From Prorocentrum cordatum (Eukaryota), in the NCBI GenBank assembly GCA_963575745.1, contig CAUYUJ010000203.1, forward strand, positions 1-64,000: DNA of 64,000 nt, given 5' to 3'. The notes beneath the pieces were generated by a model. The model had not been told where the DNA came from, searched no databases, and saw nothing but the letters and a program-made list of their open reading frames with translations. Both the position numbers and the translations under genes were made by a program. Shown here one piece after another: positions 1-64,000 of the stretch. The stretch's first letter is position 1; the number at the start of each line of letters is the position of its first letter.

Positions 1-350
1 GCGGAGGAGGAGGAGGAAAGAGAAGACGAAAACCAAGACTCATAAGAAGAAACACACTAATACGAGGAGGAAGAGGAATACGAGGAGGAAGAGGAGGATG
101 AGGAGGAGGAAAGGGAGGAGAAGGAGGAGGAAGACGAAGACGAGGAGGTGGAGGAAGATGAGGAGGAGGAGGAAGAGGAGGAGGAGGAGGAGGAAGCCGA
201 GGAGGAAGAGAAGGCGGACAAGGAGGAGGAGGTGGAGGAGAAGGGGGAGGAGGCAGAGGCGGAGGCGGAGGCAGAGGCGGAGGCGGAGGCGGCGGCGTTG
301 GCGCAGGATAAGGAGGAGGGGGAGGAGGAGGAGCAGGAGCGGGAGCAGGT
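1..350. repeat. (GAG/GGA)n degenerate trinucleotide microsatellite
   Basis: Directly visible GAG-rich tract; gives poly-E/R/S pseudo-ORFs. Confidence 0.9.
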
Positions 351-556
351 CCTGCTTTTTTCTGCTGAGTTGGGGAATGAGGAGGATGGAACAGGACCAC
401 CTTCACTTCCACCCTCCTTCCCTCCCTCCCTCATTCATTCCCCCTCTCTCTCTGCCTCTTTCCCTCTCTCTATGTCTCATTCTTTCTTTCCCCCATCCCT
501 CTCTCTGCTGTCCCTCCCGTTTACTAGTGTACCTCCTCTCCCGAAGACAACCCCAG

Positions 557-607
557 GCGGACGACAAGAAGGACGACCAGACGCCCAGAGTGACGTATGT
601 CCCCGAG
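557..607 (+). CDS. Candidate host-gene exon (ADDKKDDQTPRVTYVPE)
   Basis: Pyrimidine-rich upstream, CAG|G acceptor, 51 nt phase 0, GAG|GC donor; non-repetitive coding-like island. Confidence 0.4.
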
Positions 608-1824
608 GCGGACGTGGCGCGTTCCAGGGCGAGAGGGCGCGCGGGACGACGACGAGAACGAGGAAGGGGAGGAGGAGTGTTCGAACAATGTTGCCTTTCT
701 GGGCCTCCAGGGGTGGCCCTCGTCACCACGCAGGGACGCAGCTCGAGAAGCGGGCCCCGGATGAGCGGATTTGGATGGCGACGACTACCCCGACGACCTT
801 CCCCCGTCCTCCTTTCCGCCCTCCCTCCCTTCCTCCCTCCCTCCTCGCGCTCCCTTCCCTTCCTCCTGTTCCTTCTCCTGCCTCCTTCTCCGCCTCCTCC
901 GGAAGGGAGGAATGCTCAGGGGGCCAACCCCGACCTTGCACAGACGAAGCGAGCCTGGCGACAGCCACGTCGACGCCCCGACCCCCCCCCCCCCGACCCC
1001 CCAGGCCCCCTCCGAGACCGTGCCGAGCCTTTCTCGATGTCCCGAGGCCCCTACCCCCGGAGCGGAGCTCCCTTCCCCGTGCTCTTGCCAGGGCACTCGC
1101 GAGTGCCCTGGCACGAGGACGGGGGCCTCTCTCTCTCTCTCTCTCGCGCTGCGAAGACGCGGGGGGCCGGCAGGGGAGCCGGAGCGGAGCATCGTTTGGT
1201 ATCTCTTGGAAGCGAGGGTGGTCAAAAGCGAGGTAGGTTTGTTTTCCCCCTATCCTCTGGATGGCGCTGGGCCGTTGAGGGCGATCGTCTTGGAACCATG
1301 GGCGGTTTGAGCCTCTTTGTGGCTCAAACCGCCCGAAGGACGAAGGACGAAGGACGAAGCGCCAGGGCGGCTTCCACCGAAGGACGAGGAGAGCGACACC
1401 GGCTGGCTGGCCGGACAGGACACTACGACGAAGACCAAGAACGGGGAGGGATAGGGAAGTGGAGGGAGAGAGAGAAAGGGGGAGGTAGTATGGGGATCCA
1501 CGTCAAAATTGTTGTACAGTTTGTTGCCCGCTCGACAGGACAATGTGGCACTCTAAACGAACATGTCGAAGTTGAGACCAAGCGATCATGAGCAGCGAAA
1601 CGGTCGTCGCCAACATTGGCGGACGAAAGTATTTATATGGAATCTTCACTAACCCCAACCCTCCGCCCCCCTGCTTCGCCTCATCAGCCATGCCCGCAGC
1701 TTCAGGGCCCCGGGCCTGGAATGGAGCGACCGCGCTCGTCGTGATTCCCCAATCAGAGCTTGCTTCTGTAGGGGTCCTAGCGGATATAAAGCTGAGGTGA
1801 GGTGGGCGGCCGATTTCGGTGGCC

Positions 1825-1908
1825 GGGGCCGGGTGCCCGGGTGCCCCGGTGCCCGGGGCCCGGGGGTGCCCGGGTGCCCCGGGGTGCCCGGGTGCCCGGG
1901 GGTGCCCA
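1825..1908. repeat. (CCCGGG[G]TG)n minisatellite
   Basis: Tandem 8-10 nt units visible. Confidence 0.85.
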
Positions 1909-2181
1909 ATAGCCCAGTAGCCCTATAGCCCTATAGCCCTATAGCCGTATAGCCTTATAGCCCTGTAGCCCTATAGCCTTATATCCCTATAGCCTTAATA
2001 GCCTTATATCCCTATAGCTCTATAGCCCCATAGCCCATATAGCTCTATAGCCCCATAGCCCTATAGCCCTATGGCCCTATAGGTCACAGTCCTATAGCCT
2101 TATAGCCCGATAGCCCTATAGCCCGATAGCCGTATAGCCCTATAGCCCAATAGCCCTATAGCCCAATAGCCCTGTAGCCCT
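1909..2181. repeat. (TAGCCCTA)n ~8-nt satellite, about 30 units
   Basis: Tandem degenerate TAGCCCTA/TAGCCTTA units. Confidence 0.9.
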
Positions 2182-2509
2182 AACAAAAATCGGATTGGGT
2201 TTTTTCTCCGGTATCATTTTATTCTCCACATGGTGTTTCGTACTCAGATTTCTTGCTTCTCCTCTAAGGAACTGCGTCTGGGTCTGTGCGTCGGTCTGGC
2301 GGCTATATCGTTGCCGTCGCCGTCCCGTCGCCGCCTTGTCGCCGCCCGTCGTCTAGGCCTGTGCGTCGGTCTGGCGGCTATGTCGTCTTCGTCGCCGCCC
2401 CGTCGCCGGCTCATATATGGTCCAGGGCTTGGGCCCCCCACCCCCCCCCATTGCTGATGCCATTGGGCCCCCCCCCCTCCCGCGCGATGGTCCCCCCCGC
2501 CCCCCCTTG

Positions 2510-2739
2510 TGGGCGTGGCGTGGTGCTGCGCTGCGGTGCCCCCCTCCCCCCCCCTGTGGATGTGGTGTGGTGCTGTGGTGGTTCAGAGGTGGGCGTGGCG
2601 TGGTGCTGCGCTGCGGTGCCCCCCTCCCCCCCCCTGTGGATGTGGTGTGGTGCTGTGGTGGTTCAGAGGTCGTCGTCGTCGTCGTCGTCGTCCTCGTCGT
2701 CCTCGTCGTCCTCGTCGTCGTCGTCATCATCGTCGTCGT

Positions 2740-2777
<38 letters not shown>

Positions 2778-2827
2778 TCGCCGCCGCCGCCGGCATCGTC
2801 GCCGCCGCAGCCGTCGTCGTCGTCGTG

Positions 2828-2859
<32 letters not shown>

Positions 2860-2912
2860 AGTCGTCGCCGTCGCCGTCGTCGCCGTCGTTGTCGTCGTGG
2901 TCGTCGTCGTCT
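2510..2912. repeat. ~80-bp tandem duplication followed by (GTC)n microsatellite
   Basis: gtgggcgtggcgtggtgctgcgctgcggtgcc...gttcagaggt occurs twice, then a GTC run. Confidence 0.85.
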
Positions 2913-4619
2913 CTGGGACCATACCATCTGGGGGTGGGTGGGAGGTGCCCGAGGAATCCTGGGACCATACCATCTGGGGGGGGGGGGGGGCGTGGGCGGC
3001 CCGGAGCCCGGGATCATATATTGCACAACTTGCGTAGATTGCACAACACAGGTTGCACAACATAGATAGCTGCAGTACAACACATATGTTCCGCATAACC
3101 TGTACCACGTCCATTACACCAAATTGATTGTGCGCCTCATGGATTGCACAACATGTGTCGCACACAATATATTTCTTCACGTACACTCTCCTTTGTAGAC
3201 AGGAATCTGGATCTCCCCCCTTGCCTTATCGGCTCTCTCTGGGGTAGTACGATTCACATGCGATTCTGCCCCATCGTTCGTTTTACATCTGAGTTCATAC
3301 CATCTCCGCCTGGCCCGGTCCCCCCGCCCTCAACCCTTGCAAAAAAGATCATGCGCTCGCATGCGTGAACCAAATGTGGAATTAATCGCTGGCAGACATG
3401 ACAGTCCACAGGCACAGGCGCGCGTCGTCCCGCGCGCATGCCGGAGTCCCCCAAACGGTGGGTTCCGCAGGGAGCTGTACACTCATGTAAAAAACCCGGG
3501 TGCTGCCGCCACATATTTTTTGAAAAAGGTATGCGCGCGCGCTCTTGCGAATTCCAACGAATCATCAAATGCGGCCAAGCGGGTCTCTCGCGCGCGCATG
3601 TCGAAATCATCCGAACGCCCGTGCGTGCTTGCTGGGGGGGGGGCACGAACCCTGCCAAATGATACCATGCGGGCCACTAGCACCCGTCGGCCGCGTGCGC
3701 ATGTCGAAATCCTTCCAACACCTTCGTCCCCGGCAATTGGACACCATCATCGTCATCGGCATGATCAGCATCGGTACCGTCACCGGCCTTGCCGTCTTCG
3801 TGGACATCTCCGTCACCAGCATCTCTACGTCACCATGATACCGCGCCCGCCCGAGTCACCGGTCCGCTCGTCGGCGCGGCCTGCGAAACGCGCTGGGATG
3901 TCCCCAGCGGTCAGCAGCACCGCTGCCGCATCGGTCGCACCAGACTCTCTGGCCGCTCTGCGCGCGAGCCTGAGCGCGCTGGCGCGGCCGCAGTGATGCG
4001 CCAGGCAGCGCGGAGCAGTCGTCGCAGTAGCCGCTGCAGGGATTGTGCAAATCAGGCTGGGGTGGGTGTTTGGGATGATTGCGCGAGGGGTGGAGTGGAC
4101 AGTTGTAAGTTCGGCAGGGCGAGTTGCACCTCAATTTTAGATAGCACCACAGAGATTGCGCCACATTATTCTGATTACAGATACAACCTACAGTATTCCA
4201 GATATATTGCACAACAGGGCTCGCACCGTATAGTCTGGTTGCACCACACAGGATCATCCACATAGAACGCACAACATTTACTGCGCAACGTCGATTACAC
4301 AACATACGTAGAGTTCATGCACACCGTAGATTACACCACATACATTGCACCACGTAGAGATTGCACAGCATATATTGCGACGCACATATTGCCCCCCCCC
4401 ACACACACACAGATCGCACAACACCCATTGCCCCGCATCGGTAGGACAACAAGCATTGCTAGACGCACAGCGTTTGGCGTTCACGATTGCTAGCGTTGTT
4501 TATTTCGACTGAATGCTTTCCTGTATATTCAAGTGTGCGCACACATGTGCATATCGAATGGCCTTCGGCCCATCCCGCCACAAGGCATGGCTCGCAGGTA
4601 TGAAGCCCATTGGATGTTT

Positions 4620-5160
4620 GCTGGGATCTCGTGGGGAGCCTCTCGCGGGCCCGTGGGACGCAGTTTGGAAGCCTCTTCGAGGCCGTGTCGGGGCCTCTCA
4701 GGGCGTCTTTTGGGCCTCTCGAAGGCCTCTTAGGGGCCTCTTGGGGACTTCTTGGGGCCTCGTGGGCGCCTCTTGGGGCCTCCTGGGAGCCGCTTGGGGC
4801 GGATCTTGGGGCGCTCTTGTGCCGTCTTTGGGCCTTCTTGGAGGCCTCTTGGGCCGGTTTGTGGTTGTCTTGGGGGCCGCCTGGGCCGTCCTGGAGCGTC
4901 GGAAAACCGTAAATGCGACAACGCCAGAATCCTTCAAACATCTTTGGACAATCAGTTCTTTTTGCCGCTTAAGGCCTTGTTGGGAGGCCACAAGGAGGCA
5001 TCGTGTGGCGTCTTGGAGGCCCAGAGGGCCGATGTGATGCCATTTTGGGCGTCTTGGGCCGATTTTTGGGCGTCTTGGGGCCCTCTTGGACCGCGCTTGG
5101 GGCCCTCTTGGCCCGTCTTGGGGCCCCCTTGGCCCGTCTTGGGGCCCCCTTGGGCCCGCA
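4620..5160. repeat. GGGCCTCTTGG-type dispersed satellite (also 8440-8990, 9720-10230, 10450-10750, 54640-54730; reverse orientation at 56630-57280)
   Basis: Recurrent degenerate ~10-11 nt units (ggggcctcttgg / ggccgtcttgg). Confidence 0.85.
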
Positions 5161-5949
5161 GAAATCATGTGAGAACACTTCTGGAAACCCAGGGCACGAG
5201 GAGCACCCAACTAAGTTTCGGAATTTTGGGCCCGGGCCCCTTACAGACCCTTCAGGACTGAGGACTGAGGGTTCGGGTATTGAAGCAGAGGACCTGATGA
5301 CACGCCCACTCCGTGTCCAGAGGCAAGGTGACGGATAAACATAATCGATATGCATATCTCACTATAGACGTACACATAGGTGCTCTCCCGTGTGCCAACG
5401 GAAGCGTATCCTCCTCTCATGCCTGACGTCTGTGGCCAGCTGGGCTCGGGTGCTCGGACGAGTTGCACAGCGGCTGGGCGCTGAGGCTGGTGCACCATCG
5501 ACGGCGCCGCGCGGCGGATCCGAGGAGAGTGTCTCCCTGGCGCCAGCGACGTCGGGGCGCGCCTCGCCCCCGCGCGCAGCGCAGGAGGAGCGCAGGAGGC
5601 GAGCGTCCGCGGGGGTCGGGGCCCCGAGCGGCCTTTCGGGACGGGGGCCCGGCCGCGGAGTCCCGTGGCCTTCGGCGCTGTCTTGAGCCCCCGCCTTCGG
5701 GTGGGCGCCGCCATGGCGGTCGGCCCCCTTGCACGCCCGTGAACCCCCCATCCTTCCGCCGCGGGCGGGGAGGGGGGCCCCAGGGCGCGGGAAGGGGGGA
5801 GTACGGATTCGAGTCCGCGCCCGCGTTGCTCTCGCGCGTGCGCGGTGCGGGGCGAGCGCAGGGCCATGGGCTTCCGAGGCTCGCGGCGCCCGGCGCGGGC
5901 CCCCCTCGCGCTGCCCGGAGAGAACCGCTGCGAGAGGGCGCGAGGAGGA

Positions 5950-6945
5950 AGCGTCATCGGCTCCGACGCTGGGAGCAGCGCCTGCGCCGCGGGAGGGCCG
6001 TGCCGCGGCGGCAGGCTTTGGCGCTAGTCAGCGCGCTGCGGGGAGGAGGAGCTGGAGACCAGCCTCAGCAGCTGCGGCGCCGGGAGCAGCGCCTGCGGGG
6101 TGAGAAGGGTGAGCCGCCGCAGCAGGCCCTGGTACCGCCCAGCTGGCGGCGGCAAGAGGGAGCTGGAAGCAAGCGTCATCGGGTACAAACTTGGTATCAG
6201 CGCTCGCGCCGCGGGACAGCCGAACCGCGGCGGTAGGGTTTGGCGTTGCTCAGCAAGCGGCGGTGAGCAGAAGTTGGAAACCAGCCCCCATAGCTGCAAC
6301 GCCGGGATCGACGCATGCTGCGCGAGAAGGATGGGCCGTCGCAGCAGGCCCCAGCTCTGCTCAGCGAGCGGCGGTGAGAGGGAGCTGCAAACCAGCGTCA
6401 TAGGCTACGGGACTGGGTCCAGCCCTTGCGTCGCGAGGTGGGCAAGCCATTACAGCAGGCCTTGGCGCTGCTCACCGAGTCGTGGCGAGGAGGAGCTGGA
6501 GACCAGCCTCAGCAGCTACAGCGCCGGGATCGGCGCCCGCGGTGCGAGAGGGATGAGCCGTCGCATCAGGTTCCGGCACCGCCCAGCGAGCTGCGGCATG
6601 AGGGTGCGAGGGACCAGCTTCATCGGCTACAACGCGGTTGCAGGTGAGGTGCTCTTCGACAGTTTCGTTCACGCGGGGGGGTTGACCTCCGTCCTGACGT
6701 GATGGCGGAGGACATCGAAGATGGCTTAGGCTGCGGAGTATTTTGTTCGATTCGTCCCTGGCATTCCTGTGACGCTCTTTGGTCATTTGTTCCTCGCCAT
6801 GTTCACTTTTCTTTTTTCAGGTTTAGCGGTCGTTCAGTTTTTCCTGATGTGCAGCTCGTGGGGGTCATCGGCTACAGCGCTGGGGTCAACGCCTGCGCCA
6901 CGGGGCGGCGGAGCCGCAGTGGCAGGCTTTGGCGCTGCTGGGCTG
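5950..6945 (+). pseudogene. Degenerate pentatricopeptide-repeat (PPR)-derived tandem array, 111-nt period
   Basis: Unit starts at 5950, 6061, 6172, 6283, 6394, 6505, 6616, plus an isolated unit near 6863. Units translate S-V-I-(G/S)-Y-x-A-G-I-S-A-C in one frame and Q-Q-A-L-A-L-L in a shifted frame, the two halves of the PPR consensus (VISYNAGISAC...WQQALALL). Confidence 0.7.
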
Positions 6946-7439
6946 TCCACGTCAAGGTGCCTGTGCCCCCGACGTTCGCTGCGTCTGGGTCGGGCCGCAG
7001 GATCCGCCTCCTCACCTGTGGTGCTTATCTCTGCTCACCTTCTCCCCCCTCCTCCTCCTCCTCCCTCCTCCTCCTCCTCCTCCTCCTCCTCCTCCTCCTC
7101 CTCCTCCTCCTCCTCCTCCTCCTCCTCCTCCTCCCTCCCCCTCCTCCTACTCCTCCTCCTTCTCCCCCTCCTCCCTCATCCCTCCTCTCTCCTCCCTCCT
7201 CCTTCCCCCTTCCTCCTCCTCCTCCTCCTCCTCCTCCTCCTCCTCCTCACCTTTGTGGTGTCTCACTCCCATCGCTGAAGTGGGGGCGTCAAGTTTTCTG
7301 GCAGCTGCAAGGGGCCCTGCGGAGCGCGCAGGGCTTTTGGAGCCGCCACCCGTAAGAGAGGCATCACCTCTATCCCCAATTTCTCTTTTTCCGCTATCGC
7401 ATCACTACTCTTCTCGCCCGTCCCTCTCTCTCCCCATCT

Positions 7440-7665
7440 CTGACCCTGCTGATCTGCGTGAGGGGTACCGCCGAATTTCAGACATGTGGCACATCCGACA
7501 GGTTTTTCGACCCTGACTCCGCCGATCTGCGTGAGGGGTGCCGCCGAATTTCAGACATGTGGCAAATCCCATCGGCTTTTCGACCTTGACTCCGCCTATC
7601 TGCATGAGGGGTGCCGCCGAATTTCAGAAATGTGGCAAATCCCATTGGTTTTTCGAGCCTGACCC
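7440..7665. repeat. ~73-bp tandem repeat, 3 copies
   Basis: atctgcgtgaggggtgccgccgaatttcagacatgtggc repeated three times. Confidence 0.85.
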
Positions 7666-7680
7666 CGTCGATCAGGTTGA

Positions 7681-8175
7681 TGGTTTTGGAGGCACGAATA
7701 TTGCAAACTTACGATGGTTTATGGTTTCGGACACGCGAAAATAATTTAATTCGCGAGGGTTCATGGCTTCGGGGACGCGAATATGGAGTAAGTTACGAAC
7801 GTTTGTGGCCTCGGGGACGTACGCATTGCGTAATTTACAAGGTTTGATGGCTCCGGGGACACGAACATGGTGCAAATTACAATGGCTTATGGTTTCGGAG
7901 ACGCGAACATCATGTAATTTACGAGGGCCTATGGCTTTGGGGTCGCGAATCTTGATTGATTTACGGGCGTTTGTGGCCTCGGGGACGCAAGCATTGCGTA
8001 ATTTACGAGGGTGTATTGCTTCGGTGACACGAGCATGGCGTAGTTTGAAATGGTTTCATGGCTTCGGGGACGCGACGATTATGACTTCGCGATGGCTTAT
8101 GGCCTCGGGGACACGAATCTTGTGCAATGTACGAGGTTTATGGTTTCGGGGGCGCGAATGTCATGTATTTTTACG
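7681..8175. repeat. ~42-bp minisatellite, about 12 divergent copies
   Basis: Units tgg(c/t)(t/c)tcggggac(g/a)cgaa...taatttacgagggttta start at about 7681, 7722, 7764, 7806, 7848, 7890, 7932, 7974 and onward. Confidence 0.9.
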
Positions 8176-11100
8176 TGTCCCAAGCCCCACCCAGGAATTC
8201 AGAGCACGCGACTCGGGCGTGGTAATCCAGACACGTTTCGGCTCCTATAGCTAGACATATACAGAGAGAGAGAGAACGAAAAACAGAGAGAGAGAGAGAG
8301 AGACATATGGAACAAAACAAGGGTTGGGCCGATGTCTTGCCAACTGATTGGGCCGTGTGTTCCCCTAGCCGTTGCGGAAACTTTTGGGGAATCATTGAGG
8401 GGGGAAGAGGAGGATGAGAAGATAGAGGGGAATGGGGGTTTCGTGTGGCGTCTCGGGGTCTTTTCGGGGCCTCTCGGGGCTCTCTTGGGGCCTCTTGGGG
8501 GGCTCTTGGATCATCTTGGGGCTCTCTTGGCCCGTTTGAGGCCTTCGGTGGCCGTCTTGGGGCTCTCTTGGGACGCCCGTGGTCCGTTTTGGAGACGACT
8601 TTGGCCGTACTGTGGCCTTCTTGGGTGGCTTTTCGGCAGTCTTGAGCCCCTCCTTGCCCGTCGTGGGACAGTCTTCGGAGCTGCTTGGGTTGTTCGGGGC
8701 CCGTCTTGGGGTCCTCTTGGGGGCCGCGTTGGCCGTATTGTTTCCAACTCTGATGCTTCTGAGGCCGTCTTCGGACGTTGGAAGCCCGAAACGGCGAGAC
8801 CGCAATCGTCAAACACACAATCGGACAGTCAATCTGTGTGGCCTCTTCGGGCCCTCCTGGAAGGCCTCCTGGATCCCTTGAGGGCCGTCTTGGAGCATCT
8901 GGGGCGAACTCGGAGGCCTCTTGGGATTTTGCTGGGCCGTCCTTGAGACCATGTTGGGCCGTCTCGGGCCCGCTTGGGCGCCGCTTTGGCCTCCCCGTGG
9001 AGGCCATCGCGAGGCCATGCTGGGCGGGTCGGCTGTCGGGACGCGAGTGTTTGATGGTTTGCGGGTGGTGGGCGGGATCGGCCGAGGCCCCTTTCTGGGA
9101 GTGTGCCAGAGGGGATCGGATCGAGCAGGCAAGATGTCCAGCAGGCCATGCACTCCTTGGCAAGCACAGGCGTCAAGGCTGCAAAGGGCTGATGGGCCTG
9201 TTTCCCACCACCAGCACCATAAGTTGGAGGGGGGAAAGAGGAGGAGTAGGAGTAGGAGGAGGAGGAGGAGGAGGAGGAGGAGGAGGAGGAGGACCCCCTC
9301 CCCCTCCAATACATGGTGGTGGTGGTGGTGGTGGAAAACAAGCCCATCAAGGGCGGCCAGTGAGTTGTGTTTTGGCCCAGCTGGGTACACAAAACAGTTG
9401 TTCCCCGGGGGCAGGCGGCCTCCGCGCGCTTGCACTCGGGCCGGAGGGCAGGCCCGCTCGGTTGCCGCTAGCTGCCCTCTGCAACCTTAGCAGGCACGGG
9501 GGGCCGGCCCCTCTCGGAGGCACCCGACGGCGGCGAGCAGCCTGTGTGGCCAGGCCTGGGGCCGAGGCCTCGCTCTGCTCTGCCGGGCAAGGGGTATCCT
9601 GGGCCGGGGTGGAAACCTTGGGGGAGAACCTGGGGATAGAAATAGAGGAGACGAGGGAGAAGGAGGATAAGGAGGAGGAGGAGGAGGAGGAGGAGGAGGA
9701 GGAGGAAGAAGAAGATGACGCCTCTTAGGGGGAATCTGAGGGCCTCTTGGGGGCCTCATGGGGCCTCTTGATGGCCTCTGGGGGCACATGAGGGACCGCT
9801 TCATCTCCGGAGGCCATCTTGTGGGCCCCACTTTGCCGTCTCTGGGGCATACTTGGGATGCGTTCGGGCCGTCTTGGTCGCTTTTTGGGCCAGCTTGGGG
9901 CCCTCTTCGGGCGGTCTTGAGTGCTTCTCGGGCCGTCTTGGGGCCCTCTTGGCCCGCCTTCTTGGGTGGCTTCTGGTGCCGTCTTGTGGCTATTTTGGAG
10001 GCCCATGGTGTCGCCTTCGGTTGTCGGAAGCTCGAGAGGCGAAAAAGGGAAACTTGACGGAATGTAAATGGTTTGCGCCTCCTGAAGGTGCTCCCGCAGC
10101 CCTCTTGGAGCGTCTTGGCGCCTCTTGGGGCGTCTCCCAGGTCATCGTGGACAGTCTTGGAGTCTTTAGATTTGGCCGTCCTGGGCTCTTTCAGGGCCAT
10201 CTCGGCTGCCTTGGAGGCGTCTTAGAGGCCAGCGCGGGCAGACTGGCCATCTTCAGCGTACGTACTTGTTCTCCGGTTCGCACGGCTCTTTCCGTATGGC
10301 TGCAGGGATTTTTGTCGGAAGGGTTTAAGACAGTCAACACATCTCGGCATGCCAAGCACCCTTGTGACAAGCACAAGGGGCGGCGAAGAGTGGCCTGCGG
10401 CTCATCCCGGCACTGCATTGTGCGTGGGTTCTGTGTCCTGGGCTGTGAGTCAGGGGCCTCTTGGACACCTGTTGGGATATCCTGGGGATCCTCTAGGACT
10501 TCACTCGGAAGCAGTTTTGAGGTGCACGGGGGCGTCTCCTCGTGAGACTCTTGGGGGCCTCTTGGCGAGTCGTTTGGCCGGGGGGAGGTTGTTTGTTTGC
10601 CTCGTGGGGCTTCTAGAGGATCTCTTGTGCCGCCGTGGGGTCATCTTGCACGTCTCGGAGTGCTTTGAAGATGTTTCTGGACGCTCTTGGAGCGTCTTCG
10701 GGGTGGGCGCCTCGGGGCCCTCTTGGCGCGTCTTTGGGCCCTCGGGCCTGAGGAAAAGCCACGCGGCAAGTTGCAAGCGGCACGCGCGGAAGATCCAGGA
10801 GCGCTTGGTGACGCCTGGCATTCGGGGCTGCGGGGCTCACAAAGGGCACGTGCACTATGCAATCTTCCATGCTACGTCGAGAGAACTCTCGGGGAGCTGA
10901 GGACCCTCCACTTCGTGCCTCGGGGCGCGGCGGTGGATACTGATACACGGTCAGGATCTGCTTGTTCTTCGCGTGTCCGCCGCCATTTCTGATCCACCAC
11001 GTCTCGCAGCGGCGCGCTGACCACCGTCCCGCCTCCGAGCGTAGGCAGTCCGAGCCGTGTCCCAGGTTCCGCCGCGCGGCGCGGAGCGACACGCCATCAG

Positions 11101-11186
11101 GTCGCTGGGCGTGGCGTGTCGCCGGGGCCGCCGCCGCGACGCGCCGAGCAGGCGTTCCCGACCGTGCACACGGCGCCCGAAGACAG

Positions 11187-11219
<33 letters not shown>

Positions 11220-11241
11220 GTGTGCGGGCCGCGCAGTGCAG

Positions 11242-11286
11242 GCGATGGCCGCGAAGCTCAAGGCCTTGATCGAGCACGCGCAGACG
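11242..11286 (+). CDS. Candidate host-gene exon (AMAAKLKALIEHAQT)
   Basis: CAG|G acceptor, 45 nt phase 0, strong donor ACG|GTAAGA; joins the next exon into a coherent helix. Confidence 0.55.
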
Positions 11287-13330
11287 GTAAGAGAGGACCC
11301 GGCCGGCCGCGGCGGCTGGGCCTCCGCCTTCGAATTGGCAGGGACGGCACAGCCATCTGGAGGGTTTCTCCGAAGGGCTCAGGCGACCCGTCCTCCTCCT
11401 CCTCCTCCTCTTACTCCTCCTCCTCCCTCCTCCTCCTCCCTCCTCCTCCCTCCTCCTGGTTTTCCTCCTCCTCCTCCTCCTCCTCCTCCTCCTCCTCCCT
11501 CCCCCTCCCTCCCCCTCCCCCCCTCCTCCCCCTCCCTCCTCCTCCTCCTCCTCCCTCCTCCTCCTCCTCCTCCTCCTCCTCGGGTCGCCTACGGCCCAGG
11601 GGGAAACCGTGCACACCCATGGACTTTGGGGGTCCGCGCGGACTTCCCAGATCGACGCCGGGCCCCCGCTGGCGGAGCGCGCCCAACGGGACGTCTCCAG
11701 CGTTTCGGGGTCGGCAAAGAGGGGGGTGATGACTAGGGGGGGGTGGATATCATGGCGGGGGCCATGATATTTCCCCAGATTTCATGGTGCCTCTTCTTAT
11801 TTCATTACGTCCCTGGCCCCCCCACTGGGCCGCGCACATGCCGCCGGTCATGATTTGCGCACCCCCCTCTTGGACACCCCCCTCTTGGCCGCTCCCGAGC
11901 GTTAAGTCGGGCCTGTCCCTCTACGGGAGGAACAGCCAAAAGTAGTCCAGCAATAGTCTGGGGACGATCTTCTGACAAATTCTTGAGCATGTTTGAGCAT
12001 GGTTTAAGTCTGTTTCACGGTTCGCCCAAAATCCGCCTGTGGTTAAGTCCAGCGCCGCCGCCTCCTCCACTTTGCCCTTCCCTGGCACTCCTCCCCCATC
12101 ATCTCCCTCCGGGAGGCAATCTGGGAGGAAGGGGGGAGGGAGACGGGGAGGAAGAGGGGAGAGATTCCCCTCTCCCAAATATTCATCGAGAGTGCCACTC
12201 TCCTCTCACCCCTGGGGATGGCCCGGGAGTCGCCTGCCCCTCTGCGTATGTTTTTTTCCACATGATTTCAACACTCGGTCTTCGCATGTTGTCCAATCGG
12301 AACAGGTCCGGTGCCTCAGAACAGTGTTGCCGTTGTAGCGTGGGCCTGGCCTCATGTTAGGATCGGCGCTGTGCGCTCCCATCGTTCACAACGTCGCTTG
12401 CCCCTTCGCGGGCCACGCTTCTGCAGCCGAGCGATTCCTCGTCGTCGTCGCCCCGCTCCTTGTGCTTTTCCCGCCTGCCCGTGGTCATCCTGTGCCTCCC
12501 GCTTACTCCAGCTCCGGCTGCTGCCGTTCCTCCTCCTCCTCCTCACCCTCCTCCTCCTGGTTTTCCTCCTCCTCCTCCTCCTCTTCACCCTCCTCCTCCT
12601 TCTGGTCTTCCTCCTCTTGGTCTTCCTCCTCTTGGTCTTCCTCCTCCTGGTCTTCCTCCTCCTGGTCTTTCTCCTCCTCCTCCTCCTCCTCCTCCTCCTC
12701 CTCCATCCTCAGGCCTCTCCTCCCCCCCTCGGGGGCTGTTCCTTGCTGGAAGCCTGGTGGGATGTGTGGTGGCTGGCGTCCGCTTGCGGATGCTAGGCGC
12801 ACGCGCATTGCTGTGGCTTCGGCTTGATATGGCCCCCGCCCCCTCCTCGCCCTCCCTTCCCTCCTTTCTCCTGGGTCGTTGCTGCCTCTTCGCATGCACC
12901 GATCCCCTCTCTGACGGCAAGTTGTGGGACTTGGTGCCCTGAGCCGTGCACTGGCAAATCCCGCGAGGGATTGCCATTGGTGCCCCGCGTCCAGTGCGGT
13001 GCCGAGCAGACGTGTGTGGATGGAGCTCCCCCTATCGATGTCGTAGTTCGATCGACCTCGGCCTTCTCTTAGAGTGCCTGCCTGCCTGTCTCGTTCTTCA
13101 TCGTCCTCTTCCTCCTGCTCGTCCCTCCTGCTCCATCCGCCACCTCCTCCAACGTGCGCCAACTCCCCTTTTTGGATTGCGCATGGCACGATGGGGTCAT
13201 TTTTGGAGCTCCAGGTCTGCTATGGTCCAGATAGTTATTGCTTGAGCGCCCTAGCTTGTCCTCCCTCCTCTGCCTCTCCCCTGCTCCTCCCCTCTGTTCC
13301 TCCTCTCCTCCTCTCCGTGCCGCCCATCAG

Positions 13331-13459
13331 GAGTTCCACAAAGTGCGCCAGACGCACGTGCAGCGCATCGAGGACGAGCAGCGAGAGCGAGAGCAGCAGG
13401 AAAAGACTGAGGACAACCCAGACCAGGCGGATGAGGCCGAGCCGGAGGCAACGCATCAG
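13331..13459 (+). CDS. Candidate host-gene exon (EFHKVRQTHVQRIEDEQREREQQEKTEDNPDQADEAEPE[ATHQ])
   Basis: Long polypyrimidine tract, CAG|G acceptor; GC donor after 13447 or 13459, both phase 0. Confidence 0.6.
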
Positions 13460-14934
13460 GCAGGTGGGGCGGGGAGGAGGAGCAGCAGGATGGGTGGGGA
13501 GGAGGATGATGGCTCCTGGTTGTTCTCGCTGTTTTGCCTCTTGGAGTGTCCTAGTTGCCACGGCTAGATCCGCTTCAGAATCTTGGTTATAGCGCGCTCC
13601 AGGATAGGTATGGGGATCGAGGTAGAGGAAGGAAGGGGCGGATGCAGTAGGAGGAGGGCGTGGGCGGAGGAGGGACGAATGCGGAAGGTGGCTGGGGGCG
13701 GAGGTGATACGAGGACACATGGAGGAGGAGCAGCAGCAGGAGGACCATCATCAGGTAACCCGATGAGACAGGCGAGGCTGAGTAGGAAGAGGAGAAAGTG
13801 GCACAAGATGAGGTGGAGGAGGACGTGGAGTAGAATGGCCAGGGGGAGGCAGACGGCAATGGGGGAGGCATGAGGAGGGATGTCAGAGGGAGGCATGGGA
13901 GGGAGGGACGCCACCTGGAAAGGGGGGGAGGGTAGGACTCTCATCCGGATGCCTTGAAACATGCAGTCTTCTAGCTCACCGTCGTGCAGCCATGCAAGTA
14001 TTCAGCATTAGAGTCAACGCGCATAGTAAGGGCGCGCGCCTTCTCTGGGATACCCTTGTGTCCTTGCCTCTGCGGCCCGTCCTTTGCCGTTTCCACTGGC
14101 CAGCCTTTCAGGCCGCCGCTCAACAGATCCCCACTTTGGCCTCTCAGGGTCTTGCGTCCTTACCACCCGCCCTTACTGTACGTTCTCACTGTGTGTGCAG
14201 TTGGTTCCCCGGGATTGGCTGCGCGCATCGCGCTGCAGACCTGGCGTATGGCCGCACACGGGCGCGGCCGAGACCCCTGGTGTGTGCAACCACCCGCAAT
14301 GTGTGCGGCAGCACCATGTGCGCGTCACGGCCGTGCGCGGCGGGCTGCGCTGCTGCGGTCGTTTGGGCGTTGCGCGCGCTTTTCCTTTGCAGTTTTTTTT
14401 CCGTGCGCACTGCCCTACCCTTCTCCTCTCGAGCAGCGGGCCGAGGTGGAGTGGGAGGCGAGAGAGAGAGGCAGCTCGAGGGGAGAAGAGGACGATGAGG
14501 AGATGGGGGCGGACGAAGTGGAACATCGGGCTGAGGAGAAAAGGGGAACGACGAGGAGGCTGGGACAGGGGGAGGAGGGGGAGGGGGAGGGGCAAGCTAG
14601 GTGCGCGCGCGTCATATCTGACGTCCTACCCCTCCCTCCCATCCCTTACCATGGCGCTGATTTTCTCTATCCGCGGACTAGTGGGTGGTGGTGCGCGTGC
14701 GTGCATGCGTGCGTGCGTGTGTGCGTGGTTGTGGTGCTGGTGCTGGTGCTGGTGCTGGTGCTGGTGCTGGTGCTGGTGCTGGTGCTGGTGCTGGTGGTGC
14801 TGGTGGTGCTGGTGGTGGTGGTGGTGGTGCTGCTGGTGGTGCTGGTGGTGCTGGTGGTGCTGGTGCTGGTGGTGGTGGTGGTGTGTGTGTGTGTGTGTGT
14901 GTGCGTGTGAGCGCGTGTGCTGTGGCATGGCACG

Positions 14935-15110
14935 GGAAATGACGCCAGCGCTGCAGCGGGAGCACGAGTCGAAACAGGCGGAAGCGCGGAAATGAGGCCA
15001 GCGTTGCAGCGGGGACACGATTCGGAACGAGCGGAAACACGGAAATGAGGCCAGCGTTGCAGCGGGAGCGCGATTCGGAACGAGCGGGGCCCGAAAATGA
15101 GGCCGGCGCC
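14935..15110. repeat. 53-bp tandem repeat, about 3.5 copies
   Basis: ggaaatgaggccagcgttgcagcggg... at about 14935, 14988, 15041, 15094. Confidence 0.85.
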
Positions 15111-15271
15111 TCGGCGAGAGCAGCATTTTGAAAAAAACACCAGCGAAAACCCGTTTCCCGGGAATCCTGTGTGTAAAAAAACAATACGCGGGGGGGTGTC
15201 GGATATCTTCGGGACGCCATCAGGGGAAGTGGGGGAGTATTTTCATATTGTGTAACTGTGGAGGGGGAGGG

Positions 15272-15459
15272 TGTTTTTGTCAGAGTCGGCCACAGACCAG
15301 TGCATTGTAGCAACCATGTCTTACCTTGCTCAGATGCGCTCTCTCTCCGCTGCTGTTTGGATCAGGGATCGTTCGCAGTGCGGGGCACGAGATAAAACCT
15401 TGCATGTTGCTTTCTCTGCAAATCATGTGGTTGGCCAGGGGAAAGCTGTGGCTTTCCCA
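15272..15459 (+). repeat. 5' LTR of element A (188 bp, TG...CA)
   Basis: Aligns to 22407-22635 with about 12 substitutions, a 1-nt indel and a CT-run length difference (manual count). Confidence 0.9.
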
Positions 15460-15460
15460 T

Positions 15461-15472
15461 TGGTAGCGGAGC
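15461..15472 (+). promoter_or_regulatory. Primer-binding site TGGTAGCGGAGC (tRNA-iMet type)
   Basis: Starts 2 nt after the LTR end; resembles the complement of the eukaryotic initiator-Met tRNA 3' end; identical PBS in element B. Confidence 0.85.
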
Positions 15473-15543
15473 AGTTTGCTCCAGCGTCCTAGGAGGGCCG
15501 CCCAGTGCTTGCCGGGAGGCGCCGGCAGACGACAGACCACAGA

Positions 15544-17100
15544 ATGACTACAGAGTCCACGGATCCGAAGGGGTTTCGGTATTTTCACGGAGATAGCGGA
15601 CAAGGCAGCAGTCAGGAGCTGCGAAAGTGGATCAAGTGGGTTCGCTCAGCGATGGCGTGCCGCAAGTTGGAGGCCACACAGAAAGGGCCCTTCGTCTACA
15701 CTTTGCTGCAGGGTTCAGCGCTGGAGGTTGTGGACCACCTCGAGTTTGAAGACTATGAGGTAGAGGGCGGTGAACAATTTTTGATCGATCTCTTGTTGAA
15801 TCGCTGGCCCGTGAAAGAACAGGAAGATATCCTGGGCGAGCACTTGGAGGCGGTGTTCGGACTTCAGGGACGGGAAGGAGAACCCATCGCGGCTTGGCTG
15901 GGCAGGGCCAAGGGGGTGTTCAAGAAGTGTGGCGTCAAAGCCAACGTGCAGTTCCCGACGGAGGCACAGGCTTGGATCCTGCTGCACCGGTGCGGGTTTA
16001 CGCCCGACCAACGAGCCATCGTGAAGGCGAAGGCGACGAAGTACACGGCGGATGACATGGAGGTGGCGATCAGAGTTGTGTTTCCCGCTTACAAGGTGCC
16101 GAAGCTACGACGCGTCGAGGCAGGCGCGTTCCTGGCTGACCAAGCAGAGGATGATGAAGATGGCTTTCCACCCTCCCCACGGCCGTGGCCGTGCGAGCCG
16201 GGGACGGTCCAGGAGGATGATTTCGCAGATGTGGACGCGCTCCTGGCCGAGGGCTCCCCGGAGGCAGCAGCTCCCGAGGAAGTGCTGGCGGCCACGTGGA
16301 AGGAGAGACGCCGGGAGATCAACGATGCTCGCACGACGCGAAACTTCCAGAAGGCAGACAAGCTGCAGATCACCTTCCGCCGGGAGTTCGAGGAGGCCAA
16401 GCGGAAGACACGGTGCCATGCCTGCAAGCAGATCGGTCACTGGTCTCGCGAGTGCCCGAAGAAGAAGGGCAAGGGTTTCGGCAAGCGCGGCAAGCAGTCG
16501 ACGGCGGCGGCGGGGGCCGCGTTCGTGGTCCTGGAAGGAGCCGGAGCGCGCGACGCCAGCCTTGCCACCGTGCTGCAGCAGATGCGGGCTCGTCGTGCCG
16601 CGGCGGAGCCGGGCGGGGACTTCCCCGTGGAGATCCTCTTCGCGTGCCCCACGGGCAAGGGCGTTCTGGGCCCTGGCTGTGGCCGGGCGCTCATCGGGGA
16701 GCACCCGCCGGCGAAGCTGAAGTCCTTGTTGGAGTCGAGAGGCCAGCAAGTGGGGTCCTATGAGGAGATGAACGTGTTCAGGTTCGGGAACAGCGGGCGC
16801 GAGGAGTCGCGTCTGGCGGTCAAGATCCCCGTCGAGATCGGCCAGGTGCAGGGCTACATCGCGGCTGCGGTGGCACGCGGAGACGTTCCGCTCCTGCTGA
16901 GCAAGCCGCTGCTGAAGGCTCTTCAGGGCCGCATGGATTTCACGACGAATCAGATTTCGTGCGATGCCCTGGGGGCCACGGTGGACCTCGAGGAGACGGA
17001 GTCTGGCAACTATAGCATGCCAGTGGTCGCAGGCACCACGGATGTCTGCACGGTGACGGCCAAGACGCCGAAGGAGCTCACAACGGAGCTTGAATTCGAC
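15544..17100 (+). pseudogene. gag: Element A gag plus aspartic protease
   Basis: CHACKQIGHWSREC zinc knuckle; protease motif decayed to GVLGPGC (from xLDTGC); FRFGNS and VPLLLSKPLLKAL motifs; frameshift near 17090-17105. Confidence 0.9.
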
Positions 17101-17320
17101 GGGCCCGGTGGAGGAGGAGAAGGAAAAGGCCACGGAGGACACGCAGGAGGAGATCTCGAAGGAGGCGAACGAGGAGGAGGAGACGACGAAACAGCTGATC
17201 CCCGGGGCCGCGGCGAACATTGAGGAGCCCGGGACCTCGGTACTGAAACGCAAAACCCGACGCCGGTTACAAGAGCGTCTTCGGACGGCTCTAGGTGTTT
17301 CTCAGGAGAAAGTACAATGG

Positions 17321-17945
17321 CGGGTTTCGGAACTGTTTTCCCCACCTCGAATGTTGAAGCGGGCCGAAGAGGCCATGCGTGGAACGGGGCGCAGTTATGA
17401 TTTACTGACGGGCTACGATCTGTCTGACCGAACGGTGCAACAGGAGGTCACCAATGAGCTGAAACGGTTCCGACCCCGGGTGCTGGTGGCTTGTCCCCCG
17501 GGTACGTGGCGCGGCGGCTTTGCGACGGTGAACGCCCGACTGCACAGCATGACGGAACATGTGCGTATGGTGCGGGAGGCACGCGCGCACATACGGTGCT
17601 GTATATGCGAAATACATACACAACTCGATCGCGGATACGATGCCGTGTTTGAGCACCCCGTGCGATCGATTGCGTGGAGGATGCCCGAGATGCAACGTTT
17701 ACGAGAACGGATGCTGGAAGTATCGACCGATATGTGCGCGCACGGTCTACGAGAAACCGGGGGCCCCAACTTTATAAAGAAACAGACGCGTTTGCTGGTT
17801 TCGCCCCAACGACTAGTTCAATGTCTGGGTAAACGTTGTCCCGGGAACCATCGCCATGTGACCATCGAAGGAACGTCGAACGGTATTTCCAGGAGTAAAT
17901 TAGGCAGGTTTATATACGACGGACTTTTGCGAAGCGATCGTACGA
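17321..17945 (+). pseudogene. C5 DNA-methyltransferase-like domain within element A pol, between protease and integrase
   Basis: Ordered motifs ELFSPPR (I-like), D-L-x-T-G-Y-D-L, ACPPG (IV, PPC with C>G), FEHP (VI), DMCAHGL...KKQT (VIII), CPGNHRH; collinear with the element B domain. Confidence 0.65.
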
Positions 17946-18149
17946 GGCACCGACGACCTGGCGCAGGAGCTGAGTTTTGAGCAGGAGCTGTCGCTTCTGC
18001 CCCTGGAGGCCAGCCTACGCGAGGCCTCGCAACGTGGGCGCCTGCAGCTGCTAGAGGCCGGACTGTTTCAGCGCTGCCTGGCCGCGGGCCTGGAAGATCC
18101 CGAGGCCGAACAGGACCAGCCTGACCTTCCTTCCCCCATTGCCAATGCT

Positions 18150-19190
18150 CAGAACATCCGAAATGCTCTCCGAAAGCTACGCGTTAACCTGGGCCATGCG
18201 GCTCCTCGAGAGATGGTTCGAATCCTGCGACACGGTGGAGGGCGCGATGAGGCCATTCGGCTAGCTCGAAGTTTTCGGCGCGACACCTGCGACGAAAACA
18301 AAATGCCGAAACCATGTGGAACCGTCTCGGGGCACCGGATTTTGGAATTTAACAAACAGGTGGAAATCGATGGGGTAAACATTCCAGGCTGGAAAGGACC
18401 CACACATACGGTCCCCGCTCTCAATATTGTGGACGACGCGTCGTCCTTCCAGGCTATGGCGCCATTGCTACAGGGAGAAAACTCTGGGACGATTCGGGAA
18501 GTTCACCGACAGTTCTGGACACCTTGGGCCGGTCCTGCCGAGCGTATCGTGGTGGATGCGGGTAAGGCCAGCATTGGGGCCGCCCTTGCGGACCCCCTGG
18601 AGCTTTAACTGGCCGAGATTGTGCCGGTGGCGGGGGAGGGACAATGGCAAAATGGAAAATTTGAATCACACGGGGGATGGTGGAAGCGTATCTTCAAGAA
18701 ACTACTGGAGACGGTTCAACCACAGAACTATGACGAGTGGGCCGAGTGTGTCGATGCGACGACTGACGCTAAGCAGCGCATGCTGCGGGTAGATGGTTAT
18801 TCCCCCTATCAGCACGTGTTGGGCCAAGAACCCCGACTCCCTGGAGACTTGCTCCAGGACGCTGTCGATGTGGTGAGCTCGACTGGCCCGTTGTGCGATA
18901 CCGCCTGTGCCAGATCCCGAGAGATACGCCAACGGGCGATGCGCGCTTTGCTCCAGGCACGGGACGATTAGGATCTCCGTCGTGCTGTCTCTTCCCGCAA
19001 CAGAGTTATTTACGCCTTCCAACCAGGGGACAAGGTGGCCTACTGGCGGAAGGGGAAGAAGGCACATGCGAGGTGGCATGGACGCGGAATACTTATTGGA
19101 CAACAGGGGCGAAACTGGTGGCTCTCCCACCGGGGACACCTTATTCGGGCCGACCCTTCCCAACTTCGACCGGCCTCGACCAGCGAGGTC
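18150..19190 (+). pseudogene. Element A integrase (HHCC finger, DDE core, SH3-like C-terminus), with stops
   Basis: LRKLRVNLGH...FRRDTC (decayed HHCC), EIDG...VVDAG...QNGKFE, GYSPYQHVLG, VAYWR...WHGRG...LIRADPSQLRPA. Confidence 0.9.
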
Positions 19191-19899
19191 CAAGCGGATC
19201 AACTTGTGGAGCAAGTGCTCCAGGACGAGAAGCAACGACTGAGTTCCGTTGGGGGGCACTTACATTTCTTGGACCTCACCAAGCAGGAGTTCCCCATGGC
19301 CCCTCCGGAGTTCCATGACAGCAGGCCCACTACCGAGAGTCCAGTAGAGACTCCCACCGAGACCCTCGAAACCCCGAGTGTTGATGCCAACCCCAGGAGT
19401 CTCGCCATGACAGGACCCCCAACGCCTCCTGAGCCTCCGGGGCCCCCAACGACTCCAACTGTAGGTCCGACACAGCCTGTGCAACAACCACGACGACGTA
19501 TGACAACGAAACGGCCCATCGACGAGGTCATGCAGCCTGCGGCCCAACAGGGCCCACGCCCCACCGAGGGACGAGACCCGACGACGCTCGACGACGAACC
19601 ACATGACGACGATCTCCTACCCCTGGTAGCCCCCGAGGATGTTGCTATTGAGACAATGCCATTGCTCCGACAGGCTACGCGAAGCCCGTCCCTTGAGCGG
19701 GAGGCTCTCCTATGTCATGCCGAGGGGCCTGAGGTTGCTGCTCTCGCGACTGCGGCAATCGAACGCATTGCCCGTGTCGAAGCTACCAACGCCGCCGAGT
19801 GGCGCCAACCCTTTACGACGCTGTTGGCTGGAGCCATCTCACGACGCGGTCGGAAGGAGCCCAGTTTCAAGGGCACCTCCAGCGAGCTGATCCGCAAAG

Positions 19900-21480
19900 G
19901 CGAGACAGCCCGCGCCCTGGAGGTCGACAGCCTAATCTTGAAAGGATGTTTACGGGTGGTACCCAAGAGAGAGGAGCAGGAGGCGAGGACCAAGTGGAGT
20001 TCCAGGTTCATCCCCGGACGTTTTGTGATGACCGAAAAGGAGGAGGAGGGCCAACCTACTCGTAGCAAGGCCCGCTGGTGCCTCAGGGGGTATCTGGATC
20101 CCGACCTATCTGAACTGATTCAAGAGGGGAAGCTACAGAGTCCGACTATTACGCCTTTCGGGAGAGCGGTATGCTTACAGATGGTGGCAAGCCACCAGTG
20201 GGATTTACAATTCGGTGACGTGCACTGCGCTGTCCCAGAAACCAAGCACATTAAGAGGCGGGAACCACTTTTCACGACCTTACCCGGGGGGGTGCCAGGA
20301 CATCCGGAGGGAGAGATTCTGGAAGTTATCAGGAACCTGTACGGTAAAAACGATGCACCGTTTGAATGGTTTCAAGAATTTGACGGCTATTTACGACAAC
20401 TTGGCTTTTGTCCTGGTCGGTGTGACCCCTGCCTCTACTCCCTACGAGACCACGGTAGTCTTGTGGGTGCGCTGGCATGCCACGTGGATGACAGCATCAC
20501 GGGCGGGCATGGCACTCTGTATGACGAGGCTATCCGACGTCTTCGCGAACGCTTTCCGTTTCGCAAGTGGCAGACACATGCTGGCGAATTCTGCGGCACC
20601 CGTTATACCCAGGACGCCGAAGCCAAAACCATTCAGGGGAACCAGGCCAAGTTTGTGGAGAAATGCGACCGGTTCGTTTCAGTTGACAGCGACTTCGGGA
20701 CCCCAAGGCCAAGGCCAATCTTGTTTCGGAGACGGTGGATGGGTGCGCAAGGAGACCCGACCAGATTTTTCCTGCCAGGTTTCTTTCGGACAAATTTGTT
20801 TCCCACAACTTACTGTGGGTGAGCTAGCTCAGAGCGCCGCGACGGTACGTCACGCCACGCAATATGCAGACTAGGCGATTACTCACTTGCCGATACCACC
20901 CGGACAACTGACCATGATTGCGCATCTGGATGCAGCCTGGGGAAATGCAAAAAAAACAATGGGACCCAGGCCGGATACGTTCTGGCGTTTACGTCTACCG
21001 ACATGGCAGTTGGCAAAGAGGCCCCCTGGACCCCGTTCAACTGGCGTTCGTTCCGACTCAAACGACTGGTACCCAGCACTTTGTCGGGAGAGGCCCAGGC
21101 GGCTTCCATATGCTGTGCTGCCCTAGAGTGGATGTCCTTGCTGTTGCACGAGGCCCTCGATGGGCCCGTTGATGTGAAGAATATTGACGCCTGTATGCGT
21201 ATACGGGAACCTATTGTGGTGACAGACTGTAAGTCGTTGTACGACCATGTGAAAGCGAATGCTTCCCCCTCCAGCCTAGAAGATAAACGGTGTGCTATCG
21301 ACGTGGTGGTGATCCAGGACTCAGTCCAACGCTGTGGTGCGAGTTTCCGCTGGTGTCCGACGAACCGACAGCTAGACGATGCCCTCACTAAGGACAAAGG
21401 GGACCCCGCAGACCCCCTAATGGCCTGCATGAGAGCCAACAGATACCAACTTGCCGATGAACAGTATGTGCTTGAATTAA
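19900..21480 (+). pseudogene. pol: Element A reverse transcriptase plus RNase H (frameshifted)
   Basis: KARWCLRGYLDPD, SPT, LYGKNDAP, DPCLY, CHVDD; RNase H DAAWGN, STLSGEAQA, TDCKSLYD, QLDDALTK. Confidence 0.95.
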
Positions 21481-21769
21481 AAGCTAGTGAACGGGAGAAC
21501 CGACGGTTGCGTGGGACCCAGAGAAAGGAACAATCGACGAGGATGCCTGGGGATCCAGTGTGGTTGTGCTGACGTTTGGGAATAGGGACCGGGTTCTAAA
21601 TGCATGGATGTGCGTGTGTGCCATACGTGTACGACCGACACCTGCATATTTCGACTGCTGCTACCATGGTTTGAGGCTCAGACCACAATATTCCGACGTG
21701 CCCCCGTTTCGTGTGAAGCGTGAGTGTGCAGACGCTCGTGCTCTGCCAGCGCAGAGCTAGTCGGCCGCC

Positions 21770-22288
21770 ATGGTCAAGAAGGAGCCTCCAGAGACCCCCG
21801 CCGTTACCTGTGAGGACTTCGCTCAACGTTTGCACCAGGCTCGGCTCAAAGTAAAGGGGGGAGACACGACTTGTGCTACGCTGGGTTTCGGCAAACACAA
21901 GGGGAAGAGTTTCGAGAAGGTCTGGGAGACGGAGCCAGGCTACTGCTCGTGGTGCTTGGCCCATCTGAGCCAGTCAGACGGCTACAGCCAGGCCGCATGG
22001 CTGGAGTTCTTTGTGGAAAAGACCGAGAGCGGCGAGGCGCGTCCCGAGGGCAGTGCCAACGCCAGTTCCGACACAGACGACACCGCCCTGAAGCAGGCGG
22101 TGGGTCAGTTTCAGGAGGCCGCTACCGACCTTGACAATCGTGCGTCGTGGCTCGAAGCGGCCGACAATTTCACCCAGATAGATTCTCGGCTTGAGGCTCT
22201 GGAGTCCAGAGTGGTTCAGTTGGAGCACGCGTTGACCAGGATTGTAGAGGTTTTGAGCAGCGCTGGTATGCAAGTGAATCTACAGTAA
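21770..22288 (+). CDS. Element A 3' accessory ORF (172 aa): FGKHKG...Y-x-x-W small domain plus C-terminal coiled coil
   Basis: Intact ORF with GCCGCCATGG start context between RNase H and 3' LTR; LGFGKHKGKSFEKVWETEPGYCSWC resembles the ExoX-C-terminal/DUF3820-like FGKxKG motif; heptads IDSRLEALESRVVQLEHALTRIVEVL. Confidence 0.75.
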   Translation: MVKKEPPETPAVTCEDFAQRLHQARLKVKGGDTTCATLGFGKHKGKSFEKVWETEPGYCSWCLAHLSQSDGYSQAAWLEFFVEKTESGEARPEGSANASSDTDDTALKQAVGQFQEAATDLDNRASWLEAADNFTQIDSRLEALESRVVQLEHALTRIVEVLSSAGMQVNLQ

Positions 22289-22406
22289 TCTTGCTGGGAT
22301 ATGTGCTGCAAGAAGGAGGGGGCCGGCTCGGCCCAGCCCTACACGTTTTTGTGTTTCTATATGTTCATTCCTCGTTGTAGTTTCCAGAGTTGAGATTTTA
22401 GAGAAG

Positions 22407-22470
22407 TGTGTTTGTCAGAGTCAGCCACAGACCAGTGCATTGTAGCAACCATGTCTTACCTTGCTCATAT

Positions 22471-22526
<56 letters not shown>

Positions 22527-22635
22527 CTGCTGTTTGGATCAGGGATCGTTCGCAGTGCGGGGCACGAGACGAAACCTTGCAGTTGTTTTCTCTGCACATC
22601 ATGTGGTCGGCCAGGGGAAAGCTGCGGCTTTCCTG
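22407..22635 (+). repeat. 3' LTR of element A with expanded (CT)n
   Basis: Direct repeat of 15272-15459; terminal CA reads TG here if the GAGGG TSD register is right. Confidence 0.88.
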
Positions 22636-22699
22636 GAGGGGGAGGGGGAGGGGGAGGACAACGGTCCACGGTGGCCGCGGACAACCGCGCGAGGTTCCC

Positions 22700-22990
22700 C
22701 AGGAGGCCCCTACGCGAGCCCCACACGCGAGCCCCACGCGGGTCCCGCGGGACCCCCACGGGAACCCCACGCGAGCCCCACGCGGGTTTCGCGCGAGCCC
22801 TGCGCGAGCCCTCGCAAGGCCCACGCGAGCCCCGCGCAGGCCCGACGGGAGCCCCCCGCAAGCCCCACGGGGGCCCGAGGCGAATCCCACGCGAGCCCCG
22901 CGCGAGCCCCACGCGAGCGCCACGCGAGCGCCACGGGAACCCCACGCGGGCCCCACGCGGGCCCCGCGCGGGCCCCGCGCGAGCCCCTTT
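22700..22990. repeat. (CCCCACGCGAG)n ~11-nt minisatellite
   Basis: Tandem degenerate units. Confidence 0.85.
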
Positions 22991-23533
22991 CCAGTCCCGC
23001 GCAGGCCCCATACGAGTTCCACGCCGATGGCTGCCCCGACGGTTGTCACAGTTTGCGGCTCCGACTCTGGGCTGTTGTCCCGGGAATTTCCGCGAGGGTT
23101 GTTCCGACGGCTGTCTCTTGGGACTCGCGGCGCCTCGGATTCAGAGTGTCTTTTCAAAGTACCTGACGCGATGCGGCGTTGGAGATGTTGCCTGCCTGCC
23201 GTTTGCAAGGTGGCGGTGGCGGGGCCAGCGCATGCGGAGATAGATCGTGCGGCCGCGAGAAGAGCTGCGGCGGAGCCAAGAAACGCGGCGGAGCCGCCGC
23301 CGCCGACCCACTGAGCGGTGGCCTTCTCCACGGCCGTCACCCCGCCGACGCCGCTCTCCAGATCGGCGGCCCCCTTGGCGGCCGCCGATGGCTGGGGGCG
23401 AGGGAGGGCGCGCCGCCGGACAGACGGCCGCGGCCAGGTCGGCCGTGGCTGGCGGAGCACAGAGGAGAATGGCGGGCCGCGTTCCGACGGAGGCGGCCCG
23501 CCTCCGTCGGCGCCTTTGTTCGAAGCCGCCCAG

Positions 23534-23587
23534 GCGCGGGCGCGAAAAGACGCCCGGGCGCTCTTGGGTTCGCTGCCCGAGATGGAG
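23534..23587 (+). CDS. Candidate host-gene exon (ARARKDARALLGSLPEME)
   Basis: CAG|G acceptor, 54 nt phase 0, GAG|GT donor. Confidence 0.4.
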
Positions 23588-24286
23588 GTCACCAGGGCGT
23601 TTCGTTGTTTGCGCCCTGGAGGAGGCTGGCGGCGGGTTTGCCCGTGCGCGCCGTTGCGCGCCAGGCGCCGCTCCAGGACGCGAGCGCGGCCGACCGCCAT
23701 GCGCACGCGCGCGGCTGCGCGAGCGCGCGAGCGCCCTGGCCGCTCTGAGCGAGCGCCTCGACGCCTGGTCCGCGAACGGGCGGTCGCCGCTCATCGTGGC
23801 CGTTCGTTGTCGCTGCTTGGAACGGCGTCGCTTTCGCTCGGCCCGGCCGTTCGGCCCCGCCGCCCCCCTTTGGGTTCGCGGGCGCCGCGCAGGCGCGTTT
23901 GGGGGCGAGCTCCAGACTTCGACGTGCTTTTCCAAGCCGCGCTGCGTGTCCGGGATCGGACCAATCCCGCTCCCACCAGCTGCGACGACAGCGTTTGCCT
24001 CCCCAGCGGCGCCGCCCCAGACCGCGGCCAGCAGTCGCCGAGCGTGCTTCTGATGAAGGGTCGCGCCCTTCTAGAACGGCGGACGGCCAAGTCCAACGGC
24101 TTGGCCCCCTCTCCGAGGCGGCGCCTGCCCCTCCAGGGCGCGTTCGCCAGACCGCGGCAGGCGCTTCCAGATCGCGTCGCCGCTCAGGGATGGCGCCCCC
24201 GCCCGCCTCGCCGACGCATCGCGGCGCCCGCGGCGTGCCCCGGGGCGCTGCGCCGCAGCGGCAGGCGCCCCTTCACCTGCCGGCAC

Positions 24287-24534
24287 CTTCGTGGGCCCTG
24301 GAGACGACAGGGCCGTTTTTTCATCGGTTCCGTTTTGCTGTTTTTGTTGCCGGTTCCGACGCCGTTTTTTTAACCGGTTCCGTCGCCGTTTTGTGACTGG
24401 TTCCGGCCCCGGCTCCAATCCTGGAACCGTTTTTTGCCGTTTCCGGTCCCCGTTTTTCTACCGTTTCCATTTTCAAGGGACCGTTTTTTGGAAACGGTGA
24501 AAAAACGTCCCTGTCGTTTCCGGGGCCCACAAAG
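24287..24534. mobile_element. MITE with ~45-bp imperfect TIRs and 8-bp TSD GCCGGCAC (hAT/P-like)
   Basis: Left end cttcgtgggccctggagacgacagggccgttttttca; reverse complement of right end ctttgtgggccccggaaacgacagggacgttttttca; GCCGGCAC at 24279-24286 and 24535-24542; internal CCG(G/T)TTCC sub-repeats. Confidence 0.85.
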
Positions 24535-25619
24535 GCCGGCACCGCCGCCCCGCCGCCCCCGAGCAGCGGCCCGTCCCGGCCGCGCGCGCCGCCGAGAAGG
24601 GGGCCTGGTGGAGCGGGGAAGGCGCGGCCCTTCGCAGGGCGTCTCCCCCATTTCCTCTTCGAGTCTGGTCTGGGGCCTCCGCCCTCGTCCCTCTCTTGCG
24701 GCCCCGCCAGGCTTTCAGCGTGCGCGCTCCCCGTGTAGCTCGCGCGGCAGGTGACGGCACCTTCACCGTCGGTTGCCCATGCAAGGCGGGCCGGGTCATT
24801 GCGCAGGATAAGTTGGGGAAGAAGCCATTGGAAACATTTGTTTCACATCTCGATGCAGAAATCCTCGCGAAACCGATGTTTGGAATAACTTCGACCTCGG
24901 GTGGACGTCGTTTTTCGGGGGGAGGGTGGGCAAATCGACTACTGACAGTAATTTCAAAGCAAATGCGAGCGCGCGCGTTATATCATATGGCACGGGTTAA
25001 GGGAGGTGCGCTAACGATCTTCCCTGGGAAGACATGAGATCGTTTGCAACATGATCGATGGGGCAGAGTCGTGCGTAACCTTCGTCATCCCAGTTGGAAG
25101 CGGCGATCTCGGGAGCGCAGCCACGCGGCGGCGTTTGCGATGATTGCGTGGCCATGGCCAGCGCATCTGCGGCCTCGCTGGCGCGCGCCAGCTCGCGCGC
25201 AGAGCGGCCAGCTGGCTGGGCGCAGTCGATGCGCCCGTGATTTCGCTTGCTCAGGGCAACGCCCTGGCGCGCGTCAGAGGCCGAGATGCTGCGCTGGCGC
25301 GCGGGCGCATCGACGCGGGCCCGCCGCTCGGGCGGGCGCAGCATCGAGATGGCGTCGGCGGTAGCGGCAGCGGGGGTGACCGTAGCGATGGTGGCGGCGA
25401 TTCTGATTCTGACGTCGGCAAAGGCTGATGGCGGTGCCGACGTTGGCAAGGCCGATGACGATGATAGTGTCCACGTGCCGCTGATTGAGGCTTTGTAATG
25501 ATTTAGACACGCGTGCGCGGCCGACACGCGCGAGCTGCACATATCAGAGTGAGGGGGCCGAACGGTCATTCACTGTCCCTGGGTGCGTGGCTGAAGTGGG
25601 ATTCCGCGGTGCGGATTCT

Positions 25620-25621
25620 CG

Positions 25622-25659
<38 letters not shown>

Positions 25660-25661
25660 GG

Positions 25662-25703
<42 letters not shown>

Positions 25704-26545
25704 GTTTGTTGTTTGTTACTTGTTGTTTGTTGTTTGTTGTTTGTTGTTTGTTGTTTGTTGTTTTTTGTTTTTTGTTGTTGTTGTTGTTTGTTGTCGTCGT
25801 CCCACCCGCAACCCGCCCCGCGACCCACCCGCGACCCACCCCGCGACCCACCCGCGACCCACCCGCGACCCACCCGCGACCCACCCCGCGACCCACCCCG
25901 CGACCCACCCGCGACCCACCCGCGACCCACCCGCGACCCACCCGCGACCCACCCCGCGACCCACCCCGCGACCGCGACCCCCGCGACCCACCCGCGACCC
26001 ACCCCGCGACCCGCCCGCGGCCCACCCCGCGACCCACCCGCGACCCACCCGCGACCCACCCGCGACCCACCCGCGACCCACCCGCGACCCACCCCGCGAC
26101 CCACCCGCGACCCACCTTCGACCCAAACCACGTTCAAGGTACAAACCACATTTTCGGCGCCTGCGGCGGGTTTTTTTTGCATTCCTTCCAGGTGGAGAGC
26201 CCGCGACCCACCCCGCGACCAACTCGCGACCAACCCGCGACCCAAACCACGTTCAGGGTACAAACCACATTTTTCGGCGCCTGCGGCGGGCATCTTTTGC
26301 ATTCGTTTCAGGTGGAGAGCCCGCGGCCCACCCGCGACCACGTTCAGGGTACAAACCAATTTTTCGGCGCCTGCGGCGGGCATCTTTTGCATTCGTTCCC
26401 GGTGGAGAACCCGCGGCCCACCCGCGACCATTCCACGTTCAGTGTACAAACCAAATTTTTCGGCGCCTGCGGCGGGCTGCTTTTGCATTCCTTCCAGGTG
26501 GAGGTGGAGAGCCCGCGACCCACCCGCGACCCAAACCACGTTCAT
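25620..26545. repeat. Compound array: (GTT)n, then (CCCACCCGCGA)n, then ~90-120-bp unit x4
   Basis: Visible tandem structure; long unit contains cacgttcagggtacaaacc...ttttcggcgcctgcggcggg. Confidence 0.9.
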
Positions 26546-28773
26546 TGAACAAACCAATGTCGCACAAACGCGGCGGCGGATTTTTGCATGCCGTCTGAGC
26601 CCGCAACGACCTCTTCAAGCCCCGTCCAGCCCGCAACGACCTCTTCAAGCCCGCATCCACACCAGCCCGTCCAGCAACTTTGCCCTGGCGAGTTGCCTTG
26701 ATCAGAGAAGTCGGGGAGCATAAAGTGGAAAAAAGGGATTGCGTTGCCGTTATCTTGGGAAAGGAGGGGGAAGGCAGGAGGAGTAAACAGGGGGCGAGGA
26801 GGACGCGAAATAATAGAGGATGTAAGGAGAATGTGGAGAAAGAGGAGGAGGAGGAGGAGGAGGAGGACGAGGAGGAGCAGACGAGGAGCGAGGAGCAGGA
26901 CGACGAGGAGGGGGGGGGGGGAGGAGGGGGAGGAGGGGGACGGGGAGAGGAGGGGGAGGAGGATGAGGATGGACGGCAATGGGAGGACGATGGTGGAGGC
27001 CGATGAGGGGGTGGACGACAATTGGAGGACGATGATGGAAGGACGAGGGGGGGAGAGGGAGGACGAGGAAGAAGAGGAGGAGGACGAAGTGGAGGAGGAG
27101 GATGACGATGACGATGACGACGAGTTCGAGGAGGAGGAGGAGGAGGAGGAGAGCGCCATCGACAGGGAAGGTGGGGGCCACGAGGTCCGCCGGCTCGACG
27201 ACGCCCGCGTCGCCCGCGCCCGCCCCCTCACTCTTATCTGCAATTGCGGGGTGCTATATACGTAGTTTTATGTGACAAGGGTCGCGCCTCACCCGCCCCC
27301 ATCCGACCACTAGCGCGCAAGTGCGTTCGAACGGTCTCGACATGCGCGCGCGAGAGGCCCGCTGGTCTCGATTGCTATGATTTTGAGAAAAAAACAGAAG
27401 CGATCTTCAAAAATTCGCAAGCGCGCGAGCGCCATTTGTGTTAGTGGTGAAAACTCGAATCATGCCTCAGGCCGTCATCAAGGACAATACGTTGTAAGGC
27501 CGCCGCAAAAAAACATGTTTGTAGATTTGCCCTAGCTGGTTTTGATGTGTTAGTGTTTCCCTTGGTCGTGTTCCAGAGCGTCCGGCGTGAGCTCTTCGTT
27601 CTGTCCCTCCTTTCCCTCGTTGTCTTCGCCGTCATCGTCATCCTCCTTCTCTCCATGGTCCCTCGTTCTCTCCCTCTTTCTAATTTTTGTTGGATCGTCA
27701 TACTCTCGTGCCTTTTCCTCATTCTCCTCCCCCTGCCTACCCTTTCCCATATGAGTCATAATGGTCATCGTCGCCCTTCCCCTCCCTCTCCTCTAGCCTC
27801 AGACCCCTGTCCCCCGAGGAACAGCAATACGCCTGACGATTCCGAGGACGAATGGTGATATCAATGAGGATTGCGATGATCATGCAGGAGTGCATAACTT
27901 GTTTTTTTTCAACCGTTCCCTTCCCCAGTGATGGGCGACATGCCGATTATGAGGGATGAGAAAACTGGACATCTTTTCGCATCCGTCTGCTTGCACATCT
28001 ACCACTCGATCGAACTCCCCGGAGGCGTGGCCCATTCCTGCTTCTCTTCATCCTCATTTTCATCGCCGTCCCCACTTTCATCCTCAACGTCACCGTCAGC
28101 CACCCCCACTATCTTTAACATGCTCGCCTCATTGTCGTTATCTCACATCCCCCATTCTTACACGACGAGGAGTACCTGTTCTGATGATGGAGGGGCAAGT
28201 ATTGACGTTGATGCGTGTGAAAATGGAGTCTCATCCTCACCCTGCCCATTCGCATGCATACTCCATACCAACCCCTCCTGAAAAGGGACGCATGGCGATA
28301 GCGTAGTACTCTGGTAAGGCCACTGAAACTGACGAGGATGCGGCGCAACAGGACGACGGGTTGCATGGGCGTTGGCAAGGTTGGCGTCGGCGTGATGCAC
28401 TTACCGTTTAGGTACTATTGCATTGTGACCGTGTGTATATACCTGGAGGCAAACGGAACACTAGCGCTGGCTGCGAACACCACCACAACAATTGCACGTG
28501 TCAGGGTATGTGGATGAGACCACGGGCTGGGAGCGGATGGGTGGCATCTGCAGATAGCGCAGGGGGTTCGAGAGCGGAGGAGCGCTGAATTCCGAGCCCC
28601 GAGGACGACGAGCACAGGGGCAGGCAGGCGGGAGGGGGGTGTTTGGGAACGGCGGGCGGGGGGTGCGGAGACGCAGATGGGAGGGGGGGGGGGGCGAAGG
28701 CAGCGAGGGGACGGGGAGGAGGAGGAGGAGGAGGAGGAGGAGGAGGAGGAGGAGGAGGAGGAAGAGGAGGAGG

Positions 28774-28948
28774 TGTTAACATGCAAGCGTTCAGGTGACA
28801 GGGGAGGAATAGCAACCCTATTGCCTTTGGCTCAAGTGTTTAACGGCCGAAGCTACTTAGACCTGCTTTGCCGTTCGGGAGTATAAAGGTGACCTATCAT
28901 TATCATTGTTGCCAGGCTCCCGTGCAGAACCCTCCTCGGGGTTTTGCA
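28774..28948 (+). repeat. 5' LTR of element B
   Basis: TGTTAAC...TTTTGCA; 173/175 identical to 39356-39530. Confidence 0.97.
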
Positions 28949-28960
28949 TGGTAGCGGAGC
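28949..28960 (+). promoter_or_regulatory. Primer-binding site TGGTAGCGGAGC (tRNA-iMet type)
   Basis: Directly abuts the LTR-terminal CA. Confidence 0.9.
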
Positions 28961-29062
28961 GCGGTTGCCAGGGCGGCGGCAGCGGCAGCTGCAGCCAGGC
29001 CTGGGCAGGGCGACCCGCCAGTTAATCTCAATGTGCCGGCAGACAGAGATGCATGGGTCAAC

Positions 29063-31580
29063 ATGGATCCGAATCGCTTCAACGACCTGTGCGAGCAAGC
29101 ATACCTAAACGGAGACTTCAGTTACGTTCAGACGGCGCTACTCGCGAACCATTTCGGACTCGCAACGTTCATTAACGAGCGAGTGACACAGGATCGAAGG
29201 GAGGTATCGAACACCGAAGCATTCCAAATGTTACAGAGCTCCCATAAGACCAACATCATGTTGTTAACGATCACAAAAACAAGCGCTGCACTCGAAAGGG
29301 ATGCTCGCAGATTGGTGGAGAGAGTCACCGAGTTGGAGACCAACAGTGAGGTACAAGAAAAGTTGATCGAAAGGTTTGGCCAGCTTTCGGAAGCAATTAA
29401 AAGGAGGAAGTGGAAGCAAGCACGGGAGCGGTAAACCGATAAGCGAATATAAGGCATTACAGGCGCTAAAGAATTTCAGTGGAGAAAGAGCAAAGTTCAG
29501 AGACTGGAACGACAAGTTCTTGAACGCGCTGGCACAAGTGAAGCCGAGTTACCGACCGGCACTGAAGATGCTAAACAAGAAGTTGGAGACGCTTGACGGA
29601 GTCGCGCCAGAGGAGGACGATGATGACATCATACGCATAATGAACGGCCGATTAACTGCAAGTGAGTATCTGAAGGCGAATCAAGCCAAACAGGCAGAAG
29701 ATGACAACAAAGGCGAATACGAGTTTACCGAGGGAGACAAAACTCAGATGGAGGAAGACTTATGGTACATTCTAAACGAGAAACTTGAAGGTGCAGAAGC
29801 CAGAGGAAAATTAAAGGGACTTATGGATGGAGATGGAATCATGGCTTGGCAAAAGGTCTACAAATGGTACTCGGCGGTAACCGGATCGACCCTATCATCA
29901 AAGATGACACATGCCATGAATCCTGAGCCACCCAAGAAGATTACTGACACTGTTACCCGACTTGAGGAGTGGGGCGCATTGGCAGAAAACCTTGAGAACT
30001 ACGGTAAAGATTACTCGCTGCCTCTTCCTTTTAAAGTCACCGCACTCAGGGCCATAATGGTGCACGCGAACGACTGGTTCGACGAATGGCAGCAGGCATG
30101 CTGGCGAACGCCCGACGCGCTTAACATTGACTCATTCCAGAAATTGTATTCAAAGTGCGAAGACTGGGCGCGTAAAAAGAAATTCGACTCATATACGAAA
30201 AATAAAGATGTGATGGACATTGGGAACATCAACGAGATGGGTCAAGGGTCCGAAAATGTTTGGGACCAAACAGGATGGGTTGACGAAGACGGAAACTGGT
30301 GGCCAGAAGATGGATCGTGGAATTACGGGTCCTGGGCCAATGAGAGCGACAGTGGTGAATATGAGGAAATTGACGCCGTAAACAAGCGCAAAGGCAAAGG
30401 AGCGGGCCCCAGGTGTTACAATTGTGGAGGCATGGGCCATTTAGCCAGAAATTGCACAAGACCTAAACAGTTCACCAAAGGAGGTAAAGGTGGCAAGGGA
30501 GGAAAAGGCAAGGGCTACCGGGCCACTTACGGATCCTATGTGAAAGGTGAGATCGGAGGCAAACAAGGTGGTAAAGGAAGTGGCTCGTGGGGTGGAAGTT
30601 ATGGAGGCCGAGGAAAATTCACCCTTCATAGCGAGCGTGAATGTTACAAGTGTGGTGCAAAAGGGCACATCGCCATTAACTGCCCGGGCCCCAAGAAGAC
30701 CGCCAACGAAGTTGAGCAGGAGAGACCTACAGTGAACGCTGAAGGTGAACAAACCACCTCGTTCGGCCAACCGCAGCATGTTCTCAGTGTTATGATGAAG
30801 GAAGCAGTGAACGCGCCGCCAGACCAGCTCGCAACTGAGGAGGTTAACGGGAAATGGGATCTGCCCTATTACGCCAGAAAGAAAATGGCACGTAGCAGCG
30901 CGATGAATTTGAAAAGAATTTACCAGGAACACCAATGCGACGGAGATTGTAATCGCGCTAGCCAATGGGACCGGAGAATAAGTAAAAGCATAAAGCAGGA
31001 AAAAAGTTGGCTGGAGAAGTGCAAGGAAATTGGGCTAATTGAGATGCGGGGCTGTGATCCAGAGATTAACGCGGTGCCACCGCTAAGTGCAACGCATGAG
31101 ACGATCGTGGTTACCGTGGGCTCTGGCGCATATAATACAGTGGGACCCCCCAAAGTTGGCACTCATTTCCCTATTAAACATACGGGCGCGTCAAAGCAGG
31201 GACGACATTATAGTGCAGCGAATGGGACTACAATGAAGAATTATGGTCAACGAGTGATCACAGGTAAAAATGAACATGGGAACGCCGTCAGCATGCCGAT
31301 CCAGGTAGCAGAAGTCAACAAGGTTCTTGGATCTGTCAGAGAGATGGTAAACGCTGGGAATAGAGTTGTGTTTGACAAGGATCTTAACGGGAGATCCCTG
31401 AGCCACATCATGAACAAGACAACTGGTAAGTCCACAACCATTCATGAGAAGAATGACACGTTCCAGTTTAACATTACGGTGCCGAGGGGACCAGCGGAGA
31501 CTGTCAATCCCAGGAGTGAAGTGAGCGCAGCTGAGGGTTTTCCGCGGCCGGGAACCCTGGAGGCGGATCTATTCTACTAA
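29063..31580 (+). pseudogene. gag: Element B gag-protease ORF (one frameshift near 29400)
   Basis: MDPNRF start; NFSGERAKFRDW, DVMDIG, two CCHC knuckles (CYNCGGMGHLARNC, CYKCGAKGHIAINC) with GKG-rich spacer; protease V-G-SGA (catalytic D>G), YSAANG, NRVVFD. Confidence 0.92.
31535..31567 (+). promoter_or_regulatory. Candidate -1 programmed ribosomal frameshift signal (G_GGT_TTT plus hairpin)
   Basis: X_XXY_YYZ heptamer in the gag-frame register, 6-nt spacer, stem CCGGG/CCTGG; the -1 frame is the integrase frame. Confidence 0.7.
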
Positions 31581-31738
31581 GCCCCCCATCACCCGTAAGA
31601 CCAAGCGAAAACTTAAACGTCTTTAATACCGAAGGAGACGAAGGGAGTGAAAGCGGGGGCAACGAGAGTGAGTTGAGCGACGTGGAAGATGTATGCGTGA
31701 GCGATGAAGCGGAGTTACCAAAGAAAGTTTAATGTGAT

Positions 31739-32660
31739 ATGAGGCCCTCGAAAGAGGAAGTTGAGGCGCATAACGCGATACATTTACCTTGCCGAAGCTG
31801 GTGCCCACATTGTGTTAGAGGAAAAGCGCGCAGGTGCAATCACCGTAGACGCAAAAGAGAGGGGAACGGAAACGTGCCAGTGATTTCAATGGACTACATG
31901 TGGCTTAAAGGAAGAAAGGAAGAAGGTGAAAGCGCCAGCAATGGCAATCCAATTTTAGTCATGCGCTGCAGGGAGACCAAATTAACTTGGAGCAGAGTGT
32001 TGATGAAAAAGGGAGTGGACTCATACTCGGTAAAGGTGGGATGTGACGTGATCAGTTTTACCGGATACAAGAAGGTGATACTCAAAAGTGATGGAGAATC
32101 GGCAATCACGGCATTGGCCAATAGGATTAAAGCTTCGTGTGATCTTGACATGGGGGTTGAAGTTAGCCCAGTGGGCGACTCAAAGGCCAACGGTGAAATC
32201 GAGGGAGCCGTTAGGACAGTGCAGGGTCAAGTCAGAACGTTAAAGAGCGCCTTGGATGCCAATTATAAGATTGAATTTGGTGAAAGTCATCAGATAATAC
32301 CTTGGCTGGTGAGCTATGCATCCTCTTTGATTAACAAGTTCACAATAGACACAGATGGGAAGACGGCCCATGAGAGGTGCAGGGGAAGAAAGTTTAACGA
32401 GCAAATTCCTCAGTTTGGTGAGTGTGTCATGTATTTGAAGACACCTGCACACAAGGGCCGTGAGAAGCTTGAAATGAGATGGGAAAGTGGAGTGTTTCTG
32501 GACATAAACGAGAACAGTCAAGAGCTGATTATTGGGACGCCAAATGGGGCAATCAAGGCGCACGAGTTTAAGAGAAAAGGAAGTGATGCGGAAAGATGGA
32601 ACATTGTCGAGGTCACCGAAATGAAGGGGTTACCTTGGCAGCCTGACCCTAGTGCGGCGG
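31739..32660 (+). pseudogene. Element B integrase
   Basis: HNAIHLPCRSWCPHC zinc finger; ISMDY, LKSDGE, ANGEIE catalytic D-D-E; DGKTAHER, FGECV, RWESGVFL. Confidence 0.95.
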
Positions 32661-33600
32661 GAATGGAATTACAGTCTAGGATCATGGTGCCCATGGACCT
32701 ACCAGAGCAAGTGTTAACTGCGCCTGAGACGAAGCCGCTCATTGCACGAGGGATTGCGGTTAAGAAGCACGAGTACTTAAAAATGGGACCGACACCGGGG
32801 CGTTACGGATGTAAATGTCTCGTGAGAGGAGACAAAGAGCACAAACCGCATAGCGCCGATTGCAGGGCTCGAGTTATCGAATGGTTAAAGAAACAAGAGA
32901 GCCCGAATATCCAGGCAAGGCTAGCATCTGCACAACTAAGACTTGAGAGTAAAAGTCGTGCACCAGAAAATCGTGATCAAGAATCAGAAAGTCAAGCGAA
33001 GAAACTGAGGACCAATGCACCGCCTCCGCCGAGCGCTAAAGTTGAGGAAGCTAAGGACGAGTGGATAATAAAAGGAAGCAAAGTTATATGCCAGCACCGA
33101 CGACCGAGGAAATAGTTAGCCTTCCCCACCAATGGTGGGTGTCCTGTAGATTGGGACAAACTTAAGCCCAGAAGATATACTCATGCGATCATGATTGACA
33201 GCGGCAAAATACATGAACACGAAGATGCTTGGTATGGTGAAGAGGGAGACGATCAAACATGGGCTATGGGAAACCCCTTTAACGGTTACTGGACCGGATG
33301 GACCGAGTTCGAAGTGGAAGATGAAGAGATGAAAGATCCCCCAAGTAAACTCATTAAACGAAGAGCAGAGGACGATCATGACGAAGAAGACCAACAGGCA
33401 ACTCAACATCGTCAACTTGATATGGAACAAGATGAAGAAATGTCAGAAGTAAACGACATCAGATTGGGGCTCACATGATGGGATTTGACTCTGAGCTGGT
33501 TGAGTGGTTGACGAGTGGGGAATTGAACGTTGTACATCAATTAAACGAAGTAAGGAGAGCCACCAAGCTCTATGGGGCGTGCCAACACGAGACTCAGGCG

Positions 33601-34262
33601 CACGTGACCGAGGCATATTCGCCGGTGAGGGTTACAGGAATGGCAGAGAAAATGGGATTGATACCGGGTCTAGCAATGGACTTAACGACGCGAGACCAAC
33701 ATGGTAACCCATGGGACTTTAATGTGCCAGCTATGCGAGCGAAAGCGTAACATATTGTCAAATCCAAAGCAACCCTGTTGCTGGTGGTGAGCCCCATGTG
33801 CGCAGCTTTCAGCAGACTTCAGACGTTCAACTTTAACAGATTAGGTGCTGACCGTGTAAAACAGATGTTGGATTACGGGATCAAGCATTTGACGTTTGCA
33901 ATGGAGCTTTGCGAAATTCAACGGCGAAATGGGTTATACTTTCTGTGTGAACACCCCGCAGGGGCAACCAGCTGGGGCACTTCAACAGTGCAACGGTTGC
34001 TCAGGAACAGAGACGTCAAAGTATACGATGGAGATTTGTGCTGTTACGACTTAAAGCAGATAGTCAAAGGTGAAGAGATGTTCATCAAGTAACCGACCAA
34101 GTTCATGACAAACAGTTCAGCCATAGGCCGTGAGTTAAGTTGGAAATGCAAAGGGCAGCATCGACACATGGAGTTAATTGGTGGCGGAAGAACTCACAGA
34201 TCAGAGGTCCTCCCAGACAAATTGCGCCGAGCGATACTGAGAGGACTTGTGAGACAAATGAA
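33601..34262 (+). pseudogene. C5 DNA-methyltransferase-like domain within element B pol, between integrase and RT
   Basis: EAYSPVR (I-like), MDLTT...PWDF, VSPMC (IV), CEHP (VI), DLCCYDL...K*PTKFMTN (VIII), CKGQHRH...LIGGGR; in-frame stops at 33748 and 34090. Confidence 0.7.
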
Positions 34263-34795
34263 GATCGACGGGCGTCAATGGGGGAACATTTAAAGAAGAA
34301 GAAGAAGCAACGAACATGGAAGTCGACGAAGAAGAACAAAGTGAAGCGCAGATAAGCGAGATTAACTGGGCATGTGAACATGAGAGCGAAGATAGGAAGC
34401 ACAAGCACCAGTTAACGTGGACGAGAAGAGATGATGGAACTCAAAGATTGATGCTACCGGGACCAAATGGACCACAATGGAGTTCATGCATTAGGAGAAT
34501 TACCGCTGACATGGACACGGGGAAGATCATCGAGGACAGACCTGCAAACGGGATCACAGGAAGAGAGAGAAGGAGAATGTTCAAGAAGGGACCAGTCAAC
34601 ACTTCCACCACCTTTACATATGAAGCTGTTGGCGAAATTGCTCCACACAAGTGGAAGTGCTGTGCATGTGATCATGAGGGCTGGCTCAAGACGCCTAGCA
34701 CATGTACAGCGTGCGAAAGAATTGGTACATTTAACCCTCTCCCCATGAATATGATCATCGTTGTCCACAAAGAAAATGGAGAGATCACTCAAGCC

Positions 34796-36406
34796 TGGGA
34801 TGATGTCACTGGAAACGAGCTCGATCCTAAATTAACTGTAAAAGCACGCCAAGAAGAAATGAAACAATTCAGAAAACACAAAGTTTACGAGAAAGTGAAG
34901 GAGGAAGTATGCTGGCAAATTACGGGGAAGGCACCCATCGGAGCCAGATGGATAGACATCAACAAAGGAGATGAATTAAGCCCAGACCACAGGTCAAGGC
35001 TAGTGGCCCAACAGGTTAAATACAATTCCAAAGAAAATGATATATTCGCAGCTACACCTCCACTGGAGGCACAGAAACTGCTCTTCTCAATGGCAGTTAC
35101 CGAAGGAGTTGGATTCACGAATGGTGAGCGTGAGAAAGGATTAAAGCTAGCATTCGTTGACATCAAACGAGCTTACTTTTACGCCCCAGCAAAGAAAGAC
35201 ATATTTATCAGGTTACCAGACGAGGACTATGAACCAGGTATGTGCGGAAAACTATTAAAATCAATGCACGGAACCAGGGGCGCCGCGAGCAACTGGGAAG
35301 ACTGTTACATGGACTTTGCTAACGAGGCTGGGTTCAAGAGCGGAATTGCGTCACCATGCGTATTCAAACATGAGAGTCGAGCGTTATGGTTCACAGTTCA
35401 TGGAGATGATTTCACGCTGTTAGGAGGTGATCATGATCTCGACTGGTTTGAAAATAAAATTAAGGATGAGTTTGAAGTAAAAGTGAGAGGACGACTTGGA
35501 CCAGGGAAGGAGGACATGAAGGCGATCAGAATTCTTAACAGGATTGTGGAATGGACGGAGGAAGGATTGAGATATGAGGCAGATCGAAGGCATGCAGAGA
35601 TAATTGTGAAAGAGCTTGAGCTAGAGGGAGTAAAAGTGAGGACTGAAGTGCCCGGTGAGCGCACTCCAGTTGAAGAGGGAGATGAGGTGGAACTTTCGCC
35701 CAACATGACTAAGAGATATCAAGCGTTGACGGCCAGAGCGAATTACTTAGCTCAGGACAGGTCAGACATACAGTATTCTGTAAAGGAACTAGCTAGGACC
35801 ATGTCAAAGCCAACGATGAGGTCTTGGAAGGGTTTGGTCAAGTTAGGAAAGTATTTGAAGTACCGCAGCAGAAGCAGCTATGTGTACCAATATCAGGAAC
35901 AGCCCCGAGAATTAACGATTTGGACCGACACGGATTACGCAGGATGTAAGCGAACCAGGAAGTCTACGAGTGGAGGAGTAGTAATGTGGGATAAACATCT
36001 TATAAAATCTTGGAGCACGACTCAAAGCGTGATCGCATTATCGTCAAGGGAAGCAGAATATTATGGGCTAGTGAAAGGAGGATCAGTGGGTCTAGGACTT
36101 CAGGCAGTACTGAGAGACTTTAACTTGGAAGTTGACATCACCATGAAGAGTGACGCCACGGCTGCGATTGCCATTGCGAGCAGACGAGGCTTGGGGAAAG
36201 TGAGACATATTGAAGTGTGTCAACTGTGGTTACAGCAGAAGGTAAAGGAAGGAGTACTTCGTATTGTGAAAGTAGGGACACATGAGAACACAGCTGATGC
36301 ATTAACCAAGTATGTCAGTCGTGAAAGCATGAGCGCACACCTACGAAACACGTGTCAATGTGCATTAACAGGTAGGCATGGTCTTGCGCCAGCTACAGAA
36401 TGTTGA
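34796..36406 (+). CDS. pol: Element B reverse transcriptase plus RNase H (open frame 34316-36406)
   Basis: AWDDVTG, RWIDINKGD, RSRLVAQ, FAATPPLEA, DIKRAYF, TVHGDDF, RILNR; RNase H TDTDYAG, STSGG, EAEYY, SDATAA, RHIEV, ADALTK. Confidence 0.97.
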   Translation, partial: WDDVTGNELDPKLTVKARQEEMKQFRKHKVYEKVKEEVCWQITGKAPIGARWIDINKGDELSPDHRSRLVAQQVKYNSKENDIFAATPPLEAQKLLFSMAVTEGVGFTNGEREKGLKLAFVDIKRAYFYAPAKKDIFIRLPDEDYEPGMCGKLLKSMHGTRGAASNWEDCYMDFANEAGFKSGIASPCVFKHESRALWFTVHGDDFTLLGGDHDLDWFENKIKDEFEVKVRGRLGPGKEDMKAIRILNRIVEWTEEGLRYEADRRHAEIIVKELELEGVKVRTEVPGERTPVEEGDEVELSPNMTKRYQALTARANYLAQDRSDIQYSVKELARTMSKPTMRSWKGLVKLGKYLKYRSRSSYVYQYQEQPRELTIWTDTDYAGCKRTRKSTSGGVVMWDKHLIKSWSTTQSVIALSSREAEYYGLVKGGSVGLGLQAVLRDFNLEVDITMKSDATAAIAIASRRGLGKVRHIEVCQLWLQQKVKEGVLRIVKVGTHENTADALTKYVSRESMSAHLRNTCQCALTGRHGLAPATEC

Positions 36407-36494
36407 TATTCGCAGCTCATTTCTGTCAAGCAAGCTGCAGCGATTAAAAGTCTTCTCCACCCATTACCTCTTACTCTTGGGCGTGAACGAAGGC

Positions 36495-38948
36495 ATGGCG
36501 GCTCCCCAGGTCAACCTCACCATCAACGGCTCCATGGTCGACCAGAGCCCGGCTGGGGATGGACCGGTTACGCGTGAGAACCTCAACCGCCGTGTTGACG
36601 ACATCGCCCACGTTGCTCGCGCGTTTACCGTGACCCTCGCTAACATGGCGATTAACTTTCACGGAGCCTACGACAAACACGTTGACGAGGTGCAAAGGGC
36701 CGCTGATGACATGGCGAAGAGGATCGAGGACTTAACGCGGCAGAACGATGGGTTGATCCAGGCCAGTGACGACGTCAACGAGAATCTCCAGAGGGCGCAA
36801 GCAGAAATTAACGCTCTGATGGCGACAATTACGGAGCTGAACATCCAGAATCGTGACTCGGGGGTTAACACGGCGGAGAATGCAACCAAGTACAGGCGCA
36901 TCAACGACAACATTGGTTACCTCCTGAACACCGCCAAACGCCTTACCGAGAACATCACGCCCCTGCAGGACTTCGAGGGCAAACGAGATGCGGCACTACG
37001 CATGTTGGTGGGAGTTACCGAGAGACTCGAAGGATTACAGAGGTTCTTGAATGACCCGATCAGTTCTTCGGTTACCATCATCCCGCAGGTGCCTCCGCCG
37101 TTACCCGAGCTGCCCCCAACGGCAGTGGCCGCCAAGGCGCCTCCCACTGCAGTCAACGCGGCGGCCGAGGCTAGCAAGCCTCTGGCCCGAGCTGCCGCGG
37201 CCTCGAGTGCACCCCCGGCTCAGGGCTTTACCGGTACCACGCCCAAGACCGGAGGGTTCGGTCGATCCGTGTCGCCGAATAAGATCCCGCAGTCAACGGC
37301 ACCTCAACCTGTTTACAAGAAAGCACCCAAGGCCATGCATGAGCGTAAACGGGAACTGGAAGAGTTACTGCAGATCGGCATGAAGATGGATGAAGACCGT
37401 GCGCAGAGCAGTCAACGTGACGAAGCACCAAAAGGTCCTGCCCCGGTGGTGAACGTGAGGACGCCCAAGCCGCCTCCTCCAGGCCTTGGCGAGTCAAGTG
37501 CATCGAGCAGTGTTAGCGGCATGAATCCCCCGCCCCCAGTGCCCAAGAAGTTATCGACCCAGCGCGTCCCTCCACCGCAGCCTCAAGCTGTTAACCGTAC
37601 GGACGAGCAGCTTGCGGCATACTCGCGGAATGTTGCCAGGGCCGTGCACCGCCCACTGTGCCACGTCAACGGCCACATGCCTATGGTGAACGACAGGTGC
37701 GAGGACCACGACGTCAACTACAAGGTGGAGCCCGACCCCAGGGAAGTAGTCGCGTTAACGATGAAGACGCGCGACAACTGGCGCAGGTTCGAAGACAACT
37801 TCGTCGGACATGTGGCGAAAGCGGGGTTGACGACTCCTGGTGGTCGATCTATTCATGGCAACACGGGGCGGGAACTTAACGAGTTCGATGAAGTGTTCGT
37901 CGACATTTACGGGCAGCACTCTTACGGCTTCCTCGGCTATTCAGTGTTGAAGGGCCCGTGCAGCTGGATATCGCAGTTGACGGAGAAAGAGTTGGCCAAG
38001 CACGACGAGTGGGTTGACGCGGTCGGACACGTACAATCCCTGTTCGACGACGAGTACGTGCCGCCAATCCACGTTGACGATCTCCACCCAGTGTGGTTCG
38101 ACGTTCACAGCTGCCCAGATACACGGGTTTACGTCAACAAGGTACCAGAAATGAATGAGAAGCAGCTTAACGGCCTTCTCCTAACGTGGGCAGGGATGCT
38201 GCCCCACGGCAACCCCACCGTGGTCTCCGTTAAGCACTTGGTGGAAGACACTTACGGGCCGCACGGTTACATCTCAACTGGGGTTACCGTGATCCGGTTT
38301 GCGACGCATGACCTTGCCAAGCTCTATTGCCGTTACATGAACGGGCTCCAGGTGTATTACCGCAACTACTTCATCGAGGACCTCGAGGTCAGGAGCGCCG
38401 AGGAGTTAAAGGGCAGCATCAACAAGCCTCCAGTTTACTGGCACCAGACCATCTTAGACGTCGCTCTTAACGATCAGGGGTCCATGAGGGCACTTTACCG
38501 TGACAACTGGCCGGCTGATCACATCACCGAGCGTAAAAGTGACCACCGCGAGAAGCTCTGCTGGTTTGGATGGTTGCCGTGCGACGACTTCCCCAACTGG
38601 CTTACCGACCCGGCCTGGACTGTGAACCCATTTACCGGAGTTGCGGTCGAAGAGCACCTCCGTAACAATCCAGGTGGTAAACCTCTGTTGAAGGCTCCCC
38701 ACGCCAGTTACTGGAGGGCCATCGGCACTTACCACAACATTGTTGACGGGTCCATCAAGAGCTTTGACGAGGGGTGCTGGCTCGACGACGAGGAGCGCAT
38801 TAACGCGTACTTGGACACCGACTATTACAGCCAGATGCAGGCCCTTAACAGGGTGTCGCCCTACACGGCGGCCAGCGTGGGGCATCGTGGTTTACCGAGG
38901 TCCAGGGGCGCACGCGCTCCGTCAGCGAGGCGCCCGCGCCGCTCGTAA
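36495..38948 (+). CDS. Element B 3' accessory ORF (817 aa from the likely ATG): coiled coil, Pro-rich linker, RRM-like domain, basic tail
   Basis: Uninterrupted ORF between pol stop and 3' LTR with GC3-rich codon use; heptad region about 36570-37050; RRM-like segment 38121-38399 (RVYVNKVP...TGVTVIRF...AKLYCRYMNG...DLEVRSA). Confidence 0.85.
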   Translation: MAAPQVNLTINGSMVDQSPAGDGPVTRENLNRRVDDIAHVARAFTVTLANMAINFHGAYDKHVDEVQRAADDMAKRIEDLTRQNDGLIQASDDVNENLQRAQAEINALMATITELNIQNRDSGVNTAENATKYRRINDNIGYLLNTAKRLTENITPLQDFEGKRDAALRMLVGVTERLEGLQRFLNDPISSSVTIIPQVPPPLPELPPTAVAAKAPPTAVNAAAEASKPLARAAAASSAPPAQGFTGTTPKTGGFGRSVSPNKIPQSTAPQPVYKKAPKAMHERKRELEELLQIGMKMDEDRAQSSQRDEAPKGPAPVVNVRTPKPPPPGLGESSASSSVSGMNPPPPVPKKLSTQRVPPPQPQAVNRTDEQLAAYSRNVARAVHRPLCHVNGHMPMVNDRCEDHDVNYKVEPDPREVVALTMKTRDNWRRFEDNFVGHVAKAGLTTPGGRSIHGNTGRELNEFDEVFVDIYGQHSYGFLGYSVLKGPCSWISQLTEKELAKHDEWVDAVGHVQSLFDDEYVPPIHVDDLHPVWFDVHSCPDTRVYVNKVPEMNEKQLNGLLLTWAGMLPHGNPTVVSVKHLVEDTYGPHGYISTGVTVIRFATHDLAKLYCRYMNGLQVYYRNYFIEDLEVRSAEELKGSINKPPVYWHQTILDVALNDQGSMRALYRDNWPADHITERKSDHREKLCWFGWLPCDDFPNWLTDPAWTVNPFTGVAVEEHLRNNPGGKPLLKAPHASYWRAIGTYHNIVDGSIKSFDEGCWLDDEERINAYLDTDYYSQMQALNRVSPYTAASVGHRGLPRSRGARAPSARRPRRS

Positions 38949-39347
38949 ACGGTGACAGGTGACTGGCATGCTTTTCTTTTACGCTATCCCTCATCTCCCC
39001 TCTCAGCCCGGCTTAACAATCGCGTTGCAGTGGCTTATTGAGCTGAATCTGTGTGCATGTGCATCTTTTATAGTTACCGCAGGTATTGGCGCATAAAAAG
39101 CGAAAACAATCAAAATCATATAAATGCTAGCCTGCCGTGTGAACTTTGGATGCTACATTTAAACTCGTAACTGCTTGAATGTTTACTTGAGCTCATGTTG
39201 CATGTCTGAGAGACGTGGTGTTCGTGAACGTTGTTACGAGATATTTCGAATTCGGCAACGTAGCGATGTATGCGCAGCCTGTTGCTTGATTCAACCTGTC
39301 TTTGCGTTTATAGGCACCTCCCCGTCAGCCAATGCGGACTGGCGTCC

Positions 39348-39355
39348 GAGGGGGG
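39348..39355 (+). promoter_or_regulatory. Polypurine tract GAGGGGGG of element B
   Basis: Immediately precedes the 3' LTR TG. Confidence 0.8.
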
Positions 39356-39530
39356 TGTTAACATGCAAGCGTTCAGGTGACAGGGGAGGAATAGCAACCC
39401 TATTGCCTTTGGCTCAAGTGTTTAACGGCTGAAGCTACTTAGACCTGCTTTGCCGTTCGGGAGTATAAAGGTGACCTATCATTATCATTGTTGCCAGGCT
39501 CCCGTGCAGAACCCTCTTCGGGGTTTTGCA
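39356..39530 (+). repeat. 3' LTR of element B
   Basis: Direct repeat of 28774-28948. Confidence 0.97.
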
Positions 39531-40439
39531 GGAGGAGGAGGCGGAGGTGGCGGTGGCGGAGGCGGAGGCGGAGGCGGAGGCGGAGGCGGAGGAGGAGGAG
39601 AAGGAGGTGGACGAGGAGGAGGAGGAGGAGGAGGAGGGAGGAGGAGGAGGAGGAGGAGGAGTACGATGGAGGAGGGAGGAGGAGGAGGAGGAGGAGGAGG
39701 AGGAGGAGGAGGCGGCGGAGGCGGAGGCGGTTGCGGATACGGAGGCGAATGAGGGGGAGGATGAGGCGGAGGATGAGGAAGAGGAAGGGGAGCACTACTA
39801 TTAACATCAATAATAAGAGTAATACCAGTTCGACTCATAAGAAGACTAGTAGTAAGAGGAAGAGGAGGAGGAGGAGGAGGAGGAGGAGGAGGAGGAGGAG
39901 GAGGAGGAGGTGAGGAGGGAGGAGGAGGAGGAGGGGGGGAGGAGGAGGGAGGAGGAGGAGGAGGAGGAGGAGAGGAGGAGGAGGAGAGGAGGGAGGAGGG
40001 AGGAGGGAGGAGGAGGAGGGAGGAGGGAGGAGAGGAGGAGGAGGGGGAGGAGGAGGAGAGGAGGAGGAGGAGGAGGAGGAGGAGAGAGGAGGGGGAGAGA
40101 GAGGAGGAGGAGGAGGAGAGGAGGAGGGAGGAGGAGGAGGAGAGGAGGAGGAGGAGAGAGGGAGGAGGAGGAGGAGGAGGAGGAGGAGAGGAGGAGGAGG
40201 AGGAGGAGGAGGAGGGAGGAGGAGGAGGAGGAGGAGGAGAGGAGGAGGAGGAGAGGAGGAGGGAGGAGGGGAGGAGGAGGAGGAGGAGGAGGAGGAGGAG
40301 GAGGAGGAGGAGAGGAGGAGGAGGAGGAGGAGGAGGAGAGGAGGAGGGAGGAGAGGGAGGAGGAGAGGGGGATGGGGGAGGGGGAGGGGACGAGGAGGAG
40401 GAGGAGGAGGAGGAGGAGGAAGAGGAGGAGGAGGCGGCC

Positions 40440-40489
<50 letters not shown>

Positions 40490-40510
40490 GGGGGAGGAGG
40501 AGGGGAAGGA
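39531..40510. repeat. Long (GGA)n-derived purine tract; target of element B, left part at 28715-28773
   Basis: Directly visible. Confidence 0.9.
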
Positions 40511-40653
40511 CGAGTGAGGATTGAGGAGATGGGGCGGGGGCGGGTGGGATGGAGGCGAGGGGGCCTAGCACCCGTCTTTCCTCCAGTCCCCTCCCGATCT
40601 TGTCCCGAGAGGCGAGCACTACGGCGAGCCAGACAGCGAGCCAATCACGGCAG

Positions 40654-40752
40654 GGCATGAAGAAGTTCTTGCGAGCCGGCTCTGCCGCGCCGCAAGCGTT
40701 TTCCACCGAGAAGCTTACCAAGCTGAAGTCGCAGAAGGCGCAGTCTTCGGAG
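40654..40752 (+). CDS. Candidate host-gene exon (GMKKFLRAGSAAPQAFSTEKLTKLKSQKAQSSE)
   Basis: CAG|G acceptor, 99 nt phase 0, GAG|GC donor, GC3-rich codons. Confidence 0.55.
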
Positions 40753-42558
40753 GCCCAGAAGCAGGGAAAGGGGGCGACGTGGCGGGGGCAAGGACTGGCG
40801 ACGGGTGATGACTAGGAGGGAGGAGGGGGCAGGGAGAAGGAGGTGGCCGAGGATGAGCATGCAGGGGGGGTGGGGAGGAGAGGGGAGAGGGTGGAAACGA
40901 AATGGAGGAGGAGCCGCAGGAGGGAGGACGGGGGAAAAGAGCAGGAGGAGGAGGAGTAGGAGGAGTTAGAGGAGGACGAGGATCATAATGTTGAGGGGTG
41001 GGGGGGATTGAGGAGGATTGAGGAGGGCGAAAAGAAAGGGGGAGAAGAAGGATATATCGTGATGTAGGGGTAGGTCGCGACGCTTTCCTTGATTCAAGCC
41101 AGAGCTAACCCTCTACATCTGCCTGTCCTGGCGGTCAGGCGAAAGCTGACGAACTGCCTCGCGCGCGAACTTGACTCTGCAGTAAAGCTGAAGACCTGCA
41201 AACGTTCACGCATAAGCTGATCCCTGCGAAGCGAAAATGGGGCTTGCACGACCCCCGTTGCAGCCACAGTGCCTGTTGCCACTGCCCGCCGTCCCTCGCG
41301 GACTGATCACCCGGGTTTGAGAGCTGAAGGCGGCCCAGGCTGACTACGTGGCCTCGGCTGACCTGGGTCCGAGTTTCTTCGGGCCAGCGTGTCTCCAGCC
41401 TTCGCAGACCCCAGACGTCTTAGAAAAAATCGTTGCGACGGACGTTTGCTCACGCTGAGCTGCGCACGCTTTGGTTTTTTGGCTCAAGGCCAAGCCGAGC
41501 GCACGCTGACTGGAAAAGGTACTCGCCTTTCATCCCACATCCTTCTACTCGTTCCACTGCGATCGTCATGTCAGAGGATTTACCGTTAGTCGCTGTGACA
41601 AGAATAGAAGATCCATCCAGAGGCCAGTTTCGGGTCTTGTGGCAATCACAAGTCGGCCTGGGGCCAGAAGCCGTCCCCTGTGAGGAGTGCTGAGGTCCAG
41701 GGGCCACATGTCTCAGAACGCCGATCGCCGAAGTGTTCGCTGGGAGACGACCTCATCGTCGACACCAAGCCATGTCAAGTCGTGCCAAACACACCCTCAC
41801 CGGACAGAGTAATGCAACTCCTGTTGCCCGCGAGGGTCCACTGGAACCCTCGCACACGCCCCGAATCGCTCCAGAAGGCCCGTTAAACTTCGATCGTCGA
41901 CGACTGCGACGAAAGTTGCATTACTCGTACAGGGGGGCAACAATTCGCACCCTGAGGCGACATGGTACAGTGGTGGGGCCCGATGCCCAGGGACCAGCCG
42001 ATGTGCCCTTTTGTGCACGCAGTGGAAGTCCATACCAAGAACCCTGCTTGCCCCCAGTGTGCCTCGGGTTTCCTGGGTTTCGGTGCTTTTGCCATGGGAA
42101 GCGTGACGTTCCCACACCAAGAATGAATGGACGTCCTGGGGTCTCAGGGTTGGGTTTCTTGTGAAACGGTTATTGTGGTCGAGCTCCTACTGCATGAGCT
42201 CTTTCAACCTGTCCCCGAAAAGGCCCATGGGCCCTTTGGGGGACAGCCTCCTGGCTCCCGGCTCCCAGCTCAGCTCAGCTCAGCAAGGGTGCGAGTATGT
42301 CTTTTTTGCCTTCATCTTCCGCGGCCAGGCCGAAACCCGATGGAACTGGGTTTGCCGCCCTCCTTCCGAGACTTCCAGCTGCTTCAATTTTGTTGATGCG
42401 TGGGCCCCGGAGGTCTGGACCATTTCCCTGCAGTTCTGCATCCTGAAAAACGTGCTTGACGACGGTCCCGAGGCCCGGCGAGGGCCCCTGGAGGCTGAAG
42501 ACGGCCAACATTTGCCGCTCCGTCTTTGTGTCGGAGCGTCGGATCTCTGGGCTCTGAA

Positions 42559-42577
42559 TGACGAGCCAACAACACAT

Positions 42578-42608
<31 letters not shown>

Positions 42609-42786
42609 CACACACACCCATACCCATAGGGGGGTCGGAGAGGGCTATGGGTGCGCGTTGTCGGATGGGGGTCCCCGCTCGAACGGGAGCGTTCCCTAGG
42701 GTCCGACAACCCGCACCCATACCCATAGCCAGTCCTCCTCCCAACGACCCCCTTAATGGGTATGGGTGTGTGTTGTTCGTTCGTCA
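42559..42786. mobile_element. MITE with TG...CA ends, long imperfect TIRs and 5-bp TSD CTGAA
   Basis: Left end tgacgagccaacaacac(ac)n ccatacccatagggg; reverse complement of right end tgacgaacgaacaacacacacccatacccattaagggg; CTGAA at 42554-42558 and 42787-42791. Confidence 0.8.
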
Positions 42787-43779
42787 CTGAATGCCTCCGC
42801 CACGACCCTCATCCTGAGGGACGCTCGAGGCATTGGCGCGACGGCACAAGAGCACAGGTTGCGTTGGAGGCCCGCGCGGGCTGCCTCGGGTCCGCGCCAG
42901 ACTCCCCTCTTCCTCCTCCACCTCCTCCTCATCCTTCTCCCCTCCTCCTCTTCCTCTTCCCCCTCCTCCTCCTCCTCCACTTCCTCCTCCTCCTCCTCCT
43001 CCTCCTCCTCCTGCAGGGTCGGGGAGTCCAGGGCAGACTGGGCAGGGACCTGGCTTGCCTCACAGGCCCACCAGAGCATGTTCTAAGGGCCTTTTGTGGT
43101 CTGCGCGAGGTGTTCTCGGACCGTGCATGGCTGAGCCCACCTTGTGTTGACACGTCGGGCTTGTGTTATGATGGCACGTTTTGTTCTTGGAGCATTTGGG
43201 GGTTCTCAGAACACGTCGTGGTAGGCCTGTAGGGATGCCGGGACGGTCGGCCCCTGCGCGAATTGGGCATGCAGCTGGTTTCGGCCCCGCCGCCCGGCCC
43301 ATTTCTCGATGCATGGGCGCCTCCCAGCGCCAGGAGGCTCGGGCCGAACGACAGGGGGGGATAGGGAAAGGGGGGGTTACGAAAGCTGCTGCATGCGGTT
43401 GGTTTCGGCCCCGCTGCCGGGCCCAGTCCTCGATACATGGGCGCCTCGCCTCCCGGCGCCGGTGGGCGCTGGGAAAATCAGCTACGTGAGCTGATTCTCT
43501 ACCCTACCGTCCGCTATGCCCCCCTTTCGTTCCCCCCAAGAGGCGTCCCTGAAAGCCTGCTGCGTGATCTGAGTCTCTGCCCTGCCCTCTGCTGTCCTAC
43601 CCATTTCGCACCCCCCCCGAGAAATCGACTAGACGTAAGAGTGACCTTTCGCCGGAGTGGCCTTTGGTGCGGGACCAATGGGGCCCCCGATTGTCGAACG
43701 CGATGCGGCAGTAGCGTCTTGTGCGCTCGTGTTTGGTCCCCCCCCCGGCCCCCCAATTAATCGGCGATTCCCCAGGAGG

Positions 43780-45005
43780 GAAAGAAACACACAGACACAA
43801 TTCATCGGCGATTCCCAGAAAACATGGGAAAATATGGGAAGTGGGGGGGAAGACAGAAACCCAGACAATATGGGAAAATATAGGGGAATTCTTTTACTTG
43901 TGTGTATTTATGTGTGTGTCCCAGGGCCCCTTCACTTTCGCCCCCCCCCCCCCCCCCCCCGAGAAAGCAGGGCCGTGTCCACCACATCGCGGGCAGGGCC
44001 CCAGGGCTGCGGCCCCGATGGCACGGGGCGCGGCTTCTGGCCGGTGCCCCCCCGCGGAGCGCATCTCCGTGCCGCCCCGGAAGCCAGCCCGCGGGGGCCT
44101 GCGTGAGGGTGTGGTCGCCGCCCGTGAGAGTGCAAGCTGACGCAGCGGCTCCCTCCTCCTCCTCCTCCTCCTCCTCCTCCTCCTCCTCCTCCCCCTCCTC
44201 CTCTTCCTCCTCCTCCTCCTCCTCCTCCTCCTTCTCCTCCTGTCCTCCTCCTCCTCCTCCGCTTGTGAGAGTGCAAGGATGACCTGGTGCACAGAGGGGC
44301 GGGGCGCGCAGGAGCAGCGAGCACCGCACAGGTGCGCCTCAGCTTCGGGCGTCCGCTGGCGGCTCCTCCACCGCCCCTTGCGAGGGCACGCGTTCCGCCT
44401 GCCTTCCCGCGCGCCCTCGATCCGTGGGCCTCGGCCATCCCCGCGCGCGCCACGTGGGCGCCCACGGCGGGCTTCTCTCCAGTGGCTCTCTCGCGAGGAC
44501 CCTTTCTGTGTCAGGAGGGACAGAACACACACACAGGCACAATCCTCCGTCGAGTCCCCATGGGAGGTGGGAAAATGTTCGGAGGTGGGGGGGGGAAGAC
44601 GAAAACCTAGAAACTAGGGGGGCAATATGGGGAATCCTGCCGCTTGTGTCCATCTACTCGTGTGTCCCGGTGCCCCCCCTCCTGTGCTCCGCGCGCGCTC
44701 TCCTGTTTCGTGGCCCCATAGGGAACTCCACCGAAGGCCCCAGTGGCTGCTCTCGCATGCGGTTCCCCCACCCAGGGCAGCGCTTCGTGGCCCCATAGGG
44801 AGCCCCACCGAAGGCCCCCGTGGCGCCGTTCGCATGCGGTTCCCCCACCCAGGTCGATTCCCCATCCAAGGTGGGAAAAGGTGGGAAGTGGGGGGGGGGG
44901 GAAGACGAAAACCTAGAAACCATGGGGAAAGATGGGGACTCCTGTCACTTGTGCCTATCTGTTTGTGTGTCCCGGTGCCCCTCCACTGTGCTCCGCGCGC
45001 GCTCT
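43780..45005. repeat. Cluster of a dispersed ~150-bp repeat (ACACACAG...GGGAAGTGGGGGG...AAACC...GTGTGTCCC); further copies near 57850-57990 and 59960-60110
   Basis: Similar blocks at 43780-43930, 44520-44700, 44870-45005; also a tandem duplication gtggccccataggg... at 44710-44850. Confidence 0.75.
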
Positions 45006-45576
45006 CAGGGGCCCCCAAACGGGGTGGTGACCACGCCGTGCGGTGAGTTGTTGGGGATTTGGGGTCACCGCACGGTTTTGGGACTCGGGACTTCGAGGTC
45101 ACCGCACGATCTGTCACCGCACCGTTTCGGGACTGCAAAGCTCTCCCGTGCACCGTGCGGCACCTGCCCCCATCCCTCTCGGGCCTCGGCGCCCCCGAGG
45201 CGCGCACGCCCTATGCCGCCGGCGGGAGGGCGGCCTCCACCCCGCCCGCCCTCCTCCGCCCCGCCCCGCCCCGGGGCCTGCGCGCCGGCCTCCCCGCGGG
45301 CCGCAGCCCCCTCGCGGCAGGGGGCATAACACACGCCCCTACCCTAGTTTACGAGGCGCTGTGCGCTGAAGCTCCGCTGGGCTGACAGGGTGGCCCTGCG
45401 TGGCGTGCCGCGTCCTGGCGGCTCTCTAGGCTTTTCCGGGTTCCCAGGAGCACTTGTAATCCAGGGTAGGGCCGTTTTTTCATCCCTCAACTCGCGGCAG
45501 GGCTGGGCCAGAGCGGCGTGTTGGCGACTTCGGGGGCTGTTTTCGCTTCGACGGCGCTCTGCGGTGGATCAGGGCT

Positions 45577-45810
45577 CCGAATCATCGGGGGTAACTCGGG
45601 TCAGGGCCAAGTCGGCTTCCTTTGTTCGGGAATCCAAACCCGAGTTACCCCGGACCCGAGTTACCCCGGATAACTCGGGCGTCCAGAGCCCCGAATCATC
45701 AGGGGTAACTCGGGTCAGGGCCAATTCGGGTTCCTTTTCCGGAGATCCAAACCCGAGTTACCCCGGACCCGAGTTACCCCGGACCCGAGTTACCCCGGAT
45801 AATTCGGGCG
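45577..45810. repeat. 114-bp tandem duplication built from direct and inverted copies of CCCGAGTTACCCC
   Basis: Units start at 45577 and 45691; each has GGGGTAACTCGGG followed by 2-3 copies of its reverse complement. Confidence 0.85.
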
Positions 45811-46579
45811 CCCAAGTGGAGGCGGAGTGAAGACAAGCGAGGGAACACGAAGGCAAAACGAAAAAACGAAAAACACCGTTTAGGTTCAGCCCTGCCTCGC
45901 GGCCCTGCACACGCAAGCCAAGGGTGGGCAGCCCGGGTTGTGGGCAGCGCGTGCGTCGTTGTGCGCATGAAGGGAGGAAAAACCGCCTGGACCCGATACT
46001 TGGCGCTTGCTAAACAGCCTCGGGCCTTTGCTAAACCGCCCCTGCCCTGTTCGATTCCTTCTTCTTTGGGCGCGTTGACTAAACGACTTTCCGCGTCGGG
46101 GTGGTTATCATGGGGGTGGATTTCTTGACACCTAACGCCTGGGCTGCGACCGCCCATGTGTTCGGCGAGGCCAGCACTGGGGCCGGTGGCTGCAGAGGAG
46201 GGGCAAAGCCACGCCACGTGGTGCTGTTTCTTTGTCTCGGTTGCGGGGCCTCCGGGGGGCTCCCCGTCGAGGCCGACGATGACGACACAGTGTCCGCCGC
46301 CTTTGTTTCGCGACGCCACGGGGTTTGGGTCCCAGCTGCGCTCGCTGAGCCCCCCTTATCGGATAACACGATGAAGACGTGGCCTCATTTAGGTCCCCGT
46401 CCTCGCATTCGGGATCATACATCTGGGCGGTTTGGTCTGACACACCCGCAGAAAAAGACCCCCCATCCCTAATGTTCCTGGCCTTCCCAATTGAGGTACC
46501 ATGCCAAATGGTTAGGGGCACTCTTTGCGTATCCCCCCCCCTTGCGTGCGCGCGCGCGCGCCTTCGCGAGTGTGCCCAG

Positions 46580-46630
46580 GTCAAGGCCAAGGACGCCCTG
46601 CAGACGCACGAGGAGAAAAAGAGGTTCGAG
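46580..46630 (+). CDS. Candidate host-gene exon (VKAKDALQTHEEKKRFE)
   Basis: CAG|G acceptor, 51 nt phase 0, GAG|GC donor. Confidence 0.55.
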
Positions 46631-47129
46631 GCCTTGCCGAAGCAGGAGATGTGCACTCCTCTTCCTAGGTTTGAGTCGGACATGTCCCTGTACATGATGA
46701 GTACTCAATAATAGTGGAGCATAATATGGTGACGATTGTTCGTGCTGTTCAAACCATTTTGACTATTTGTTTGTGTTCCGGATCCCTTCCAGAATTCGCG
46801 CTGTAGGAGGACATGCCCGACCTCATGTTAGATATCGTCCGTTCTGCGTCGCCCTTCTGCTGAGGAGAGAGGGGTATGAGAGGGGATGGGAGGGGTTGGG
46901 ATCGGGGAGAGGGGCGGTCAGGCCTGAGGGCAGCTTTCCCATTTTCCACCGCTATTCCCCCTCCCCCCTCGCCGCATGTCAACATCTTGAGCCCCCCCCA
47001 GTAGACGCGTCGGACTGGAGAGGCAAGAGACTGACACAATAGTAGGAAGATCTAGATCTAGATCTAGATCTATATATATTTACATATATATATACATATA
47101 TACATTTATACAGAGAGAGAGAGAGTGAA

Positions 47130-47162
<33 letters not shown>

Positions 47163-47868
47163 AGCGAACGGAAGTATTATGAGAGAAAGAGAGGGAGAGA
47201 GAGAGACAGAGAGGCAGAGACAGAGAGAACAACAGAAGATTCAATATCCACAAGAAAAGCAGACGTCCAGCAATGAACCTTACAGCCAGGTGCCCCCAGA
47301 AGGGCCAGCTGACACAGTGACGGGTGGGCTTGTTCGTGTCCATGCCCCCGCTGCGTTTTTGTGACTCCTGCTCGGCTGCACGGAAGCGAGGCTGTAAGGC
47401 AGGGAATGGCAAATAACCTTTACACTGCTCAGGCGGGGGATGGGGTCGGCGGCCAGCCCGGGGTTCAAGTGAGATGGGGCGGGCCTCCTCAGAAGGCTCG
47501 GAAGTCCCCCGGCCATTCTAAGAAGTTTTCTCTGCCTTCCCCGAAGACGCAGAAAGCTTCTCAGGAGGCCAGAGGGCTTCTGAGAAGTCTCGAAGCTTTT
47601 GAGAAGGCCTTCTCACTCTGACTTCCCTCTCTGCCTTCCCCGAAGACGCAGTAGTAAACTTCTCAGAAGGGCGGAGGGCTTCTGAGAAGTCCCGCCGCTT
47701 TTGAGAAGGCCTTCTCCCTCTCACTCCCCCCCCGCGCTCGCCGCCAGGAGGGGACGGGAGAGGTTCGTCACGAAGGGAGCGGGCCCCCGCTGCTCCTTCC
47801 CGCTCGTCGCCCTCCCCCCTTCGGCCCTGCTCCCGCCATCCACTGGTTTCGTCGGGTGCTCATTTGAG

Positions 47869-47955
47869 GACAAGGAGGACGTGTCGGGAGGCCTCCAGAG
47901 GTCTGGCCAGCGACGTGCCGCGAAGCCGGTGCAGTCGATCCTCAAGCAGGGGGAG
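47869..47955 (+). CDS. Candidate host-gene exon (DKEDVSGGLQRSGQRRAAKPVQSILKQGE)
   Basis: GAG|G acceptor, 87 nt phase 0, GAG|GT donor. Confidence 0.5.
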
Positions 47956-49073
47956 GTAGTAGGGGAGGGGGGCGACGAGGCAGGGGAGGAGGACGAGGAG
48001 GAGGAGGAGGAGTAGGAGGAGGAGGAGGCGGACAGGAGGAGCAGGAGGAGGTGGGGGGAGGAGGAGGGAGAGGTTGAGTCAAGGAGGAGGAGAGGATGAG
48101 GGAGGGACGGAAGGAGAGGGAGGGAAAGGCGGAAGGTTCGAAGGCCGTGTTGGAGAAGATTAACGACGACGACCCATACCAAGAGACAACAACCCACCCC
48201 CACACCCACTAGGGCAAGCAACAATAGCCTAATGCCTTTTTTTATGGATAAGCCGATTTCGCGTGTTGCTGATGTCGCCCTCTGAGAACGTGCCGCTGCA
48301 TGTGTGCGAAGACGCAGCTCGAGCCATGCTCCAGGGGATCTCGCGCGCGCCTTTGCGTTTCGGAGGTTTGGATGCTCATGTGACATGTAAACACGTGCTG
48401 TGGTTTGTGATACCACGGTGCTCGCCCGCCGCCGGGCGGCTTCTTTTTTGTGCCCTTGCCGGGTGCCTCGCCCTGGGCACGAGCAGTCGACGGCGGCCTT
48501 CGGGCAACGCGCCCCAGAGAGAAGCTGCCCATGTGTGGCGTGGGGGGTGCGGGGGGTGGCTCGGGTGGCCTTCGCCCCAGGACCGGCGGCGCGCCCGGGG
48601 GGGGGAAGCTGGAGGGAGAAGGCCCTCTCAGAAGGCGGAGGGACTTCTCAGAGGCCCTCCGGCCTTCTGGGAAGCTTTTGCCGCGTCTTCGGGGAAGATT
48701 GCGGCGTTAACGTCTCAGAAGGCTGGAGGCCTTCCGAGCCTTCTGAGAAGGCCCGCCCCTTGTCTCGAAAGCCCCAGGGTCGCTTCCGACGGGAGGCGCG
48801 GGAGGGCACTGACAGCTTGAAACACCTCATGTACCATCTCCCTATCTCTATTTTTGGCATCAGCTTACCTCGTTGCCGATCTTGAGGATCCCCTCAGTTT
48901 CTGAGCGCCCGTCCCTCGTCGTCGTCGTCGTCGCCCCCGCCGCCGAAGTCGTCGTCGTCGTCGTCGTCGTCGTCGTTTCGTCTTCGCCTTTGGCTCAGTT
49001 TGTGGCTGGTCAGGGCAGGCTGGGCAAGGTCTGGGCGGAGCCCAGACATCTTCGCGGCAGACGCGCCCGGCAG

Positions 49074-49130
49074 GAGCAGATCAAGCGCAGCGTCTGGAGG
49101 CGTGGCGTTTCGGCCAGGGACCTGAAGAAG
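49074..49130 (+). CDS. Candidate host-gene exon (EQIKRSVWRRGVSARDLKK)
   Basis: CAG|G acceptor, 57 nt phase 0, AAG|GC donor; reads on into YLNEEL. Confidence 0.6.
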
Positions 49131-50540
49131 GCGCGCGCGGCCGCGCTCGGGCGCTCGCGCGCTCGCGCGCTGCCGGCACTTCTTTACCAGCCGAGAGGAC
49201 CCCGTGTCGGGACGATCGGAATTAGTACAGGCAACCCGCACAGTAAGGATGGGCAACCTTCCCAAGGGTACCCTTGCATCCTTGCCTCCTCGGTCCCCCC
49301 CTGGGCCATTTTCGTTGTCCGCGCCCGGCTCGAAACGCTTTGAATTGGGCGTCCAAGGCCGTTGCATCCTTATCCCTCATCCTTATGATACGGGCCGACT
49401 GTACGGGAAGGATGGCACTAAGACAGACAGCATTTCCGGTCCATGTTGAACCGGATTCGCTGTATGCGTCTGCGCGGACGTTGCCCATGTGAGCAACGCA
49501 GAAAAAAAAACAGGTCGTCCGCGCCGACATTGGCGCGCAAGCTGCCGGCTTAAGGTTGCGCATAAGTGCCTTAAGGTTGCATAAGGCCTCGCTGGCTGCC
49601 CGCGTAAGCCACCCCGTAAGGTGTGGTCGCTGTGTCATATCGCGTAAGAGCCGTTTTTGATCATGGCTCATTTGAGCCAGAAGGCCGCCTGCCCAACAGC
49701 GGTTACTCTGGGTTTTGGACGACATTGGATGTTCGGCATCGAGGCCCATTTTCCTTGCATTAGCTTGCCTAAGGCGATCTTAGTTGGTTAAAGGTTGGTG
49801 CCTCGGGGGGGTACTTTACCCGTTGCTCGGAGGTTCTTTGGGTTCCCCGGTTTCCCTGAGCTTCCCGCTCCCAGTGCCTCCTAGCGTTACGTTGCCCGTT
49901 CAGAGGAGTTTCTCCGGGCCCGGGGAACAATGCCAAGCAATGCCAAATTCTTCGCCCATGCAATAGGACATTCCCTCCCAATTTGGGGTCGTGCCAGGTT
50001 CATCTTGTACACCACCACCGCCCGCAGAAGAAGTCATGGCAAAGATGTCTGGCAGCAGGGTCATGCCAGACGAGGCTGCGATCCCGCGGCGATCCAGAGA
50101 ACAGCGTGGCGCCGGGGCGCCGTGGTAGTATAGGGGAGGTCCTGAAGCAGAAGTAGCGCTTGTTGGTGGCAGTGTGTAGAAATTGTTCCTCTTTGTAGCC
50201 AAATTTATATGCACCACGACCGCGCGTGGTTTCATTAATTCGGTCTCGGTCCTCAGGAGGGAGTGGGCAGTCTGGTTGCCGATGGCGGCGGGAGAGGGGC
50301 GGCGCTGTTTCCACCAAAGCAAAGCTGCACCACATCGGGTTTTAGGCCTGGGCAGATCGCGAAGGTGACTGTCCCAACGAGAGCCCTGAGAAACAGAAAA
50401 ACAGGGCGACTGATGGAACCCCAAACAGGGATCCACGTCAGTGCAAGCACTCTTTGGGGAATCGCGGTGCTGCGTGGTCCCCAGACGGTGTCTGCGCGGC
50501 GTAGGGCAAGCGCTGTTTGAGAATCGGTGGTGCAACCGTA

Positions 50541-50759
<219 letters not shown>

Positions 50760-51787
50760 CTTTTCCTCCTCCTCCTCCTTCTCTTCCTCCTCCTCCTCCT
50801 CCTCCTCTTTTGCCGTCTCTTTATCAATTATTTTTTTCCGGTAGTAGACAGAGATGGTAGCAGCAGAGCAAGGAGTGCGCGGACGATGAGAAATCATTGT
50901 TTCCCGGTCTTGGTGGTGGTGGTCATAGAATAGACGACGAGTTTGAAGACAGCCCAACCCACCCCCACCTCTGCCAGGGTCCCCACCACCGATATGGTGA
51001 TCCAGCGGGTCCTGGCTCGCGGTGGGGGTATTTTGAAGGGTTCTTGGGGGACATCTGATCAGGCCTCGCTTTCTGACGCTCGGGCGCTCCGGCGCCGCAC
51101 CCGCAGCACCATGGACGGTGCCCATGTGCGGGCGTGCTTCCGTGCTTCCGTGGGTGCCACAACCACCCTCATTTCCAGCCAGGACCCCCCAGATCACCGG
51201 GTCAGGAGTGGGGGTCCTGGCTGGGGTGGGGTGGGGGACGGGATGTGATGTCTTCAACGAGTAGCGGCCACGCGCAGAGGGGCGTAGGGGAGGGCGGAAT
51301 GCTTCAGCACCCCTGCTTCTTAGAAGGCGCGCGCCTGATCTGTAGATGTAGGGCCGGCGCCTTCTAAGAAACAGCCCCCTTCGAAGAAGATTTCCCCCCT
51401 CCCCCTGCCCCCCTCCGCGCGCCGCCAAGAGGGGCTGGGGGGGGGAAGGCAGGAGGGGGAGGAGGGGGAGGGGGAGGGGGAGGAGGGGGAGGGGGAAGTG
51501 GAGGAGTAGGGGGAGGAGGAGGAGGAGGAGGAGGAGGAGGAGGAGGAGGAGGAGGAGGAGGAGGAGGAGGAGGCCTGGCGGGTGTGGGGGTGGGTTGTGG
51601 TGTCCCCGAGGAAGAGACGGCACGACAAAGTCCGCGGAGGGGCTGCGGGGGGGGGGGGCTGGGAGGGCGCAGGCCGCCAGCCTCACGCCCCACTGCGCCC
51701 TGCCAGCACGCCAGGCAGGCCCGCGGCTCACCGCATAAGACCTGGGGCGCATCCCGGAAGCCGGACCGAGGTGGAAGGTCGAGGTCG

Positions 51788-52008
51788 ATTGTCTGCACAG
51801 ACGGAATGGTGCGGAAAAAATGGGTACAATGCCCAACAGCAGTTCCTGCTCATTTTGAACCGGACTCGCTGTCCTCGCCGCCGCGGCCTGTGTCCACCTG
51901 AGACAAAAGGCCGCCTGCCCAACAGCTTCCGCTGTTGGTTTGGGACAACACTTGTGGTTGGGCATTGTACCCATTCTTTCTGTTCCCATTTCGGGCGTCC
52001 ATACAAAC
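51788..52008. mobile_element. MITE-like inverted-repeat element flanked by a 28-bp perfect direct repeat; second family copy near 62672-62900
   Basis: aatgggtacaatgcccaac / gttgggcattgtacccatt inverted core; flanks gccggaccgaggtggaaggtcgaggtcg at 51760-51787 and 52009-52036. Confidence 0.75.
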
Positions 52009-55000
52009 GCCGGACCGAGGTGGAAGGTCGAGGTCGGCTGGGGGAGGGGACCCTCAAGTTTGGCTTGCTTGTTAGATGTTCTCGTGCCTCCTGGGGGAGG
52101 CCACCTTCGACCCTCGAAGGCCCTTCAGTGTGGGCCGGCGCAGGGTCTCGTGTTCTCGGAGGAGGTTCTGCTGTCCTACAGTCGGCCCAGATAAGAAGTA
52201 GGTCGCCCCTGCCAAATCAAGGGTACCCTTGTGTCTTGCGCCTCGCGACCCATGTTTCCTACATTCCTGTGGCAATGTGGCCCTCAGAAGGGTCTTGTGT
52301 CCTCTCGCGTGACCTGTCCGATCGAGTCCGACTGTAGGTCCGACCGCATCTGGCGGGGATGGGGGTGGGTTGTCATGTCCCCAACGAAGATAGACCATGA
52401 GCGGAAAGGGGGGAGGGGGAGGGGGGGCGGAGGGCTGCTCAGAAGCACCCCTGCTCCTTAGAAGGGCGCGGGCCTTATCTGTAGATAAAGGGCCGGCGCC
52501 TTTTGAGAAACAGCCTCCTTCTAGAAGACGGCGATTGGGGGGGGGGGGGGGGGGCGATACATGGGGGGGGGGGAGCGAGGTCTGCAGAGAAGGGGGGCCC
52601 CTCTGGGGCTCTTCACGGGGCCTTCGAGGGCCCCCAAACGGGGCCTTTTTGGGGGCCCGAGGTGGGCACCAGATCCTGCACCAGATCTTGGTTTAAAGTT
52701 GACGTCGCGCGTGACATTTCGCCACCAGCAGTGTTTCGCAAGTGTCGAGCGTGGCCGGCACGCGGGTACGGGAGACTGTTCTGGCAGGGCCTCGGGGTCC
52801 ACCTCACGGGCACGGTGAGGATGCCACTGTGTCGGCGGGAGCTGCTCTGCTGGTGCTGTGTAGGAGAGACAAAAAATCTTGCGTGATCCTGCACCGCCAG
52901 GGGTGCACTGGCCCGGGCTTGGGTGCAGGATCCTGCGGGCTCCTGCGTGACTTTGCCGGACATTGCAGGATTTTGCTATGCCTGGCGAGCCCGGGTCTGC
53001 ATTGACCTGGGGTCAGTGGATCCCCGATGATTTGGGGCGCATCCCGTACCTTCAGCGTCCTGACCATCGGGGAACAAACAATGACATTTACATAAAAACT
53101 CTAAGGTCTGCGCGGAGTTCTCGGATCGGTACTCGGGCCATCTGGCGGCGCTTCTGGCGCCGCCCATGGCGCGCTCCGCGCACCAGGGAGGTGCATCCAG
53201 CTTCGATTAGAGAAATCCGCGCGGGTCTCTGAATTGTTATGTTTACGTCATTGCTTGTTCCCCTAGACTAGACGACTGCTCAGAGACGATACCGCTACCC
53301 TTGCCTGGTTTTTGCTTTTGTGGGCTTCCTGGGAGGTCCTCGTCGCCACGGCTGGATTATCCTGGAAATTCTGGTCAGAGCGCACCCCAGGAGAGGTCCC
53401 GGGAGTAGCAGTATGGGTATTTTCTGTTTTTCCTACTTGCCCAGCGTGCTGAGCAGAAGAGTGCGGCAGTTTTTTCTTCGTTTTCGGCCCAGGGGGGTCC
53501 TCGCCAGGCCCCAGGACAGTCAAAGAGAGGCTTCGGCTCAGGATACACAAAAGGCTCCGGGAGAGATGTCTCGGAACCTCTGGAGACCCCGTCTTGAGAG
53601 AAAAGGACAGAAACCAAGACATCAGATCTCTCGGAGTGTTCTGTTCGTTCCCAGCGTTGGGCTTTCGGGCCATCACAGATGGACGGGAGGCGAAACACCA
53701 CAGAGAAGGCGTCGAGAACTTTGGAAAATATGTCCACTGGACGCCTGGGAAGGCTTGCCCCCATGGCTTGCCACGGCGTCGACGGCGGCGACGGCGACGA
53801 CGGTGACGGCCTCGGCGTAGATGTCTTCGACGTCTTCGACGTTTCTTGGGGTACGTCTGGAGATTCTCGTGGCCACCGCGGGACCGCGGCTCGGGAAACC
53901 GGCCGAGGGGGGCCCACCCATGGGAGGGGTCCAGGGGCCAATTCTGCGCCAGTTTTGGTCGGACGACGGCGGCGGCGGCGGCGACGGCGACGACGACCAC
54001 GACGACGGCGGCGGCGACGATGCTGGCGACGGCGGCGGCGGCGAAGGCGACGACAACGGCAGCGACGACGACGGCCAGGCCCGAACTGGTCCCGAAGAGC
54101 AGGAGAGGTCTTGAACCCGGAACAACGGGGAGCAGGAGAGAGGAGGAGGACCAGGGCGGGGGTGGTGGTGGCGAAGGGGTTCCAAACTAAACGTCAAAAC
54201 AGACGCAGTGTGCGGAGGATTCGCGCGGAACTGCTCCTGCTGAGTTGGGGAACATACCAATGGCCGTCAAGCTGGTAAGTCCAAAGCCGTTGGGGGAGGA
54301 TTGGGATACTCTGCACCCTCAAGATCCGCAAGCTCTCTGATCTTCTATCTATTCGAGACACTTCGCGCAACCCCACAAGCCCATCCAGAGACGAAGCCCA
54401 TGCAAGTTGCCCTGATCAAGGGTGTGGAGGCGCATGCAGTGGAATGAAGGACTAGGGAAGCCGTCATACCACAAGCGTGGGAGGATGGAGGAGGAATCGG
54501 AGGAGGAGGGGAAGAAACGGATTGGAGGAGGGTGGAGGAGGAATGGGCGGATGAGGAGGAGAAGAAGGAGGAGGAAAACGAGGAGGAGGAGGAGGAGACG
54601 GAGGAGGATGAGAGCGAGTAGAAAGGCAGGCTTGGTCCTCTTGGATGCCTCTCGGGGTCTCCTCGGATGTCTCTTAGGAGATTCTCAGAGTTCTCTCGCG
54701 GCGTCTTGGAGGCCTCTTGGCGTCTGGTTGGGTCTTCCGCCATGGTAATATTTTGACAGGAACGGTGGGGTGAGGGGCGCCTGGGTGCACTCATAGGTTG
54801 GCTGCCGGTCGGGTGGGGGAGGAGGTGTTTTGTTTATTGGGAGCACCGATTGAAGCCCTCCCCGAAGGGGAAGAGGGACGATGGAAGAGGAAACGCCCTG
54901 AACCAACTCCGCCCAGAGAGCTGGTGGGATTCTTCTTGCCGTTATCTGGACGACGTGGACGACGACGACCCCTACGACCTCCTTTTGGGATGCGTTCTGG

Positions 55001-55663
55001 CCAGAACTTCGTCAGTAGTCCAGCCGTGGCCACTGGGGCGCTCTCCAACGTCCAGAACTGGCTCCACAAAGGGCCGAAAGCTTCGAGCGATGGACGACGA
55101 CCACGACGACTACGACTTCGACTACGACGGGAGCCAGGTGCATAACAACCAACACCGCGAAGACAAACCGAATGGGGCCAAAACGACGTCTTCGATCTGG
55201 AAAACATGTGTCAGCAACGTTGTATGCTTTTCGGTCCCCTGCAGCAGCCGTTCGGTCCCCAATTCCTGCTGGTCGAGCAAGTTCTGGGTTCAGAGCGCTC
55301 CGGATCGCTCTCAGAGCGCTCTGGAACGCCTTGAGAAGGCCGCGGCGCCCGAGACATTCTTCAGAGCCGACGGATCTCAGAGATTATCGGCTTCTCCTCA
55401 CCCGAAGCCTTCTCCTTGTCCTGGTCTCGTCTCAAGGTTAGCTCGGGCATGTCCTTCTACAGGCGGATTTTGAAATGGAAGATGAAACACTGTCAAACAA
55501 TATTCAAGCATTGTCTGAGCATAGTCGAAACATGTTCCTCATTGTTGAAAAACTATGTTTCAACATTATTCCTGTAGAGGGAGACATGCTCGACTTAATC
55601 TCAAGGTTGTTTTTGTGGGGGTGCCGTGGCGGGGACCTCGCCGCGCGTCCCGCGCCCCCGCAG

Positions 55664-55703
55664 TACCTGAACGAGGAGCTGGACCAGGAGCAGGCCTGCC
55701 TAG
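55664..55703 (+). CDS. Candidate host-gene exon (YLNEELDQEQACL-G)
   Basis: CAG acceptor, 40 nt ending in phase 1 at TAG|GC; phase matches the 62330 exon. Confidence 0.6.
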
Positions 55704-55959
55704 GCGCCCAGCGTCGCCGTCGCGGGGGGCGCGGTGCTGTCGGGCGTCGATGTCGGGAGGGGGGCAAGCAATCGAATAACAGACAAACGCCATAAACATT
55801 GGGTCGGGCACGTCCCTGCACAGGAGAAAGATCTAGAAATAAAAAAAAATAGCCTGGGGACGATGTTCCGTGCATTTATTGTCATTTTCTTAATCTGTCC
55901 CCATATCCAAAGGATGGGGTTCTTGTTATTCTCCGACCGCGCCGGACTACCCATACCAT

Positions 55960-56064
55960 GATGATGACCATGGTATGATGAGATAACGACCATGGTATGG
56001 TGAGCGTATGATGTGAGTACGATGGTGATGGTGCATGATGGATGCGTATGATGATGAGTACGAC

Positions 56065-56148
<84 letters not shown>

Positions 56149-56186
56149 CATGATCATGATCATGATCATGATCATGATCATGATGG

Positions 56187-56221
<35 letters not shown>

Positions 56222-56360
56222 CTGATGATGATGAAGATGATGCTGATGATGGTGATGCTGCTGCTGCTGCTTATGATGATGATGATGATGATGATGATGA
56301 AGAAGAAGAAGAAGAAGAAGCTGCTGATTATGATGATTATGGCGATGAGCAGATGATGAG
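55960..56360. repeat. (GAT)n compound microsatellite; another at 63520-64000
   Basis: Directly visible. Confidence 0.95.
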
Positions 56361-59300
56361 GATGCCTCGAGCGGTTTGCTGGGTTTAGCAATCCTAAGGG
56401 GTGGCCGCCAGGGGTATCTCACGGCCTCCGTTCGCGCCCAAATGGCGGGGATGTCTCAGGGGGTTTGCTTGTTTTGGTCCCCAACATCCTCCGTTATCGG
56501 AGCAGATTTGGAGGATGCCTCGAGCGAGGCGCTCATTTTCGCTCCCCAGGGGGGGGCCAGATTTGAGGATGCCTCGTTAGGTGTGCCTGTTTTGGTGGCC
56601 AGACTCTTGGGCACATATTCTCCCCAGGATGCCACAGGAGGCTCCAGCAGGCTCCACGAGGCCCCATGAGGCCACATGAGGTCCCAGGAGGCATCATGAG
56701 GCCACAGGAAGATTCAAGAGGCCACATGATGTCCCAAGAGGCTCCAGGAGGCCCCAGGAAGCTCCAGGAGGCCTCAGGAAGTCACAGGAGGCCCCAGGAG
56801 GCTCAGGCAACAGGAGGCCCCGAGAGGCCCCAGGAGCAGGAGGCCTCAGAAGGCAACAGGGGTTGTTCCAATGCCATATGTTTTACGTATGCTCCTATAG
56901 ATTGGGCCTCACTTGGAGAACGCATCCTTGATGTTATACTTATGTTTCTATGTATTGTCTTTCTCCTGCGTATACAATCCTAACTGGTTTACGTATGTTC
57001 CTATAGATTGGGCCTCCCCTGGGGCACGAGTCCTTGGTGTTTTACGTGTGCTCCATAGACTGCCCTTCTCCTGTGGCTCCAATCCGCAATGTTTTATGTA
57101 CGTCTGAGTTCGGGCTTCTCCTGGGGCACGAATCCTCCCTAGGAGGTCCCAGGAGGCTCCAGGAGGCTACGCGAGGCTCCAGGAGGCCTCAGGAGGCCAC
57201 TCGAAGTCCCAGGAGGCCCCAAGAGGCTCCTTGAGGCCCCAGGAAGGCCCAGGAGTTTTCTGGAGGCCCCAAGAGGCCCCAGGCTCTTGCGCAGAGACGC
57301 GCTCGTACTACCGATACTCATTCACGCTCCAATCCGTTCGAAGTTAGATTCATGACGAGACCGTCACAACTCAAGCCAGCTTACATTCGAAAGCTCTTGC
57401 GCCTAGACTCCCGGCGGACAGGTCCATGCGAATAGATGCACACATGGGCAGTTCCACGCAGTGAATATATATATATATATACACCCATATATATATATAT
57501 TCTTCGAAGATCGCCCTGTAAGGGGACATGCCCGATCTAACATAAACAGAAAGTTTTGGCGCTCCGCGCGGATTTCTCGGATCCGCGCTGGGCCTCCCCC
57601 CCCGGCGGCGCCTTGGGCGCCTGCATGGGCGCCCGGCATCGCCGTCGCGGGGGGCGGTGTTATCGGGCGTCGAGCGAACAACGGGAGGGGAGCAAGAAGC
57701 ATAGACACAAAGAATCGTCGATTCCTAGGAGTCGATTAAGAAGCAACGCCAGAAACCTAAACCTTTGGCACGGGGGGTCCAGCGCAGATCCATGAAATCC
57801 GTGCGGAGCGCTTAAAGATTATGTTCGTGCAATGTCTTGTTCCTCTCAAGAAACACAGACAAAAATAATCGTCGGTTCCCAGGAAGGGATTGGAAACTAT
57901 GGGAAGTGGAGGGGAGGAGGAATGTCCAGAAAATACCGGGAACTATGGGGGATCCTGGGAGTTGTCTTTATTTTTTGTTGTGTCCCTGGGCGTAGTGGTG
58001 GTGCGAAAAACGAGGTGTGTGAAGAAAGGTGCACCTAATGTACCCTAAAGGGGCCCCCCGGGGCCCCAAAAAGGACACGAAAGGCGGCCGCCCCACCAGG
58101 GCCGATTTTCCTCTAACCCCACCTCTGGCCCTACCCCACCTTTACGTCCCCCCGAGATTGATGCCGCCCTGCCCTCGCTCACCACCCACCAAACCACTCC
58201 GACCCAACCCGAAGGTTCAAATTGACCCTCGATTTCCAGTGGGGGGTGTCGGGGAACGTTGAGAAAACACACGTGGAACCCGTGAACCCCCCTTACCCGA
58301 AATTCGGGCCTTCAGGTTAGGTTGGGGTGGTCCGGTAGGTAGTCGCCCGCTCACTCACAAGCCGCCGGCGGGGGCACGACGGGCCTCCCAGGGCGGCGCG
58401 GTCGCCAGCGCGATCCGGCTGCTTGGCCTGTTTTCGGACGTCTTCGTTGGTCCCTTTAGAGTCTTGAACCAAGCCTACACTCAACCCGCTTGTATATATA
58501 TATATATATACATACATGCATACATACACTCGTGTGTACATACATATATTGTAAGGATGGACAACCTTCCCAAGGGTACCCTCGCTTCGTTGCCCCTTCG
58601 GCCCATCCTTAGCGACTTGCGCTGGCCAACCTCGTTCGAAAAACGCGAACGTGGCCCTCCAAGGCCCTTGTCGGCAATTAGGATTCGTTACGTGATGCGG
58701 ATCTCAGGTGGAGGAGGAGGAGGAGGAGGAGGAGGCGGAGGCGGAGGCGGAGGAGGAGGAGGAGGAGGAGGAGGAGGAGGAGGAGGAGGAGGAGGAGGAG
58801 GAGGAGGAGGAGGGGAGAGGAGAGGAGGGGAGGAGACTTCGCATCACGTGACGAAATCACCTTGCATGCCTGGCATCCCCGCCGCGCACCCCTGTTCTGC
58901 GGGCTGACTGTGCGCCCTTGGGGCGCCCTTCGGCGCTCCAAGGCCTCGGGGGGGCTGCCCGTCGCTGCGGCGGCCGGAGGCGCTCCGACGCTGGAGGGCG
59001 CCCCCACATGGTGCTGTGACCGCACCGTCTGGTGGCCAGGAGGGTTCGAGGTTCGAGGTTCGATGCTCGAGGGTGATAGGCGATAGGCTCAGGAGGGTTC
59101 GATGGGTCGATGTTTTTGACCTGTTCGTCGGCCCCCTGCGGCTTTCCGCCCGGGGATGCCTTCCAGCGGCTGCGCCTCGCCGAGAGCGTCCTCGGGGTGC
59201 TGGGATCGTCCCGAACGGCCGCCAGAGCTCCGAGTCATGGCCCGAAAACCACCTGGGATGGGGACGGGCTGCGGTGGGGATTCGGGGTGACCGCACGGTT

Positions 59301-62300
59301 TCGGGATGTGGGTTGTTCTCCGAGGACGTCTCGGGCGATTGGGGTCTTCAATGCCCCAACACGGTGCGTGGTGTCGGACCGTGCAGTGAGGCCTTTGGGG
59401 ATTTCGGGCTCGCCGCACGGTCTGTCGTTGCACCGTCTTGGGGCCCCTGGGTGGCGAAGCTTGTGACAATCCCCTGGCCAGCACGCACCGCAAGAGGTGG
59501 GTTCAACCTTTGAGGATCGGCGGCGACCCCAAGGGGGGAGGTGAGAGGGGCTCAGAGGAGGGATTGGGCCCTTGCCTCGTGCTTCCTTTTTTGGGGGGCC
59601 TCCTGGGAGGCCGTCGTCGCCGCGGTTGGATTCGCCGCAAAATCCAGAGTCCATGGAGATGTTCGCGGAGTAGCGGTATCGGTGCATTTTGGTTTCCCCG
59701 AAAGGGGACATGCCTTCTCAGAAGGCGGCCGAGCTGCTCCCAAGCCCCCCGGCCTTCTGAGAGGCCGTCTCTGTCAGGGCGTTTCGTCATGAGGGGGGCG
59801 ATACGTGTGTGGGGGCGAAGGAAGGTGCACCCTTTGTGCCCGAAAGGGGGCCCTAGAGGGGCCCCCTGGGGCCCAAAAGGGGGCACGAAGTGTGCACGTT
59901 TCTCCCCCATATAGCGCCCCCCTCTGCCTTCGGAGAGGCTCGGGAGGGAACGAAATCACGCAGACACACGTTTTCGTCGATTCCCAGAAAAGTATATGGC
60001 AACATTTGGGAAATGGAGGGGGACGAGGGGGAAAGACGAAGCTCCAGAACACGCATGGACAAGTAGGGCGAGAGCCCTGGGCTTTGTGTGTGCATCTATC
60101 TGTGTGTCCTTGGCCCCTTGCAGGGCTCAGAGCACACTGGTCAGGGGGCTCGGAGGAGGGCTCCCGAGGCGCCCGGCCTTGCTTCCCCAGGCCCGAAGCC
60201 GAGAGGAGGGGACAGCAGGGGCAACGAGAGTCGGGGGCGGCAAAGAGGAGGGTGATGACCAGGGGGGGTAGGATACCATGGCGTGGGCCATGCAGTTTCA
60301 GCAGATCCCATGCCGCCTCCTCTCACTTCATTGCGTTCCCCGCCCCCCCCCCCCCCCCCTGGGCCGCGCACGTGCCGCTGGCCACGATTTGCGCCCCCGC
60401 CCCTTGGACGCCCCCTTCTTGGCCGCCCCCGAGACCCCAATCGACCCAGTCGCCCGCTGATCGCCCCACCCAGTCCAGGAGCGTGCGGATTCACGATCGA
60501 GGGCCCATCGCTGACTTCTCGTCGATGCATCGCCGATTCCAGGTCGATGTCCCCCCCTCTGTGCCAGTTCCCCCACGATCGCTGCCGCTCAGAACGATCT
60601 TTTGAACATCGTGGATCTAGGCCTCCCAGATGGGGTCGGAGGATCGTGACGCATCGCCGATGCATCGCCCGATCTTCACCATGCCGACGGCGACGATGTA
60701 TCACCGACGTCGCCGATGCTTCGTCGATGCATCGTCGATGCATCGCCGAAGCGGTGCGATCTCCCAACCCCATCTACAAGGACCCCACCTGAGAGGCATC
60801 CAGTCGTGGATCGGAGTGTTTGATACGTTCTCACTCTTTTTGGGCCTCTGCGAGGCTGGGATTTCCTCATGCCCACGGGTCACTACGATCTGGAGGGCAG
60901 AGGTCGGGGATCGAGTGCGAAGGAGTGGACCGATTCCTAATGGTTTGTAATCTTTGCCACAGCGCTAGGCTTGCGGAGGTCCTTCCTCTTCCTCGTCCTC
61001 CTCCCCCATCCCTCCTGGTTGATGTGTCACAGCGTTGCAGTGCACGCCAGTGCGTCTTGAACCCTGCACTGTGCTGCATTTGTCTGCCTTTGCGCTGTTC
61101 AGCGCCTGGCTGCTGTCTATCTGTCGTATTGCAGTCTGCTTTAGGCGCCTTCCTACTTCAAGGATCGAGTGGTTTCCTTTCGTCCTTCGTCAAGGGGCGG
61201 ACGGAGATCCAATCTATTATTGGGAAGGCCTTGCAGTCTGTGCCGTCGAACCTGAAGGGTGGCGACGACAACAAAGGCGGCGGCGTCGACGACGACGCTA
61301 ACGCTCTGGAGCCCTTCTTGAGGCTGTCTTGGGAGCCTCATGAGTTCTGTTGGGAGGCCTCTTGGGGGACTGCTTTGGAAGCTCCGTAGTCTATTGGAGC
61401 ACCTCGGAGCGGATCTGAGACCTCGCAGAGGCACATGGGGGAAGACGCAGAACCCCCGCGACAGCACATGGGAATGAGGAGGGTGCCTCCTGTGGGGGGG
61501 AGGGTCTGAGAGGAACGCGGGGTGGTGGTGGCCCCCACGTTCGTGACTGGACTGGGAGCCGCAAGAGAGCAGCAGGTAAGTGGTCCAGACAGATGCATGA
61601 AGCTAGAGACACCTGGGCTCACCGTGCCCATTCATGGGACCCTTTGGGGCTGACGCGGCAAGTGCAGAGACCGAAGCCCCGCAGGGGGCCTCGAAATACC
61701 CCTGGGGGCCTCTGGGAACCAAGGCGAGGGCCGCAGACGCCTCAGGAGTTAAGTCGTCGAGACTCGATGGCTGAGGGAGTGGGGGGGCCCTTTTGTTGTT
61801 ACGGTACTGCGCCCAAAGCCCCCCGTCATTCACAGCCTCCGCTCCCCTGATCGAGGAAAGAGGAAGGGGTGGACATTGGAAAGAGAACATTCGGAGGACG
61901 AGGAGGGAGTGGAAGACGGGGAGTCAGATGGAGGGATCCTAGGCAGTCCTCTAGTGGTTCTTGGAGGCTTTCAGAACTGTCCCGACGCCACCGGATGCCC
62001 CCTGAGCCCGCCTCACAGTGGAGGCCCATGCCAAGAAATTCCTTGCTTGCATCCAGATTGCCCTGGGTTTCTTGGACTTTCATGGTTTTGCGATGGAAAG
62101 CGCGACGCTCCCACACCAAGCATCAATGGAAGTCCTGGGGTCTCAGGGATGGGTTTCTTGTGGAAGGTTTCTTGTGGTCCAGCCCCTATTGTAATTAGGC
62201 CCAGGACGTGGGACAACTTCCTTCCTCGAGAAACCGCGAACCTCGGTCCTCGAGGGCCCAGGAAAGGGTGAGGATCCCTTCCCCCGTCACCTCCCGACGT

Positions 62301-62329
62301 GCAGCAGCCCCCCCCCCCCGCGCGAGCAG

Positions 62330-62390
62330 GCCTCATTTGGGCCGTGCTGATGCTCTGGTTCTTCTGCATGGGCGCGTTCTCGCACATGAG
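62330..62390 (+). CDS. Candidate host-gene exon encoding a TM helix (G-LIWAVLMLWFFCMGAFSHM-R)
   Basis: CAG|G acceptor in phase 1, hydrophobic 19-mer, GAG|GC donor. Confidence 0.6.
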
Positions 62391-62980
62391 GCGGGCCCCG
62401 CCGGCCGGCCTGCCCGTGTTGCCGTCGGCGCTCCGCATGGTCGTCCGCCGGGGGTGCTGGGCACCTCCTCCAGCCCATCGCCATGGACAATGCAACGTCT
62501 TGTCGGGGGTGGACAGACCTTCTGCCCTGGCGCGTCGATTGAGGAATTGGCCGTTTTCGGTTCGCGAGAGGGCGCCGCGGCCGTCCTGTTTGCGGGTCCA
62601 GGTCCATCGGTTTCGGTCCCAGGCCGTTTTCACTAAGGGGAGGTCTACTCAAGGGAGGTTTGTCCACCATTGATCTTGGACTGGGACGATCGAAATGGGT
62701 ACGGAAAGAACGGATACAATGCCCCACAGCGGTGCCCGTTCATTTTGCACAGGGCTCGCGGCTCGCTGTCCGCGCCGCCGCAGGCGTTGTTCCTCGAAGA
62801 CAAAGGGCCGCCTGCCAAACAGTGCCCGCTGTCGGTTTTGGACAACCTTGCGGTGTTCGGCATCGTACCCATGCTTGCTGTACCCACTTCGGATGTACAA
62901 GTGGGTGGGCAGAGGGGTCCTCGAGGTGCTGCGCCTCTGGGCCTCTTGATATAGAGCTCCTCAGCATGAGAGGCCGTGCC

Positions 62981-63173
62981 TGTCGGGCCGGACGAGAGGG
63001 GGGATTGGGAAAGGGGGAGTTACGACATTTGCTGCATGCAGCTGGTTTCGGCCCCACCGAGGGGCCCATTCCTCAAACATGGGCGGCTCCTGGCGCCGGG
63101 AGGCGCCGGGAAAAGCAGCAATGTGAGCTGATTCTCAGACCCCCCTTTGCTATCCCCCCTTCCGCCCGACCCG
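62981..63173. mobile_element. Small imperfect-IR element flanked by a 70-bp direct repeat; family copy near 43338-43530
   Basis: Direct repeats 62911-62980 and 63174-63243 with 3 mismatches; ends GGGGGATTGGGAAAGGGGG / CCCCCTTTGCTATCCCCC. Confidence 0.65.
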
Positions 63174-63557
63174 AGAGGGGTCCTCGAGGTGCTGCGCCTC
63201 TGGGCCTCTTGATGCAGAGCTTCTCAGCATGAGAGGCCGTGCCCGGAGAAGGGGCCCCGGGGTCCACGGGGCCAAGTGTCCTCAGCGCCCGCTCCCCCAG
63301 GCCAGTCGTCCTCTTCCGCCCCCGCTCGTCCCGCCCTCGAACGTCGATGCTCGAGCCCCGAATATGTCCATGGGGTCCCCAAAACACATTAGCCAACTCT
63401 CGCCCAAAGCATCGGACAGCGATGGCCGCCCCCCCTCCCCCGTCCTGGAGGATGGGGCAGAGGAGGAGAAGGGGAAGGAGGAGGAGGAGGAGGAGTCGGA
63501 GAAGAAGTAGGAGTAGGAGGATGATGATGTTGATGACGGTGACAATGATACTGCAGT

Positions 63558-63601
<44 letters not shown>

Positions 63602-63865
63602 GTGATCTCCATGATCATGATGATCATCATGACGATGATGATCATGAGGAGGAAAATGCTGATGATTATGCTGATGCTGCTGTGGATGATGATGATGCAG
63701 ATGCTGATGCTGATGCTGCTGATGATAATGATGATGCTGATAAGGATGCTGATGATGATGATGATGATGAGCATGATGATGCTGATGCTGCTGCTGATGA
63801 TGATGATGCTGATGATGATGATGATGCTAATGCTGATGATGATGATGATGATGATGATGCTGAAC

Positions 63866-63915
<50 letters not shown>

Positions 63916-63943
63916 GGTGGTGATGATGATGATGATGATGATT

Positions 63944-63979
<36 letters not shown>

Positions 63980-64000
63980 GTGATGATGATGCTGATGGTG

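Follow-up and report, generated by a model that had tools for sequence, protein, structure and literature searches.

A highly diverged DNA methyltransferase-fold domain without the glycine-rich cofactor loop in copia-like elements of Prorocentrum cordatum

Two copia-type elements and their domain copies

The window, a stretch of 64,000 nucleotides from Prorocentrum cordatum (GenBank assembly GCA_963575745.1, contig CAUYUJ010000203.1, positions 1 to 64,000), contains two LTR elements, here called A and B (Table 1). Both show Ty1/copia features, namely RVT_2, zf-CCHC, LTR pairs and an integrase ahead of the reverse transcriptase (RT). The position of the integrase was set in each element by matches to relatives, and the Pfam family rve itself was found in the relatives only. 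Element B is a 10.8-kb LTR element of copia type and encloses the region 33601-34262, in which the original prediction, made from the letters, had placed a divergent C5-methyltransferase-like domain. The motifs listed in that prediction do lie there, with letters and coordinates in agreement, in a forward-strand frame (33436-34293) that is readable throughout except for two TAA stops, whose presence had likewise been predicted.

Table 1. Features of elements A and B and of the domain copies that they carry
Feature	Positions	Strand	Basis
Element A 5′ LTR, three repeat pieces	15271..15457	+	repeat families D4-D6, 92-97% identical to 22406-22633
Element A gag/protease open frame	15493..17223	+	zf-CCHC, E 2.6e-5
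Element A domain copy, no stop, inside open frame 17057-17980, upstream of integrase	17237..17956	+	tblastn with P0001
Element A integrase, RT and RNase H, several frames	17904..21572	+	RVT_2, E 6.4e-10; matches to relatives
Element A 3′ LTR	22406..22633	+	repeat families D4-D6
Element B 5′ LTR, at least 180 nt	28769..28948	+	direct repeat D7, 98% identical to 39351-39530, spacing 10582
Element B gag/protease open frame, 737 aa	29367..31580	+	two zf-CCHC knuckles, E 6.5e-12
Element B integrase part of pol	31682..33508	+	tblastn with intact relative P0002 residues 1-608, 53% identity; ORF list
Element B change from integrase frame to domain frame	33466..33508	+	P0002 match passes from frame 2 to frame 1
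Element B DNMT-fold domain, 245 codons, containing 33601-34262	33556..34290	+	read-through protein P0001 (X at stops), alignments A1 and A3, models, fold matches
Motif-I counterpart E-A-Y-S-P-V-R, after strand β1	33610..33630	+	family consensus E-x-Y-S-P-P-R
D42-L43 (end of β2) and W53-D54-F55, candidate motif II and III counterparts	33679..33720	+	conservation, secondary structure
First in-frame TAA, domain position 65	33748..33750	+	letters and frame
Motif-IV counterpart S-P-M-C, after β4	33790..33801	+	family consensus S-P-P/M-C-x-x-F-S
Motif-VI counterpart E-H-P, end of β5	33949..33957	+	pairs with E-N-V of DNMT1
D-L-C-C-Y-D-L	34033..34053	+	letters
Cys162, invariant, in family D-(M/Q)-C-x-(F/Y)-G	34039..34041	+	family conservation
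K-stop-P-T	34087..34098	+	second TAA (34090-34092) occupies near-invariant Lys179
C-K-G-Q-H-R-H, i.e. C-x3-H-x-H (C198, H202, H204)	34147..34167	+	family conservation
C-terminal helix, consensus Y-P-x-x-L-C-x-A-I-x-x-G-L, candidate motif-X counterpart	34210..34248	+	conservation; helix 221-237 in both models
Element B RT/RNase H part (open frame 34262-36406)	34409..36403	+	RVT_2, E 6.8e-12; P0002 residues 898-1563, 71% identity
Element B extra open frame, 859 aa, between pol and 3′ LTR	36369..38948	+	ORF list
Element B 3′ LTR	39351..39530	+	direct repeat D7, partner of 5′ LTR

The pol gene of element B is broken in several places. Its integrase part has one in-frame stop (33113-33115), and where the frame changes ahead of the domain an extra base follows position 33472 in related contigs of all four sequencing runs. 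The RT/RNase H part is read in a different frame from the domain. For the extra open frame behind pol, no Pfam family scored above its cut-off, and the ESM Atlas gave no usable match.

The copy in element A is 26% identical to that of element B over 229 aa (tblastn with the read-through protein P0001 as query, E 3.8e-11), and matches to the relatives P0070, P0117 and P0092 place it ahead of the integrase. The predicted location between integrase and RT is thus correct for element B, but not for element A. The motif-I pattern E-x-(F/Y)-S-P-x-R does hold in both elements, as predicted, and reads E-L-F-S-P-P-R in element A. Element A also has E-H-P, but its motif-IV column reads C-P-P-G. Since the cysteine column is occupied by Gly there, the catalytic-type cysteine is not kept in both elements. 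The protein cannot be produced from either copy in the window, because that of element B is interrupted by two stops and flanked on either side by frame changes, and the one in element A is without the cysteine and belongs to a pol that is split across several frames.

We considered whether the two TAA codons might be recoded, and rejected this idea because of where they stand (one at a variable position and one at a near-invariant Lys), because of the frame changes around the domain, and because related contigs have other letters there: at 33748 another letter stands in every related contig aligned across it, and at 34090 related contigs likewise carry a different letter. Of the 40 best-supported differences from related contigs, third codon positions account for 24, and 22 leave the amino acid unchanged. 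None of the listed sequencing runs contained more than 0.16 of the sampled words, and no RNA run was among them. A search for a dinoflagellate spliced-leader 21-mer gave no match at up to three mismatches.

A large family with a rebuilt motif I

A homology search among longer proteins found 15 polyprotein relatives of the domain; a search with the open frame of element A found none among 2,338 candidates of near length. When the profile of the 15 sequences was compared with representatives of clusters at 50% identity, 17,097 of them matched at E ≤ 0.001, of which 2,052 also passed E ≤ 1e-30. Judged from these sequences, the motif set is shared far beyond chance. Only one relative carries a name, a protein of the dinoflagellate Effrenium voratum. 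A scan of viral contigs with the A1 alignment gave eight pattern matches, none of which was confirmed. In 25 long representatives, the region downstream of the domain contains RVT_2 (16), rve (4) or neither (5), and the orders of both elements recur in the family, PR-INT-X-RT as in element B and PR-X-INT-RT as in element A.

Conservation was counted in 139 full-length domains out of the best 165 matches, and the figures are biased upward because the counted sequences are the best-scoring ones. In the motif-I counterpart, E19 (137/139), S22 (129), P23 (118) and R25 (133) are accompanied by Tyr or Phe at position 21 (137). Gly occurs anywhere at positions 22-26 in just 2 of the 139 members, and the two Gly positions of F-x-G-x-G are taken by Pro (118/139) and Arg (133/139). 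The glycine-rich loop that had been reported missing from the copy in element B is therefore missing family-wide. D42 is found in 138 of the 139 members, W53 in 125 and D54 in 126; we infer that D42-L43 and W53-D54-F55 are the counterparts of motifs II and III.

The original prediction had also stated that the catalytic Cys and Glu are kept, and had named conservation of the PC and EHP motifs over family copies as a check. Except for the Gly in element A described above, this is what we find. In the motif-IV counterpart, P80 (137/139), C82 (138/139) and S86 (131/139) are near-invariant, as are E132 (137/139), H133 (130/139) and P134 (137/139) in the motif-VI counterpart, together with Gln122 (135/139) and Trp140 (138/139). 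Toward the C-terminus, C162 is present in all 139 members, G165 in 114, K179 in 135 and T181 in 132, followed by C198 (138), H202 (117) and H204 (137). These last three residues might form a metal site together with C162. The C-terminal helix is marked by Y219 (133/139), P220 (106), A226 (106), I227 (99) and G230 (121). Ahead of this helix, within positions 205-220, 3 of 139 members have a GN dipeptide; the G-R-A tripeptide, whose G211 is present in 112 of 139, is a possible counterpart of the motif-X Gly-Asn.

Fold and sequence comparison with C5 methyltransferases

We compared AlphaFold models of the window copy (pLDDT 84.5, pTM 0.84) and of residues 622-866 of the intact relative P0002 (pLDDT 92.2, pTM 0.89) with known structures. 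As modelled, both have a class I methyltransferase fold of C5 type, from β1 through the C-terminal helix, and the match to a Rossmann/C5-methyltransferase fold that had been proposed as a check was found with both models, by Foldseek as well as by VIA-align. Among the Foldseek matches listed from the PDB, C5 cytosine methyltransferases account for 37 of 40 for the window copy and 39 of 41 for P0002, including DNMT1, DNMT2, DNMT3A/B/L, MET1, DIM2 and Cp-933R, with best E-values of 3e-4 and 7.8e-4 for the two models. VIA-align against 48,161 chains placed only C5 methyltransferases in the first 8 rows for the window copy and the first 10 for P0002, at best Z-scores of 10.7 and 11.1 with 189-200 residues aligned. 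For the P0002 model, these matches include DNMT3A (Z 11.1, rmsd 4.2, 191 residues aligned), DNMT3B (10.9), 3g7u (10.3) and M.HhaI (10.0, with model residues 5-239 on chain residues 10-326). The structural scores are middling (TM-scores 0.34-0.51), and the best Z of 11.1 exceeds that of short-chain dehydrogenases and MAT2B (8.9-9.2) by only about 2.

The best structural matches by both TM-score and E-value are small viral DNMT-like proteins of about 210-225 residues (E 6.5e-8 to 4.3e-5, TM 0.46-0.62), namely BFVD A0A0A0RJX0, A0A2P0VN45 of Tetraselmis virus 1 (E 3.6e-5, TM 0.56/0.62) and C3U2K5 of Lactococcus phage P087. BFVD gave seven matches at E ≤ 0.001. Five of these have names, and every one is a methylase: three are specific for cytosine, another is entered as ‘putative DNA methylase’ and the last is a generic SAM-dependent methyltransferase. 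Given a size similar to that of the domain, the small viral proteins likewise lack most or all of a target-recognition domain. They differ from it in being free-standing genes rather than pol domains and, in this structural comparison, are 14-18% identical to it.

Sequence comparison gave fainter signals. With the single protein P0001, phmmer found no match in the PDB, and the only Pfam match, to RIMC1 (E 0.06), is at chance level. The A1 profile gave two chance matches in the PDB (E > 0.5). The sole match of the A3 profile at E ≤ 10, among 177,635 distinct PDB sequences, is human DNMT1 (E 1.9), in one colinear stretch that sets SPxC opposite PPC and EHP opposite ENV. Apart from B3, PF00145 is the only non-transposon Pfam family matched by several members (3 of 55, and 5 of 98), and the matches always cover profile positions 44-78, which correspond to motif IV only. 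None reaches the PF00145 cut-off of 22 bits, the best scoring 14.2 bits (E 0.029, 98 members). In the ESM Atlas, the nearest Pfam-bearing cluster is also PF00145 (score 0.85), which we treat as a lead only. A genome search with PF00145 led only to the E. coli locus. The Dcm orthologues found by homology were all at least 74% identical and made a poor outgroup profile, so 42 DNMTs of phages and prophages, drawn from 80 IMG/VR loci, were used in their place. Alignment by hhalign of 141 family members with 43 Dcm-like and phage DNMTs gave a probability of 5.7% in local mode and nothing in global mode, and A1 against Dcm alone gave 0.7%. These sequence signals are weak, yet they point in the same direction as the fold.

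In principle, the domain could be a Rossmann-type domain unrelated to methyltransferases, for example a Cys-His hydrolase or a nucleotide-binding domain, whose PC- and ENV-like motifs are convergent. The non-significant profile comparisons would fit this explanation, as would the Z-scores of 8-9 for short-chain dehydrogenases, near the best values of 10.7-11.1, and Cys82 and His133 could conceivably pair as thiol and imidazole. We nevertheless consider it highly improbable, since C5 methyltransferases head all structural lists across two models, two aligners and two libraries, since the only PDB profile match is DNMT1, with motifs IV and VI in order, and since PF00145 recurs at identical profile positions. 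Furthermore, the glycine motif of dinucleotide-binding proteins is absent.

The order of the motifs, compared with a Dcm consensus and with the DNMT1 alignment, also follows that of C5 methyltransferases (PF00145; M.HhaI, Dcm, DNMT1, DNMT3A/B, Dnmt2), with which the domain shares the Rossmann-like methyltransferase fold. Like them, it has an aromatic residue after β1, an acidic residue after β2, Pro-Cys ... Phe-Ser after β4, a Glu after β5, an (F/Y)-G motif and a C-terminal P-x-x-L-x-x-A-I helix. The S-P-M-C motif pairs with the PC of Dcm-like enzymes, of PF00145 and of human DNMT1. C82 was assigned as the catalytic Cys, E132 as the Glu of ENV and K179 as the motif-VIII Arg from motif order, secondary structure and aligned ranges rather than by superposition. 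The domain differs from C5 methyltransferases in having (Y/F)-S-P-P-R for F-x-G-x-G and E-H-P for E-N-V. Moreover, Q-x-R-x-R is missing, with K-K-P-T as a possible counterpart, a short C-x3-H-x-H insert replaces the target-recognition domain, and the score lies under the PF00145 cut-off.

Possible activities and implications for copia-like elements

We conclude that copia-like elements carry a genuine, if highly diverged, module of DNMT fold. The copy in element B is probably (at roughly 60%) a decayed pol domain of about 230 residues that descends from the catalytic domain of a C5 methyltransferase and belongs to a lineage that would no longer carry out canonical methyl transfer from SAM. On this reading, the domain is a standard, selected module of a very large Ty1/copia-like group, adjoining the integrase either after or before it. 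Its core keeps the order of β1, E-x-Y-S-P-P-R, an acidic residue ending β2, W-D-F, β4, S-P-P-C-x-x-F-S and F-L-H-E-H-P closing β5, and then (F/Y)-G ... K-K-P-T, a short Cys/His-rich insert in the place of the target-recognition domain, and the Y-P-x-x-L-x-x-A-I helix. It would still flip a pyrimidine out of DNA or RNA, and the conserved cysteine would attack the base. The domain may work as a base-modifying enzyme that needs no SAM, or it may form a covalent tether next to the integrase.

The retained catalytic-type Cys and Glu would also fit if the domain were still a conventional SAM-dependent cytosine-5 methyltransferase whose motif I is unusual and which methylates the cDNA or RNA of the element, as has been proposed for SymbioLINE-Dnmt. 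D42 and D54 occupy the places that contact the ribose and adenine of SAM, as inferred from motif order, and their conservation suggests that an adenosine-type ligand could still be bound. Furthermore, de novo CG methylation by DNMT domains of dinoflagellate retrotransposons has been described (PMC5890265). Such an activity seems unlikely here, however, given the almost complete absence of Gly from positions 22-26, the Pro and Arg that mostly fill both Gly positions, the rarity of the GN dipeptide before the C-terminal helix, and PF00145 matches that stay below the cut-off and are restricted to motif IV.

A third explanation draws on DNMT3L, the inactive DNMT3 paralogue, which has the DNMT fold, has lost its cofactor site and serves as a partner to another enzyme. 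The catalytic PC and ENV residues are lost from DNMT3L as well. The domain might similarly be a non-catalytic adaptor that binds DNA or chromatin and steers the adjoining integrase. The loss of the SAM loop, the position beside the integrase in both architectures and the presence of DNMT3L among the fold matches (Z 8.0-8.2) all agree with this. We regard it as quite improbable, because the family, unlike DNMT3L, has kept its catalytic-type residues almost invariantly, and near-invariance of Cys82, Glu132, His133, Gln122 and Trp140 across clusters less than 50% identical would be unexpected in an adaptor.

Of the original prediction, the observation itself is confirmed and the interpretation is partly supported, by the fold match, the conserved PC and EHP motifs and the family-wide loss of the glycine loop; altered cofactor use or chemistry, and a role as a reader or in integration, are putative. 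A more specific version of the preferred reading is that the domain is a SAM-independent descendant of a cytosine methyltransferase whose Cys, Glu and possibly His covalently bind or chemically alter a flipped pyrimidine, so that the integrase would read a base modification in DNA. We put this forward tentatively, as a possible but doubtful elaboration.

The discovery of retrotransposons that encode working cytosine methyltransferases is recent and much discussed. SymbioLINE-Dnmt, SymbioDIRS-Dnmt3 and KnitGypsy-Dnmt3, from dinoflagellates and charophytes (PMC5890265), likewise have a domain of cytosine-methyltransferase type inside a retrotransposon, and in the DIRS and Gypsy elements it lies within pol, as here; the host lineages probably overlap. 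The published domains are Pfam-detectable, keep their key functional residues and occur in LINE, DIRS or Gypsy elements, those from dinoflagellates being LINE and DIRS elements with canonical DNMTs (PMC5890265). The domain described here, on the other hand, sits in a Copia-type element, falls below Pfam detection and has no SAM loop. The premise that DNMT retrotransposons are known from dinoflagellates therefore stands for LINE and DIRS elements, but according to the same paper Copia, as a superfamily, ‘lacks any DNMT domain’ (PMC5890265). In the literature that we searched, we found no description of the domain in copia-like elements.

On the present evidence, a very large copia-like group carries a DNMT-derived domain, contrary to the absence from Copia reported in PMC5890265. 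The domain has diverged beyond the reach of Pfam, with a cofactor loop that was rebuilt systematically and catalytic-type residues that stay fixed. This makes it a natural, strongly selected test case of a C5-methyltransferase scaffold without the usual SAM site, an unannotated protein family suitable for addition to domain databases, and a new candidate player where transposons meet the unusual DNA modifications found in dinoflagellates. If the more specific reading is true, the integrase would read or exploit 5mC and 5hmU in the histone-poor chromatin of dinoflagellates, the domain being in effect a counterpart, guided by DNA modification, of the chromodomain found in chromoviral integrases, and would do so in what is, according to the literature, the most abundant retrotransposon superfamily of these genomes, Copia.

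A conserved domain in copia-like pol proteins

Element B, one of two decayed copia-type LTR retrotransposons in the window, is 10.8 kb long and consists, in order, of a gag/protease frame, part of an integrase, the domain, RT/RNase H and an 859-codon open frame. All motifs that the original prediction had listed for this element are present in the domain frame, and its observation of a motif-bearing domain is confirmed. The frame is interrupted by two in-frame stops and was translated with X at these positions, with no residues supplied at the breaks. An intact polyprotein relative of 1563 aa, P0002, aligns to element B as three segments that shift from frame 2 to 1 and back to 2, so frame changes flank the domain in addition to the two stops. 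The copy also departs from the family consensus at conserved P73, R127, H/F131, G165, K179 (a stop) and Y219 (numbered by domain position). Judged from its sequence, element B is a dead copy. P0002 itself ends ahead of the 859-codon frame, the middle of which is proline-rich and for which there was no Pfam family above the cut-off and no usable ESM Atlas match.

Features of elements A and B and their surroundings
Feature	Position	Strand	Remark
A: (GTG/CTG)n array and three 53-nt tandem units	14689-14925, 14935-15093		just 5′ of 5′ LTR
A: LTRs	15271-15457, 22406-22633		
A: domain copy	17237-17956		stop-free open frame
A: 175-codon open frame	21761-22288	+	between RNase H and 3′ LTR
A: 11-nt-period array	22677-23041		just past 3′ LTR
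B: 74-nt and 87-nt repeat families, interleaved	26014-26562		upstream; 4-5 copies each; core of CCCGCGACCCA type
B: long GGA/GAG-type purine-rich arrays	26817-27178, 28651-28775		short way 5′ of 5′ LTR
B: LTRs	28769-28948, 39351-39530		98% identical to each other
B: gag/protease frame			two CCHC knuckles
B: P0002 match	31682-33508		frame 2
B: stop in integrase part	33113-33115		
B: domain frame	33436-34293	+	
B: P0002 match	33466-34275		frame 1
B: E-A-Y-S-P-V-R	33610-33630	+	domain frame
B: first in-frame TAA	33748-33750	+	domain frame
B: S-P-M-C	33790-33801	+	domain frame
B: E-H-P	33949-33957	+	domain frame
B: D-L-C-C-Y-D-L	34033-34053	+	domain frame
B: K-stop-P-T	34087-34098	+	domain frame
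B: second in-frame TAA	34090-34092	+	domain frame
B: C-K-G-Q-H-R-H	34147-34167	+	domain frame
B: P0002 match	34409-36403		frame 2
B: copia-type RT/RNase H			RVT_2, E 6.8e-12
B: 859-codon open frame	36369-38948	+	between RNase H and 3′ LTR
B: long GGA/GAG-type purine-rich arrays	39500-40600		directly past 3′ LTR

Related contigs from four sequencing runs, aligned at 80% likeness, are relatives from other data sets and a different locus; no run shares more than 0.16 of sampled words with the queried DNA, and none is registered as RNA. Where the first stop begins (33748), all contigs have a different letter (7, 6, 5 and 2 contigs). The same is true of the second stop's initial base (34090) in three runs (8, 4 and 4 contigs), and in the fourth a different letter accounts for 28.2 of 34.7 depth. 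One additional base follows 33472 in 3, 4, 3 and 2 contigs. These breaks are thus peculiar to copy B. Among the best-supported 40 differences (156 more exist), 24 lie at the third base of a codon, and 22, each considered alone, are synonymous, as expected if purifying selection acts on the reading frame.

The domain is real and belongs to a very large, conserved family among copia-like pol proteins. Searches with it against Pfam and against PDB sequences gave no significant match, and a search among longer proteins gave 15 polyprotein relatives with 26-65% identity. RVT_2 is found in 11 of these by precomputed Pfam annotation; a separate Pfam scan adds one weak, below-cut-off match in P0016 from Effrenium voratum, the sole named protein among the 15. 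A profile built from a 15-sequence alignment of the domain, searched against 1.84 billion cluster representatives, has 17,097 matches at E≤0.001, 9,110 at E≤1e-10 and 2,052 at E≤1e-30. On its gag side P0016 (1510 aa) has CCCH-type zinc fingers (PF25585, PF25586), not CCHC knuckles, and its domain copy is without the segment bearing motif IV.

Conservation was counted in the 139 proteins that span the full domain among the 165 best-scoring family members, a choice of sample that biases the figures upward: C162 is kept in all 139; D42, C82, W140 and C198 in 138; E19, Y/F21, P80, E132, P134 and H204 in 137; Q122 and K179 in 135; R25 and Y219 in 133; T181 in 132; S86 and N186 in 131; H111 and H133 in 130; S22 in 129; D54 in 126; W53 in 125; P23 in 118; and H202 in 117. 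The family retains the Pro-Cys and Glu positions, and the PC and EHP motifs, whose conservation the original prediction had left to be checked, are kept. The glycines of the SAM loop are replaced across the whole family, with a glycine anywhere in positions 22-26 in only 2 of the 139, so the missing glycine-rich loop pointed out earlier is a family-wide property.

Predicted fold and probable descent

The domain has a C5-methyltransferase fold, with that family's motif order. AlphaFold2 models of the window copy (built with the 15-sequence alignment; pLDDT 84.5, pTM 0.84) and of P0002 residues 622-866 (built with an alignment, A3, of 55 sequences; pLDDT 92.2, pTM 0.89) have alternating strands and helices. 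In both, S-P-x-C directly follows strand 73-78 and E-H-P ends the next core strand, 128-134. C5 cytosine methyltransferases make up 37 of the 40 PDB matches listed by Foldseek for the window copy (best E 3e-4) and 39 of 41 for P0002 (best E 7.8e-4), at query-normalised TM-scores of only 0.34-0.51.

VIA-align, which is independent of Foldseek and compared 48,161 chains, places C5 methyltransferases in all of the top 8 rows for the window copy (DNMT3A: Z 10.7, rmsd 3.9, 189 aligned) and all of the top 10 for P0002. The latter are DNMT3A (Z 11.1, rmsd 4.2, 191 aligned), DNMT3B (10.9), 3g7u (10.3), M.HhaI and MET1 (10.0 each), DIM2 (9.9), DNMT1 (two rows, 9.8 and 9.5), M.MpeI (9.6) and the C5-carboxymethyltransferase 8yf3 (9.4); MAT2B and short-chain dehydrogenases come next at Z 9.2-8.9, a modest margin. 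Of seven structural matches in BFVD at E≤0.001, five have names, each of a methylase: three are cytosine-specific, one is a 'putative DNA methylase' and one a generic SAM-dependent methyltransferase. The top three BFVD matches are proteins 210-218 residues long, at E 6.5e-8 to 4.3e-5 and TM ≤0.62. Lack of a Rossmann-methyltransferase match was to have counted against the original prediction; C5 methyltransferases instead lead the structural lists, and the fold and conservation parts of its interpretation are supported. The aligned ranges of the window-copy model pair residue 13 with M.HhaI 10 and with DNMT3A 632, and Y21 would presumably then coincide with the phenylalanine of motif I in each of these enzymes.

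At the sequence level, the A3 profile has one PDB match at E≤10 (177,635 distinct sequences), human DNMT1 at E 1.9, in which 'lligSPmCtafs' pairs with 'MLCGGPPCQGFS' and, colinearly, 'ryfLhEhP' with 'RFFLLENV'. Weak PF00145 matches occur in 3 of 55 members and in 5 of 98 (E 0.029-0.33), and always fall within positions 44-78 of the profile. Apart from it, B3 alone among non-transposon families is matched by more than one member (3 of 55; 2 of 98). Local hhalign pairs the family's motif IV with a Dcm-like motif IV at 5.7% probability, and the nearest family-bearing ESM Atlas cluster is PF00145 (score 0.85, a lead only). Each of these likenesses is non-significant alone, but all point in one direction.

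In a by-eye, unscored reading of two consensus lines, Dcm and family counterparts run in the same order: F-I-D-L-F-A-G-I-G-G and V-x-E-x-Y-S-P-P-R-V; L-L-A-G-F-P-C-Q-P-F-S and L-L-I-G-S-P-P-C-T-x-F-S; F-V-L-E-N-V and F-L-H-E-H-P; F-L-P-Q-H-R-E-R and (F/Y)-G ... K-K-P-T; and G-N-S-V-V-V-P-V-F-A-A-V-A and G-R-A-x-x-A-A-x-Y-P-x-x-L-C-x-A-I. We infer, with a probability of about 85%, that the domain descends from a DNMT.

Two pol architectures

Among 25 long representatives of the family, 16 have the element B type of pol, with RVT_2 roughly 70-130 residues past the domain, and four have the element A type, with an integrase core (rve) past the domain; five show neither family. Relatives matching element A (P0070, P0117 and P0092) confirm the order of domain first, integrase second. 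The placement between integrase and RT given in the original prediction holds for element B, and the element A copy lies upstream of the integrase. The domain adjoins the integrase in both architectures, and may be linked to it functionally.

The element A copy has 26% identity to that of element B (tblastn E 3.8e-11), in a pol that is spread across several frames. It is off consensus at S79, C82, F85, S86, N186 and Y219, and since C82 is a Gly here, the earlier claim of a catalytic Cys retained by both elements is wrong for element A. G+C content is 46-54% in element B (window 28001-36000) but about 60% in the flanking DNA and element A, so the two elements are of unlike composition despite their common domain. 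The 175-codon frame of element A matches PF20600, a short family of ExoX-like C-termini (30.5 bits, cut-off 26.5; E 2.4e-7).

Possible activity and relation to known elements

Canonical SAM-dependent methyl transfer has probably been lost, and the chances are roughly even that cysteine-based covalent action on a flipped pyrimidine is retained. An adenosine-type ligand may still bind, given the conserved D42 and W-D-F, and C162, C198, H202 and H204 form a putative metal site. In vitro and without SAM, C5 methyltransferases are able to deaminate cytosine and to attach or take off groups derived from aldehydes; our literature search gave no usable paper on this SAM-free chemistry.

A description of the domain was not found in the searched literature, although subscription journals, Repbase reports and unopened supplements may hold one. 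The available parts of a diatom DNMT survey (PMC9998398) and of a dinoflagellate genomics review (PMC11453091) make no mention of such a domain, and those of Chen et al. 2017 (PMC5776459) name only integrase, RT, RNase H and LTRs in Symbiodinium copia-like elements. Canonical DNMT domains are described, in the available text of de Mendoza et al. 2018 (PMC5890265), in LINE and DIRS elements of Symbiodinium and in Gypsy elements of Klebsormidium. Of the Copia superfamily of LTR elements, which outnumbers the others in Symbiodinium, that text says that it lacks 'any DNMT domain'. The domain is probably a retrotransposon-captured DNMT domain of a new and strongly diverged form, and it is found in the one superfamily that this text reports to be without one.

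What the first reader, a model, noticed from the sequence alone, without database searches (positions are those of the whole stretch)
36495..38948. Copia element carries a large intact 3' ORF with coiled-coil / Pro-rich / RRM architecture in the env position
Seen: an uninterrupted 817-aa ORF between the RNase H stop (36406) and the 3' LTR, followed by a ~400-nt AT-richer 3' UTR. Its composition shifts sharply from A-rich gag-pol to C/G-rich codons. It has a long N-terminal heptad region, a Pro/Ala/Ser linker, then RVYVNKVPE (RNP2-like), TGVTVIRF (RNP1-like) and ATHDLAKLYCRYMNGLQV...DLEVRSA (helix 2/beta 4 pattern of RRMs), and an Arg-rich tail. No signal peptide or TM helix is evident, so it is not a classical Env. 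Established: LINE-1 ORF1p is a coiled-coil trimer with an RRM that chaperones its RNA; extra 3' ORFs in copia elements (e.g. Sireviruses) are usually TM/coiled-coil proteins of unknown function. Inference: an accessory RNA-binding/condensate or anti-silencing protein of this element, possibly undescribed.
Basis: partly seen in the sequence, partly recalled or inferred. Interest (0 to 1): 0.85.

Follow-up and report, generated by a model that had tools for sequence, protein, structure and literature searches.

The report
Copia retrotransposon carrying an RRM-fold gene
A young copia-type retrotransposon carries, after its polymerase gene, an intact third gene for an unnamed conserved protein built from a coiled coil, a floppy proline-rich linker and a large domain with an RNA-recognition-motif fold at its core, a kind of passenger or helper gene not described for such elements.

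Summary
Window 36495-38948 (+) is an uninterrupted 817-codon ORF, the longest open frame in the window. It lies between the RT-RNase H stop (36404-36406) and the PPT/3' LTR of a 10.76-kb Ty1/copia element whose 175-nt LTRs match at 173 of 175 positions. GC3 jumps from 0.46-0.53 in gag/INT/RT to 0.715 in the ORF and falls again in the 3' UTR.

The protein belongs to an unnamed family with no Pfam hit. About 64 environmental relatives match the C-terminal domain, and three full-length ones share the same three-part layout.

- Residues 60-121 show strong heptads.
- Residues 196-400 are a basic, indel-rich Pro/Ala linker.
- Residues 401-790 are 67-68% identical to relatives without any gap.

An AlphaFold model (pTM 0.77) gives a beta-alpha-beta-beta-alpha-beta core at residues 544-625. 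Structure searches match it to RRM domains or chains of RNA-protein complexes (Z 6.3-7.7). There is no TM helix or signal peptide, so it is not an Env.

RNA binding is not shown. RNP1 lacks two of its aromatic residues and the globular domain is acidic. Whether relatives are also LTR-linked could not be tested. This copy's pol is broken, and the codon-usage break leaves capture of a host gene open.

Verdict: a real, probably undescribed RRM-based additional ORF of a copia element. Its function is only inferred.

The parts
28774..28948 (+). 5' LTR, 175 nt, TG...CA ends
   Evidence: Direct repeat with 39356-39530, 173 of 175 identical
28949..28960 (+). PBS-like TGGTAGCGGAGC directly after the LTR
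   Evidence: Read from the sequence. The likeness to tRNA-iMet-type copia primer binding sites is recalled, not tested.
29568..31580 (+). gag-like ORF with two CCHC zinc knuckles
   Evidence: PF00098, E 5e-12, two stretches
31739..33115 (+). Integrase-like ORF
   Evidence: 38-40% identical over about 415 aa to the parts of P0100 and P0091 that lie upstream of their RT. Only a weak Pfam SH3_retrovirus hit.
33601..34260 (+). Decayed extra domain 'X' between INT and RT, with in-frame stops at 33748-33750 and 34090-34092, and out of frame with INT and RT
   Evidence: tblastn to P0162 residues 41-253, 29% identity, E 2e-20; translation; frames
34316..36406 (+). RT-RNase H ORF (copia type)
   Evidence: PF07727 RVT_2, E 6.5e-12. 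1337 relatives among 8000 scored candidates, the best 93% identical.
36451..36494 (+). Pyrimidine-rich tract (36451-36478) followed by AG at 36491-36492, just upstream of the ATG; a possible splice or trans-splice acceptor
   Evidence: Read from the sequence. The function is inference only.
36495..38948 (+). Additional ORF, 817 aa plus stop
   Evidence: full-length relatives P0002-P0004
36657..36971 (+). Heptad / coiled-coil region (residues 55-159; strongest at 60-121)
   Evidence: Single register from residue 55 to about 155; 0 of 2000 shuffles for residues 60-121. AF2 helices 27-121, 126-159, 163-186, at low confidence.
37080..37694 (+). Basic Pro/Ala/Ser-rich linker (residues 196-400)
   Evidence: 18% Pro, pI 10. 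36-40% identity with 54-73 gap columns against relatives.
37695..38864 (+). Conserved globular C-terminal domain (residues 401-790)
   Evidence: 67-68% identity and 0 gap columns against P0002-P0004. AF2 pTM 0.77. No Pfam family at E<=10.
38112..38477 (+). RRM-fold core (residues 540-661; beta1 544-548 through beta4 619-625)
   Evidence: AF2 topology. Foldseek and VIA-align matches are RRM chains or chains of RNA-protein complexes. Profile hits to hnRNP M and HuR RRMs, E 0.006-0.29.
38865..38945 (+). Arg-rich C-terminal tail (residues 791-817)
   Evidence: pI 12, 8 basic residues of 27. The R..S.RRP.R pattern is kept in distant relatives.
38949..39347 (+). AT-richer 3' untranslated region
   Evidence: GC 0.375-0.47. 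No A-run of 6 or more, and no direct repeat of 9 nt or more with the ORF's 5' flank.
39348..39355 (+). Polypurine tract GAGGGGGG abutting the 3' LTR
   Evidence: Read from the sequence
39356..39530 (+). 3' LTR
   Evidence: Flanked by GGAGG on both sides of the element, inside a GGA microsatellite.

Best explanation
A recently inserted Ty1/copia element (28774-39530) carries a sense-strand additional ORF between pol and the polypurine tract. The ORF encodes a member of an unnamed, conserved protein family.

Shown:
- An N-terminal heptad coiled coil.
- A roughly 200-residue basic, fast-evolving Pro/Ala-rich linker.
- A roughly 390-residue slowly evolving globular domain whose core is predicted to be an RRM fold, wrapped by family-specific N- and C-terminal extensions.
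- A conserved Arg-rich tail.

Inferred:
- The protein self-associates through the coiled coil.
- It uses the RRM-based domain together with the basic linker and tail to bind RNA, most plausibly the element's own transcript. It would then act in export, packaging, translation or protection of that RNA. In that sense it would work like LINE-1 ORF1p or the Cer1 CERV protein without being related to them.
- It would be expressed from a sub-genomic message made by cis- or spliced-leader trans-splicing at the AG 3-4 nt upstream of its ATG.
- The codon-usage break says the module was acquired from a host-like, GC3-rich source and did not co-evolve for long with the A-rich gag-pol.
For: Placement inside the element:
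- The ORF starts 88 nt after the pol stop and ends about 400 nt before the PPT and 3' LTR, on the same strand.
- The LTRs match at 173 of 175 positions.

A real gene under constraint:
- Three full-length relatives (841-863 aa) share the start, the three-part layout and the tail.
- The C domain is 67-68% identical with 0 gap columns. The linker is 36-40% identical with 54-73 gap columns.
- 75 hits at E<=1e-3 in the 50%-identity representative library, 64 of them on the C domain, reaching down to 23-30% identity.

Coiled coil: 0 of 2000 shuffles reach the observed heptad periodicity for residues 60-121.

RRM fold:
- AF2 pTM 0.77. In 10-residue blocks over residues 540-659, pLDDT is 71-96, with a beta1-alpha1-beta2-beta3-alpha2-beta4 order.
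- The best Foldseek PDB rows are RRMs, TM up to 0.74 on the target.
- The 50 listed VIA-align rows are RRM domains or chains of RNA-protein complexes, Z 6.3-7.7, with 73-99 aligned residues.
- The family profile hits the hnRNP M and HuR RRMs on RNP1-alpha2-beta4.
- The most conserved columns across the family are the RRM signature residues A608, G617 and Y622.

Not a nested retrogene: no poly(A) remnant, no flanking direct repeat and no full spliced-leader relic at the ORF borders.
Against: RNA binding is unproven.
- RNP1 is TGVTVIRF, with no aromatic residue at positions 3 and 5.
- The globular domain is acidic (pI 5.3; RRM part 6.2).
- Pfam gives no family for the window protein even at E<=10. 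Only 2 of 68 family members touch RRM_1, best E 0.023.
- Foldseek E-values are all above 1e-3, and VIA-align Z below 8 is in the range that tool calls middling.

Linkage to the element is shown in this one copy only.
- The copy's pol is interrupted by two in-frame stops and two frame changes between INT and RT, so it is not an autonomous element.
- With only about 1% LTR divergence, an intact 2.4-kb ORF is not in itself evidence of selection in this copy.
- GC3 of 0.715 against 0.46-0.53 fits a captured host gene.
- Pol relatives are far more numerous than ORF relatives.
- A second, divergent copia-like element in the same window has no such ORF.
Confidence: 0.45

Rival explanations
1. Transduced host gene carried as a passenger. 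A host, intronless or mRNA-derived gene for a coiled-coil/RRM protein was picked up by template switching during reverse transcription. It now rides in a non-autonomous copia lineage without serving the element.
For: The GC3 and CpG discontinuity is confined to the ORF (GC3 0.715 against 0.46-0.53; CpG o/e 1.05 against 0.73-0.88), and the ORF's GC of 0.586 is close to the window's overall GC of 0.593. The copy's pol is broken. Pol relatives number 1337 or more among 8000 scored candidates, against 75 ORF relatives. A stand-alone 475-aa relative, P0010, has the C domain only. The review of plant aORFs notes that transduced genes are usually in sense orientation and present in one or a few copies (PMC7264820, part 1 of 3 read).
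Against: The composition shift starts and ends at the coding borders, with no UTR, poly(A) or spliced-leader remnant. The ORF fills exactly the slot where conserved sense aORFs of LTR elements sit. Close relatives exist as clusters of several near-identical sequences (3-8 members) and as fragments 83-85% identical, which looks like a multi-copy family. All full-length relatives are uninterrupted ORFs.
Confidence: 0.3
2. Element-serving accessory protein whose RRM is a protein-protein interaction module (a pseudo-RRM, as in UHM-type or eIF3b-type RRMs) rather than an RNA binder. It would, for example, tether a host factor or Gag, and the basic linker and tail would supply any nucleic-acid contact or nuclear import.
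For: RNP1 is degenerate and the globular domain is acidic. The RRM is embedded in a 390-residue single unit (pTM 0.77) whose conserved N- and C-terminal extensions could cover the sheet. Among the VIA-align matches are RRMs solved in protein complexes: eIF3b, SETD1A, Hsh49-Cus1, raver1-vinculin.
Against: The RNP2 aromatic residue (Y546) and the terminal RNP1 aromatic residue (F602) are kept across the family. RNP1 variants with Val or Cys at position 3 occur in the HuR RRM2 and hnRNP M chains that the profile hits. That both are genuine RNA binders is recalled, not tested here.
Confidence: 0.15
3. Env-like or fusogenic protein, the classical reading of an ORF in the env position.
For: Only the position between pol and the 3' LTR, and the presence of a coiled coil.
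Against: There is no hydrophobic N-terminus and no segment near TM hydropathy (best 19-residue mean 1.14). No viral structure matches at E<=1e-3. The conserved domain has an intracellular-type RRM fold.
Confidence: 0.02

Closest known systems
LINE-1 ORF1p (coiled-coil trimer, RRM, CTD)
   Same: A retroelement-encoded, non-enzymatic protein with an N-terminal heptad coiled coil followed by an RRM-fold domain and a further C-terminal part. [quoted passage not shown]
   Different: No sequence relation: there is no Pfam hit of any kind on the C domain at E<=10. Here the gene lies 3' of pol in an LTR element that already has a Gag with two zinc knuckles. A 200-residue Pro-rich linker separates the coiled coil from the RRM. 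The globular domain is acidic and about 390 residues long. Trimer formation is untested.
Sense additional ORFs between pol and 3' LTR of LTR retrotransposons (aORF-3S / 'env-like', e.g. Athila, Bagy2, Sirevirus)
   Same: Same slot and orientation, and the likely need for a spliced sub-genomic message (PMC7264820, part 1 of 3 read).
   Different: Those are characterised by transmembrane segments, and none is seen here. An RRM fold is not mentioned for any aORF in the parts of the papers I read.
CERV of the C. elegans Ty3/gypsy element Cer1
   Same: A novel, element-specific protein encoded by a spliced message of an LTR retrotransposon. It associates with and is needed for export of the genomic RNA (PMC10309623, abstract). 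This is the kind of role proposed here.
   Different: Different superfamily of element.
Non-envelope ORF3s of bdelloid rotifer LTR elements (GDSL esterase, DEDDy exonuclease, 'CC' and 'TM' types) and the DRBM-like 5' aORFs of Tekay elements
   Same: They show that LTR elements repeatedly capture diverse third genes, including coiled-coil and RNA-binding-like ones (PMC5408684 and PMC11728184, passages).
   Different: Other folds (esterase, exonuclease, dsRBD-like), other hosts and element lineages. 'RRM' has 0 occurrences in the main text of either paper.
Cellular RRM proteins (hnRNP M RRM, HuR/ELAV RRM2, CELF1)
   Same: Best sequence-profile and structural matches. The RNP1-alpha2-beta4 signature ..G....RF....A......NG... 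aligns.
   Different: E-values are only 0.006-0.3. The RRM here carries a long beta2-beta3 hairpin and is fused into a much larger domain with no known counterpart. It is below every Pfam RRM threshold.

Membership tests
Ty1/copia LTR retrotransposon (the carrier element) | RVT_2-type reverse transcriptase with integrase upstream of RT | tested here: met
   PF07727, E 6.5e-12, at 34316-36403. The INT-like ORF 31739-33115 aligns to the pre-RT part of the copia polyproteins P0100 and P0091.
Ty1/copia LTR retrotransposon (the carrier element) | Terminal direct repeats with TG..CA, PBS after the 5' LTR, PPT before the 3' LTR, target-site duplication | tested here: met
   175-nt LTRs, 173 of 175 identical, TG..CA ends; TGGTAGCGGAGC at 28949; GAGGGGGG at 39348. 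The 5-bp GGAGG duplication is uninformative because the site is a GGA microsatellite.
Ty1/copia LTR retrotransposon (the carrier element) | Intact gag-pol (autonomy) | tested here: not met
   Two in-frame stops and two frame changes between INT and RT, plus a further frame change near 29400.
RRM (RNA recognition motif) fold | beta1-alpha1-beta2-beta3-alpha2-beta4 sandwich matching solved RRMs | tested here: met
   AF2 model elements at residues 544-625, with pLDDT 71-96 in 10-residue blocks over residues 540-659. VIA-align: the 50 listed rows are RRM domains or chains of RNA-protein complexes, Z 6.3-7.7, rmsd 1.8-4.4 for most. Foldseek top rows are RRMs but with E>=5.5e-3. This rests on a predicted model, not an experimental one.
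RRM (RNA recognition motif) fold | RNP2 and RNP1 consensus with three exposed aromatic residues (consensus recalled, not from a call) | tested here: inconclusive
   RNP2 VYVNKV keeps Tyr546. RNP1 TGVTVIRF keeps Gly and the final Phe but has Val at positions 3 and 5. Similar variants appear in the HuR and hnRNP M chains that were hit.
RRM (RNA recognition motif) fold | Sequence membership in Pfam RRM_1 or related models at the gathering score | tested here: not met
   0 families at E<=10 for the window's C domain. 2 of 68 family members match RRM_1, best E 0.023.
RRM (RNA recognition motif) fold | Binds RNA | not testable with these tools
   Needs EMSA, CLIP or similar.
LINE-1 ORF1p / Transposase_22 | Sequence similarity to the ORF1p RRM/CTD models | tested here: not met
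   No Pfam family at all at E<=10. No ORF1p chain among the PDB sequence hits at E<=10.
LINE-1 ORF1p / Transposase_22 | Coiled-coil-mediated trimer | tested here: inconclusive
   Heptads are present. The oligomeric state is not established by any search here.
LINE-1 ORF1p / Transposase_22 | Encoded upstream of the RT of a non-LTR element | tested here: not met
   Encoded downstream of pol in an LTR element.
Env-like aORF of LTR retrotransposons / retroviral Env | Signal peptide and transmembrane anchor | tested here: not met
   Best 19-residue hydropathy mean is 1.14, and the N-terminus is polar.
Conserved sense aORF (aORF-3S) of an LTR-retrotransposon family | Located between pol and the 3' LTR in sense orientation | tested here: met
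   36495-38948 (+), between 36406 and 39348.
Conserved sense aORF (aORF-3S) of an LTR-retrotransposon family | Present in all or most copies of the element family | not testable with these tools
   No genome is held. No DNA of relatives was found in three collections.

The most novel reading that the evidence does not exclude
A lineage of dinoflagellate copia elements has recruited and kept, as a true third gene, an ORF1p-like RNP-forming protein: coiled-coil multimer, disordered basic linker, RRM-based RNA-binding domain and Arg-rich tail. This would be a convergent reinvention, inside an LTR retrotransposon that already has a Gag, of the LINE-1 strategy or of a Rev/CERV-type RNA-export factor. 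In this reading the gene is expressed by spliced-leader trans-splicing of the element's own transcript.
Probability: 0.2. Interest if true: 0.8.

Novelty: new variant of a known kind. Interest (0 to 1): 0.5.

Why it matters
Third genes of LTR retrotransposons are known, but most have no assigned fold or function, and the classical expectation is an envelope-like membrane protein. This one is a large, clearly constrained, non-membrane protein with a recognisable RNA-recognition-motif core and a coiled coil. It sits in the most abundant retrotransposon superfamily of symbiotic dinoflagellates, as stated in PMC5890265 (passage), and members of that superfamily are reported as heat-activated (PMC5776459).

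If the gene serves the element, it would show that LTR elements can add an ORF1p- or Rev-like RNA handler to Gag. That would be notable in organisms where gene expression is said to be controlled mainly after transcription (recalled). It would also define a new protein family with dozens of environmental members.

If it is a captured host gene, it is a clean example of retrotransposon-mediated gene transduction in a dinoflagellate. Either outcome can be tested with genome-wide tBLASTn and long-read RNA data.

Tried and rejected
- Whole-genome search for other copies: no genome is held for this window.
- Other copy inside the window: none (tblastn). A second, divergent copia-like element at about 15.5-21.6 kb has no relative of the ORF.
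- DNA context of relatives: nothing found. I ran two scans of metagenome contigs (A1; A4), one of viral contigs and one of genome contigs.
- Fused pol-ORF proteins: the 'longer' search found none. The tool itself calls this weak evidence.
- Contig-length matching: I looked for RT relatives on the same contigs as the ORF relatives by comparing longest-contig lengths (4430, 11786, 4359 nt). There was no match among the 120 listed of 1337 RT hits. This is inconclusive.
- Sequencing runs: no RNA holder was listed.
- Homotrimer of residues 20-195 with complex prediction: no verdict, score 0.00, the partner's own fold uncertain, and the alignment not used by the tool.
- AF2 of the N-terminal 200 residues gave only a low-confidence all-helical model (pLDDT 59, pTM 0.31), so it was not used for fold search.
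- BFVD viral structure library: no match at E<=1e-3, and the few best rows are again RRM proteins of giant viruses.
- ESM Atlas: all scores 0.84 or below, so leads only; several are RRM clusters.
- Full spliced-leader relic (a 21-nt motif recalled from memory, up to 3 mismatches): 0 matches in the window. An 11-nt part occurs in both LTRs and at 41478, 3 matches against 1.34 expected, which is not significant.
- Nested-retrogene idea: no poly(A) remnant and no flanking repeat of 9 nt or more.
- DNA-methyltransferase idea for domain X: I had misremembered the literature. The paper says the Symbiodinium Copia superfamily lacks DNMT domains (PMC5890265). Neither Pfam nor PDB sequence search names the domain.
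I therefore make no claim that they have a new fold.
- The search of earlier findings: four look-ups returned nothing.
Full report
**1. The observation**

Window 36495-38948 (+) is an uninterrupted ORF of 817 codons plus stop. Its stop-to-stop frame of 859 codons is the longest open frame in the window in any of the six frames. From the ORF's own base composition, 817 open codons have a chance of about 4e-13. An in-frame ATG at 36378 would add 39 residues overlapping the end of pol, but the three full-length relatives begin at the position of the 36495 Met.

**2. The carrier element**

- Two 175-nt direct repeats, 28774-28948 and 39356-39530, differ at 2 positions and have TG..CA ends.
- TGGTAGCGGAGC follows the 5' LTR directly.
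- GAGGGGGG precedes the 3' LTR.
- Both outer flanks read GGAGG, but the site is a GGA microsatellite, so this says little.

Inside the element lie:
- a gag-like ORF with two CCHC knuckles (PF00098, E 5e-12);
- an integrase-like ORF, 38-40% identical to the pre-RT part of copia polyproteins P0100 and P0091;
- an RVT_2 RT-RNase H ORF (PF07727, E 6.5e-12).

The order INT before RT, together with RVT_2, makes it Ty1/copia.

This copy is not autonomous. Between INT (frame 1, ending 33112) and RT (frame 1, from 34262) lies about 1.15 kb with a decayed extra domain in another frame and two in-frame stops. RT relatives are very numerous in environmental data: 1337 at E<=1e-3 among the 8000 candidates scored. 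They include a 93%-identical NCBI protein and a 45%-identical protein named by its source as from Polarella glacialis. A dinoflagellate host is therefore my inference, not an established fact.

**3. Composition**

| Region | GC3 | CpG o/e |
|---|---|---|
| gag | 0.53 | 0.88 |
| INT | 0.50 | 0.86 |
| RT | 0.46 | 0.73 |
| ORF | 0.715 | 1.05 |

In 120-nt windows the rise begins at about 36480 and the fall at about 38950. The 3' UTR returns to GC 0.375-0.47. The ORF therefore has a different compositional history from the rest of the element, and the break coincides with the coding borders.

**4. The protein family**

The word-indexed search found three full-length relatives (841-863 aa), 55-57% identical overall.

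The exhaustive search of the 50%-identity representatives found 75 proteins at E<=1e-3, of which 37 were at <=1e-10 and 12 at <=1e-30. Of these 75:
- 64 match the C-terminal domain;
- 8 match only the N-terminal region;
- 1 (P0015) matches residues 343-417;
- 2 (P0051, P0074) match only the Pro-rich linker and are probably compositional.

Most are fragments. P0009 (876 aa, 33% identical) has the same N-helical/linker/C-domain layout. P0010 (475 aa, 30%) is essentially the C domain alone. Fragments 83-85% identical also exist.

Against P0002-P0004:

| Region | Residues | Identity | Gap columns |
|---|---|---|---|
| C domain | 401-790 | 67-68% | 0 |
| N region | 1-195 | 47-53% | 1-3 |
| Linker | 196-400 | 36-40% | 54-73 |

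That domain-wise pattern is what purifying selection on a folded protein gives. It is the real evidence for function. The intactness of this particular copy is not, because the LTRs are only about 1% diverged.

**5. Domains**

*N-terminal region.* Residues 60-121 carry L/I/V/M at 71% of a/d positions against 7% elsewhere, and 0 of 2000 shuffles reach this. One register holds from about residue 55 to 155. AF2 with 13 sequences predicts helices 27-121, 126-159 and 163-186, but at low confidence (pLDDT 59).

*Linker.* It is 18% Pro and has pI 10.

*C domain.* Pfam gives nothing at E<=10. AF2 on residues 380-817 used a 68-row alignment: the window, 3 hits, and 64 of the 75 hits. The 11 N-terminal-only or linker-only hits were dropped. 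The model has mean pLDDT 71.2 and pTM 0.77. In protein numbering its core elements are:
- beta1 544-548
- alpha1 555-563
- beta2 576-585
- beta3 592-602
- alpha2 605-615
- beta4 619-625

Fold and profile searches:
- Foldseek against the PDB has no row at E<=1e-3, but its best rows are RRMs. The best is hnRNP A18 at 5.5e-3, and TM on the target reaches 0.74.
- VIA-align against 48,161 representative chains lists 50 rows, all RRM domains or chains of RNA-protein complexes. Z is 6.3-7.7 with 73-99 aligned residues, spanning model residues about 161-282. The tool warns that Z below 8 is middling.
- The family's sequence profile independently hits RRMs: hnRNP M at E 0.006-0.013, then CELF1, HuR and Sex-lethal. 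The alignment covers exactly RNP1-alpha2-beta4.
- The three nearly invariant columns of the 16-sequence alignment are A608, G617 and Y622, in alpha2, the NG turn and beta4.

I accept the RRM fold as the best reading. The flanking sub-domains (401-540, helical; 660-790) were not folded separately, so I make no claim about them.

**6. Limits on the RNA-binding inference**

- RNP2 keeps Tyr546 and RNP1 keeps Gly596 and Phe602. RNP1 positions 3 and 5 are Val here and mostly aliphatic in relatives.
- The globular domain has pI 5.3 and the RRM part 6.2. The basic charge sits in the linker (pI 10) and the tail (pI 12).
- HuR RRM2 (RGVAFIRF) and hnRNP M (KGCGVVKF), as printed, show that such RNP1 variants occur in natural RRMs.
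- A protein-binding pseudo-RRM remains a live rival.

**7. What it is not**

- Not an Env. The best 19-residue hydropathy mean is 1.14, the N-terminus is polar, and there is no viral structural match.
- Not a retrogene that landed in the element after integration. There is no poly(A) remnant, no flanking repeat of 9 nt or more, and no spliced-leader relic at its 5' border.

**8. What could not be settled**

Whether relatives are LTR-linked is the key question, and I could not test it.
- No genome is held.
- No DNA of relatives was found in metagenome, viral or prokaryote-genome collections.
- No fused pol-ORF protein was found (weak evidence).
- No sequencing run was listed.

**9. Mechanism proposed (inferred)**

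A coiled-coil multimer presents several RRM-based domains and basic tails to RNA, most plausibly the element's own transcript. This would add an export, packaging or protection function to Gag.

Expression would need a sub-genomic message. A pyrimidine-rich tract (36451-36478) and an AG at 36491-36492 lie just upstream of the ATG, which fits a cis- or trans-splice acceptor.

The GC3 break implies acquisition from a GC3-rich, host-like source. Whether that happened once and recently (a passenger) or long ago with retention (an accessory gene) is the open point. My odds:
- 0.45 accessory RNA-binding protein
- 0.30 passenger host gene
- 0.15 accessory protein with a protein-binding RRM
- the remainder, other readings

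**10. Literature**

Six searches were run (and the reads below). They found no description of an RRM-fold gene in an LTR retrotransposon, nor of a third ORF in dinoflagellate copia elements.
- Chen et al. describe Symbiodinium copia elements of about 10 kb with INT, RT, RNase H and LTRs only (PMC5776459, main text read, part 1 of 2). Their supplements were not read and may show more.
- de Mendoza et al. state that the Copia superfamily is the most abundant in Symbiodinium and lacks DNMT domains (PMC5890265, passages).
- The review of plant aORFs (PMC7264820, part 1 of 3), the bdelloid ORF3 paper (PMC5408684, passages) and the sunflower aORF paper (PMC11728184, passages) list TM/env-like, coiled-coil, GDSL, DEDDy and dsRBD-like third genes. 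'RRM' occurs 0 times in the main text of the latter two.
- CERV of Cer1 (PMC10309623, abstract) and LINE-1 ORF1p (PMC6428221, abstract in the listing) are the closest functional analogues.

The library lacks most subscription journals, so 'not in print' is provisional.

**11. Verdict**

It is best filed as a new variant of a known kind: an additional sense ORF of an LTR retrotransposon. It belongs to an unnamed protein family. Its function and its fidelity to the element family remain to be shown.

Noticed in passing
window 33601-34260 (+): An extra domain lies between integrase and RT of the copia element. It is 29% identical (E 2e-20) to residues 41-253 of P0162, which its source names as a partial Polarella glacialis protein and in which the domain sits directly before the RT. 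It has conserved SP.C..FS and YFL.EHP...SW-type motifs. In the window it is decayed: stops at 33748 and 34090, and out of frame with INT and RT. Neither Pfam nor PDB sequence search names it.
   Followed up: partly
window ~15493-21570 (+): A second, very divergent copia-like element: gag with a CCHC knuckle (15493-17220), a weak match to the same extra domain (17324-17866), and RVT_2 (18972-20819). It has no relative of the 3' ORF.
   Followed up: partly
window 28826-28836, 39408-39418, 41478-41488 (+): The word TTTGGCTCAAG stands in both LTRs and once more at 41478, preceded there by a T-run. As I recall, it equals the 3' part of the dinoflagellate spliced leader. Three matches against 1.34 expected is not significant, and the full leader has no match with up to 3 mismatches.
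   Followed up: partly
window 28690-28773 and 39531-40660; also 26817-27180: The element is inserted in a long GGA/GAG-type purine microsatellite (GC skew up to 0.98). On the minus strand this produces long spurious Leu/Ser/Pro-rich open frames, for example 39846-40658.
   Followed up: no
window 26014-26560 (+): Short CCCGCGACCCA-type repeats sit next to three to four copies of a repeat unit of about 90-120 nt that is 64-92% identical between copies.
   Followed up: no
window 28955-29431 (+): A 159-codon open frame lies between the PBS and gag, in a different frame from gag and overlapping the start of the gag frame by 65 nt. It may be a separate leader ORF or a frameshifted gag N-terminus. 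It has no Pfam family below E 0.05.
   Followed up: no
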